In this document: one piece after another, positions 1-64,000 of the stretch
Layout of the letters: each line of letters opens with the position of its first letter
Numbering within the stretch: position 1 is the first letter of the stretch
Origin: Botryllus schlosseri
Lineage: Eukaryota
Assembly: GCA_051294905.1 (NCBI GenBank)
Contig: CM119377.1
Span: forward strand, 4,898,001-4,962,000
DNA length: 64,000 bases
Reading direction: 5' to 3'
Notes under the pieces: model-generated
Told to the model about the DNA's origin: nothing
Seen by the model: only the letters and a program-made list of their open reading frames with translations
Database searches by the model: none
Made by a program: the position numbers and the translations under genes

Positions 1-360
1 CCTCAGGCTACACAGTGTTTACCACTACTTATCATCTGAATTGGGGGCCGTTTACTGAGTCAGCCTTTCTCGCCTAAACACGCCAAGCGCGAAAATTTTC
101 GATAATTCATGATAAAATCGGTCAATAAGATCGGGGATTGCATATATATTGCTATCAATTTCTTGTTCTCAATGCTCACGTAAGAACAAACTAAATTAAG
201 AAATCTAGAGTCGACAGCAAGATCTGTATTTGTTAGTAAAATCGCACGCGCGTTAAAACAATCGATACATTTCGATCTATTGGGTGAATTTTGAGACATG
301 GAATCGAAAATATTTATTACACGCAAGAAAAAACTAAATTAAGAAATCTAGAGTCTGTAG

Positions 361-1888
361 CAGAGGTCGGGAACCTATGGCTCTTTTGGGCATAATATAT
401 GGCTCTTTTCAAAAATTGTGGTTTTGTGCTCAATTTCTCGAAACTGCAGCAACTTTTCACTGAAACTTCAGCACTACCAGCATAATTATTATTGTGGTAG
501 TATACACAAAAAACATGTCTTTGAGAGGTTTATACAGCTGCGTATTCAGGGTTTGGGGCTCGGACCCCCTATTCAAAATCCTCAAATTTAAGTTGCTGTA
601 TCGCCGACGACCAATATCGCTCCGGAATTCGATATACCCGCTACGAAATCTTGGATTGCACGATACGTTGATTGATCAAAGAGCTATAGGAGACATGCTG
701 GAGGCGCCTGTATCACAATGCAGTTTTCAGATACACATTTTCTTTCTGATCTACGGCGAGAAATGAACTGTGAGTGGAAGTGACATTCACGATTACAAAT
801 TCTAATTACAAACAGCGCCATAGCTACCCACGTTATTGATTGATAACGTAGCTTTGTAGTCGCTGTTAAAATATAGGCGTATTGCGCAACGTTATGTTAC
901 CGCCGAATACTTTGAGAATTGAGAAGTATAATCGGAATCAGTGCGACAATTGCATACGATTATCATCAGTTATTATTAATTCTAAGGTAGTGTAATGGTT
1001 ATGCGTCCGGCTTCTCGAGCGGTAGGTCGTGGGTTCAATCCCCGGCCGGGTCATACCAAAGACTCGAAAATTGGTATCCGCAGCTATCCTGCTAGGCGCT
1101 CAGCAATCACGGATAGCATGGAGGAGAAAAAAAAAAACGGGGGCGCAGACTAGATGACCTCATGGGGCCGTATCGCAACTCCGTCGTCAAAGCATCTCGA
1201 TGGTGAAGGCGAAAAAGAATATCATATCTCTCTCTCTCTCTCTCTCTCTCTCTAAGATATGTACGCTGAATTGCGCTATGACATGTGAGGCATGATCCTG
1301 CCGTGCTTTAAACATGCCTTACCTCTCTTTTCGCGCTCTATTTTCGAACAATTTGGTACTAAAAATGTTCAAAACATAGTAGACAGGTGAGGCGCTGCCT
1401 TCATTGCCTCCCTAACCCCGCGTCGCTGAAATATCACACATTGCAGTGGGTAGGCTAGGGTAGCAATTATCAACCGGACTACAAAGCCATCAGGATTACC
1501 ATGAAATACAAAAAGATGCATTAACTGTAAAAAACGTGTAAAAAGTATATTCATACTTTTACCGATGTCTTCGTCTGTTGGAAATCTAAATGTTAATGGT
1601 TTTGAGCGTCGAAAGTTATCACAGGCCACTTGCAAAAGATCTATGTAACTCAAGTTTCGCATGCTCATTACACAAATAAGACGATGAGCATGATTATTAC
1701 GAGTTTTTACAGAGAAGATACGTGCAAACGATGAATCCCATGCAGTGATTTCGAATTTTCGCTACAATGACGTCACGATATTCCAATTGTGACGTAATCG
1801 TTGATTGACATGTATGGCTCTTTGGGAGTTAAGATGGAAAATATAGGGTCAATATGGCTCTTCGGACGAAAAAGGTTCCCAACCACTG
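361..1888. mobile_element. Non-autonomous hAT (Charlie-like) element with nested SINE
   Basis: TIRs CAGAGGTCGGGAACCT (361) / AGGTTCCCAACCACTG (ends 1888); subterminal ATGGCTCTT motifs at both ends; 8-bp TSD gtctgtag (353-360) / gtctatag (1889-1896), 7/8 match. Confidence 0.85.
987..1250 (+). mobile_element. tRNA-derived SINE, subfamily 1 with (CT)n tail
   Basis: A-box TAGTGTAATGG, B-box GGTTCAATCCC, core CCAAAGACT..AAAATTGGTAT, (CT)n tail; flanking direct repeat tctaag (981-986 / 1251-1256); near-identical inverted copy at 5461-5715. Confidence 0.9.
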
Positions 1889-2599
1889 GTCTATAGTATA
1901 GTCGTGACTTATGAACTCACATGATCAAATGATCCCAAAATGTTACCTTCGGTCCAGCTTTTTCGTTTTCGCGACAGTGAATAATTTGCTTTCGTACAGT
2001 TCTTCTTGAAAATTCTGCACTCCGTGTCCGGGTATTGGCCTTCTTGAAATTTGTTGTCGATGTCACAGACTTGTTGCTATGATGGTAACTTGAAGTGAAG
2101 ACGCAACATTGTCGCAGACGGATATAGAGCAAATGAGCATGTTTTACATTTGCTTACTTGAGGGATTATTTTCATTTTAATAACAAAAAACATTTACTTT
2201 TGACAGGCTTGTGATTGATAGTACTAGCTCAGCATTGCATAGAGGGCATTAAGTTTCACATGGCCGCTCCAGTTTTATCCAACTGCAAATAAAGGGAATC
2301 TGGTTGATCAATAGCCAGGCCGTGATATTTTTGGCATTTTTCAGATTTTATTTTTGGCAGTTTAGACATTGCCAGTAATTCGTGTCTCTATACTCGAATT
2401 AGCGATGTAAATCACTGTATAGTTTAATCTATCATATCAAAAGAAAGCCACAAAACATGTAGTAGGATACCACTCATTGTCATCAAACAGCGAGCGTAAA
2501 ACCCGAATTGACAACGGTGTTGGAGAGTCAATTCATCAAATACAAAACCGATCGACTGCTTCCTGCACTATCTAATCCGAATAGTCCATTCTATATGCG

Positions 2600-2702
2600 T
2601 GCATAACGCATAATAACCTGCATAACATAATAACCTGCATTAACATTGATCACAACCTGCATAACCTGCATAACATAATAACCTGCATTAACATTGATCA
2701 CA
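2600..2702. repeat. Short tandem duplication built from ATAACCTGC units
   Basis: ataacctgcataacataataacctgcattaacattgatcacaa occurs twice in succession. Confidence 0.75.
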
Positions 2703-3073
2703 ATCCCACTTATGATAACAATTCAAAATCGTTGCCGACACGTTCGAATCACAGCCCTTCACTCGCTAACCCAATGGTTAGAAATCACAAGTCGGCTTCA
2801 ATATTTAATATAATATGAAAAATATCGAAATGGAAAACAGAAAAACAGTAAAGGACTGAATGTTTGCAAGCCTGTGTATGGTACGCATTGATGGGGGTTA
2901 CTTCTTGGCGAATGATGCGTTTTGCACTGTGTTGTGTAAGTGTGTATGTTCATCGTTCAATTGTTCATTGATGAAACTATATCCCTATTGTCCAACGGGA
3001 CATATGGTCTGTCTGTGATTGCACCATATGCTGACATTTTCATTAACAAGTTGAAAGTAAATGGAATACCTAC

Positions 3074-5343
3074 TAGGGTGGAGTGAAAATGACTTTTTTT
3101 TTCAAATCCAAAAAAGGGCTTCCTCAATCCTGACAAATGACCTAAAACTTCAATAAAAAGTGACTTCAGGGTATTACCCCCATTTTCCAGCCGGCAACCC
3201 CCCCAATTTCTGCGCGTGGGGCGTAAAATGGCCCATCTCGGCAACCGCTGGTCGTAGAGTCATGATATATAGCTCAAAATCTGCGGAAGCATCATGTTTC
3301 TATCTGTCTTAAGAAGAAAGTTTTCCCTATTGTGAACACAAAATGAGTTATAGCCAAAAAACAATATATACGCTCATTTTTGTTGAAATTCAGCATTTAT
3401 TCTGACGAATTGTGATCTGTCATCAGTTTTTTTTTTGTATCTAAAAGTAACACACTGACAATACCGAATATTGGGCCCATAATACAAATATATTCACAAC
3501 ACAGTCCTTTTAAAATCGGTTCAAAACATCATAATGAAACACTCACATTTAACGACTTTTTTTTTTTAATCAGTTTACGAGACTTAATTTTTTGGCAATT
3601 GAGAGGCCATCTCGTCTTTCAAATCCAGAAACTTGTGCTGATGCTTCTGTTACGAGCTTTACATGTCGTCCCACTGTTTGATTGTGGCATGAATGAAACA
3701 AAATCAGAGGCTTCTCGCGGCATTCTTCCTACTCTGCATCAGTTAAGTGCTCAATCGCTGGAGGAAGTTGTCGATAAGGTTCAATATCAACCAACTCGTG
3801 GTATGCCTTTGCTTCCAAGCTCAACTTTGTGACACAGAATAAACGAATAGGACCCCAGTTCAATTTGTTGGAACTGCTATGACTTTCAATGTCCACGAGT
3901 GAATTTATTCAGCGGCAAGTTTTCGAAACGCAAGCACCTTGGTCACACCCTTATTTCGTATGTCTTCATTATCATTTACCAGCATTGCAATCATAATATT
4001 TTCGGGGTGTGCGAAATAACCGTTTCTTATCACCACATTCAAAGCAATTTTCCGAACGTTTCGGTCGGAAAAATTCAAAACCCGTTGAATCAAGTTGAAG
4101 AAGTTTTTAGATCGATGTGTTATATGTCTGTTTCGCTTGATCTCAAACCAAGTCGGAAAATATACTTCAAGGCAAAAACGAACCAGAATCTCCAGGTTCA
4201 AAGGCGGTTGATCAACTGTCACATAATACCGTAAAACTCTGCACTGCATCCTAAAGTTAGCCATCTTGAATGCACATTGCACAACTGGTCCAACCTCCAA
4301 ATAAGCCACATCATCATCAGCATTTCCCTGAATAATTGCCCAGCACATTTATAAGCATATAACTGGTCCTTACTCAAGTCATTCACAATTTCCGATGGGA
4401 GCTTTGGAAAGGCCATAAGTGGTGGCGAGAGCTTTTTGAATTGAGTAACTGGCCAACAAGATACACTTCCACGTAGTTTTTTTCAATTGGGTGTGACCAA
4501 GGTGCTGGCGATTCGAAAACATGCCGCTGAACAATATTCACCTATGGACATTGATAGTCATAGCAAACCAATTGAACTGCGGTCCTATTCGTTCATTCTG
4601 TGTCCCAAAGTTGAGCTTGGAAGCAAAGGCATAGCACGAGTTGGTTGATATTGAACCTTATCAACAACTTCCTCCAGCGATTGAGCACTTAACTGATGCA
4701 GAGTTGGAAGAATGCCGCAAGAAGCCTCTGATTTTGTTTCATCCATGCCACAATCAAACAGTGGAACGACATGTAAAGCTCGTAACAGAAGCATCAGCAC
4801 AAGTCTCGTAAACTGATGAAAAAACTTGACACAAGAATGCATTTTCAATAAGTAGTTAAATGTGAGTGTTTCATTATGATGTTTTGAACCGATTTTAAAA
4901 GGACTGTGTTGTGAATATATTTGTATTATGGGCCCAATATTCGGTATTGTCAGTGTGTTACTTTGCTTCTGAAAAAAACTGATGACGGATCACAATTCGT
5001 CAGAATAAATGCTGAATTTCAACAAAAATGTGAGTATATATTGTTTTTTTTTTTTATCTATAACTCCTTTTGTGTTCACAATAGAGAAAACTTTCTTCTT
5101 AAGACAGATAGAAACATGATGCTTCCGCAGATTTTAAGCTATATATCATGACTCTACGACCAGCGGCTGCCGAGATGGGCCATTTTACCCCCCCCCCCCC
5201 CCACGCGCAGAAATTGGGGGGTTGCCGGCTGGAAAATGGGGGAAATACCCAGAAGTCACTTTTTATTGAAGTTTTAGATCATTTGTCAGGATTGAGGAAG
5301 CCCTTTTTTCGATTTGAAAAAAAAGTCATTTTCACTCCACCTA
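3074..5343. mobile_element. hATm-like foldback element: two transposase 3' ends as ~870-bp inverted arms
   Basis: Termini TAGGGTGGAGTGAAAATGAC (3074) / GTCATTTTCACTCCACCTA (ends 5343). Arms 3074-3950 and 4489-5343 are inverted homologues, and both encode the C-terminal (S/P)CHNQTV(G/E)RHVKLVTEAS motif pointing outward. No matching TSD found. Confidence 0.8.
3640..4416 (-). pseudogene. Frameshifted, 5'-truncated hATm-type transposase fragment
   Basis: Minus-strand pieces DLSKDQLYAY, VGP..HSRWLTLG, RVLRYYV, RNGYFAHPENIMIAMLVND, CHNQTVGRHVKLVTEAS split over several frames. The superfamily label rests on recalled motifs and the TAGGGTG termini. Confidence 0.7.
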
Positions 5344-5460
5344 CGCATTGGCGTAAATGCAGCATGGGTCGCGCGTGTCGGGTCGGCTATATGAGGTAAC
5401 AAAATGCACGAGCGGTGACAACAGGAAAATGCCTATAGTCATTGAGCTACATCCCTCCCA

Positions 5461-5715
5461 AGAGAGAGAGAGAGAGATATGATATTCTTTTTCGCCTGCA
5501 CCATCGAGATGCTTTGACGACGGAGTTGCGACACGGCCCCATGAGGTCATCTAGTCTGCGCCCCCGTTTTTTTTCTCCTCCATGCTATCCGTGATTGCTG
5601 AGCGCCTAGCAGGATAGCTGCGGATACCATTTTTCGAGTCTTTGGTATGACCCGGCCGGGAATCGAACCCTCGACCTACCGCTCGAGAAGCCGGACGCAT
5701 AACCATTACACTATC
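5461..5715 (-). mobile_element. tRNA-derived SINE, subfamily 1
   Basis: Reverse-complement near-identical copy of 987-1250 including A/B boxes and (CT)n tail. Confidence 0.9.
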
Positions 5716-6766
5716 TCGCTCGATTGCTGGATATCATTTACTACCCGGGTTGATCAATCCGCAGTAGATCGTAAATTCAGATTTCAGTATAGTCAACCTT
5801 TTGGCCTCGACCCTAAGATTTTCATTCGCACTACATGGATCCCTAGGACGGTAGACCGGTTCACGCACCTCAATTTAGGAATTTAGTGTTACACACTTGT
5901 TTTGTTGCTTCATACAGACTCATTTCAATCCTTGTTGACATTTCTATCTAAAACTTTCATAAAAATCTATATTTTCAAAAAGCCTTATTTTTTGCAATTC
6001 AAAGTATATATTTTTGACTGTTTTGGCATTTGGCTCCCGAAATGCCAAAATAACACGGCCTGTCAATTAATCCAGCATTCCGTAATTGGCGTATAATGAC
6101 AAGCAGATCCTAGCAGGGGCCACCTCATTTAAACGCGCGCATATAACAAAACCGAGACCAATTCATTTGATACATTCAAGTGTACCGCTATATTTTGGAA
6201 GACAGGCTTATATGGACAATGTTGCTTCCGTGTAATGCAAACAGATTGTCTACATACCGAGAATGCAGGTGCGGCTGTAGGTAGATCTCTATTCACTGCA
6301 GATATACGGCAAACCGCAGCCGAGCAGGCCACCGAGGGCCTCGCAATGAGCAAGACCAGCTGTTGCCTTGATTAATCTGAATAAAGAAGTTGCATCTATA
6401 TTATTTAGCCTTCGGCAAATATCGAAATAGATTATTGCTTATATGATATCACGCGAAACTCTACCACTATTGTATGGCTGGCGCTACCAGACGACTTTAC
6501 TGTCCGAGAGTGGCAAGTCAAGAAGAATGAATGCCAACTGCAGAATGGCTGACTTAATCGACTTGGGCAATGCGCATTTCTTCCATTCCTACATTCGTAT
6601 ACGCTAGACAAGACACGTTTAAACATGTTGTCGGTGATTTCCCTTCCTACAGGTAACACGTGCTAGGAGTTGTTTCTGTAGCTAATCGCAGCGAACCGTG
6701 GTTTGTTAGGCTCCTCTGGATTTTGAGAACGTCAGCGATATTATCGGCCTCAACTCTCGCGACTTG

Positions 6767-8951
6767 ATGGATTTTACTGTTACATCATGCATCGGCCTTC
6801 CTGCAGCCGCAGCTTTACTCTGGGGAAGCTACTATTTGATGTAAGTTTACTCCTGTTTTATCTGTAGCGTTGCCTATTCAAGCGATTTCCTGCTTGATCA
6901 TTGGAAAAATGCGATTATTGAACGCACTCGGTTATGTTTGTGTTGTTCCTGTACGTACAAACTGTAGATACTTTATCAATACTGGATTGCTCTGTTATTT
7001 TGCTGTATGAATTCTTTCCTTACATTATCGAATATAGCCTAACGAACGACATTCGATACTCACATGTTATTGTGATGCATTCGCTACGTAGTGGATCACA
7101 TTGTATTTTAACAATTATGACGTTGACTGTTGTTTACATTCAGCAATGCTAGCAATTACGCGACTTAACAGGGCTACGACCCTCACTTATCGAATGTCTT
7201 GCGGGCTTGAATAAATTGCATATGATGTAAAAATAGGGAGAGCTGGCTGACTTGGTCTTGGTGAATCTTTATTATTTGTATGTCCATATTGTCCATGTTT
7301 AGAAAATCTGGCTGCTTTCATATCGTGAACATGGATCGGGCGACCGGATTTCTACGAACTTCAAATCGCTTACAAAGTGTACAAAGGCGACTACATGAAG
7401 AGTGGCAAACCATTTACTCACATCACTAAACTTTTGCCAAATCTTCCTTGCATCAGCGCTTACTACGATGATCCCGAAACGGTGAGGAACCACATTTCCA
7501 CGATAGCCGGCGGAATTACCTTGTATGAAGACACGGCGTAGGCGGACGGTCATAACCGAAGCATCCGATATTTGTTAAAACTATAAATTACAAATAAACT
7601 ATGTTAGTAATTCTGATAGTGGTACGAATAATGTAAGGTTCTATCGCTGTTTCCGGGGATGAACGTATGTGCTCTGGGTCAATTGGACTTCATTATAAGT
7701 ATACAATTCAATAGCATACTCATATTGAAATATACCCGAATATTTCCGGTCCGGCTGACACTCGTCAGTGTTAATCGTTCGCAACTATTAAAGGATTGAA
7801 AATAACATTGTATATCAACAATCGTACATTGAGAGTCTCCTGTTCGCCTGGATTGTACGAATTCCTGTGGCTATTTTGTGATACCAGTTACCACTGATGC
7901 GATTGCTGTTATTCAATTTTTTTTTCTAAAACATGAGTATCATGTATTCTCTCCAGTAGGCATTGCATTGTTCAATGTTCATATCGAACCCTCCACAGGT
8001 CCCGGCGGAAGACTGTCGGTATATTTGTGGCGTCGTCCTTTCCGAGGGCCTTGAAGACTTTTCCGAACTGGACACCATACATCGCGCTCGTGATTACGGC
8101 TTCAGGTGAGACGGACTTCTTACTGAATCATTAAAAATTTATATACCGTAGGTCTGCAAAGTTTATTAGAAATAGCGGCTGTTATTCATTGTATATCCCA
8201 ACCCGACAATGCCTTCTCGTTCTCCCAAACAGCTCGATTGGGTGGTGATATGTAGAAGGTCTCCGTCTTTTCGATCCAAAACGCGTTCGGGCCTCAATCT
8301 TGTACACTTATGTATCTTATATTCCCGTTGCAGGATTCATGACTTTCCCCGCGCTGAACGAGTGATGAAGACTTGCTTTCCGTTTACGACCTCTATCTCT
8401 CCAACAATTGGCGCCATGAAAGTGTACCCAAAACTCGCCAAGTACTCAAAGGTAACTCAGTATCAGTATCAGTTTATTTATATTTTTCATCAGAGCAATG
8501 CACCACAAGATTGCGATACAATGAAAGATGGGAAGGCGTCGTATTAACTTAACGTTTTGCTTTAGTGCAGAGGCGGGCAGAGTAGTCAGCGTTGCTACTC
8601 AAGTAGAAGTAGGAGTAACGACGAAAATTGCTTATCAATTACAAGTATAGAAGCAGAAATTTACAAGACATGAAAGTCGAAAATGAAAGTGAATATTACC
8701 CACGTACGAACTGATAGACGAGCATCGCTTGCCTGTAGCTTAACACGTCTTTCGCATTGGCTAGTCAGTCAAATTCATGAATTGCTTTGTAGAACTTGGT
8801 GCGGAGTCTATCCACTGTGTATTTTTTTTTTCTTTAGGAAAAGAAAATCAATGCGAATCCATATCTAGAGATATGCAAAGACGACACCATTCATTACATG
8901 TGCATACTGGGCGAAAATAAGGATTTCATTGTTGAAGAATGCAGGGATTGA
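6767..8951 (+). CDS. TEX264: TEX264-like protein (N-terminal TM + GyrI-like domain), 5 exons, apparent +1 frameshift in exon 2
   Basis: Exons 6767-6840, 7303-7481, 7999-8105, 8334-8451, 8838-8951, all GT-AG. Translation MDFTVTSCIGLPAAAALLWGSYYLIKSGCF / IAYKVYKGDY..ISAYYDDPET / VPAEDCRYICGVVLSEG..YGFR / IHDFPRAERVMKTCFPFTT..VYPKL / EKKINANPYLEICKDDTIHYMCILGENKDFIVEE matches the recalled TEX264 motif order. Exon 1 + exon 2 = 253 nt, one base out of frame. Confidence 0.85.
7700..7830 (-). mobile_element. Penelope-like terminal repeat copy with degenerate hammerhead
   Basis: Core at 7734-7768 reads CTGACGA gtgtcagcc-ggacc-GGAA atat TC gggt on the minus strand (insertion plus broken GAAA). Confidence 0.65.
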
Positions 8952-9844
8952 GGAAATAGATGATGGTTCCTCCTAACACACTGCTGTCATTCCTTGACTC
9001 AGTCACAAGTTGATTTCAATGGATCTCCATACTCATTTCATGTTGCTTATTGTTATTTCTTTAGTCGCGTTTGTATATAAGCTTACCGGTAATGTTCCCA
9101 ATATTTTTGTAATCGATAACCGTTGTCTGATTTCTTGAGATGTTGACCTTATTTTGGGCGTTGAAGCAAACATTTGTCGCCAAAACATTAATTTCATAAA
9201 GATAGGCGTCCATGATGCAATCGTATCCAAGCTGCGGGCGTTTCGGAGTGACGTGATGACAGGCTTGCTGCAACAGCTAAAATTGATGATTTTCACGGAA
9301 AATTTTGCCATTTAGATTCATCAACGCGACGGATAGTATAATCAGGGCAGTAATGACTCGAGTCATGACTCGACTCGAGTCACGATTTTTTTGTGACTCG
9401 ACTTGACTCGAGTCATTTTCTTGAAATGGGAAAATGACTCGACTCGAGTCAATATTTGGATTGACTCGACTTGTACTCGAGTCATTACGCATGACTCGAC
9501 CCAAGTCATTGACTCGGCTGATTTGATATGACTTGAAGATGAAGAAATTCGCGAATCGTAATGGTTGGATCAACGCATCTGACGAATTCTGCCGACATCG
9601 CTATTTGTCACCACTGCTTTCGTTGCACTTGTCTGATATCAGATATGCCACCGTAAAAGCAACAGACAATGTTAGATAGCAGCAATGCATTGTACAAAAT
9701 CATCCAGTAATGAAGAGGTAATGGATCCTCCGCAATCAAAGTAGCCTACTCCAGACTTTTCAAATAAACAAGCAAACAATCGAAGCAAAGTTCAATTAGA
9801 GCCAATGAAATGAATCGGATGGTCAAGTATACTTAGATGAGACT

Positions 9845-10081
9845 GATAAGTTCATGTGTAGATTTGAAGGCTATGATTCTTTGCATTTTTGGGCGACTTG
9901 AAAGAATGAGTATCCAATGCTCTTCAGTGTGGTTCAAAAATGCTTGTCCATTACTGCATCTAGTGCACCAGTGGAGCGTGTATTCAGTAGATTTGGATTT
10001 ATTCTAAGGCCATGCCGCTTTAACATATCTGAGGATCTCCTTTCCACATTACTATTTTTGAAGTGTAACTCATTGATTTGA
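9845..10081 (+). pseudogene. hAT transposase C-terminal dimerisation-domain remnant
   Basis: SLHFWAT*KNEYPMLFSVVQKCLSITASSAPVERVFSRFGFILRPCRFNISEDLLSTLLFLKCN, the W..YP.L...LS..ASSA.VERVFS signature with one in-frame stop. Confidence 0.85.
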
Positions 10082-10194
10082 TCTGCTGTCTATGAAAACA
10101 CACAATACCCGCCGTCCATTTGACGTTTTGTTAGGTATATGCATTGTGCAATTGAGTAATAATAAATGCCTAATGTTGTGTGATGTTTGTACAA

Positions 10195-10630
10195 TAGGGC
10201 TGTTCAAAAATAACTTCTTTTTTATTCTACTGGTTGGCTGCTTGATAAAATTGTTATGTTGCATATAAAAAACACTGAATCTGGCTTAATTTTAAAAAGT
10301 AGAATCAATGATTTGAGAGGAGAAAATTTTGGATTTGAAAATAAATGGAGTATTTTAGTTAGAAATTGTTTCATGTAATATAATTACACACCAGTAGTAA
10401 GCCGATTTTTTTTAAATATCCAAAATATTCCACTCTACTAACTTCGCTTCTTCTAGTTGGAATTGCGCCAAATTTGCTATGAATCATATTTTTACACAAT
10501 CTAATAATGTCATGAGGTAGCCAGTAAAATTCGAAAGTCTCTATTTGTAATTAATCCAAAATTACTCTCATAGCATTGCTTTCTACTGGTTGGAATTGAG
10601 TCAAATTTAAGCTCTTTTATGCAATCTAAC
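10195..10630 (+). mobile_element. Partial hATm-type MITE nested in the hAT element
   Basis: Starts TAGGGCTGTTCAAAAATAACTT; same family as the complete copy at 34639-35158. Confidence 0.55.
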
Positions 10631-12448
10631 AATTATAAGAAGTAGCCTCCTTTTGAGATTGTTTCCTTTTTTTGAGAACTATTGGTAAATGTAGGGTAAA
10701 TTCGACTAAAATACAGTAAATCAACACTGAAGTAACGCTCCGGCGGCTATTTCGGGAGCTGAGCAGGAAAGTTGACCTTTTTTTAGTCAACCACCTGATA
10801 ATGTGAAAGAAAAACTGTACCTCTTCAAAAACATGCATCTGTTAATTCTCTATCAACTGGTATCTAGACGTGAATTCGTTGGTTCTCTATCAGACAGTAT
10901 ATAGACGTGAATTCGTTGGTTCTCTATAAGCTATTTGTGAGCTGTCGTCGATGCGCTCGTAATAAAAACTGAATGCTTGTATTTGTGCTGCATCAGACTG
11001 ACAAGACAGATAATTGATTTAAATTTCTGAGATTAGTAAAGTTATCATATTGGCGACCTGGTTTGTCTATCTCTAGCATCGGTAAATGAGGCCAGGAACT
11101 GTCCGTTATATGCCTAACGAAACATGCGCCAAGACTCGGATACGGACAAAATAAGCATGTTTGGCAAGCAAGGAATTCGATATCACCCAAGCAGGATTGA
11201 AAGCATAAGTTGAACATGTCTTCAATACTGTGACTTGGACTCGGACTCGAGTCATAACACTATGACTCGGACTTGACCCTTCAAACGATGACTTGGACTC
11301 GGACTCGACTCGGTGATGAATTAAAATGACTCGACTTGACTCGAGTCAAAACCACAAAAGCAAGATTGACTCGTGACTCGGAACCATGTGACTTGTTTAC
11401 AACCCTGAGTATAATGACTATATGGTGTGATCACATGAAAAGGACCAGTCCTGAGAGCGCAGTCAATAAATACACTTACATGCGTTATTGGCCAAAGCTC
11501 GTGGTCAGTGCGATTAACATTCTGCGTGACACCGACAAGTCGACAGCTGGCTGTTAGGTGCCGGTAGGGTTACTCCCGACAGCATATTATAGGCAGCCTA
11601 GTTATTTGGAGTAGGCTACCTAAATGTCCTAAATGCATCTTATCGGCTTGCCCCCAGAGGTGGTTTGGTGACGTGTAGATTTCCAATCTCTTCACGAAAG
11701 CTTTTTTCTATGCTATCGTCTTTTACTTTTCATTCAGTGTGCTACTGTGCATGCCTCCTCTTTACATCGCCTAGGCCGAGATGGGTGTCTAATTCCAAAG
11801 ACTACTCGAAGTCGTTTGGAAACCTTCATATCCTTTCATTGTATCGCATCGCATTTTTCGTGGTGTATTGAACTGATAAAAATTGCTAATAAACCAACAT
11901 GAAGTATCTGTAAGTATAATTTTTGTGGCAGGTCACCATACTCATTGTCCTACAATCACATTTTCTGACATGGGCGCTGGGGGAGAACGGTTAAGAATTA
12001 CTGTCCTACAACAGCAACTATCATTTGCATCACATGATGCGGTCTTAAGTTGCTGAAAATTTACATCTCCTGTGAGCTGCACGAAGCCAGCACCGTCAGC
12101 ATCATCATCATCATTGGTTTCCTGGTTTTGACGGTCGATGAGATTGTATTTAGGACCATTTCCGACAAATATTTACTTACTTGAGTAATATTCAAAGTCA
12201 GCAAATTCTAATTATGCTTGAAGTAGTTTTGATCTGTTACAAGAAAACTTTTACCAGCTGTTGGGTAGAATTCCGGATTACATCTTGACTGACGGTACTT
12301 TACAGTCCACTTTGACCAGCTCTTGCCTATTGACAGCATGGTAGTGCAGCTATCTCGCTGTGATCACTCGCCCATGATATTTTCGCTATGTCTTGAATAA
12401 GTAACTACTTCTTGTTGTGATTACTCGAGAGTCGAGACTCGTATATAA

Positions 12449-12881
12449 TAGGCTTACCATATTTTGGAAATCTAAAAAGAGGACGCAAAACCGGAGGAGA
12501 ATTCTCAAAGATTGGTAAATTTTTCCCACTTCGTGATCGGTTGACTAAAAAAAAAGGGCAACTTTCCGCTCAGATCTCAAAATACCGTTTTCTTCGCCAC
12601 ATTGCTAGGTGGACGACTAAAAAATAAAAAAATAAAAAATAAAGGTCAACTTTTCGCTCAGGGCTCAAATCACCGTTTTTCACTCCGAAATACCCGCCGG
12701 AGCGTCACTTCTGTGCTAATTTACGGCATATCACTCGCATTTTGCTCTAAATGTGACCTCAATTTTCAAAAAAGAGGACAAAATCTCAAAAAAGAGGACA
12801 AAAGGCCGTCCTCCGAGGACACTTTCAAAAAAGTCAAAAAAGAGGACAAATCCTCTTAAAAGAGGACGTATGGTAACCCTA
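12449..12881. mobile_element. hAT MITE (TAGGGTTACCA family)
   Basis: TIR TAGGCTTACCAT / ATGGTAACCCTA, perfect TSD gtatataa (12441-12448 / 12882-12889), AAAAGAGGAC internal repeats; related inverted fragment near 10640-10830. Confidence 0.9.
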
Positions 12882-13247
12882 GTATATAAGTGTCTGTAAC
12901 AAGTGTTTTAGAACGATTATTGAGTGAGACTTAGGCTGCGTTCATCGTTTGTTTTGATACCTATAGTGAAACCAGTCGTCAAAACCAACCCGTTCACATA
13001 GCATGAAGTTCTCGAACCAGTACCAAATTTTGGCGTTCACACTCGAGTGATTTTGATATCTTGGACTCAAAACATGAGCGTTCATACTTGAGCGTGGTTA
13101 CGAAGACTTTCCGTATTGCGGGCTCGTTATCGTGCTAATTAACGCGACGTTACATCTGCGGTGGACGGTGTTGGCGCGAAATTCGTCAAACCTGCTCTCC
13201 AACCTGGTTTGAGCGTGCGTTGACTATCCAGTATCTTTACAGAGTAG

Positions 13248-13631
13248 ATGGAGGGTAATGTAATGCGTAGCCGTGGTATATTGTGGATACTGCAGGAAGT
13301 TGTTAAACTGGTGCATGAGTGGAAGACGGAGAGAATTCAGGCCATGACCCTCGTCGGAAAACCGAATAAAGAAATATTCACCATAATTTCGAATAGTTTA
13401 AACAAAATGAGAATGGAGAGATTTCCAGATTGCTGCTTAAAAAAGTTACAGGCCCTTAAGCGGGAATTCAGAAAGCATAAAGACAAAGTTACCAGCAGCG
13501 GTGAATCAGGGGACCTTTATTCTCCTTCCAGTATTACTGATATGTATGAAGATTTAGATGAAACCATTGGGAAAGACCCACTGACTCGAATAATCTCGAT
13601 GGTAAGGTTTTTTTCGAGTGATGCATTTTAA
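13248..13631 (+). pseudogene. Harbinger Myb/SANT-like DNA-binding protein (5' part)
   Basis: W..QEVVKLVHEW...NKEIFTIISNSL...CLKKLQALKREFRKHKD...YEDLDETIG matches the Myb/SANT-like pattern; lies inside the Harbinger TIRs. Confidence 0.75.
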
Positions 13632-15238
13632 TATAGATGGATCAGATATATTGTTGGGGTGGCAGAAGTGCAATGAGTTTGCTCTAAATACAACACCGCT
13701 CTCATTTTTACAAGTGTGACAAAGATGTGGTAAAGTGTATATAACACATACAGTATATGTTATTTTCCTTGTAGAAGGCTTGAGGTTGAGATAGAGACAA
13801 ACCAGCAACCAGTCAAATTATTTTATATTAATTTCATTTCAAACTTAATATGTTGTTTCAGATTCTTATGCGTGTACTAGTTCGGGCAGCAGTGAAGTGA
13901 AGATAAAATGGAAGAGAAATATTGATGCTTCAAGTAAAGCTTAATACATAGTGTCACGCTTATCTATAGGCAGCGGCATACTTATATGCAGTCATGGATG
14001 TATATGAAGCTTGTGTTTTAATTATGTAATCCGCTAACTATCTTGCCATCAGTCTTGTGAACAGTGTCTTTTTGTGCAGGTGAATCAATACAGTCTGTAA
14101 TCGAGAAAGCTGAAGACAGACAAGACAAGCGGTTTAAACAGTGGATGCTGTTTCAGGTGAGTCATTCATCAAAAGGCTTGTCATGAGTTGTCACTCATGA
14201 TACTTCCTATTCCCATGATGAGTATGTAACAAACTTTGAAGATTTTTAGGGGGAAGAAAATGAGAAAGAGAGGAAACACGATGTTGAGATGTTACGAAGC
14301 TTACTTGGCATTGGAACTCGATATGAAGGCTATTCAATGTAAGTTGTTAGTGACTGTAAACACTAACTTACTCCGGTACCCTATGCAGCTGTTGAACTAT
14401 TTGTATGTATAAGATAGTGACAAGCAATCAAAGTCTTAGAAAGTTTCACCTCGATGCTAGCAGTCACAAAGTGTTGCGAATATTTCCCGTAATTGCAATG
14501 CCAGGTCCCAGAAAAGATGAATATATTGTTTGCTGTGGAACTAATAAATCTGTAATTATTTGTTGCAGCAGCGTACAAGAAAATGAAGAAGAGGCTCCAG
14601 TTCCAGCCGTACATGTACTGGTCGAAAGTGAATAAATATTTCATCTCCGAAGTCTATATTGCATGGGCTCTCAAATCGGGTTGCGTCTGAGTTTTAATGG
14701 GTACGCTAGCAGCTCTGCTTTTCTGGCACGGACAAATTTCATCAACAGCGTCCTTGGAGTTTATGTGACAAGCAACAGAAAATCGAACATGCCAAATGCA
14801 GCATTCATTTAGGCTTAAATTGGCATGTAACGTTAGTGGCCTCACCTACATTCACTGTATAGTGAGTCAGTTTCTCCAAGTCAATGAGCTAATGCTAATA
14901 AGTGTAGCCGACTGAAGACCTCGGGTTAGTTGACTACCAGAACCAGTGTCATCTGCTTATAATTAAAGCTACTTGACTAGCCCTATTGCATTCTCCGCTC
15001 CTGTTTATGTCTGATATGGTAGAGTCCTATTTAGCCAGTGACAAAAAAAACGTTTCATCGTTTATTTATTAGGATAAACTGCTCTTAGCAGAAAGCTGAA
15101 TGACTGTCGTGTCAAATCAACGCAAAGCATATTTAAACATGTCGCGTACTCAAATACCAGACTCCAGATCACATTCAGTGCTGGTGGCTTCGATTTCGTC
15201 ATCCACTACATCTGTACTTCTGTAGGTGGCAACTCTGC

Positions 15239-15530
15239 TTAGTCCATGTTCTCTTCACAAAAGTTGTGCAATCTGATGCATGATGCTATCTGCAACAGCG
15301 CATTCTCGGGCAAAGCACCACACCTCTTCAACAAACATCGCCAACGGTGCTGCAGCCGACCAAATGTCTGCTCCACTACTCGTCTTGCAGAACATAACTT
15401 CTAAAAATAGTCTTTAGCTTATAGCCTAATGAAACAACAACATATCAGGCTTGTATCTACCTTGTTGAAATATTCCTCAGAGCGTCTACTGGGGTTGCTG
15501 TAAGCTTTGATCAATCATAAATACTGCAAG
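15239..15530 (-). pseudogene. Harbinger transposase C-terminal remnant
   Basis: *LIKAYSNPSRRSEEYFNK / intron / KLCSARRVVEQTFGRLQHRWRCLLKR..IASCIRLHNFCEE, the typical FN..LS.AR.VVE..FG.LK.RW..L..LHN motif. Confidence 0.8.
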
Positions 15531-16234
15531 TACATTACGTTATGATTCATTGCTTCGAAGCAATCAAGAAGAGGTTCCTTACGATAACATCCATACAGGC
15601 CTGTTGATCAACAAACAGACGTGAGCAGAGCAGTCATCAGGTTCGCACAACTGCGCTATACCATATTGGCACTTTCCTGCATTCATAGAGTTCATCCTTC
15701 CAATACTTTGATATGAACGGGGAAGCGTCACACCAAACGGCGTCAAAATTTTCTCCTCAAAACCAGTGCGTTCATTTAGCCGTCAATTGTGACGTCGATG
15801 TCGAAACCAATGCGTTCACCGTCACGTTGCGAAGTTCGCTTGTGTTCACATTGCTGGTTTTGGTAACGGGTTTTCACAATCACTCGTGGCGAAACCAAAC
15901 GACGAACGCAGCCTAATACGCAACTACTGCAAACGTCTGAATAAACCGATTGTATTGAGCATATATCTGTTACGAAGAACTTCACCCAAGGCAACAGCTT
16001 CTCGAGATAAGTATTGTATAGCCGAGCACCAAGACGATTGGTTAGCTATACTTTTATAGTGTTATACAGATCGCCAGAGACAATAAGCTTTAATTCCTGC
16101 AGTAGCTCGAAGCAACAGCCTTCTGCCTTTTTCTCTTCGGCAAGAACGTTTTCAATGATCATAGTGAACTCAGATATCAGTGGCCTGAGACTATAGATAA
16201 CTAACCTACGGAGGATAGTTATCGGTACTGAGAC

Positions 16235-16266
16235 CATAGCAATTTACAACGTTGTAAATTGCTATG
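16235..16266. repeat. Perfect 32-bp palindrome flanked by 7-bp direct repeats
   Basis: CATAGCAATTTACAAC-GTTGTAAATTGCTATG; ctgagac at 16228-16234 and 16267-16273. Confidence 0.85.
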
Positions 16267-16760
16267 CTGAGACTAAACTCCACAACTCCTCAGATCAACT
16301 CGCAATCGCTCACGCATAACGCAACTGGTCAACCTTTGTCCATTTGTTGCGCAATCGTGTGTTGTGATGTAGTTTTGCCTGCCGCCGCCGTTGAACTGAT
16401 ATGGATGCCGGTGAACTTCACAATCAATATATATTGTTTGCATGGTGGCGTGGCCCGCAGCCGATCAGCCTCCGCGTACTTAATTCACCTGTACTGTAGT
16501 TGTCTAGGAGCTTTATAGCAGATAGAATATGATTTATCATGTTATGGAAGCTCCCGCCTTTCGTTTTTTCAACCGGTGTTTTCGTTTTACGGCAGTGCGT
16601 GCTTTTGATAGGCCTACCGAATGTTAGTCTGAACGGCTTGAAGCACGGACTTTACCCAAGATAGTTGTATAATGCCAATCGTCTCCACGAAACTGGTCCA
16701 CAAAATTGAACGCGGCTGGGCTTATCGGTAGCATTGAAAACTTTTGATTGAAATAACGGC

Positions 16761-19700
16761 ATGGATTCAAAAAAAGAGCGTGTAAAACGCGATGGATATC
16801 TGCAAGGGGACGTTTTTGAAAGAGGTGAATCTCCAATGGAAACTACTGCGATCTTTCCACGTTCTGCAAGTCCAGAAAATTCCTATGGTGAGTATACTCA
16901 AGAGGCACTTAGAAGCATAGGCGTCGCGCTTTCAACATGAATAAAGGAAAGCTAAAGGGTTGCAATCACAGATTGTTATAACATTGTTATTGGAAATTGT
17001 GAGCAAGATGAGTTATGACACTGCATTCTGGGTGCTTGTCCTATACACGCATCACAATGAGAAGTGTTCTCAATGATCATTTAAAACAGTGTTTCCCCAG
17101 AGCCAGACTGGAATCGGTGGTTGTTTTCGACAACATGTTGTGCGTGACAAACGAATTTCTCGCGTGATTGGAGAATTTCATCCGCGTGACGGAAATATTT
17201 TTCACTCCGGTTCAATACTGAATTACTTATTAAACGACACAATGTGCTAAAATAAACCTGGTATATGCCGGATTAGGGTTACGCCGTATATTCGCTGTTG
17301 CGCAAATGCCACGCTAATACTTGCGTTCATTGTAAAGCGCAAGCGCCTTATTATGGATTTGGACTCTAGTATCGCTTTGTGACGTCAGCATAATTCATTA
17401 ATCAGCGTGATCAGATATAAATGCTCGCGTGACGTTGTGCGTGCCGTTGCCACCGATTCCACTCTGGCCCCAGAGTAGTATTGGTGACAATGTCATGCTC
17501 TCTGTTCAACTACTCAGTTATTCTATGCAACCTGCAATATATTGCCAAAAACAAGCACTGTTTCCAGTCTGGGTGTTTCCATTTCAATCTGTTCAATCTG
17601 TTACCTATCATGTATATAAGGCAGCGATAAACAACTAGGAAATTTTCAACTCTTCCAAATTTGATTGAAATTGGTATTATAGCGATAACCGGTGAACTCG
17701 GCCCATGGTGAATTCGACCCTCTGTGAATTTGTTAATAAAAATAATTATTAATGTCGTGAATTGTATTGATAATATTTTCTCTTCTCATGTCAATCGCCG
17801 CCATGGTAGTTCAGTGGGCAGATCATGTGGAGACAATGTTGAATTGGTGGCGGTGGACATGTATGATTGTTATAAGTTACTTGAAATGTGTAATGTTGAT
17901 GAAGAGTGCAGAACGTCGAGGACTAGACAGAAAAACCTCTAACACATGCAGTCCGACTAGACCAGTGGTTCTCAACCTTTTTTTAGACACGCCCCCCTTT
18001 TTTATAGTGAAAAATTTCGCGCCCCCCTTATCGTCATATCACAAAATCAAACTGGGATGCTAGCAACCCCAACAGATTGTTTGGTGGTATGGTCGGTTAG
18101 AAATGTTTATGACAGAATAAAAAATATGAAATTGGGTGTATATAGAGAGAAACACGCGTGCATTGTAGGCGCAACCCAACAGATTGTTTGATGGTATGGA
18201 CGGTTATGGATGTTGATGAGAGAATAAAAATATATGAAATTGGGTCTATATAGAGAGAAACACGCGTGCATTGGAAGTAAATAGTGCGGAGCGCGAAAAA
18301 TCTTTTCAGGTGACCGCTTCTTCGTGCCCCCCTTCAGATGTTTCACGCCCCCCCCAAGGGTGGCGCGCCCCCCAGGTTGAGAACCCCTGGACTAGACAGA
18401 AAGACCTCTTACACGCGGGAGACCCAGACTGGAATTAGTGGTTGTTTTCAGCAATAAGTTGCACGTGACAGAAGGGTTTCTTTCATAGAATAATTAAGGA
18501 ATTAAATGGAAAGTTGCGCGTGACGTTTGCCACCAATTCCACTCTGGCGGGAGACAACTACCACATTCTCCCTCCAATAAAACTGCAAACAAACTGCTGT
18601 AATCTACTTCAAGATATTATTCGATTCGCATCCAGTCTCAAGTTACAGTACATAAAATTCCGTAGATTTAGTCAAAATAAAAGTCATGAGTACCCTGGTC
18701 TAGTCCTTAATATTCGGCACTCTTCATCAGCATGACACATCTCCTTATTAGTGCGATGTCACGACGTGATATACCACGGCGCGCGCAAAACAAAACTTTC
18801 GTTTCCGAGAACTTGAAAATAACATTCATACGACACGTCCACCACCACCATTTCACCATTGTCTCCATTAACTGATACAATTCATGACGTTTATAATAAT
18901 TTTTATTAACAAATTCACCGAAGGTTGAGTTCACAGAGGAACGAGTTCAATGAGCCGAGTTCACTGTTGTAGCTATACAGTTATTTTTCGTAATTATATT
19001 AATATTACCGATTTCGCAAAAATATACCGGTAGGCTAATACCAGTTCTATGTCACACTCAACTTTATTCGGTATTTTTCGACAATACCTGTTGCATTTCA
19101 CTTTGTTCGATTTTGTGCTTATTTAGTTCTTCTGTAGCATTTTCAAGAAAATCCAAAATTAGATTAGTGATATTCTGCTCATAATAACCTAATGAGACAA
19201 CTACATATCTAGTTTACAAATATTACGTAAGGGTAAGGGTAATGTGTTGTTCAGCCCATTGAACTTCGTTTTTAGCTGGCTGATTTCTCAGGTGAGGTTG
19301 AAGGCGGTGTGTTGAGGCGTGTCAGTGACGCATAGCATACATATGACCCCCAATATTAAGCTGAGTTAGTGATGCGTATTGACTGAGTGAGAAGCACTGT
19401 TCAGTAGGGTGATCTATTGGAACAATTCTCGAAGTGTTGCGTGTATCGACGTATTCTGTGTGCATCCATTCGACACCAATGCTGTGGAATATAGGTCTAG
19501 CCATCAAAGAACTGCCATTTTTGTTGCTGCTTCGAGGACACGAATATAGTCTATGGATCCAAATCAGTAAAAAATGTTACGAAATGTTATAGGTAAACAG
19601 TATATTCAAATATCTTTCTGTAGCAATTCTCGGTGTAAAGTTGCACAGTTGTGTTACAACTTGAAGGTAAGATTAGATCAGTATATGTAAGGATAAGACT

Positions 19701-22700
19701 AATATGATTAAATTGAGCTCATTCTCTTCAAATGTACTCCTGCTCTTTGATCACTAATCCCCACCGGCCACCAGATATTGAATTTTCACATGCGATGTTA
19801 ATCAAATGTATCTGGATCCTATTATTCCCTAGCCTAACATCATGGTACCACCAACAACTTATCGTAACGAACCATTTTTATCTTCCAGCCCTTTATTCTA
19901 ATTGTGCCATAGTGTGAATCAACACTGATATCTCAGATTCAGACGTTGCCTTTAATCTATACGTAGATATGTCATTTTGTTCATCATATGTATTGAATAA
20001 TACTATGCAATGTAGCTAATTTATGCCTTTTCCTGATATACATGCAATCTCACTGACTCAGCACATAGTTCACATGGTTATATTGAACATAAAAAGTTGG
20101 AGCCTCAATAGGCCTACTCTGTGCTGCGTACCTATTTATTGTATTGAGCAGCATATGCTGACTTTAGGAATTTATTACGAACTCTCTTTGCAACTATGTG
20201 TTCGATAATTATTCACATACTTCTTGCAAGACTACAGGTATGAAACCACTGATTCTTTCCATAGTCTGCAACAGTCTAATAAGAGCTAAACAATTATCGA
20301 TATGCTGCTGTCATTTAACTAAGATATCTTGGTTTGTTTATTGGAATGTTTACTGACGCAACAATGCCGCCTACTTCGTAGAATTAATACTTCAAATTGT
20401 TAAATCTTTGCGATAGTGCTTGTGCGCACTGTCATATTTGTTCGATAAATGTTTGATTTTTTTTGTATGTATAAAAGTAATCAAGCTGCTATAGGCTAAG
20501 TGGCATCTTCACCCTACTCGGGCTAACAGCATTTGCAGTTCTTCTTTGTTAAATGTCAGCACTAAAGGATAGACTCCAATATTGAATATCGTTTGCAAGT
20601 GACAGCCTCGTGTATTGTATATGGTGTGGCAAATTGGATGCTTTTCATAGCTTTTAATCAGTAGAAAGGCATTATTTGATATGAAAGTATGATTATCAGT
20701 AGTATTGCGTTGAGAGGTCTTGTCTGGTCGAGCCCGCAATCCAAATAATTAGTTGAACTACGGTCATAGGGAGCCTACCATATGTTATAATCCATATGCA
20801 TTATGCAACCATATATTTATTCCAACTGGCAAACAGCATGTCAGGTGAAACTGTAAAGTAGAATTAGGAAAATATCAAAACACTAGATTGGTCAATTGAA
20901 TATCGACACTTTACGGACAATCATATCTCTGGTTCGGAATTAACCATGCTTGATGTGAATAATTGTGATAAGACGAAACACTATATTTGTAGAATAATGA
21001 GATCAAATAGGACTTTACATCATGACAAAGAATTAAACATTCAGTACCAGTACACTAGGCCTGTCAGTGTCAGCACTGAGGTCACAGGTAATGAATGAAA
21101 TGAAATAGTCATAGTGTATGTGTAACAAGGAAAATTGAACTTTTAAAGTTTTTCGCTTCTTACATCACAGCAATTGAAAAAATGTTTTGCACAATCGGAA
21201 AAGATCCAGAAAAGCCCGAATACCGCTGCTATCCGTACAAGAAAAGTCCATTTCGACACTTTTTGATGATACTTGTTTATGTGAGTCATTCGAGCTCTAC
21301 TTATACGCCCCTTGAGATATCATAGGCTATGGACTTTTTTTAGATCTTTTCTGCCGGATTCATGTGGCTGATGTTCTACTGGCGTCCGGACTGGAAACTT
21401 AAATTCACCCATTATTTAGCATCGTTCAGTAACTGCACCAGTGTATTCCTGGAAAATTTAGACGGAACCCGCCGTGTAAGTGTTCGAACTTTATATTTCT
21501 TCAAAAAACTAGTATCAATTTCTCTGTGATTTAGCGAGTATAGTACTGTATTACTGCAGGTAATACTCGGGTAATATACACTACGGCAGGTGTTAGCTCT
21601 CGGTAATTATAGATTCTCAGCTGCTGAACAGTGTACCTAGCTCAGTCACAAATTAATGCAATTGCTCATCACAGCGATTGTTATCAGTCAGAAACGTCTG
21701 TACGGTACTGGTTTTTGTGATCTTTTCTGACATGGCCGCGATCAAGCACATTGCATGGTGCACTTCACGGTATGTTTTCTACCATTCAGGTTCGGATGCT
21801 AAATCGGGGGATGTTTTGAAAGTACTCCAAAGTGTTTTCCATAAGTTTGGGGAGTTGTGACTTTATATATATATTTTTGTACCGCTCAGTTTTCAGTTTA
21901 ATTCAGCCCAGATTCAGAGTCAAACTTCCTAATTAGGATTTGGGAGGGCTGGCTTCGCAGTCCAAATTTCTCAACTGCAGGGATTTGGGGTTGTAGTAAA
22001 ATTTCATGACCATCACTCGAAGTAAATATTTACTTACAGGGAGTCAGAGTCGTAATTTCATTTCAGAAAAAAGTGAGACCCGTGGTCATAAAATCAATTT
22101 TGAATAGTATATTCATATTGAAATAAACCCGAATATTTTCGGCTGACACTCGCCAGGGGTAATCGTCAGCAACTAGTAGAGAATTGGAGGGAACATTGTA
22201 TATCAACTATCGTATCACAAAATATGACGTCACCAGCATGAAATTCGGAATAAGAGAGCGTTCAAGGTACTATTCTTAGATGGTACACGAACTCCTTTTG
22301 TTGACACAACCTTGGCTGGTGTATTTTGTTACAATTCGACTACAAGGCACACAAATAAAAGCGTGAACGGCCCCTTCCGACGACACGAAATCTGTCGTCT
22401 CGATAATTTTTCCGCACAAGCGGAATTATCCAACATATGCTTCCTGTTGTACGCACTAGCCGATTGACTAATGACCACCCTGAGTTTTCTTGAAATCCTG
22501 GGCACAAACGCAGATCCAAGGAGCTTTCTTTAATAACACAGAACATCCAAATAGTAGTAAGTAGTATGGTGCGATGTGTTGTCATTGAAAATTGTGTTCG
22601 TCTCTCTATCCCTGGTGTCCCTCATAGTGTTCCTGTGATAAAAGATTACGGTTTGTTCTACTCTTTGACAGGTCTATGTTTCTGAAATCAAAGTAACGGA

Positions 22701-25700
22701 GGCATCTGTGAAAAAATGGGCGCCATACCTATTCTCGAAGTCGCCGACTATGTGGGGAATGTATAATGAACAGTGAGTGTGTGACTCTGCTCGCATTGTT
22801 TTAAATCTACCTACTGGTGTTCGTTGTTGTTGCCAGGCAAGATATAACCTTTCGCAATGATAAGTTTGTTGATGAAGAGAGTGGCAGCACGGAGTTTGAT
22901 AATGGGGAACTGGTCAAGTACTTTGTTCACCATTTGTCGAAGTACATTTGGGACGAGGCGTTGCAGGTACGTAAACTGGATTTTGTGTTTAACCGTACTC
23001 TGATTAGGGATGGGAACATCGATTGAATTACTCAAATCTAATGTCGGCGGGCTGGATATTGGGAAATGAAGTACCTGACGGGCGGGATTCCTGAATCGAT
23101 ACATTAAACGCGTATTTATCCACCTATACAAGGATTAATCGTAGTTAATGGAAATTTCAAGTTTGAAGCATAGAGACCAAAACAGTGTTCAATGAATTTA
23201 CTGATGTGATGTATTTCAAGAGCTGTTGATGTCAATGAGACATCTGTGTTCTTTCAAAGTTGTGAACAGGTTCTTTTAACTCTGGCTGCATGTCGCGCGC
23301 AAAGAAAACAAGGAACTATAAAATAAGTAAAAATTACTATTATTTGTGTCTGTAAAAAAAGAATGAATAAACTACAATCACTATGATAATTTGCATAAAA
23401 TATTCATATTTATTCCCGAAGCTTTTCGGCTGACACTCGTCAGGGGAATATCGTCAGCAATAATGCGAGAATTCGAATAACTATGTTCAGCAACAATATA
23501 TATCGCTAATTATGACGTCACACAGAAAATATACAAAGTTTTCCACCGCTGGATAACAGCGATGGATTGCTGAAGTTATCTGATAATTTGACGTGGTGAG
23601 CAAGTAGTGGAGAATTGCAGCAGACTGTGGCCGCGCGTCGTTTGTTGCGCGCCCCTGGTATAATGTATTTTATGTAGTATATACGAACGAGGGGTTGATT
23701 TTTTTTCCAAATTCACCAAGATATCAATTCATTAGGGTGGAGAATTGCGGCAGACTGTAGCCGCGGGCCACATTATCATGTACGACCGTAAACTCTCTGC
23801 GGGTCGCTCAAAATCACGTCGCGGGCCGTATGTCGCCCGTCCCTGTCTTACGGTGATGTTAGAAACCGTGTCATTTTCTGTGTGGTCGCGTTAAAGGTAC
23901 ATATTTCCATATTATCCATACTCCTATGATGTCAATATCACTGATACCTGTACTCAATTTCGATCAGCCCTAATTTTGATGCCGCATTATTTCCAGAACT
24001 TTGTCAAAGTGGAAGGTTACGACGGTAACATGACTCTTGACGACGTCCATAAGTCGGCGGACAGTCCGATTTCGAAGGCTGACGCGGAAGCGATGTGCGA
24101 TCTGTTTGGTGAGAACGTTATTCATGTCAAGGTATGATTGATGACAATACAATTTGCGTCCTTATTTACTGGGTATGATTTATTGGCGATAATATTACTT
24201 CACGAAAATGATGCTTGCAGAATGCTAAAGTTTTATCAAGTCGAAGTAGGCCACACTTGCTTTAGTACCCAATTTGATTAAAGAAATAGACAGGGAAAGC
24301 AGCCTCGATATGTTTGTGCTTGTCGTGAACTCATTCTGAATTCAAACGAGGTAGATTGTTTAGTAAACTCTGTTGTTGATTGTATTGATTGTATGTTATT
24401 CGACACTGATTACCTCTGCAAGAAATCGTCTGCACAAAAATGTCAAACCTCGTGACTATCTGTTAGGATGATGCAATATTACGGCCCGTGAATCAGGATA
24501 GATAAGTCACGCGATCTGCTGTTATGAAACAATATTCATTGTTTCTATCGAGATGCATTCAGAGCTATGTCACTTTCGCTTGCTGTCATGTCGAATTTGT
24601 CCTTTATGGTTGTTCCCTGATTTACAGATTCCGTCCTACTTCAGCTTGCTGGTCGCCGAAGTGCTGAATCCTTTTTACGTTTTTCAATTGGCCGCCTGCT
24701 TGTTTTGGATGGCTGATGAATATTATGCCTATGCCACTGCGATTCTTGTCATATCGTTCATATCTGCTGTTGTCTCGCTCATAACCGTAAGTTGTTAATC
24801 TACGTTCCGGCATATTGATTGCAGTTTAGTTGCGGTAGATGTGTTGATTTTCGTTTTTCTTGTTACACGAAATTGCGATGATTTATGTGGCAATAGTGTA
24901 GCAATTATGCTTGGCATTGCGACTTGGTGAGGTGTAATGTACATGGTACAATCATCTCAAATTATTTGCAGATTCGCAAGGAAAGAGTAGCTCTCCATGA
25001 CATGGTGGAAAGACACAACACCGCCCGCATCTCTGTTGTAAGAGATATAAAAGCCCGACAAGATTTCAATGCACCCTCTAGCAGCAATGGAGGTGAGAAG
25101 GAATTATTGATGGGGATTGACTTTGGAATGGTTATAGAAACTTGATAAACTCGACTGTACTGCTTTTGGCCCAATTTGCGTTGAATTATTTGCCCAATTT
25201 CAAAACAGTAAAAAGTTGATGTTTTATTATTTGAGGTGCGGTAGCTGATTAAGATAATTGAATATTTACAAATCCTGATTCAACATTTATGGATTTCAAG
25301 AGACCGGTATTTTATTTCGTTAATCTCAAGCAATCTGTCCATTCAATTCAAACAATTTGATGAATGAGAGAGTAGGTCAAATGCATTGTTAAAGCAATTC
25401 CCAGAAAAGCTGAACTAAGGTTTCAGTCCAAACTTTTGTCTTGTCGATGATTTATATCTATCTGGGAATATTTCAAATGGCGTCGTCCAATTTTACACCC
25501 GCCATTGTCCATCTAGTTCCGACAGCCAAAGATTATGTGATGGAGGATATTTGGATCAAAGATCTGGTGCCCGGCGATGTCGTCGTCATTCCTTCGTCCG
25601 GCGTGCAGCTGTCTTTCGATGCGGCTTTGATTTCGGGTAAACTATTGTGGTTACCTTTTCGCCAACAATACAGACATTACAACATTTATTCATTTAAGGA

Positions 25701-28700
25701 TATGTTACTGGAGCAGTGTAACTGTTATAACACTGCTCTTTAGATGTCGTAGCTCAACGTTTAGAACACTGCTTTCGCATCTGTAGGCCTTGGTTCAAAT
25801 CGCACCGCCTGCTGTCACCCTAAATGCCATTTCAGTTCCATTCCAAAGCCTGGAAAAAACTGTAACACTGATCCCTGTAGCAGCCGGTTAGGGTGTTGGA
25901 AATGTAGTTTTTAACCTGGTGAACCGTTAAGCTAATCTTCAAGCCATCGCCGAACCCTACATTATGGCCTAGTCACAAAAACAAGAATCGGGAATAAATA
26001 TGAATATTTTATTCAAATGTGTTATGAAGTACTATAGAATGCTGGTTCACAAAATGAACTGTGCCTCAACAACAGCGTTAAAAGAACAAAACCATTATAA
26101 CATTATTTTCACACCACGCAAAAAGATTTTTATGAATATTACTGGAAAACATTGTGGCTTCTAATGTCCGAGTCGGCTGTGTGTCTTGACCGCCAGCAAA
26201 CCCCTGAGACTGGCTCAGCGAACGATCGTTAAGAACCGTGGAACATAGAAGACTACTTGTTTTTGCTGACGAGTCGGACTCCACGCCATGTCGTCGTATA
26301 TGACTCGCTTTGTTAGAGTTGCAATAAATTGCATTCGATTGCCCATTTGTTTCGTGAAGTATACCGACAAAGATAGCGTAATGGTGAAGCGTCCGGCTTC
26401 TTGATCGGTAAGTCGTGGGTTCGATCCCCGGCTGGGTCAGACCAAAGACCTGGTTAGTAACACTGGTATCCATCCCGCTTGGCGCTCATGCATTACTGGG
26501 ATAGAATGGAGGGGTGGTGCAAGACTTAGAAAGCGATGCAAAGCCGTATCTGTACCTTCCTTGTCCGGCGACATATGCACTCATGGTATGCATATGCACA
26601 GATCGTGTGTATGTATATCGTGAGTCGGTGTATATGCCGCAAAAACATCAAGGACAAAAATTAACTACGTCCTTTCCTATACTGTCCCGGGTGGAATTAA
26701 TTATTTGATAAACCATTTGTTCGATCGTTAGTTCAGCACGGCATTACGTTTGAGGCAATACTTCTGTTTGAATGGAAAATAACCTATGAGACAGCGGGGT
26801 GACTTTGATGCCTTCGCTCTTGCAGGGTCCTGTATTGTGAATGAGAGTATGCTAACAGGAGAAAGCGTCCCGGTAACAAAAACTCCTCTGCCTAGCGGCG
26901 AATCCGAGTTGGCACAGAATTTTAAAGTTGACGAGCAAAAAGCCCATATGTTATTCTGCGGTACCGAAGTCGTTCAAACAAGGTAATTAGAATTATTTAT
27001 GTGACCTGAAATCGTGGAGCCGGCCTGTTTATTGAACCCAATTACCGTGGACCGTGGAAATATGTAATGCTTCCTGTATTAAGATTTCGTGGCCCGTTTA
27101 ATTGCGAAATATGATCTCACAGTCATTGATTAGTTTGTGGTGCGTTGACGAAAAATCTTTTAGGCATTTCGTGTAGTTTACTGTTGTAAGGCTATTGTAA
27201 GTAGAACCAGACTGGCGACTGATATAAGGTTTTTGAGCCAACACCAATAAAATCCATAAATAGAACCTCCACCAACAATTCTGATATATTCAACAGACAT
27301 TCAGAAAACATACTACGTAGCATAAATCGCATTTCCAAAACTTTACAGCATTTATTTGGACTGCTTTACAGCAATTTCTAGGCCTGGACTTGAAATGGAC
27401 TAGCAAGACTGCGTCAGGACTCCTGTAAGCAGAGGTGGTCAGTGAAGAAGTATATCTACTCTTTCAGAGTACTCAAGTACTTGCACTGATTTCTTAAGTG
27501 GTTTTGAGTTTTGTAGGCAAACAAGGTCTCGAATATTAAGGCCTGCTTTTTTGTTTACTTGAAAATCCGTACATCCTGTTGTACTTGTGTAGGAATTTAC
27601 CAGGTTAATTCTATTTCTACTAGAGTATTAACGATGATTACTTTTGCGACCTCAGTCTATCAGCTATAAGATATAGGCCTATAGATAAACGACGACTGAT
27701 GTCTATTCTGGAAAGTTACCTTACATTTATTAGGCTGACAGTGTGTGTGTTTACTGTTTATAGATAGCGTACAGTCATCGTCGGATTTGATATCTCTTAT
27801 GTATCTTTACTTTGAACGCAGATTTTATCAAGATGAAGTTGTCAGGGCGGTGGTCGTCCGGACGGGGTATGGCACCGCTAAAGGTCAGCTCGTTCACAGT
27901 ATTTTATTTCCCAAGCCTGTGAACCTGGAGCTGTTACGCGACGCGTACAGATTCGTCGGTGTGATGTGTCTTATTTCGCTGGTCGGGTTCGCTTATTCCG
28001 CCTATACTTTGGTGAGTTGGCAGTATTTCATTTTGTGTCTGCGTAGGCAATATCTGCTGGTGTCGGGCCTATTTTAAATGCTGAGATTGAAATATGTATT
28101 GATGAAATCGTGACCATCCTTGATTGTGCGTCTACGCTCATCAGCCAGTTTACAAATTGGCAACTGCGCCCACTTTTACATGCCATTGAATAATAAATAA
28201 CTCATTGGAGCCTATTATGCGTCCAGAACTTATCTGGTCTCTCCTGTCCAATACAGCCAATGTGGCTTGATTTTGATGTTTTGAAACACCGATTGTTCTC
28301 AATAGGTGTGCCATCATTCACTGTTATACCTTCAGTGGCGTAGCAAGTTACTACAATGTCGTACCGCAGGCCTTCTGATTAATTGCTATTCCGGCCTTTC
28401 TCACTTCCTTCTACCTGGAGTTAGCATTTGTAGCATCTGTCCGCTGGAACTATTTCAGGATATCCGCCATCCATAAAGCGCAGTGCACAGTCGGAAAAAA
28501 TTATCACCCTCTCCAAATCAGATTAGAATTATATTACCAGCATTTCGCTTGAATTAGTCTATGGAGGGAGATACAGCGAGACCGTTTGTTCACAATGTTT
28601 TCCAGTATTAACCTCCTTACTCGGTATGGCACATAATTAGCGTATCATCAATTGTTATTAGACATACCCTTTATTTCCAGGTTCAGCATGGTGAAACAGC

Positions 28701-30039
28701 CCGGGACATCGCTTTTAAATCGATCGACGTGATTACCATCACAGTCCCGCCAGCGCTGCCTCTAGCGATGACCATCGGAATTATCTATGCACAAGATCGT
28801 CTCAAGAAAGCGTTCATCCGCACCATCAGCCCGCAAAGAATAAACATATGCGGTCAAGTGAGTTTCAAAGCGGAGATAATCAACGTGGTTGTTGATGATA
28901 GAGAACTAATACTGTAAACATCTACTCCGTTACGAGTGTAGGCGCCGAACCTGGGTGCGCCAGGAATAGCCTACCTTGCGTAACCCGTGATAATTATGGT
29001 CAGAGGTAGTCAGCATTGCTACTAAAGTAGAAGTTATTCCGTAAAGTAAAAGTAATTTTAGAAGTACATTTGGCCAATGATTCTCAGGTGATCTGCGTTG
29101 GCAACTTCTGAAATTGCAAGAAGTATCTTCTTTCGCGACCAATACAAAAATACAAATGACTAATGACGCGTTGCTACAAATAGGTACAATATTTGAAGAT
29201 ATAGCCAGTTTTAACGCAGAGCGACTGTTTGTTGTTGGTATAGTTGTGCAATCTGACTCCAGAAGGTTACTTGTAGCATTTGTTGCGTCCACGCCAGTGG
29301 ATTAGCTCGTTGGCTGACGTACCACGAAGCCTGTCTAGTACACGTATTCGAAGATCACATGGGCAACTCTTTGGTTTCTGTCTCCACGACTTGTAAATTT
29401 ATTGAATCAATGTACGCCGACGTAATAGCTTTTCAATCATGAAATCGAAATGAATAATGTATACTTTGTATTGCATACATATATATATTATAGCCACGAG
29501 AGATTATGCACGAGACATCATACCATTTATTTCTTATCTCTATTTCACACGATGACTAGGTATCACAAATATCTTATCGTGTTTTCACTTCAAGGAATTA
29601 AGTAATGTTTTACGGGACTCCCCATTGATCAAATATTAAAATGGCGCTAACAATCTATTCGGTTATACCAGTCACCATGATACAGGGCTATTTCATGCGG
29701 TTCCTATGACAATTCCACTCGTTAAATTATGCAAACAGGTACGATATTTGAAGATATAGTCTTTATGCGGTTCTTATGACAATTTCACTCGTAAAATGAT
29801 GCAAATGAGTGCAATATTTGAAGATATAGTCAGTTAACACGATACAGGGGCTCAATCCCCGGCCGGGTCAGACCGTAGACACAAAAAACTGGTATCAGCG
29901 GCTATCTCGTTTGGCGCTCGGCATCTACGGATAGCATGGAGGAGAAAAATACGGTGGTGCAGACTAGATGACCTTACTTAAAGGTCGTATCGCATCTCCA
30001 TCGTCAAAGCATCTCAATGGTGCAGGCCAAAATAAATCT

Positions 30040-30075
<36 letters not shown>

Positions 30076-33000
30076 GACAAATTCACTCGTAAAATGATGC
30101 AAAGTTATCTGAACTACTCACTAGTAAGTAATTTTGCCTTGAGGGGCTGTTCAAGTAGAAGTGGAATTGGTGTAAAAACGCAACCACTGAAATAAGTACT
30201 GCAAGCAGGCAAAACATACTCGAGTACTCTGACAAAGTATAAATACTCCATTACTGACCGCCTCTGATTCTGGGTGTGTGGCATATCTACAGTTTCTTTG
30301 TACGTGTATCAACACAGCCAATTGTATTAGCGCAAGCTTGCTAGACAATTGTCCACCTTGAAATTTACATGATTGCTCTGTATGTCGCATAAGACACCAA
30401 TTGAGCAAATTGATGACCCATTAGATGTACAGTTGTAAATCAGCAATCACTTAATTAGGCAAAGCTTCTCAAAGATTGTATTTAAGTTGTAGGTAAGGGC
30501 TTCAAGCTGTCTTCTCTTGTTCACAATACTTCTCGAGTGATTTTCGTGATGGCATTTTTGTTGTAGCGAGAAATTGGACGGTCTTTAATTGAGTATGCCT
30601 TCCTGAGCATAATCGTTACTCCAATAATGCTTTGCGAACATTAATCAGGAAATGCAACAACGCATCCTTTAAAACGCTATTATAATCAATTAACCAATTG
30701 TGTTGGCGTATGAACGAATTTCTGATTACATCCGCTAATTTCATTCACAAAAATGATGTTACTCTGTCCAAACGCTACTTTTCTTGAAACTGCTCGAGTG
30801 GAAGTGTGCATCGTGGGGATTTTTGTTTCATGGCTAAGCAAAAATTTGGGATTCCTTCGAATGCTTGCAGATGAACGTAAGGGTTTCCCAAGTCGTTAAA
30901 GGTTGATAACCACTGACGTAGATTGACAGCTCACAGCATACTGTTATCATTCGTGTTATTTGATAGTCACTGTTATCCTTCTCGAATTCAGGTCGACGTT
31001 GTCGCCTTCGACAAGACCGGCACCCTTACGGAAGAAGGTCTGGACCTGTCCCACGTCCTCCCAGTGTCTTCGGCCAAATTCGACTCGCCCTTGAAACCGG
31101 ACCGGCTGAAAATGCAGGATAAAAAATCAGACCTCCTTCGATGCATGGCGACCTGCCACTCGTTGACGGTGATCGACGGGGAAACGTCCGGGGATCCTTT
31201 GGACCTGAAAATGTTCGAGGCTACTGGATTCGAACTCGTTGAGCCAAAGGTTTGGACGCTTATTTTGTGCGTTATGTCCACAGGCTTCCCACATAGAAAA
31301 CATTACGACTTCTGTGTGTAAATCGCGAAGTACCCCTGTACTTTTCTGTGATCGAAAATAATAACCTAACGGTATCATTTCCAGACTCTCTTACATCGAG
31401 GCTGGGGATTCCGGCATAACAATTGATCAAACATTTTAATCTCTCCGCCCCAAACCTTGAATCTAATGAAATATGGGTGTAATGCTTTCGAAAACTGCAT
31501 CCGTTGTAGTACAATTTATTGGAGATAAGCTGAGGTTCAAGATAAAGCCAATTTGGCTAGTATGAATGTAGAAATACATACTGCCAGGCCAAGGCAATCC
31601 CTGGTAGCAATTCAGGTTGTACCAGAGTGCTGCCATGGGTGTACTTGATATTAGTATTCTTGTCACTACGCTGGTGCCTTGTGATAGGAGACTCGTGGGA
31701 ATTGTTGCTAGTTCAACAAGTATCATGCAATGAATATAGTTCCGAAGGCATCGTTATAAGGTTCGCATCACCAAACATTGCTTACAGTAAAGCCTCGGTA
31801 ACATGCCGGTGCAACTGTGCATTCTGTCACATAAGCTGCTCAATACTAGGCCATTAAGCCACATTGGACAGGAGCATTTTTTTAAATTTCAGTATAGAAT
31901 TTGAATTTTTTCTTTCGGCACACACCTCCATGCAGACCTCGACGACTAACCCATGATAAGAAGACAAAGATTTTGCATTCATGCTTTCCGGTTTTCGTAG
32001 GTGGATGAAACCACCAATTACGATCAACTGCAAACGACTTACGTACGACCTGCTGCTTCCTATGACGAGACAAATCCCGGTTTGGAGGTGAGCCTATTAT
32101 CTTTTCTTGCACCTTTATTAATGTACAATTTTATTGTAACACTTGTAGTGTTGGCCTATCTTTATGACATTTGTACTCAAACGGGGCATAATGCCCTGTA
32201 ATGCATAAAGTGCAATTTGTATCTGGAACATGGCAACGTGCCAAATCATGTCACCAGGCTGAAGTTGTCAAGAGGATGTAGAAATAATGTCCGTAAATTT
32301 GTACTCAAATACATATAGAATTCACAATTTCCAAGACTATTGAATAGTATATTCATATCGAAATAAACCCCAATATTTTCGGCTGGCACTCGTCAGGGGT
32401 CATCGTCAGCCTGACGAGTGTCAGCCCAAAATATTCGGGTTCATTTCAATATGAATATACTATTCAATTGTATATTGAGGTTCTGTGCCTCCAAGAAGCT
32501 CTTCAAATTTCCAAGATATGTGAAAACTGCATCAAGCTGAAGTAAAAGTTGAAGTGTCTGAAAATTATGCAAGAAAGCAGTGTCACAAAGTAGATTTGGT
32601 CGCATACTTTTAGCAGTCCGTCGTAGTTTGGTACTTTCGAGATTGCAAGATGCATGTTTGCTGCTAGCGCGACATGACTGATGGTGCTTCCAAGAGGTGG
32701 AATCTTCGAAAATATATTCAGTTACTGTGACACCAGAGCTATTTCGCGGGGTTCTTATGACGATTTCATTCGTAGAAGTGATGATAACTTATCTCAAAAC
32801 GACTTACTACCTTTAAAAGTTCAAATTGAAAATAAAATAACTGGTTTTGCCTGATATATTCTTTGTTATTGACCAACTCTTACTTCAGGACGCCGCGAAT
32901 TCCGGGACCGATTACGAAGTCGGTATAATCCGACAATTTCCTTTTCTGTCGTCATTGCAACGCGCGAGCGTTATCGCGAAACCGCTCCAGTCCGGTCACA

Positions 33001-36000
33001 GCGATATGAGCGTTTACGTGAAAGGGGCGCCGGAAACCATCGCCAGGCTTTGTCTGCCGGATACCGTCCCGTGCGATTTTAAGGATGTTTTGAAGGTGAG
33101 AGGGCGGCCGCGGGTAATGGGTAGCCTTTAATTGTGAAAATTCAGGCAGAAATTTTTGTTATGGCGATTGCGGTGCCTGGTATAATGCCAGTGGCATTCA
33201 AAGAAGCTTATTTCACAGTAAGTTAAAAAGAAAGAGTCCTAGATACAGTTTTTGCCCAAAACTGAAAACTGTTCAAGTAGAAGTAATGGTGGAGCGCCCG
33301 TCTTCTTGATCGGTGGGTCGTGGGTTCGATCCCCGGCCGGGTCGGACCAAAGACCTGATTAGTAACGCTGGTATCAATGACTTCCCCGCTTGGCGCTCAG
33401 CATTACCGGGATAACATGGAGAGGTGGTGCAACACTCAGAAAGCCTTGCAAGGCTATGTCTGCACCTTCCTTGTCCAGCGGCATATGCAAATCATGCTCT
33501 CATGGTATGCATATGCACCGATCGTGTGTATGTATGTTGGGATCAAGTCACTACCTTCGAGTCACGAGTCATTTCGAGTCATTGCACATTTTGACTCGAG
33601 TCAAGTCAAGTCAATCGATTTTCGAAGGTGACTCGAGTCAAGTCAAGTCACTCGAAATTTGGAGGTGACTCGAGTCAAGTCAAGTCACAATTCAAGTCAA
33701 GTTGCCTTTTCAAAGTATGAGGCATGATTACATCATTGCATTTGCTAGCTGTCTGAATACAGATTGAGTGGTCATTGATTCTTGACTTGAAATTAACTCG
33801 TAGATTTTGCTCCGAGTCACGAGTCAATCCACATTTCTGACACGCCGAGTCAAGTCAAGTAATACGAAAAAGGTGACTCGAGTCATCCCAACACTGGTAT
33901 GTATATCGCGAGTCAGTGTATATGCCGCAAAATATATCAAGGACAAAAATAAACAGCGTCCTATTCCTATTCAGTTAACCTGATCCGTAGGCTATTTCGA
34001 CCTGTCTGTATTGTAATCGCATTCATAAAAGTAATGCAAAGTGTAGTTTTTTGTAAAGTAAAAGTGGAAGTTGTCAGAAAACGTAGCCACCTGAGTAAGT
34101 AGCGCAAGTAGTACTACATATAATCCAAAAAAGTCGAATTCTAAACATGGCATGTTCCCGCCTCTTCCAGGCTCACACGAAAGAAGGCTACAGGGTGATC
34201 GCCCTGTCGTTCAAGAACGTCGAACTGAAATGGTTGAAAGCGCAGAAGATCGAACGCGACCTAGTCGAGAAAGACCTCGCCTTTCTCGGATTTCTGATAC
34301 TCCAAAACAAATTGAAGCCGACATCTGCGGGTGGGTGCCGGTGCGATGTCAATTTCGACGGGTCAACAGTCGGATTCTGTCCAAACCCCGTAATGCGGGG
34401 AACCGTGTCTTTCTTACTGGCCGGATTGGAGTCCGAACCGTTTTCGTAGCTATGCATTTCGTTAATGATCTATTGATATCTTAACGATTTGGATGTAGGC
34501 AAGGCAGAGGCCGTCAGCAATAAATTATAAAAGTGGTCAGTAACAAAAATGATAAAATAGCTAGTTTTGCATATATATCTGCACCTGCCAATTGCACGCC
34601 ATACACTCATCGTGCACGTACGTACAGGTCGTGTGTATTGGGGGTGTTCAAAAATGACTTTTTTTCTCAAATTGTAATGGCTACTTGATAAAATTGTTAA
34701 ATTACCTAATTTAGGCCTACAGAGCAAATTCGGTTCAATTCCAGCCAGTAGCCGCATTGCTAAGGAGAAGAAAGTTTCTATTTATTATCTAAAAATAAAT
34801 CAAAAAAAATTTGAAAATTTTTTGTTCATCCCATGAAAGTGTTGGGTTGTCTACAGAAACGGTGCTCACCAAATTTGGTTCAATTCCAACCAGTGGAAGC
34901 GGAGTTATTGCCGTCGAAAAATTTGGATTATCAATAAAATAGTATTTACGGTGACCAACTCTTTAATTATTATTTATTATAAGTGTGCCCACCGTAAATA
35001 CTATTTTATTCAAATCCAAATTTTTTGACGGCAATAAGTCCGCTTCCACTGGCTGGAATTGAACCAAACTTGGTGTGTAGGCTAATGTTAGGTTACCGCA
35101 CTATTTTATCAAGTAGCCAGTATAATTTGAGAGAAAAAGTCATTTTTGAACACCCATAGTGTGTATGTATATCTATATCTTTGAGTCGGTGTATATGCCA
35201 CAAAAACATGTAATGTCGACCAAATCTACTGCATGAAGCTTCTTACTCGAATACTTACAGTTCTTCATTTTTTACTTCTACTTGTTATTGAGTGTAATTC
35301 TACTGGAGTAGCAACACCTTGACCACCTCTGAGGCACGGACACATTTCTCACTCATCTGGCTTGTCAATGTTAAAGGCTGAGATCGCTTTGCATGATTTT
35401 TATCGCAAAGATCGGAAAGTGAAAGTGATTGGGTCATTTTTATGCGCACTCGTTTAGGGGCGATACTATAATTGATTGCGCCAGATCGTAGCACTGAGGT
35501 CGAATTATATATTCAGGGGTCATCCGAGAACTGGACAACGCGACGATACGCACAGTGATGGTCACCGGCGACAATCTGGAGACCGCGATATGCGTGGGTC
35601 GCGAATGCAGAATCTTGAAGCCCGGGAAAGTGCTGCTAGGCGTGACCTCTGACCTTTCGGGGACGTACCCGGTGTTGCGCTGGCGCCGGGTCGAGGAGGA
35701 GAGGAGCCCGAAAAAGTGAGATTTTCCGCCGTGCTAATAGCCTTCCAAGCATTAACAAGAGCTGGCGGTATGGTGCTGTAAATTAGGTAGCTCACTATGT
35801 CGTGTTGGAGATGAAGAATTTTTGTACTTGATGCAAAAAAGTCAAGTCTGTGCCAACAGGAGTTTTGTGTAGCATCTAAAACTAATACATTGAGCGTAAG
35901 CGATCTATTTGCCCCGATTATTCGAAATTTAGTGTCGGTGACGTCATATATTTGCTGATACGGTTGTTGATATACAATGTTCCTTCCTATTTCTCTACTA

Positions 36001-39000
36001 GTTGCTGACCGTCACTCCTGACGAGTGTCAGCCGAAAACGTTCAGATTTATTTCAATATGTATATATTATTCGATTGTATATTAAATTTCTGTACCGCCA
36101 AGAAGATCTTAAAGTCAAGATGTTGTATTCTAGTGATTCTGAACCTTTTTTAGTGGACCGGCGAGCCTCCAAATATCAAAAATAACCCCAATTTATGAAA
36201 GCAAAAATTGGAAACTAAATATAATGAGAAAGTTTGCGTTGGATTTTTGATATTGCGTTATACGTGGATTCTGCAAGGCATAGTCCCGTTAAAACAACTA
36301 ACTTTATTGTGGTTGTTCGGATTCTGGATTTGGATTACAGATAGTAAATCCGCTCACCCGGCTCAATTTCCCCCGGATCGCGAATCCTATTTTGTGTTTG
36401 CAGAAAGTCGCTGTCGTCCTCTGACGAACTATCTGAAACGGTCATCGCCATGGGTGACGCGCTGGCGCCCGGCGATTGCCAAATTGCGGTTAGCGGCACC
36501 GAGTTCGCGGTTGTCAGAGAGTATTTTCCGCAATTCGTCAAAGCCATGGCGGTGCAGGGTGAGTGGATGTATGTCACTTTTTAGGAGTTGATTTTCAGAG
36601 GTGCTCTGTAGCATTGTTCAAAAATAACTTTTTTCTTCCATATTCTGGGGATTCACTGATTAAATTGTTAGGATGCCTGAAAAAAAAAAACGCTGCACAC
36701 CGAATTTGGCTGAATTCGAAGCAGTAGAAGCCTCAACATAGCCAATTAAATTAAGTTGTTGCAGTTCCAAGTTTTGAATTTGCAAAAATAGCATTGACAG
36801 TACTGGGTAATCCCAGAATTTTTAATGAAAATCTCAAATAACTTCGCTTCTACAGGTTGGAATTTGTCAAATTCGTTTTGCATCGTTTTTGTAGACCTCA
36901 ACAGTTCCATAGGTTTGACAGTGGAGTTTGGGGATTCACTGCCAAAATTATTTTTTTCAAACTCCACTGTCAAACCTATGAAACTGAGGTCTACAAAAAC
37001 GATGACAAATCGAATCTCTCAGTTACTCGATTTTGCCCAGCCCTACTTATGATTATACAGATCAAAATCAATAACAATTATGACATGATAATAGTATGAA
37101 TCAAAATCAATAACAAATATGACATGAAGACCCAGTGTGTATCCAGTAACTAGCCGCATGGTCAATAATAATGTTACTTGCATATATTTCGGGTCGTGTC
37201 GGCATACCGCTGGACTCATTTGGCAAGGACAGGATTATTCGGCGCTTTGACTTGTAAAATCTTAGATTTCGGCTAATATGCGAAATATTGTTCTTTTTGG
37301 TCATATATGACGACCTACGAAAAATGTGTCTGGCCCCTGTCCAGTGTGCATGCCAATGCGTGGGAACTGATATCTTGGTCAGAAAAATCCCAAGTTTCGC
37401 GATCAAGCTAATAAAATTTTGGTTATTTTGTTTTGGTGATTTTTATTTTGATAATATAACTAATTGCAATATTACCGCGCGGGCCACTCAAATCCTTCTT
37501 GCGGGCCACGGTTTGGCCGCCCCTGTTCCAGTTGAAGTAGTTTTTAACACATCTTGGAAATAGTCACATCTATATTGAGTCTTCTCGCCTTCTACTTCTA
37601 CTTGCCCGCTGCTTCTACTCAGAATTAGTACAAATTTAAGGCTATACTTCTATTAGAGTGCCAATGCTGACTAACTCGACCGCCCCGGTTGCTTTCGCAG
37701 GTGCTATTTTCGCGCGCATGTCTCCCGGTCAGAAGACGCAGCTGATGGAAGAGTTGGAAGGGGTCGGCTATCATACGCTGATGTGCGGTGACGGCGCCAA
37801 CGACTGCGGTGCGCTTAAACGCGCCCACGTTGGACTTTCTCTATCGGAACTGGAGGTTGGTTGTGTGGGCTGAGCTGTTTGGAATGTGAGAGAGAGCGGC
37901 TGCCTTTTTTGTGATTTTCCTTAGTAGGACGAATTCAGTGAATTTTATTGTCGTTGCGTTGCCGTAAAAGGAAATTCACAGAAATTGTATTGTAAATAAG
38001 GTCCGCATGGCCCAGTGGTAGCCTGGAAATTTCAGTCGTGACAGTGATGAGAAGCTGTTACCTAAGTGCTTATCACTTACCACTCCTATGCTCCACATAA
38101 ATCAATCCCAACGGGACTGAAGTACTTATGGCAATTGAAGGAGTCATATTATAATTGAATAGGCCAACCAATATTTCTACAGAGACAGATGTTGGTAGGA
38201 CTCTCGTTCATTATTCTAAACAAATGTCGTTTGCTCTGTTCAATTTACGCTTGAACATGATAACCCAACAATTAATGGATGTTGTGTTGTGTTTGTGTAG
38301 TCAAATGCCCGCTTTTTAGGTTTTATTCGTAATAATTGGCAATGTTTTTATTTTAACGCACTGCGTTAATACTCCACTGACTTGTTTCTACTTCTTCGGA
38401 GTAGATGCTTTTAAGCAAGAATAGTGATTTTCTAATATATTTTCATCACATTATTGTATCTTCTCCAATTTTTTGCTACCCTTACGCAGGCATTGAAGTT
38501 ATTCAGATTACAATCTTCTTCCCAGGCATCTGTCGCAGCGCCGTTCACCGCAAACATCGAAAACGGCATCGGTTCCGTCGTCACTCTGATGCGCGAGGGC
38601 CGCGCCGCGTTGGTCACGTCTTTCGGAATGTTCAAATTCATGGCGCTCTACTCCATGATCCAGTTCACCACTATTCTGCTGCTCTACCGCAACAACACCA
38701 TCTTGTCGGACTACCAGTTCCTCTATATCGACCTGATCGTTATCGATTTCATCGCCATTACTATGTCAAGAAATCACTCTTACAAGTATGTGCTTATTCC
38801 CTTTGACACTGACATTATTATAAGGGATGGGCAAAATTATATACATGCATGACTCGTTTCCGGCTGTGGTATAAGGCGTTGAGTATTCGAGCAACAGTCC
38901 TTGCATTCACCAAGAGAATATTGCCAGTTTAAAATCACACTAACGATGATAATTTGATATTGTCATCCCAATGTCTACCCATTTCATTGCACTTTGTGAC

Positions 39001-41053
39001 AATGCTGCAGGTTAATCATGACTTCTTAGAAATATCGATTCCAGTTTTATGTGTAGCTTTGTGCTATATGTTTAGATGTAGTGTCACTACTCGATTGCGA
39101 ATCATTTCCATACTCGATTCCAATTCCAGTAAACGAATCATTTCGCCCAGCCCTAATTATTAATAATTACGCTTCTTCAGAACTCTTCATCGTAAAAAGC
39201 CTTCTTCAAGTCTCGTCAGTTTGGAGATGCTCGTCAGTCTGCTGCTTCAAATATTCCTTCAAATGGGGCTGCAGGTGTACGCTTACATCATAGTACAGCG
39301 GCAGTGCTGGTACAGAGACCCGATTCTCGTCAACACAACGACAGGTTGGTGAGGATTATTAATATCAACGATTCTGTGATGCGGAATATATGTATCGGCC
39401 ATTTTATTTGTTATTAATAGTTAGAGATATTCGACTACAAGTAGAAGAAGCAGTGGTGGGTTACTGCCAACGTTGCATGAAATGATTCAACATGTTAGGA
39501 CTTTGGATTTTATAAAGTAGAATGCAGGGTTATAACCAAGTCACAAGGCTCCGAGCCAGAAGTCAATTTCACTTTTATAGTTTTGACTCGAGTCAAGTCA
39601 AGTCATTTTTAATTCACCACCAAGTCGAGTCCAAGTCAGTGAGCGTAGGGTCGAGTCCGAGTCGTGGTATTATCACTCGAGTTTGAGTCCAGGTCATTGC
39701 GTTGACTGCTCAATTTGAGTTGAAGTCTTGTTAAAACCAGTTTTTATAACTCTGTTTGGTGATATCAAATGGTTCGCATTTAAAATATAATAATTTTCTT
39801 CACTTTTAACAGTTTCTGGTCGCAGTTTCAAGCACCAGTACCAAAATACTTTACTATTCTTCGAAATAACAATGTAATGTCGGTCTTGGCAGTCTGAGAC
39901 TCGAGTCGAGTTATTTGCGTATTTTGAGAGAATGACTCGAGTCAGATCGTGTCATCAGAAAATCCCGACTCGAGTCGTTACAACCCTGGTAGAAAGTAGG
40001 CTAGGACATGCTTCCCTCACCTTTGAAATTCTCATAATTGGTAAAATAGCCTCTGTATCGTGGTAAGTGATTACTGATTATATTTTTGGAAATTGCGCCG
40101 ATTTAACGTGGGATTTGCGTTAGCCGTGAAGATGGCACCTTCGATCGGCTGCTAAAAATACGCGACCTCTCGTTCAAATCTACATTTTGTAACTACTTTA
40201 GCAATCTTCAAATCTTCATTTACTACTTCTACTTGTTATTGAGTAGAAATATGCAGTGTCACTTGTGCTCGTGTATCTACGATGACAACTTTAACCACCT
40301 CTTTTCATACAGGAGAAATCATAAATGAAGATCACGGTACAGCGTTTGAAATCAATTCGACTGGCGGTCCCATCGCTACGACTTCGAATTCCGTTTCCTG
40401 TCCGTCATTGTCCAAGGCTGACAACGTAACTGTAAGTAGATTCGGACAATCCGTTGAATCGCTTAGCGTCAGCAAGTCTCTTTTTTGTGATACAGTCGTA
40501 CGAGGAGGACACGCCGAAGACTTACGAAACCACGACGCTGTTGTACGTTTCGACGTTCATGTACATGTCGGTGTCTGTCGCGTTCTCTCATGGAAAGCCT
40601 TTCCGTACCGCCATCTATAAAAACCGATGGTTCTTGGGCAGTCTCGTGGTGCTGATCGCTTTCACGCTTTTTATGATGTTCGGAGCTCCGCTAGAATTCA
40701 ACGAATTCATGGAGCTGTGGAGGATACCGGATATCGATTTTCTTTTCGTCTTATGCGCTATCGTGGTAGTGCACTTTTTACTGTCTCTTCTTATCGAGAG
40801 GATCTTCATCGAAAACCCGGGCATGTGGCAAAGAATCAAGGCGGCTTGCTCGCGTGGGAACAAAATTCACAAGAAGCAATACAAGAACATCGAAGAATAC
40901 CTAAGCGGCGGTCATAAGAATGGATTAGCTAATGGAACTTACAGCTCGGTCTCGGACGTAGCTGTTCCGTCGCATTACGATGGCCGCGAGGTGTTCTCCA
41001 AAATTCCTGTGCAAACTCAAAAATCTGACGGGAAGATCCTTACTGAATTATGA
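16761..41053 (+). CDS. ATP13A3: P5B-type ATPase (ATP13A2-5 family polyamine transporter), 23 exons, 1326 aa
   Basis: Phase-consistent GT-AG exons: 16761-16887, 21171-21280, 21344-21475, 22672-22772, 22837-22966, 23997-24131, 24628-24786, 24972-25092, 25517-25636, 26826-26982, 27822-28011, 28681-28857, 30992-31249, 32001-32087, 32889-33095, 34171-34330, 35517-35715, 36404-36558, 37701-37855, 38526-38785, 39181-39344, 40313-40431, 40496-41053 (3981 nt). Motifs [43 protein letters not shown]. The exact orthologue within ATP13A2-5 cannot be resolved by eye, and exon 1 is less certain than the rest. Confidence 0.93.
17678..18977. mobile_element. Foldback/MITE with ~250-280-bp inverted arms in ATPase intron 1
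   Basis: Arms about 17678-17928 and 18698-18977 are inverted homologues with GGTGAACTCGGC / GCCGAGTTCAC near the ends. Confidence 0.6.
17963..18389. mobile_element. hAT (Charlie-like) MITE
   Basis: TIR CAGTGGTTCTCAACCT / AGGTTGAGAACCCCTG, perfect TSD gactagac (17955-17962 / 18390-18397); internal ~100-bp tandem duplication. Confidence 0.92.
22095..22335 (-). mobile_element. Penelope-like 3' fragment with hammerhead (core mutated to CTGGCGA)
   Basis: Hammerhead motif 22127-22160 on minus; the upstream minus frame reads [14 protein letters not shown], resembling the C-terminus of PLE GIY-YIG domains. Confidence 0.7.
23411..23450 (-). ncRNA. Minimal type I hammerhead ribozyme, all core nucleotides intact
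   Basis: Minus-strand RNA UAUUCCC-CUGACGA-GUGUCAGCC-GAAAAGCUUC-GGGAAUA: 7-bp stem I, G-C-closed stem II, palindromic stem III AAGCUU, UUC cleavage triplet. Confidence 0.75.
26372..26700 (+). mobile_element. tRNA-derived SINE, subfamily 2 (different 3' half)
   Basis: A-box TAGCGTAATGG, B-box GGTTCGATCCC, CCAAAGAC core shared with subfamily 1. The distinct 3' body (GGTGGTGCAAGACTTAGAAAGC..CATATGCAC..GTGTGTATGTAT) recurs at 33278-33972, 34570-35210 and 52770-52965(-). Confidence 0.8.
29001..30266. mobile_element. hAT-type MITE (CAGAGG termini, AAGTAGAAGT subterminal repeats) with nested SINE
   Basis: CAGAGGTAGTCAG / CTGACCGCCTCTG termini; TSD attatggt / attctggg (6/8); 5'-truncated subfamily-1 SINE at about 29847-30071. 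Confidence 0.7.
32339..32500. mobile_element. Inverted pair of Penelope-like terminal repeats forming a hairpin, with a hammerhead motif on each strand
   Basis: 32339-32467 is a near-perfect inverted repeat; minus core 32367-32400 (C17 to G), plus core 32411-32440 (GAAA to CAAA, stem I 5' strand lost). Confidence 0.75.
33278..33972 (+). mobile_element. Subfamily-2 SINE interrupted by a hAT MITE
   Basis: tRNA head with B-box GGTTCGATCCC; the body resumes after the 33536-33896 insertion. Confidence 0.8.
33536..33896. mobile_element. GACTCGAGTC-family hAT MITE
   Basis: Right end GACTCGAGTCATCCCAACACTG; left end GTTGGGATC (first bases lost); TSD gtatgtat at 33528-33535 / 33897-33904. Confidence 0.8.
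34505..35331. mobile_element. CAGAGG-family MITE containing a SINE fragment that contains a hATm MITE
   Basis: CAGAGGCCGTCAG / TTGACCACCTCTG termini; TSD aggcaagg / aggcacgg (7/8). Confidence 0.75.
34639..35158. mobile_element. hATm-type palindromic MITE
   Basis: GGGTGTTCAAAAATGACTTTTT / AAAAAGTCATTTTTGAACACCC termini, long internal inverted symmetry, perfect TSD gtgtgtat (34631-34638 / 35159-35166). Confidence 0.9.
35840..36115 (+). mobile_element. Penelope-like 3' fragment with hammerhead core (stem I broken)
   Basis: CTGACGA gtgtcagcc GAAAACGTTC at 36018-36043; stem III palindrome AACGTT. Confidence 0.7.
36613..37050. mobile_element. hATm-MITE-like fragment with internal hairpin
   Basis: Starts TGTTCAAAAATAACTTTTT as at 10195 and 34639; inverted repeat at about 36877-37013. 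Confidence 0.55.
39525..39988. mobile_element. GACTCGAGTC-family hAT MITE
   Basis: CAGGGTTATAAC / GTTACAACCCTG termini; TSD gtagaatg / gtagaaag (7/8). Confidence 0.88.
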
Positions 41054-42635
41054 CGAATATACTTTGATATATACTTGATTTCATCGTGCCATTCTCGTAT
41101 AGGCCTAGTTTATACAGATGTCTGTCGTTTGTGTTGATGTTGCTTTTATTTAATACAAAAGTTCCCAGCAATTGCAATTGACCTTACAAACGAGGCAACT
41201 GTGAGTGTATCAAGGTCACCTTTGAGTGAGTGGGTTATTATTTTGGCAGTTACCAGACTGGGACGTTAGATTTGAGTGAAAACCACAGAGGTCCTTGTCT
41301 TTATCCCAAATCATCTAATTGCAGCAGCCTACGTATGAGGTGAAATAAACTTCAGTGTCCAATGTACATTTCGCTGATGCTGAATTCTCAGATGAAATCA
41401 GGGATATTTAGCTATCCTTGAATGATATCCATCCAATCGTATGTAAATTGCTGGGAAGTGAATGCTTTCAGAATCGATGGATATGAAGTTTGGTTACCGA
41501 TTCCCACGAAGTCTCCGGATGCTGGCGATCTATCGACTACTCGAGACCTATCATCTGGAATGCATTACCACCACATATCCGTGAATTGCCTTATAATAGA
41601 TTCAAAAAAGCCCTACTTGATCACCTCTTGTTACACTAACACTGTTGCCCTACCTCGCCCAGACATTGCTTCATAGATCATTTGCTAGCATCGTTTAATT
41701 TTTTTCTGTTATATTTTTTTAACTACCGTAACATTTTTTACAGCCAGGCTGTTAGAGTCAAGTGTACCTGTTTGATGCTGGTGTGATCAGACTAGATGAC
41801 CTTCACGGTCTTATCGATCATTCCTATCTAATACCGAATACTTTGCATGCATATTTTCTGTACCACCACCACTACCGTGTGTTATGTATTTTGATTGGAT
41901 GAAAATAAAGACTCTCTCTCTCTACAGTTACACTTCATATTTCGTTATTCCGCACGTAGCCTACAAAATACGGTATTGCGGTTGACAAAAAGGGAATTAC
42001 GCGTCGATTATAGTGTGAAAGTGGCCGGTCTGAATTGTTACAACTTTTCTATTTGTTGCGACAAGTCTCGCCCAAACACTTTAGTAAAGAAGGATGGATG
42101 GCCGAACACAAACCATAGCCTGTACATAGCTATTCATGCGCAAACGGTGGCCTGTCGGGTTGAATGTCTGCAATAATATGTAAAAACGGCCGCATGCCAA
42201 AAACGTGGTTTTTATCTGTTACATATTACATCCTAACGAGCACCGTAGTCAAAGCCCGAAAAGTACAATAACAACAACCACATGGGGTTTATGAACAATA
42301 TTTCGACACCTCCCAGTCTGATGCTGCTATCGTGGCCTTAGTGGAAGACGCTTATATCTCGTGTGCTTTCACATTAATTTACCCTACTTCAACATAGTCA
42401 CTGTAATTATTTAAATGTTATTGGTCATGATTAGCTGATAGTGTTCTACAATGTTCTTCATTCATTAGTTTGCGAATTCCGTCATTTTCAAACGCTATGT
42501 TACCTTAGTCTTTATCAAGGCCATGATATAATTACGCTACTGCATAAATACATTTATCAAACACTCGCACTTGAACTCGTTTGACGCGTAGATTCGCATG
42601 TCCTTCAATCAACCATCTACTTGATTACTCAGATA

Positions 42636-44056
42636 AGAGGTGGTCAGTAACGAAGTACTTCTACTTTTTGGAAGTACTCAAGTAGTTTTCCTCTACTTTG
42701 GGTACTTACTTAAGTAGATCTGATTTTCTCTGCTTCTACTTCGTAATATTTTGTGATCGACTTAATTGCTTCTCGCTATTTTCAGTTTGTCAAGTAGAAG
42801 TAGTTTAATCCCCAATACGTAAGATAGCCTGAGGAATTTCGGCGCTGTTTTCACGGAGTAACAACATTTAATATTCTAAAAAGTCAAGTAATGCCCAGAA
42901 ATTTTGGTGCACTTCGCGCACAGTAGTTATGGAGTCACATGTGTTTGTCAAAATTGTTGATGTAAGGTGTTCTTTCCAATTCTCTACTATAGTTGCTGAC
43001 GATTAGGCTATAGCCTACCCTTGACGAGTGTCAGCCGAAAATATTCGGGTTCATTTCAATATGAAGATATACTATTCAATTGTATACGAAAGTATCAGCG
43101 AATATGATTTAGGTACCGGATTGCTTAGGACCGCATTGTCGTCCATATCAAATATTTCATCACAGTAAATATGGCCAACCATAACGCTTGAAACTACCGT
43201 TTCGCAATCTAGCATTTGCCTATCATAGGTATATCGTAAACTAGCAGCCCATGACGTGTCCTGCTAATCTGGAAAATCCGGCTTTTTCGGAACGTTACAC
43301 CTGTTTTAGCAGATCACCTTTGAAGCTTTATGGACAAAAGACATAAAATATATTTTCCGCTTTTTAGAAGTGGTATTTGCATTTCACTTTCAATTCCGAG
43401 TATTATACATTGAGTTCTAAGTACATTCAGTTCTTTTGTCTGCAGAACATTCATGTTGCAGCGAAAAAGAAAGTGTAGTTTTGCCTCTATTTTCCGAAAA
43501 TAAAGCAACACTAAATATAAATTTAACGATCCACAATATTTGTTATCAAAGTAGGCCTATACTAATTGCGCAAAGTATTTAAACCGTATCCGATACAACT
43601 TCTCTGTATTGCTCTTCGCCTAAACTTGGCCTTGTGGCCTTATATTACGGGGTAGGGCGCCATGCTATGAAGTTCTCTAAAACGGGGTCTTCAAGTAAAC
43701 CGAGGGTTAGTATCGCATTTTCATATCAATACAATTATTTGCATCCCATGATGCGAAAGAATGCATATTCTGTCGAAAATTAATACCTCCTGGATTGCAT
43801 CAATATGAACCAAGCTCTCTATACCTTACGCATAGCTCAATTTGCAGCTTTTGGCAGTCCATGCCAACGAATTGAGACTGTTTTCAAAACTACTAACTTA
43901 CTTGAGTAGATTTAAAGTCAGGCAATTCCACTTTTACTTCAAGTAGTTTATGTTGCTTATGGAAAAAGTACTTCTACTCGTACTTGAGTAGATTTTTTTT
44001 CGTCGCTACTTCTACTTCTACTTGAGTAGCTCTCTTGACTACTTTGACCACCTCTG
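42636..44056. mobile_element. CAGAGG-family MITE (composite) enclosing a Penelope-like repeat
   Basis: AGAGGTGGTCAGTAAC start, TTTGACCACCTCTG end, AAGTAG/CTACTT subterminal repeats; TSD not convincing. Hammerhead copy at 43017-43050 (C3 to U). Confidence 0.55.
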
Positions 44057-44582
44057 TGTAGATCAAACAATGAATAAACACGAACAATCGAACATGTACG
44101 ACGGACATAGGCAGGATGGCAGAATTTAAGCAATGACCTGGCGACGTAGATGCACAGTTTTGATATGGATGAAACTGATATTTCAGTGTCTAAAATCTAA
44201 AATTTGTTGATAGGTCGAGTCAGTCAATTCATTTCTCTCTACCTTCACCGGAGCGTATCAAACATTGGATACAATACCCTTTACCGCTAGCGGCAGCAAG
44301 TTTATTTTTCTACGGAGGCGGAGGCGTTACTCGCGTGATTCGTACGAAGAACCAGAATTTTCCCAGTTAGTCGAGACCTTTTTCCCCTTAGCCGATCTCT
44401 TATAAGCGTTTTAGGTGCAGAATACGCAATACTACTTTCAAATTACAGGTCTCTTGTTGATTCTGTGACTGCATATCAGAGTAATCGATACATAGGGGTT
44501 CTGCCTGTTGTACTCTCCAATAATACCCCTGTGGAAGTGGAACTTTATATAGAGAACTGGAATACTTTGGTGTGAGCGATTG

Positions 44583-47500
44583 ATGGCAACTGCAGCGGAC
44601 CCACTGTCTGCGGGCGAAAGTAAGTTGTTTAATTTTTACCGCACCGTGACTGACTAACCAACTTGAAATATTCTATATTTATAGACAATGAGAAGAACGT
44701 AAAGGCAGAGGTTGGTGTCCATTATCCTCTCTCTATTGTTAGTGTTAGGCCTATTCGATTAATATAACATGCAGACTATTTAATACACAGTCGCAGCCAC
44801 GGAACGAAAATATGATGATGAAATAAACTGTATATCGATGTATGCTACAATTCATCTTACTTAACCCTGGCCTGAATGTAGAATCATGATGATAATTCAT
44901 TGTCCACAGAACTGCAGGAGCGATACTTAAATTTCGTTTCAGCTTTAGTTCAGTTGGCTGCTATCATCATCTATCATCAAAGTGAATTGGAAAATTAGAC
45001 ATTTACTGAAAGGATAGTGTTGGGAATTTCAAATTCCGAATTTGCACAACTGCTATTCCACCTTGGTCTTCTAATCTTCAATGGCTGTCGTATCATATGT
45101 AAGCCTGGGCAAAATCTAGTGCTTGAGTGATCAGTATCGAGCGTAGAGTCGACTATTTGACTGTCGCCTATTTTTTTCATCACAATAGTAATACTGACTG
45201 GAAAAGCTTAATACGTATCAGAAATATTTTCGACTTTCTTGACCATGACAACTGTTTCATTTCGCTTTGTGACATTGGTATGATTGGATCACTAATTGAA
45301 AGACCTTTTCTTTATATGGAGAGTCGTAGCCTTGTGCAACATGTGTTTGTACGCTACATAGCTACAGATGATATTCTATATAGGGTCTCATGCTGGGCAA
45401 AAACTATCAAAACTATTTCATGTTGATAAAATAATAATGATACGTGAATCGTTGTGCTGAACCTTCATCGTCTCCATTAGAATATTAGAATTTTTTGTCT
45501 ATTTATGTCGAAGCTTTCTTTGCAATGATTATGCAAATCTTTTGATCACTCTCAGCTATCACCACTGTTCTTGTTGTTGATTGTAATAGCCTCATTACAT
45601 GTATTCCTGTATGGAATTGGAATTGTATCTTGTTTCATTTTTTTATTATTTATTATCAGATTAGTCGAGCTTGGAGAATCATAGCTGCTCGCATATTATA
45701 TTAGGCAAAACGTACCGAGATTCCAGTTAGGCGGTATTCAATTGGCAATTAATTGTGGCTGTGTAACTTGGTCATTTTTGTCAGGGTCATACTCTGTATG
45801 TTCCAATATACCACTAAGTGTGGTAGCATGATACACTCCCAAACCCATGTTTCAGATGCAGTACAATTTTAGGAAAAACATGTGATCCAGAACAGTGGTT
45901 CTCAACTTTTGACCTTGTGGGCCAGCAAAACACGAATGTAATTGTTGCGGACTGGCAAACTTTGAAAATCAAAATGAACCCAAATTGCAATTACTACACG
46001 TTTGCAACTAAAATGTAAATATTGCTGCATTTTGATATTAGACATGCTATATGTGATCCAATTGATGTTTCTACATGGTGAAGGGCTGTTAAAAACCACC
46101 AACTTGAGTTTGATTGTTTGGTTTCTTCTGAAAGGAATGCAAGTTTGCCGTTTGCTAGCCTCTATGCTAAATGCTGCTAAATTGTACCGTGGAAATTTAG
46201 CAAACTTTGTAGCGTTCACATAACTGCCCCTAAACGAGTTTTAGGCTACTTTTAAAAGTTCCGTGCAACACTTGTATGTAGCAAAGTTTTGTTAAGTGCA
46301 AAGCAGCTTTGAATTGAACAACATCATATTCACCTGCATTTTGTGGCCTGCAGAAGATTTAAATTGATATGAACCATATTTTGTCGCATACCCAGTAGTC
46401 TATTTGCTGTAATTAATTGTTAGCCAGAACATGCATGTGGTGCGCCTAGCTAATATTGCGAATGTGCTTTTAGCATGTAACAAAAAAGAGGACAGTTATC
46501 AATATTCAATATCATCGAGTTATTGTCTGCTTATTATCCTTGGCTCAAGCTTTTAATGTTGAACTAGTCAGTGGTCACATCAAACACATATTTGGTACTA
46601 ATAGTAAGAGTAACCATCAGTAATATTTTGATTACGCGGCAGTCAATGCCTTCTGTGGATAATGAAGAAAATGTGATGCTTTGTTGATCTATGTATGGTT
46701 GTAAGAAGGAAGTATCGAATTGTGTGAATGACTTCATCACACTGACGCATGGCAGTCTACCGACAGAAATATATGATGGATACAGGAGGTTAGGTTGAAC
46801 TTCTGACTTATTGCAATCCTGCAAGCCGGTCCAAATGGTCCCTACAGTCTTTCAACACCGTCTTGTGTCCTCTGATATGGCAGTACATTTATTTCTTGTA
46901 AAGATGAAAATGCCTTAATCCATAATGGTTTTGTGCAAAGCTCAAGTATGAAATTGGTTATGGGTAATTGAATTGAGAACCAACCATTCGCCTGAGCCTC
47001 TTAATCAATCTTGGCTGATGTCATTGACTTGTGTTACCAGCTGTGTTACCGTACTCATTTTCAAACCATATTCAGTCATGTTTGTCATCACTCCCATATT
47101 ATTCAAATTCCAATATGGGCACTTGTGCAGTTTTAGTGAAATGACAACCCAGTTCAATGCTCACCAGCCTCAACTTGGATATGGGGATGCTTTTAAAAAC
47201 TGGTAATGTGTCGCCAACTGATTGCTCCCTCGCCCCACGCGCTTTGAAGTTTCACGCAATATTGCACCTTATGTACAATATTCAAGATTTATAGTTTGTG
47301 TGCCTAATAATATCACAACACCAAATTTATCATTGTATTTGTGCATTACGCTAATAATATGCCAAGGTTGTGATGTGACTTATTCAACTTCTTCCATATT
47401 GGAATGCCATTCCAAAGCAGACTTTATATGAAGTTGATTCATCCTCTGCCAATATGGATATCAGAAACCTTCCTGTAAATCATGCTTTGCAAGACTGCAC

Positions 47501-50500
47501 AATGCACATACCAGTGAATAATGTTGACCTATGCATTGTCAGCTGAATACTACTCTCACAAAATTTTAGTGTCCTGCTGTGTGTCAGCTGTGGCACTTGT
47601 CAATATTATGCATTCACTATCATTCACTGTGCCAGTCATGTGGAATTGTAGGTTTTGCATTGAGGGGATCTTACTCAACTAGTAATATGTTGCTTTTTCT
47701 GTTTTAATGCTCTCCACTTGAGCCAAGTTTTAATGCATATAGTTATGATTATTATGCTGCTGTTTGCAGGGTGATCCATGACTGCCAGTACAAAGCAAAC
47801 TATTTACTATTTGTAGACCCAGGACTTTGTTTGTAGACTTAAATAATCACCATTGAAGTCGCTGAAATGGTTCGAATGCTATTTTTCTAAAAATTCTTGC
47901 TATTTCAGATCGATGGGGTAGCGGTCTCAAAGCCCCAAAAAGAGAAAAAGATAGGCCACAGGCGTGTGGACGCCACTACTGGGCAGACTACGTACAAAAA
48001 GGTATGTGAACTATGGGTGTTGATGTTGTTAAATCTGATTAGAATGTTGTTACGTTTCTCATACCCCACAAAAGTTAATCTTGACACGTTTTATGAATAG
48101 ATGAGGAGATGCATCAATTGCAATATTTTAATATCACTGTATATAGTGATTGGTATCGAGTTTGGCACGTTCTGCTGTCACTTCGCTTTTATTGAGACTA
48201 CTTTAATTGCAAACTGCGACAAATTTCACAAATTTTCACTTCTGCCGCTATTGTTGTTGTATATTTGTCTTCCTGCGGCCCTGTCCAGAGAGTTCAGAAT
48301 GCAGTCAAGACCCATTAGCGTTGTACTGCTCCTAACTGGACGCTACAAAAATAGATCGCTTGCAGAGACGTTTGGCTGCAACAGAAGTATATGTCTTCCT
48401 GATTATGACGTTCATCATTGATTTAAAGCAATATTCCCGGAAGTGTATATATTTGGGTGAAACAGTTTCAAGGTTTGAAGCGGTTATGCTATGGTCTTGG
48501 TCATTTCATCTCATGGGTACTTTGAAGCTTTGAATGGATTCAGACCTGCTTTGACATTGCAATTAACGATGACAACTCCTATCAACACACCAATCGTCGA
48601 TTTGCTTCACTAGGATTATATTGTTTTAAACATTGTCATGTTAAATCCGTGTGACACTACTTATATATACGGATATTTATAAATGCTTTATCTTACTTAC
48701 TCAAGTGCAAATGGAAGCATGGCGTGGACCTTACCTAGTTGAAAATAAATTCAAACCTGGGATTTGAGCCACTGATTCAACTATTTTATCATCTAAATAG
48801 CCTACAAGTAGCGATTTCCATAATGTGAACCTGAACCTTTCTCGATTGATATCAATTTAAAGCCCGAAGCAGAATAGTTTGGTAATATCTAGACCCCATC
48901 GTCTGCTTTGAGCCGTGCCATTCAACTGGGGATCAGTCACACTGTCGGCGGAATTACTTCAAAGCCCGAGCGGGATGTTTTACTGCAAGATTTTCAAGTT
49001 GTGGAGACGACCATGTTTCCTTCGTGAGTAATTGGCATATGACTTTTTTATATTTTTGACTGCCTTTGATGGTCAGTTGAATTGCCTGCTGCGTGGGTTC
49101 TACAAAATTATCTCTGGGCTTGGAAACCACAGTCTCTTTTAAGTCAGCGAACCAGGAAACTTGGTACAATTACCGTCGTTCGTTTGGTGGTTGCATGACC
49201 ATCTTGTATCAAGTTGACTTCTCTGTAAAGGTTTGATCTGAATACTTATTAATCTTGAAGTGATCAATCTACTTGGCGATGTTTTTCACAAAAATGGACG
49301 CCTTAAGTCACAAGCCCTTAAATCGTTGTATTCGTGAACCGCGTGTTTTTGTACTGGTCCGTGGTTCATTCGTTAGTTAGTTTTCAGCCATCGGCCCCTT
49401 CTGGAAAAAGATCAAAGTTTCAGACTGTTCCCAACCAAATATTCCAAAACTTTACTTGTATTAATAAACATTTTTAAAGCGACATTGCGTTTGAATTCTA
49501 ATGTAACATTGTTGAAAGGTAATTTGTTACATTGGAGAACCGTCACACACAACTCCGAACAATTTGAGGTGTAATTCATGAGAAAGAAGTAACGGTATGA
49601 TTTTGTCGATTTCCTACGTCGCTCATTGTCCCACTGCTACCCTGCCACGGACCCCTGCTTAGAAACCATGATTTTGAACTGTTTGAATTGACCCTGCACA
49701 AATTTGATGACGGATTTGTCGTTCGAAATTATGCGTACGGGACTTACAATTCAATTTTGTGCATCATTCTATTCTATATTATACAAATCAATTTTATCAA
49801 TATTTCATATGTACAGCGCGGGCTCGAGTACAACACCAGCTCACCACTACGACGATTTCCGCTTCAAAACCTATGCACCTGTCGCTTTCCGTTACTTTAG
49901 AGAACTTTTTGGAATATTACCAGAAGATTATATGGTGAGATTTGTTTTATGAATCTCGTCGATATAAGTTGGAATTTGTGCTGACTCAAATACTGTGGCA
50001 ATTTGGTGCAATAGGCTATGCTGTATACTAGGTGTGAAATATGTAAACTGAAGTGCGGTTGTGTTGTTGTCTAGCATATTTGAAATTTGTGAAGTTGTTG
50101 AGAAAATGCTATAGTCTGTGACTTTCATTTTGATAATAATGGTTGGCCCTGTGAAGCAATGTTGAGTCATGCTGGATGTCTGACTTCTGCGCTTCTACGA
50201 TATGTACACGACATTGAGACGTGTTCCCCCGGTGTGTCAGTTGGGTGAAACAGGGGCCCCCCGACCAATAGCCCACGTCCGCAGACAACTCCTAACCCCA
50301 GTAATGCGCATCGACCAAGTATCATGGGAAGCACAGTGAAACAGTGCAAGTGACGGTCATGGGAAACACTTCAATGTGGTGCGTGCATTTGAAGGAGTAT
50401 GTAATATTTTTAATTAGAGATCTAATGGGATGTGGAAATAGTGAATAAAAATCTATACGCGAGTCGTAGCCGCATGAGATGAATATTTGGCTATCGATTT

Positions 50501-53500
50501 TATGATGGACTTTGACTTCAGCTGAGCAAATTGTCTCGGTGGAATTATAGTAGCCTATGTCCACTTTATCACATTTCTCATTTTTCAAATTGATAGAAAA
50601 CCAAGATTTTGTAAAATTTTATGTTTGTCACATTGTTTCAAAGTTAACCACGGCCAAGATTATCGTCGAAAGAGAAGAAATACTTTACATAAAGTGAATT
50701 TTCTCAAAATATGTAAAATAAACACAAGCTACTTTGATTCCAAAGCGACAAATGTTCACATAGTCGGATCTACCCGAATTTAATCTTGATATAGGTTCAT
50801 ATTTTGCCAATAAATTCATCGTTATTACGACCACTGTTATTGTCTACGCCCAAATATCTGCTTCACTAATTTTCTGACGATCATTACTCGCTAAACGCTG
50901 CTTCAAATGCTTGGAATGAGAGACGTTGAAGTTGATAATTCTCCAGCACTTAATTACACGCTTCTCGAAAGCCGGGCCATCGATTTGATTGCCCGATTGT
51001 CGGCAATTTGAACGTTTTCAAGTATTTTGTTGACGGGGCTTACCTGTATAATGCGACGGGGCACGTTTAACTGGCGGTGTTCCGTTGCAGTTGTCTATCA
51101 TTCGAGAACCTCTCGTCGAACTGTCCAACCCCGGCGCTAGCGGGTCGTTGTTTTTCGTTACTCACGACGACGAGTTCATCATCAAGACCGTGCAACACAA
51201 GGAAGCTCAGTTTCTACAGGAGCTCTTGCCGGGATATTACATGGTACGTCGCCGCCCCCGGGATATTTCGATCGTTGGATTGTTACGACTATTTTGTCCT
51301 TGTGTATGTTTATCATAGTATTGTTATTAGTTAATATTGTTATGGTGTCGTAATTGGTGGTGCTCGAATGTTTGACTCGAATCAAAGCACCCAGATACCG
51401 GTATTAGATTTTGCCATGCTGTATTCGCAAGTTCATTTGATATTATGTCAACACAATGTTCGTCTCGAATTTTATATTTCATCACAGTTGGTAACATGTT
51501 GCTTCGATTGTATTATCGTATGTCAATGAATAATGAAGTTTTGATTTTGTAATTCCTCCAACTCTTTCCAGGATGATGCATACTATGTACAGTTGGCACC
51601 TATAAAAAAATTGAAGCCTTGATTATTGTCGGGGCTTTTGGGTTGCAGTCTTCGTTAGGGCGTGCTATCCTCTGCAGTCGGGCTAATTGGCATTATGATT
51701 CATTACAGTTGCAAAGCTCGCGAGCTTCAAATTTTGCTTTCAAACTGTCATAGATGTGCGTGAAATGACTGCTGTGGTGCATTGCGTTGTTGTCAATAGT
51801 GCAACCAGCTCAAGAGTATACCGCTGAGTAGTATGTAAAGGTGCTGGTTTTTCCCAAGTGTTTCCTTCCAGTTGATATCTCCAAGCGGAAGCTTTGTGTT
51901 TTCAATTCTGCGAAGATGGGGTTGTTTTTCGTGTGGGCTACTAGTGATTGTTGTACATAGAATGATATTTAATGCCTATTGATCTCGATTGCCTGTAAGA
52001 AAGTCCCAGGGTGTTAGTTTACAACAAGAGATGAAAGTGTTGAGTGTCTAATATATTTAAATCCAAGACTTACTGTGGAATTGGGAAGTTCAAATCTGCA
52101 TATAACTGATTCAAATTACGTCAAAAGTCACATGAAAATTACAAATGATTTAAAATTCAACGTCCAAATCTCAAGCCAATTCTGCTTGACTTGTAATTGC
52201 GATCTAAATCACTTTATTGCTTATCTCTACTACTCAAAGCTTAAAACCATTATTCTATTATGAATCTCAAACCAAACATGGCTTCAAAGGGGCACTTGTT
52301 ATCATGTTTTTATTTTGTTACGTATATTGGGTGTTTTTTCATTGAGTGCAAGTCAGCTAATTTGCCTATCAACAAATTTAGAGTTCCCACATGCCAACTA
52401 CTCCATGATAGCAATTGCCACAGTTTGTTTGTCATCCGATATGAAAATCTTTGTCTTGCGATCTATTTGTTCCACAAAGAATAGCTCTGCATGCCTGATG
52501 ATCATTCACTTTTATTCAACTAAGATACCCCAGGAACCGTTATACTGTTCTGAGTAATGTAACACACTCATGGAGTTGATGTTTTATATATATTTTGGTG
52601 AACTAAGTCTTGTTAGCTCTGCAGTAATTTTTTCTGTTCATGAACAATAGCATAAAGCACTGCAAAACTGGTGTTGCACAGTGTGGAAAACCAATCCAAA
52701 GAACATTATCCACTAGACTTTCAAGTGGGCTCTAACAGACTTCCCATTCCATCAGCAATTTTTAAGCTGTAAATGCCAGTCATTGGCTATGTGACACCGA
52801 CTCACTACATACACACTGACACGATATGTGCATATATGCATACCATAAGTGCATGATTTGCATATGCCGCCGAGCAAGGAAGTATCAGATATAGCCTTGT
52901 GAAGCTTTCTAAGTCTTGCGCCACCCCTGCATGCTATACCGGTAATGCTGAGCGCACATGAACGCAAGAATACTTTTGCGACTGTAGATACCTCAGGTCT
53001 ATTCACAAACACCACTCTGGTTACATTAACGCCAATTTCGTGGTCATTTCGTGACTGACGTGTGAACCCAGGCTGTCATTCTGTATTTATAATGGATTGG
53101 GCAATGAATGATGATACCGATTATATTGTGTAGGCATTGCCCGTGATTTATACCGACGCCTAATTTGAACCTTCTATTTTTCAGAATCTCGTCCAAAATC
53201 CTCGTACGCTTTTACCAAAGTTTTACGGCCTCTACTGTATACAAGCGGGCGGCAAAAATATCAGAATGGTTGTGATGAATAATTTGCTGCCAAGGCATAT
53301 AAAGGTAGGTCGGTCAGGATTGTTATTTCATGTATGCGGTGCTATTATGTAGTAACAATGTATGTCTCATATGGGAAATTCCAGTTTCCTGATACTTGAT
53401 CGTAAAAATAATTCATACTGCGTAGGCTACACTGTATAGTTATACTTATCATGGTTTGATGCGCAGTCGACTTGATAACCAAAGATTGTAAAAATTTGTC

Positions 53501-56500
53501 ATTTTTATCGCTGAGATCGGTTTCTTCCTGAATTGTGCAGTCCCCATCCACCTATTGACGATCTTTTTTTCAAGTAAAAATGTTGTCACCTGTAAAAAGG
53601 GGCGTGATTCGGTTTATTGGCCTCTATCCATGGACTGGACTGTTAATCTGAAAGGGCTGCAAAAAAAATATGACCTCAATTTCAAATTCGCAATGGTGTT
53701 CTTGTATGGCAATCTTTCATCTTACACTGCCGATGATCTTTTGAGAAAATTTTTGGTCATCTATTTTCTCATTCCATCGAATGCCAATCTGAAATGGCCG
53801 CAAGAAAATATAAAATTTCCTCAATTTGAAGTTCGCAATGATGTTCTTGTATGGCAATCTTTCATCTTACATTGCCGATGATCTTTTGAGAAAATTTTTT
53901 GTCATCTATTTTCTCATTCCATCGAATGCCAATCTGAAATAGCCGCAAGAAAATATAAAATTTCCTCAATTTGAAGTTCGCAATGATGCTTTTGAATGTC
54001 ATACTTGTCATCTTGCACTGAAATTCCACTAAAATAACTCGTGTCATGGATTTCTGTATGGTAAACCAAGATTGTTACGTGTCAATTTACTGGATTCCCC
54101 GCACTCTACTGTGTAGATGCATTTGAAGTTTGATCTGAAAGGCTCTACGTTCAAACGGAAAGCGTCCAAGGCGGAGAGAGCCAAGACAAGCCCGACGTTC
54201 AAAGACTTGGATATTTTAAGCGACATTCCAGACGGTCTGGTGCTAGAGTCGGATATCCACAATCTCTTAATGAAGACGATGTCTCGTGATTGCTTGGTGA
54301 GATTATGGGATTAGAAATGTATGTATTAATGCATGTTGGTCATTCACGATCCACCATTATTCATTATTCCTACTGCACCGATTCCAGAGAGGTACAGTTA
54401 TATTTTTTCGGCGTGCTGAAGTATGCTTTGCACTATTTGCACAACTTAGTGAAGTTTTTAGATCACTTCAACATCATTTTAGTGAAACTTCCATTACTTT
54501 TTACACTTTCGATATTAAAAATGGGAAGACGGTAGTTTTGTGATTAGTTTGGATCACTTTACGAGTAAAATATTCATAACTACTGTGAGGAATAGCCCCT
54601 ACATCACGGTAACTGAATATATTTTCGGACCAGTAATTTTTTATCAGTTGCAAAGATAAATCTTGCAATTTCCAAAGTTTCCGCTTTCGTTAATCTACCG
54701 AGTATTTTTCTGCCCTTTCATTTTGTGCTGTCGCTTATATAACTGAGTGGAAATACACATTACGTAGGCCGCTTCCAACTTTTAGTTGAGTAGCAACGCA
54801 GACTCTGATCGATTTCCATATTAATGGAGGTTGTTGTGGCACGCTAACCACTTACGACCGACCAATATATAATTCGAACTTCATTCCTGCCGTCAATAAC
54901 TCGGGAGAATTGCATGCAGTAAATTCCCGAGTTGTTTACCGCCTTGGGTATGACTGAACGCATGACCGATGTCATAATTTTGTTTCACAGTAATCTTGGT
55001 ACAAATGATCTCATGAATATGTGAACGCTTTGCTAGTAAGACTGATGCCGTGATTACGGCTTGTCTCGAATCGATCAAGTGTGTTGCTGTCTTGCGTATG
55101 ATTACATTCTTATTCGATTACAGATTGTCATGCACTTGGCGGTGATCTTGTGATTGCTTGCACAGCTCCAGGTCCAATGGTTGTTTGATTCGTTCAAGAC
55201 TTTGTTTTGTGATTTTCCCTGGTGGTCTGTCTGGATAATTCAGTGTGAGCAAGCGTTGCTGATTCACCATCACCTGAGTGTCTGTCTCGTAAAGACACGG
55301 CCAATTTAAGTATCATGAGGTTTATATACCGTCTGATGCTGGTTGAGAAGTCTTTTTTCGTTAGTTCTCAATCTCCTGAGTGTCATTGATGGTTTATTTT
55401 GTGGTTGCTGACGAGATATGACTGTTTAATCCTCTGCGTTATGAAATGCTGCGACACTCAATCAATGGGTCATTGTGGTGATATGGTGGTATGTGATAAG
55501 CAAATTGAATCAGTGTGCATATGCGGCGGCGTGACCAAGGATAGCCTAATATTTAAACAATGCCGGTATTCGTCTGTGTGCAAAGAACCATTTCATAATA
55601 CTCTATCGGTATCACTAGGGGCATGGTGACTAGATTGTTTGTGGAACTATCACTTCATTTTAGTGTAATACCAATCTGACATCTCAATTTTTGCGGCATT
55701 ATGGTTGCATATGTAGGAAATGTGGATGAAGATTCGTTTGCTGAAAGAAAACCAAATTTTTTCATCGGTTTCACTTTTGTTTTCTGTTCATATTTAGCAC
55801 CATTGCATCACCGCTGTATTGATATCGCACTTGAACCTGTGTTACCCCACCACCTCCAGATACGCTTTGCGTAATGTGTCCAATAGCATCAACTTTACCG
55901 CCTAAGCTTTTTCGTATTTAATTTCCGGCAATATGAGTGAGATGACTAGCTAATTGATGATGGCTCGAGTTGCATTGTGTTTCATGCATCAAAAACCTGC
56001 CAAGTGCCCTACCTAGTGCATAACTCGCAATGACATTTTGAATTCCCAGTTCCACGCATGTAACTGATGGTTTATCGCCCGCCCTTGCGTCTATTTTGTG
56101 TTATTGAAATTAATATTGTTAGACATTTTTGTGTTGCGTTCATGTGCGTCGTCCTTTTCAGGTGTTGCGTTCATTCAAGATCATGGACTACAGTCTTCTT
56201 CTTGGTATTCATTATCAGGATCGAGACAAAGTGAGATACTGTTGGCTCGGTTTCTGTGTTTGAACAAAGTAGGCAGGTTTTTACCAGTGAAATCAAAATT
56301 TTATTTGATAACATCTCTGTTGGCACATTGACGACATCGGAAATTTATGTGACAGATATGTCTTGTTAGTTGTTAATATACATCACTAGACTTCTTCCTA
56401 GCCGATCTAGATGCACGAAATCTAGAACCCCCTGCCTCCGCCAGAGATCGGCAACCAGAATTATAACAAGTCTGGTGCTGGAGTCCTTATGTAGTCGAAT

Positions 56501-59500
56501 TCAAGGTTCAAAAACCTACCTTCAGTCTATCATGCAGGGTCTGTGGTGTTAAGCCATACGTTAGAAAGAGGATATTCTCGTTTTCGCTGCTATAATCCAG
56601 TTTCGCTCAGCTCCTTGATGATGTGGCGATGGACATTCGTCCCTCGGGGACTGCTAGTTTGCAACATTCCCTAGAACAGTAACGAGTAAACGACTCCTGC
56701 TAAGTTGGTGATGATTAACCGAAATATAATTCACCAATTCGGCGGTCGATGGTATTTTGATGCCGGTTGTGAATTGAGTTCAGAATAGATCGCGTCTAAA
56801 GCGGTAAATGACGGATGAACAATTCTCTGTGCGCTTTATTTACTCCCGTCGCTTGAATGATTTTGAACTGGCTAATTCCTGTTGCTTGCTGTAGCCTAAG
56901 ATTCCCATTTGTGAAGAACAGGGCTTTCCTGTTATGATCCTTGCTGTAATTGATATAGTCTTGTTGTAAGCAGATATCAGCAGATAAGCAGATATCAGGA
57001 TAACCTTGTAACTGGAGAGGGGCTGAATAAGGGTTTATGGTTTATGTCCGTAGAGCACATATTGCAGCACCAAAATACCGTACGCTGATTTTGAATGGCA
57101 GCGAAGAAAATAGTATATTCATATTGAATCGAACTCGAATATTTTTGCCTGGCAATTTTTTATCAAAATACGCCAACAGAAGTTTGTGTACCACCTAAAA
57201 ATACTACATTGGGGTTGCGCAACCTCTTCGTCCTGATTATTTGAAATTTCGTGATGGTGACGTCATATTTGATGATACTATTGTTGATATACAATGTTCT
57301 TTGCAGTACTCGACTGGTTGCTGACGATTACCCCTGACGAGTGTCAGCTGAAAATATTCGGGTTCATTTCAATATGATATACTGAATATACTAGGCAATT
57401 ATAATCTTGAAGTTCCGTGCCTCCAAGAAGCTCTTCAAACGAAAAAAATGTTTTCATGATCATTGCGGACACGTGGATGATCTTCCTGTCTTGTTTCCGA
57501 ATCAAAATGTTTTCCGTTTTTACTGTATTGTTAATACTAGAAGTAGCTTTGCACGAATCTTTTTTCTTCGCTTACAGCCAAAGGATGAAAAAGCAATGCT
57601 GTCCAGCCGCGAGGACCTGTCGGAATACAGAAAATCTCAAATTTCGGAAGCGTCCGATATGACGTTAGAAAACGACTCGAACGGCGCCCCGTCGAGAAGG
57701 AGAAAGGACCCGGCGAAAAAGGGCGCCAACACGGACTCGATAATGTCCGCGACTTTATTAAGGGAGAAATATTCGACAGACTTGGAATGGTAATAACCGC
57801 TTTGGCAAGATACCTACCTAGTAGTGCTTGCACAATTATTAGGGCAAGTTTCTGCAACTTTTTTTTACAGCTTCCGGCAGCTTCCTAAATACTCAAAAGT
57901 TATGTAGTATGGTGTTTTAAGCTGTTTGGAGGATTCTTATATTGCAACTTTTCTCCATTTTTTTTAATGAAAGAGATTGTATTGCTCTTGTGTATATGTG
58001 TAAGTAACCCTAAATCCAAAGGGATATCTACAAATTCTAATCCACCCCCGGCTTGAAGTTCATGTCAAATGATTGACTCGAATGAAATTGTACGTCCAAG
58101 GCCAGATTTTTAACTGAAAAGTCGTTTCGACTTGAAAATTGCACTGGGCTACTTTTACAAGTTTAAGCTGTAGCTACACAACTTGTTAATATCAGATTGC
58201 GTTTACTTAGGTCTGGCGGTATTCCCGCTACCTCTGCGAAAGGCGAGAAATTATTGCTATTTTGCGGCATCATCGATATACTACAGTGTTATAAGTGAGT
58301 GACGAACGCCGTTTTCTACACGGGCTTGATAGCATCTCTTCTGTCTCTCTGTTGCAGATTGAAAAAGAAATTAGAGCACACGTGGAAGGCCATGGTTCAC
58401 GACGCGGTAAGCTTGGTGGCTTGGTCTTCTGCCGATTGTGATTGCGCATTTTCGTTTTACTGGTGTTCGGGGAGATTGCTGGATTTTCTGTGTGCCTAAC
58501 GCCGTATATTTTTACAGGATAGCGTCTCTGTACACCGGCCTGGGTTCTACTGCGAGCGTTTTCAAAAGTTCATGTCCGATCATGTTTTTAGGAAGGGCCC
58601 AGGTAAGACATGATATCTACGGGGCAACCTTGTGATTTTGCCGAGCAATAAGCGTCTCTGAATCTCAATCTGAGCATTAGGCTTCGAGTCAAGTATTTCA
58701 GTACCTCCCATGATATCGTAAGAGTATGAATGATGCGGAAAATTGAAACGTGTACCTTTTATGTGACCGCGAAGAATTTAATATTATTTTGTATTTTTTC
58801 GACCATACCTATTTCATTACGCTTTGTGACAATGCTGTCATTACTGTGGGCTGATCACGGCGTCGTGTTACATGTTTCATATGCAGCGATACCACCAAGT
58901 TTTACAGTAGGGGGGCTTGTTTGAAAGAAAAATTGAAATTTCACTGGCTGCATGATAAAATTGTTAGGTTGGCTAAAACAACGCAGCACGCCAAATTTGG
59001 CTCAATTCCACATAGTAAATACTATTGAAGCTATAATTCTCGTCGACAAATTAACTCAGTGACATGGAGCGTATGATTTCAGTACCCCGAATATATCGTC
59101 TTTCACTACTCATCTGGAATCATAAAAATTAATACTCGAGCACTCTGAATTCTAATCATTGTGCCCAGCTATAATCACAACCATTAGAATAGTTGTCTGG
59201 CTTATAAGTACATGTAAAATGATATTCATATAATTTGCCTTGTCGTTGCAATTTCACTGTATCTCTTGGGGGTATAAAAATCTAGATATGGTATGTGGCA
59301 AAATTGGGTCCAATGTAGAGTATTGTTTGTTGGTACATAACGCACCGGCACAAATGTATTGAAAGTATATCACCTCGTCGGTGAAATGCCCGTGAGATTA
59401 TAGTCGGTGTGAGTTATTGGATGACGGGCAAAATGAAAAAAAATCAATCGATGGTGCGCAAGCCGGTTGTTGCGTAATCCTGATTTTACAACGGCGTATT

Positions 59501-61690
59501 TAATTGCATGTTATAAAATGTATGTTTTTCGGCAATTGCATGTTTTCAAAATGTGCGTTACGAAAGTGTAGCCAAAGCGGTGATTCTGAGTCATCACGAG
59601 TCATAGTCTTGACTTTTTTGAAACTCTTGGTCGATGTCGAACGGCTCGCGTTCATGATATACTTATTTTTCCCACTCTTCACATGTATTTCACATATCTG
59701 TACTGATAGACGAGACTTTAATCAATAGAATGTTTCGAATCACACGCAGCGACTCGAGTGCAAGTCAAGTCAGTGCGCAGATTGACTCGAATTGAGTCAT
59801 ATCCCATGTTTGAGAAAATGACTCGAGTCGAGTGGACGGAAACTTGTGAGACGAGTCAAGTCATGTCTTGAGTCATTACAACCCTGATTTTGAAAATGCG
59901 TCCCTTTGTTAATTGTGAGGTGTAAAAATGTGTGGTTTATAATAATTTGCGTGTTTTCGAAATATGTGTTATTTGCCATAGACATATTTTTAAAATGCGC
60001 ATTCCTTCCCAGGTTCGTCGCGGGCGCAGCCCTTTAAAAAGCGCGCACAGACCTCCAGGCGCCTGCTGGAGGCGCCGGCCAACTCCAACCAGTCTCCTGC
60101 GGCTAGGAGTAAGTCCTCTCCGGCCCACTCCAACGGCGCAAAGCTTAGCGACAGGCCGGACTTGTTGCCGAGCGAGTCACCGCGTCCCACTTACAACGAC
60201 GACAAAGCGAGCAATGTGAGATATTTTCTTCCTGCGCCTGAGTCTGGGGTTGCAATTAGGAATGGGCAAGTCTCCCATGGAGGGATGAAGTATCGAAACG
60301 ATAATTTTGGGTGTACTGGAATTTATCAAGAATTATGGTTTCGTATTCGATACTTTCTTCCCAATGTGGAAGCCTTGAAACCTTGATTGGTCGTACCCCA
60401 GCATCCAAAGCATGTGATGAAAAGCTACACACGTTAGCGGAGATGACATTGCTGCAAAGTCGTGATCAAGCCTCCGTATCGTCACGAAGTGAAATGGGGG
60501 TCGGAAAAACACCGAATTATCTTTATTGTGATGTATCCCAGGCGATAATTTCTTTGTGGTCGCATAAAAGGTACATATTTCCACGTCATCCATTGTCTTC
60601 TGATGTCTCTGGTACACGATTTTGTCCTGTCTATAACGACCAAACATAACTTGAACGCTTCGTGGATGCAAGCAACTTTGCGAGTATCGTGTAGCTCGTG
60701 TTTGCGAGCATAAAATCTCACTTTGAATCGTTTAGGATGGCTCACAACACGAATATGTCGATTCCACACCGCGAGTTCAGATCAAGATGAACGAAAATTC
60801 CACGAGTTACAGAACCGGAGTCCCGCCTGGTCAAGGTGAGTTGTGTTGTGCGAAAACGCTGGAGGTCGTGCGATGGTTTAACGCTGGTTTGTTGCAGACG
60901 AAACGCCGACGGAAACCGATGCTCTTGCTAGAGAAGTGACCAGGTGAGTGTGCTGTTTTCTATTGATTTGGAAAAGAAAGCCAGACTTCAGAATTATCTG
61001 TCGGGCTCCGATTGAAATTGGAATCTTGCGATACGATGAGATTTTGCTCATTAACAAGTCGCACTGGCCTTTCATAGATTTCTACCTTCGTCACCTTGGA
61101 AACTGTCTGTGCCTCGCTCATAAATCTCTAAAAGTTATCATGATTCGTGACATTCTGTGTGGTGATGTTGTGTATCCGTGGTTCCCAAAGTATCGTTCCC
61201 CAGTAGGCGTGAAATTTCGAATATTAGGGCGGAGAGAGCGCTTAAGCAAGGCCGATTATTCGAAATTTCATGCATATTCTGTGTTACGATTGTTGATAAA
61301 CAAGTTTGTTTCCAATTCTCTACTAGGTGCTGACAATTATATTTACCCTTGTTACGAGTGTCAGCCGAAAATATTCGGGTTCATTTCAGTATGAATACGC
61401 TACTCGATTGTAAATTGAAGTTTTGTACCTTTAAGAAGCTCTTTATAATTCTAATTGTAATCGAATTTGGAAAAGTTGAAACTTTTTAGTTGTCAACTGT
61501 GAGCGGACTGTCTCTTTTCAGATTTTCAGTTCGTGCCAAAGAAACGGACATCCCGGCGTCCTTACCCGCGGACACTCCCGTCGTTAAGTCCAGCAGCGAC
61601 GCCGACTTTGTGACGTCGCCCGAGGAAGTGCATCTGGTATGGTCGAAATCACATACTTTGCAACGCACCCTGTACGAGACCAGCGTGTGA
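44583..61690 (+). CDS. PIP5K1: Type I phosphatidylinositol-4-phosphate 5-kinase, 17 exons, 624 aa
   Basis: Phase-consistent exons 44583-44619, 44685-44710, 47909-48001, 48893-49023, 49817-49934, 51091-51243, 53185-53304, 54117-54296, 56162-56230, 57578-57789, 58211-58294, 58358-58406, 58518-58602, 60013-60215, 60736-60835, 60898-60943, 61522-61690. Motifs [67 protein letters not shown] (type I Glu in the activation loop), RPDLLP. The first two and last three exons are less certain. Confidence 0.93.
51500..52030 (-). mobile_element. Degenerate LINE ORF2 C-terminal remnant
   Basis: Minus frame with stops, ..[25 protein letters not shown].., resembles the post-RT region of I/Jockey-type LINEs. 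Confidence 0.35.
52770..52965 (-). mobile_element. Subfamily-2 SINE 3' fragment
   Basis: Reverse complement of the 26372-26700 body. Confidence 0.75.
53674..53990. repeat. 145-bp tandem repeat, ~2.2 copies
   Basis: TTCGCAATG recurs at 53687, 53832 and 53977; the two full units are nearly identical. Confidence 0.9.
54900..56990 (-). mobile_element. Highly decayed LINE-like remnants in PIP5K introns 8 and 9 (the real exon 56162-56230 lies between them)
   Basis: Weak minus-strand motifs FPTY (endonuclease-like) and [14 protein letters not shown] (post-RT-like). Confidence 0.25.
57100..57430 (+). mobile_element. Penelope-like 3' fragment with inverted partial terminal repeat and near-intact hammerhead
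   Basis: Hammerhead ACCC-CTGACGA-GTGTCAGCT-GAAAATATTC-GGGT at 57330-57363; upstream frame [17 protein letters not shown]; inverted copy of the repeat 3' end at about 57105-57150. Confidence 0.75.
59574..59886. mobile_element. GACTCGAGTC-family hAT MITE, left end degraded
   Basis: Right end GAGTCATTACAACCCTG and multiple GACTCGAGTC motifs; no TSD. Confidence 0.65.
61255..61445 (+). mobile_element. Penelope-like terminal repeat with broken hammerhead core
   Basis: ACCC-TTGTTACGA-GTGTCAGCC-GAAAATATTC-GGGT at 61345-61380. Confidence 0.65.
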
Positions 61691-62134
61691 TCCGTGGTCG
61701 GCAGTGACAGTGCTCGCGCGTGTTCTGTGAACGTGTAGCTGCTCGTAGCGCTTTTTGTGTTCTTTAACTGTATCTCTCATCGGATCTGTTGCAATGATTT
61801 CGCTCTACACTTAACGCCGAGATATCTAATCATGACGGGTGTCTTCACGCCGGCTGAGTGCCGTAACAGTGATTTGAGACGTAATATTATCGACGCGTGC
61901 ATGGGTGTGTACTTTTCATTTCGTTTGTTTTCGAAACGAGATATCGTGATAGTCGGATGCGATACGTCGGTATTGGGTTTCAGTTTCGAGCTACACAAAA
62001 TTTTATTGATCATTTTTTTCTAACACTGATTCAAATTGTTCCGTTAACATATGAGCGTACGACACATTGAGCATGTGGGTTAAAGTTAGGGTTCGAATAC
62101 AATTAGATTTGGGTTGTGGTCAGTGTTTGTGTAA

Positions 62135-62460
62135 CAGGGTTGTAACCAAGCCACAAGGTTCCGAGTCGCAAGTCAATCTCACTTGTATAGTTTTGACTCT
62201 AGTCTGGTCAAGTCATTTTTAATTAACCACCGAGTGTAGTCCGAGTCCAAGTCATCTAGTATAGGGTCGAGTCCGAGTCGTAGTGTTTTGACTTGAGTCG
62301 GAGTCCAAGTCATTCTGTTCACTGTTCAGTTTTCGGCTCAATCCGGTTCATCACATTTTTTCAACTCTGCTCGAGTGATATAGAATGGCTCGCATTCATG
62401 ATAGTGATTTTCCTCAGTTTTAACAGTTTCTGGCCCAATTTTCCTAGTGTCAGGACTGAT
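62135..62460. mobile_element. Truncated GACTCGAGTC-family hAT MITE
   Basis: Starts CAGGGTTGTAACCAAG and aligns with 39525 onward. Confidence 0.75.
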
Positions 62461-63319
62461 AGACGAAATACCAATAATGTGGGTTGCCGTGCATCTTTTT
62501 GTTGAAGATTCGTCTTTACCTCGCCCTTGTTTTTAAGATTGCCCTTTTTCGTCATCAGATTAGGGAGATGCCGGTGAACAGATGATATTAATACTGTACG
62601 AAGGTGTCCGCTGTCCGGTCATCAGTTTATAAATTTCACGGTTTTATGGTGCCCTTAGTTTTGATCCATGCCGACAGCAACTCTGTTTATTTATCACATG
62701 CCCAACCGTCGTTTTTCATTGTGTCGCATGCCCAAATGTAGGCCAACCATTCAAACGTATCGGGACGTATCTGAGGCAATGTTTTCTCTGTGTCTTTTAT
62801 TTTATCCTGCCCGCGAAGGCTGCCTGGATGTTGAGTGTTACTCGTAATGTCACGATAATTTGTCGTTTGTTGTAGTGCGATGCTCGTGTGTCATTAGCTG
62901 CAGTCTATCGCCGATACAATATACATCCTTGTAATGCTGGGATAGTACAAACGTCGCGGCCCGAGATGATGTGACAGATAATTTCACTCCATACGCGATT
63001 GTCGATTGCTCTTCCATTTCCAAATTATGCTTACGACATTCTCAATGATTTGCTCTGTTCCGACATGATCACTCAGTTATATTGACTCGATTGTGACATC
63101 TTATTCTACTTTGATATTTCCGACCGAATTGACTGATTCGCGAGTTGCATCCTGGCCGATCTATGTCACCAAACCCAATCACAGTTTATAAGCAGCCGCG
63201 CTTTTTCATTAGTTTCTGTACAAGCCTCGAAAGCTCCAAGACGTGATGTAATTATTCGCGTTCAAGACGCATTTCTACACATGACTTCTCGTTATAAAGA
63301 ATACTTCTATACATAAGAA

Positions 63320-63495
63320 CAGTGAATTGAATAATATATTCATATTGACATATACCCGAATGTTGTTGATTTCGATTCTCTACTAGTTGCTGGCGATTAC
63401 CCCTAACGACTGCCTGTCTGAAATATTCGGGTTTATTTCAATATGATATATTATTCAATTGTGTACTGGCATTCTGTAGCTCCATGAGTCTCTTC
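63320..63495 (+). mobile_element. Penelope-like terminal repeat with inverted partial copy and degenerate hammerhead
   Basis: GAATAATATATTCATATTG...CAATATGATATATTATTC inverted flanks around ACCC-CTAACGA..GAAATATTC-GGGT. Confidence 0.65.
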
Positions 63496-64000
63496 AAAAT
63501 GTAAATTTCATTATTGTTTTGGTTAATATTACACTTGCTTCGCCAAGGACATAACAATATTGCATGCTGTCCGAGTCTAAGCAGCCTTAGAAATAAGAAG
63601 GCGTGGTAGTAGAGCATACTCCACCTTTGTCCTGCGTACAAAGGCCCACCTTGGACTGAATTAGTGTAGTATTGACTTATCACCCGCATATGCCCACCTG
63701 GTGGAGATAGTTGCAAGAATATTGCTGCATAGCCGCATGGGCGTAACCAGCAAAAAAACAAGATGACCTTCGCGATTATTGCCTTTGTGGTCGTGTGATG
63801 TCACAAAGCCCTGTGTACGCCCGTGCGGGCTTATACCGACCTATCTCATTCATTTCGCATTATCGTCTGTTGTCGCACTTTTCGCATGGTTTCTGTTCTT
63901 GTCTTAACAGAGAATGAATAAATTTGTGTGCCGAAAAGTCGATTGGTTATTAATTTATCACTGGGTGTGATTCAGTCCTTGTGCATGCGTAGCATGGGTG

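What the first reader, a model, noticed from the sequence alone, without database searches (positions are those of the whole stretch)
23411..23450. Dispersed family of minimal hammerhead ribozymes with covarying stems; one fully intact copy
A repeat at 9 loci (cores at 7734-, 22127-, 23411-, 32367-/32411+, 36018+, 43017+, 57330+, 61345+, ~63399+) fits a type I hammerhead: stem I - CUGACGA - G(UGUCAGC)C - GAAA - stem III - UC - stem I. Seen in sequence: stem III is always a 6-nt palindrome but varies as AAUAUU (most copies), AACGUU (36036-36042 region) and AAGCUU (this copy). Stem I also covaries, from ACCC/GGGU to a 7-bp UAUUCCC/GGGAAUA here. Established: minimal type I hammerheads with a vestigial stem II and palindromic stem III occur in Penelope-like terminal repeats and are thought to cleave as dimers. 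Inference: this lineage carries a structurally selected, possibly undescribed ribozyme family, with predicted cleavage after the C at 23418 on the minus strand.
Basis: partly seen in the sequence, partly recalled or inferred. Interest (0 to 1): 0.82.

Follow-up and report, generated by a model that had tools for sequence, protein, structure and literature searches.

The report
Penelope retrotransposon hammerheads with pseudoknot helix
The repeats are dead tail fragments of Penelope-like jumping genes of a sea squirt, each carrying the small self-cutting hammerhead RNA motif already known from such elements, here in a form whose second helix is built by pairing with a box just upstream instead of by a hairpin.

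Summary
The motif CUGACGA-G-UGUCAGC-C-GAAA occurs 9 times in the window (0 in shuffles). A looser pattern occurs 8,197 times in the 495-Mb genome, against 5 for a reversed control.

It is not a new ribozyme class. It is the hammerhead in the tail of Penelope-like retrotransposons (PLEs). The motif starts about 108 nt after an ORF with reverse transcriptase and a GIY-YIG-like end. Copies show variable 5' truncation, head-to-head inverted pairs and 2.7-kb tandem arrays.

The copy at 23411-23450(-) is intact. It lies in a ~150-nt dead tail fragment of one PLE family (205 exact copies). Its 7-bp stem I comes from a 1-nt insertion.

Covariation between PLE lineages supports stem I, the palindromic helix III, the C3-G8 core pair (U3-A8 in some lineages) and a 6-bp pseudoknot. 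That pseudoknot pairs a box upstream of stem I with "loop II" and appears to stand in for the missing stem II hairpin.

RNA-seq showed no read ends at the predicted cut site.

This is a known kind of element (Cervera and de la Pena 2014; Lunse 2017). I found no description of the pseudoknot-for-helix-II form, but could not read Lunse 2017. The scan had already noted this family elsewhere in this genome (s1-231978 and others).

The parts
23389..23540 (-). Focal element: a ~150-nt 5'-truncated tail fragment of a Penelope-like element of family C
   Evidence: blastn of the focal copy against L023/L033/L034 aligns from -97 to +54 around the core at 90-94% identity. The family has 205 exact motif copies and tandem arrays of period 2722.
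23453..23458 (-). Upstream box GCUGAC, the 5' strand of the pseudoknot (surrogate helix II 10.2-10.7)
   Evidence: Exact complement of 23429-23434. The same box/loop complementarity holds with different sequences in all lineages.
23444..23450 (-). Stem I 5' strand UAUUCCC
   Evidence: Pairs with 23411-23417. It is 4 bp (UCCC/GGGA) in the rest of the family; the extension to 7 bp is due to a 1-nt insertion.
23437..23443 (-). Catalytic core C3-A9 (CUGACGA)
   Evidence: Rfam Hammerhead_1 alignment.
23428..23436 (-). G10.1, unpaired U, pseudoknot 3' strand GUCAGC, C11.1
   Evidence: G10.1-C11.1 is invariant and the 6-nt strand covaries with the box.
23418..23427 (-). G12 A13 A14, then A15.1-AGCU-U16.1 (palindrome AAGCUU), then C17. 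The predicted cut is between 23418 and 23417.
   Evidence: The inner palindrome pairs covary between lineages: AUAU, AGCU, UCGA.
23411..23417 (-). Stem I 3' strand GGGAAUA
23405..23407 (-). Remnant of the element's ORF start codon (AUG AAU AUU ...), 10 nt after the cut site
   Evidence: In family A the in-frame AUG ([10 protein letters not shown]...) lies 14 nt after the cut site and opens the 860-codon frame.
7707..7826 (-). Decayed family A tail copy, with an insertion in GAAA and a mutated box
22099..22253 (-). Family A tail copy with core A6 to G
32340..32410 (-). Family A tail copy, the left arm of a head-to-head pair. It has G at position 17 and a loop U to C change.
32410..32506 (+). 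Family A tail copy truncated just 5' of the core, the right arm of the head-to-head pair. G12 is changed to C.
35918..36072 (+). Family A tail copy with intact core and box, broken stem I, and AACGUU
42953..43086 (+). Family A tail copy with C3 to U and a 12-nt insertion between box and stem I
57172..57438 (+). Longest family A tail copy in the window (~267 nt). The motif is intact except C11.1 to U. An inverted partner fragment lies at 57109-57154(-).
61252..61443 (+). Decayed family A tail copy with core GUUACGA
63375..63487 (+). Heavily decayed family A tail copy. An inverted partner fragment lies at 63327-63364(-).

Best explanation
The repeats are 3'-terminal fragments of Penelope-like retrotransposons (PLEs) of an ascidian. 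Each carries the element's hammerhead ribozyme.

The motif is a type I hammerhead with these parts:
- an open stem I of 4-5 bp
- the full catalytic core
- a single G10.1-C11.1 pair instead of a stem II hairpin
- helix III reduced to A15.1-U16.1 around a 4-nt palindrome

Shown by comparative analysis: the six nucleotides between G10.1 (plus one unpaired base) and C11.1 pair with a box 2-4 nt upstream of stem I. This gives a 6-bp pseudoknot.

Inferred: the pseudoknot stacks on G10.1-C11.1 and acts as a 7-bp helix II, with its 5' strand moved upstream of stem I.

Inferred from the palindrome and from published work on PLE hammerheads: two copies, from tandem units or from two transcripts, pair through the palindrome to build a real helix III and cut after H17.

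In intact elements the cut lies 6-14 nt upstream of the ORF's AUG. Cleavage would therefore release a unit-length RNA that starts just before the coding region. It may also serve translation or recognition by the element's protein (inferred).

The window copies, including the intact-looking one at 23411-23450(-), are dead, 5'-truncated insertions. They have no role of their own.
For: Abundance:
- 9 window matches against 0 in shuffles.
- 8,197 genome matches to CUGANGAG-N7-CGAAA-N4-UH against 5 for the reversed control.

Link to PLEs:
- The family A motif starts ~108 nt after the stop of an ORF with RVT_1 (E 2e-8 and 7e-9).
- The ORF has a C-terminal GIY-YIG-like motif, VVYEYRCHCDCGYVGRT (PF01541 E 0.023, below threshold; PF01541 is on record in homologues).
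- At least 150 loci are 98-100% identical in the C-terminal 200 aa. Open frames reach 860 aa. Tandem arrays have period 2692.
- Families B and C form arrays of period 2778 and 2722.
- Copies show variable 5' truncation, two classes of 3' end about 40 nt apart, and head-to-head inverted pairs. These are the published hallmarks of PLE insertions (PMC8557442).

Structure:
- Every lineage has the exact complement of its own loop strand 7-10 nt before the core, and not the complement of other lineages' loops, apart from one chance 5-mer match.
- Box/loop pairs in this genome: GCUGAC/GUCAGC, ACUGAC/GUCAGU, ACUAAC/GUUAGU, ACUGGC/GCCAGU, CGUGCC/GGCACG, UGUGCC/GGCACA.
- In related PLEs of other assemblies: UCUGAC/GUCAGA, UCCGAC/GUCGGA, GCAGC/GCUGC, AGAUGG/CCAUCU.
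- Formal count on 7 lineages: 98.2% of cells paired, against 70.8% shuffled and 25-40% slid. 14 of 16 pairs change on both sides: pseudoknot 6/6, stem I 5/5, C3-G8 to U3-A8, and the inner palindrome pairs.
- U3-A8 is a known active natural core covariation (PMC3088659).

Precedents from the literature:
- PLE hammerheads in pLTRs, palindromic 15.2-16.2 and dimer activity (PMC4209133).
- Pseudoknots joining stems I and II in about 40% of hammerheads (PMC3088659).
- A ~3-nt linker joining stem I and stem II strands in validated permuted hammerheads (PMC10085705).
- The AUG lies 14 nt after the cut site in family A.
Against: - No cleavage has been shown. In bulk and single-cell RNA-seq reads laid on a tandem junction, depth over the tail was 170-580 but no place where molecules begin or end was reported at the cut site. 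96% of the bulk RNA-seq reads and 62% of the single-cell reads run on into unrelated flanks, on both strands, so most of this RNA is read-through of dead copies.
- Rfam Hammerhead_1 scores the focal copy 22.8 bits against a gathering score of 34. It does not report families A, B or C at E<=1.
- In families A, C and E the loop strand can also pair with the core's own CUGAC. Energy minimisation prefers that inactive hairpin.
- Whether the pseudoknot stacks as helix II was not tested; no 3D modelling was done.
- PLE hammerhead cleavage was not needed for insertion in vitro in Anolis, and no read ends were found at the cut site there either (PMC11167929).
- The sequences in the formal count were chosen by me after I had seen that they fit.
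Confidence: 0.8

Rival explanations
1. The conserved fold is kept mainly as a recognition or translation module. On this reading it serves binding by the PLE reverse transcriptase for target-primed reverse transcription, or ribozyme-assisted translation start. Self-cleavage would be weak or dispensable.
For: - In the Anolis PLE the hammerhead cleaved only with the element's protein present, catalytic mutants did not affect insertion, and no reads ended at the site (PMC11167929).
- No read ends were seen at the cut site here.
- The motif sits 6-14 nt before the AUG, as in RNA viruses where ribozymes aid translation (PMC13725137).
Against: All catalytic-core bases are kept in every lineage. The C3-G8 active-site pair covaries to U3-A8. 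This points to selection on the catalytic geometry and not only on a binding shape.
Confidence: 0.2
2. The box/loop pairing is an off-switch or alternative conformer that competes with the active fold. On this reading it is not a structural helix II.
For: - Box and core share CUGAC in families A, C and E, so the loop can pair with either.
- An earlier scan note raised this reading (s1-236824).
Against: - Without the pairing the ribozyme has only a 1-bp helix II.
- The pairing is Watson-Crick in all lineages, whereas loop/core pairing degrades in families B and D.
- The box-to-stem I linker is a constant 2-4 nt. This matches the ~3-nt stem I to stem II linker of validated permuted hammerheads.
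Confidence: 0.1
3. The short copies are an independent non-autonomous element, retrozyme- or SINE-like, that spreads through small circular RNAs and merely resembles PLE tails.
For: - Thousands of 60-270-nt copies.
- Some same-strand pairs lie 135-250 nt apart.
- Animal retrozymes are thought to derive from PLE pLTRs (bioRxiv 10.64898/2026.07.22.740005).
Against: - Copy 5' ends are scattered from -1 to beyond -1500 and run without a break into the PLE ORF.
- No short tandem arrays were seen.
- Head-to-head pairs are always in the order minus then plus, as for PLE insertions.
Confidence: 0.05
4. Chance resemblance of a repeat to the hammerhead consensus, with no ribozyme.
For: Sub-threshold Rfam score.
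Against: - 8,197 matches against 5 for the control.
- The same architecture is kept with different sequences in many PLE lineages and assemblies.
Confidence: 0.01

Closest known systems
Minimal hammerheads of Penelope-like elements (Cervera and de la Pena 2014, PMC4209133; Lunse, Weinberg and Breaker 2017, not readable here)
   Same: - Type I order.
- Sits in the PLE terminal repeat or tail.
- Helix I of 4-5 bp.
- G10.1-C11.1 kept.
- Helix III reduced to A15.1-U16.1 plus a palindrome, which implies dimers.
- Thousands of copies per genome, many sequence families with compensatory changes, tandem and inverted arrangements.
   Different: - The published metazoan PLE motifs have a 6-8-bp hairpin helix II and are described as lacking tertiary contacts.
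- Here there is no hairpin. A 5-6-bp pairing with a box 5' of stem I takes its place.
- The extra base between A9 and G10.1 is absent in this genome and present in L072.
Pseudoknot-stabilised hammerheads (Perreault et al. 2011, PMC3088659)
   Same: Watson-Crick pairing between a stem II loop and sequence beyond stem I holds stems I and II side by side. U3-A8 core covariation also occurs.
   Different: In those, the pseudoknot is an addition to a normal stem II of several base pairs. Here stem II proper is one base pair, and the pseudoknot uses 6 of the 7 nucleotides between G10.1 and C11.1.
Non-circularly permuted hammerheads, types SGC and CSG (PMC10085705)
   Same: The helices of the core are formed by strands that cross (pseudoknots). 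One strand of stem I is joined to one strand of stem II by about 3 nt.
   Different: Here the block order is unchanged (CUGANGA, GAAA, cleavage site, as in type I). Only the 5' strand of helix II is displaced.
Poseidon PLE of Anolis carolinensis, PAc (Frangieh et al. 2024, PMC11167929)
   Same: The hammerhead lies next to the ORF start in the pLTR. Insertions carry a 'tail'. No RNA-seq ends are seen at the cut site.
   Different: In PAc the ORF starts at stem II and the cut site is 26 nt inside it. Here the AUG lies 6-14 nt after the cut site. PAc is described with a stem II and loop II.
Animal non-LTR retrozymes (PMC7229834; bioRxiv 10.64898/2026.07.22.740005)
   Same: Type I hammerheads with a weak palindromic helix III that act as dimers, related to PLE pLTRs.
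   Different: Retrozymes are short tandem repeats of 170-400 nt that give circular RNAs, and they have canonical helices I and II with loop-loop contacts. Here the copies are dispersed 5'-truncated tails of autonomous PLEs.

Membership tests
Hammerhead ribozyme, type I | Conserved core C3 U4 G5 A6 N7 G8 A9 ... G12 A13 A14, A15.1-U16.1, H17 | tested here: met
   All present in the focal copy and in every family. U3-A8 replaces C3-G8 in some lineages.
Hammerhead ribozyme, type I | Stem I supported by covariation, open-ended | tested here: met
   ACCC/GGGU, UCCC/GGGA, CGCUA/UAGCG, CACUG/CAGUG, CACUC/GAGUG and others. 5 of 5 pairs change on both sides.
Hammerhead ribozyme, type I | Stem II hairpin closing on G10.1-C11.1 | tested here: not met
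   Only G10.1-C11.1 is present. The intervening 7 nt do not self-pair. A 6-bp pairing with an upstream box is present instead.
Hammerhead ribozyme, type I | Score at or above Rfam RF00163 gathering threshold | tested here: not met
   22.8 bits against 34 for the focal copy. Nothing at the gathering threshold in the window. Families A, B and C are not reported at E<=1.
Hammerhead ribozyme, type I | Site-specific self-cleavage after H17 | tested here: inconclusive
   No pile-up of read ends at the site in RNA-seq. Ordinary RNA-seq is a poor assay for 5'-OH ends, and most reads came from dead monomeric copies. A biochemical assay is not possible with these tools.
PLE-associated minimal hammerhead | Located in the terminal repeat or 3' tail of an element encoding RT plus GIY-YIG endonuclease | tested here: met
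   Homologues carry RVT_1 and GIY-YIG. Hammerheads flank the ORF on both sides in L077.
PLE-associated minimal hammerhead | Helix III reduced to a short palindrome (dimer architecture) | tested here: met
   AAUAUU, AAGCUU and AUCGAU; the longer AAAGCUUU in L078. Inner pairs covary.
PLE-associated minimal hammerhead | Large hairpin helix II of 6-8 bp (Cervera and de la Pena 2014) | tested here: not met
   No hairpin is present. With the pseudoknot the total is 7 bp, which matches the published length but with a displaced 5' strand.
Penelope-like element, endonuclease-positive | Tandem or pLTR arrangement, adjacent inverted 5'-truncated copy, 30-40-bp tail | tested here: met
   Tandem periods of 2692, 2778 and 2722. 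Head-to-head pairs. 3' ends at +56-63 or about +100. Compared with PMC8557442.
Penelope-like element, endonuclease-positive | GIY-YIG domain at Pfam threshold | tested here: inconclusive
   PF01541 at E 0.023, 15.4 bits against a cut-off of 22.6 in this genome's element. The motif is visible by eye. The domain is on record, partly as faint hits, in homologues.
Animal retrozyme | Short tandem repeats (170-400 nt) that give circular RNA | tested here: not met
   Copies are dispersed, 5'-truncated and continuous with the PLE ORF. No back-joined reads typical of circles were reported, apart from one odd joint with inserted letters.

The most novel reading that the evidence does not exclude
A clade of Penelope-like elements, in this ascidian and in several other animal assemblies, uses a hammerhead whose helix II is not a hairpin. 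It is assembled from a strand placed 5' of stem I, which is a strand-level permutation of the type I fold. Current descriptors and Rfam miss it, and it has not been described. Its cut site lies 6-14 nt before the ORF's AUG, so it would make the 5' end of the translatable element RNA.
Probability: 0.4. Interest if true: 0.65.

Novelty: new variant of a known kind. Interest (0 to 1): 0.5.

Why it matters
- **Missed copies.** More than 8,000 hammerhead copies in one chordate genome escape the standard Rfam model and the published PLE descriptors, because neither stem II nor stem III is a hairpin.
- **A more plastic fold.** If the box/loop helix really replaces helix II, the hammerhead fold is more flexible than the three circular permutations and the recently reported block permutations suggest. 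Searches for PLE ribozymes would then need a pseudoknot-aware descriptor.
- **A test system.** The element is very young and abundant here, with at least 150 near-identical copies and intact 860-codon frames. It is therefore a practical system for testing what the PLE hammerhead does: RNA processing, translation start, or protein recognition. That question is still open.
- **For the window itself.** The result is ordinary. The copies are dead transposon tails.

Tried and rejected
- **Rfam.** Nothing in the window at gathering threshold. With relaxed E-values on loci of families A, B and C there was no hammerhead hit. The only hits were spurious miRNA-like matches to a head-to-head palindrome junction.
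- **RNA evidence.** Reads laid on a tandem junction gave no read ends at the cut site and no clear circular joints, so they give no support for cleavage in vivo. This is not evidence against it.
- **Energy folding.** Monomers and dimers fold into alternative hairpins (core CUGAC with loop GUCAG; CCGAA with UUCGG). Pseudoknots cannot be scored this way. Only the focal copy's dimer shows the intermolecular AAGCUU helix. I did not use this as evidence.
- **AACGUU as a compensatory variant.** Rejected. There are only 9 copies genome-wide, all decayed.
- **The 7-bp stem I as selected covariation.** Rejected. It comes from a 1-nt insertion in a dead copy.
- **Retrozyme or SINE reading.** Rejected.
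- **Families D and E.** They are documented only from printed pattern rows.
- **Alignment limits.** MAFFT misaligned L072, L077 and L078, so the formal count used 7 lineages.
- **Literature limit.** Lunse et al. 2017 is not held. I could not check whether it already shows this pseudoknot.
- **No hammerhead found.** L076 showed none within 330 nt of its ORF end.
Full report

Yes. On the minus strand the focal stretch reads, from 23450 down to 23411: UAUUCCC, CUGACGA, G, U, GUCAGC, C, GAAA, AGCU, U, C, GGGAAUA. This fits a type I hammerhead:
- stem I of 7 bp
- a complete core
- G10.1-C11.1
- A15.1-U16.1 around AGCU
- C17 at 23418

The 20-mer CTGACGAGTGTCAGCCGAAA has 9 matches in the window at up to 3 mismatches. 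None appeared in 100 dinucleotide-preserving shuffles. A tenth, badly decayed copy lies at 63375-63458.

Rfam finds nothing at gathering threshold. On the 261-nt neighbourhood it aligns Hammerhead_1 end to end at 22.8 bits, against a gathering score of 34 (E 0.0023).

Only the focal copy is intact in every element. 57334(+) differs by C11.1 to U. The others carry disabling changes.

**2. What the repeat is**

The genome is a 495.5-Mb ascidian-type assembly. The pattern CTGANGAG-N7-CGAAA-N4-TH occurs 8,197 times, against 5 for the reversed control.

Copies share a common 3' end and have scattered 5' ends, from -1 to beyond -1500 relative to the core. The longer copies run without a break into an ORF with these features:
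- an RVT_1 domain
- a C-terminal VVYEYRCHCDCGYVGRT...ESTFIK motif of GIY-YIG type (Pfam GIY-YIG below threshold at E 0.023)

The motif starts about 108 nt after the stop codon.

The element is young and abundant:
- At least 150 loci are 98-100% identical over the C-terminal 200 residues.
- There are 8,678 first-look candidates.
- Open frames reach 860 codons.
- Tandem arrays have period 2692.

Other features match PLE insertions as described by Craig et al. (PMC8557442):
- Head-to-head inverted pairs, always in the order minus then plus, are frequent. They explain the window pairs at 32340-32506, 57109-57438 and 63327-63487.
- The 3' ends fall at +56-63 or about +100, which matches the 30-40-bp PLE 'tail'.

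Homologues from other assemblies (2,815 at E<=1e-5) carry DUF8422, RVT_1, HTH_animal and sometimes GIY-YIG. They show the same inverted arrangement.

These are therefore Penelope-like elements, and the motif is their known terminal hammerhead (PMC4209133).

**3. The focal copy**

It is a ~150-nt tail fragment, 23389-23540(-). It is 90-94% identical to members of a second PLE family, here called C. Family C has 205 exact motif copies and tandem arrays of period 2722.

The rest of family C has GAUAUCCC before the core and a 4-bp stem I (UCCC/GGGA). The focal copy has one extra U, which by chance extends stem I to 7 bp. That extension is also why only this copy reaches a visible Rfam score.

**4. 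Structure and covariation**

The genome holds several PLE lineages with different hammerhead sequences:

| Family | Box | Loop strand | Stem I | Helix III | Position 17 |
|---|---|---|---|---|---|
| A | GCUGAC | GUCAGC | ACCC/GGGU | AAUAUU | C17 |
| C | as in A | as in A | UCCC/GGGA | AAGCUU | C17 |
| E | ACUGAC | GUCAGU | CGCUA/UAGCG or CGCUC/GAGUG | AAGCUU | U17 or C17 |
| B | ACUAAC | GUUAGU | CGCUA/UAGCG | AAGCUU | U17 |
| D | ACUGGC | GCCAGU | CACUG/CAGUG or CACUC/GAGUG | AAGCUU | C17 |
| U3-A8 families (692 against 57 for the control) | CGUGCC; UGUGCC | GGCACG; GGCACA | not tabulated | not tabulated | not tabulated |

G.U intermediates are also seen: ACUGGC with GUCAGU, GCUGAC with GUCAGU, and ACUGAC with GUCGGU.

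Related PLEs in other assemblies keep the same layout with other sequences:
- UCUGAC/GUCAGA (L071, L072, L073)
- UCCGAC/GUCGGA (L074, L078)
- GCAGC/GCUGC (L077, which has hammerheads on both sides of the ORF)
- AGAUGG/CCAUCU (L075)

A script showed that each lineage has the exact complement of its own loop strand 7-10 nt before the core. The one exception to lineage specificity is a chance 5-mer match.

A formal count on seven lineages gave:
- 98.2% of cells paired, against 70.8% after shuffling and 25-40% after sliding the partners.
- 14 of 16 pairs changed on both sides: all six pseudoknot pairs, all five stem I pairs, the C3-G8 pair (U3-A8 in three lineages) and the two inner palindrome pairs.

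U3-A8 is a known active natural covariation (PMC3088659).

Caveat: I picked these sequences after seeing that they fit, and the lineages are related. The slid control keeps relatedness and is far lower.

Decayed copies show uncompensated changes, as dead copies should. For example, 467 of 8,660 have lost the loop A while keeping the box.

**5. How it most likely works**

Shown:
- the core, stem I, the palindrome and the box/loop pairing are conserved by compensatory change across PLE lineages
- the motif sits between the ORF stop of one unit and the ORF start of the next in tandem arrays
- the in-frame AUG ([10 protein letters not shown]...) lies 14 nt after the cut site in family A, 10 nt in the focal remnant, and 6-8 nt in L071, L072 and L073

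Inferred:
- The 6-bp box/loop helix stacks on G10.1-C11.1 and acts as a 7-bp helix II. This is the length reported for the hairpin helix II of other metazoan PLE hammerheads.
- One unpaired base then crosses the deep groove, as in H-type pseudoknots.
- A 2-4-nt linker joins the distal end of helix II to stem I. A similar ~3-nt linker is found in experimentally validated permuted hammerheads (PMC10085705).

Inferred from the palindrome and from the published behaviour of such motifs: two motifs pair through the palindrome to make helix III, and cleavage occurs in dimers. This would confine cutting to tandem or abundant element transcripts.

The loop can also pair with the core's CUGAC in families A, C and E. 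That pairing is not maintained in B and D, so covariation favours the box.

**6. Expression**

Raw RNA-seq reads of the same species were laid on a tandem junction.
- Depth over the last ~250 nt of the element was 170-580. Over the ORF it was 0-6, rising to about 8-20 only in the 200-300 nt nearest the tail.
- Both strands were covered about equally.
- 96% of the bulk RNA-seq reads, and 62% of the single-cell reads, ran on into unrelated sequence.

Most of this RNA is therefore read-through of dead copies.

No place where many molecules begin or end was reported at the cut site. This gives no support for cleavage in vivo. The assay is weak for 5'-OH ends and for dimer-dependent cutting. The same negative result was reported for the Anolis PLE.

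**7. Comparison with what is known**

Hammerheads in PLE terminal repeats, their palindromic helix III, dimer activity and huge copy numbers are published (PMC4209133; Lunse et al. 2017, cited). Pseudoknots between stems I and II are common in hammerheads generally (PMC3088659).

What I could not find described is a PLE hammerhead in which the stem II hairpin is absent and a pairing with the 5' flank takes its place. Reviews describe PLE motifs as lacking tertiary interactions. Cervera and de la Pena report 6-8-bp hairpin helices II. No paper in the searchable library links hammerheads of this kind with tunicates; one genome paper lists 9 Rfam type I hits in Didemnum.

Lunse et al. 2017 is not held, so prior description cannot be excluded.

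The scan itself had already met this family on other pieces of this genome. One follow-up (s1-231978) reached the same reading.

**8. Verdict**

The window feature is a set of dead PLE tails carrying the known PLE hammerhead. The pseudoknot-for-helix-II architecture is well supported by covariation and is probably an undescribed variant. Interest is moderate.

Noticed in passing
G000 genome-wide, e.g. C1:21257009-21257043(-), C1:29689399-29689433(+): A second set of hammerhead-like motifs has core UUGAUAA/UUGAAAA (U3-A8 instead of C3-G8): 692 matches against 57 for the control. They have their own box/loop pairs (CGUGCC/GGCACG, UGUGCC/GGCACA). One recurrent subfamily (box GGUGCC, loop GAAACC) has an imperfect pairing. 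Another (loop CCAGAC or CCAGAA) has no complementary box within 15 nt.
   Followed up: partly
L046 minus strand 2209-2260 (G000:C2, tandem junction); window 23405-23407(-) as remnant: In tandem units the 860-codon open frame of the next unit begins inside the hammerhead. Its first in-frame AUG lies 14 nt after the predicted cut site. In related elements of other assemblies the AUG lies 6-8 nt after the site.
   Followed up: partly
L016:19-113: The palindromic junction of a head-to-head PLE pair scores as a microRNA precursor in Rfam (mir-607, 47.6 bits, below threshold). Such junctions are likely to give false miRNA or hairpin calls across this genome.
   Followed up: no
G000:C1:1478475-1478509(-), C1:7163080-7163114(+), C1:40180337-40180371(+): Motifs of the form CUGAUGAG-GUGGACU-CGAAA recur with a different upstream sequence and no complementary box within 15 nt. 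They may be a further family, or the box may lie further away.
   Followed up: no
L077:39 and L077:2798 (ENA ERZ27264304): A more distant PLE relative (46% protein identity) has the pseudoknot (GCAGC/GCUGC) but a conventional small hairpin helix III (A-C GAUU G-U) and A17. The pseudoknot and the loss of helix III are therefore separable traits.
   Followed up: partly
L073:3389(+) and L073:3611(-) (ENA ERZ25067590): These are two decayed copies of another family, with loop UCUGCC or UCUGUC and A17. The box GACAGA is present in only one copy, and it pairs perfectly with the loop of the other copy. This suggests an ancestral GACAGA/UCUGUC pseudoknot.
   Followed up: no
window 25988-26036(+): A 31-49-nt fragment matches the part of the family C tail downstream of the hammerhead. 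It is inverted relative to the focal copy and lies 2.4 kb away. It could be a remnant of an inverted partner or an unrelated fragment.
   Followed up: no
G000:C1:19470250(+) and 19470360(+): A family B motif and a family D motif lie 110 nt apart on the same strand. Tails of different PLE families insert next to each other, which could allow mixed dimers because both have the AAGCUU palindrome.
   Followed up: no
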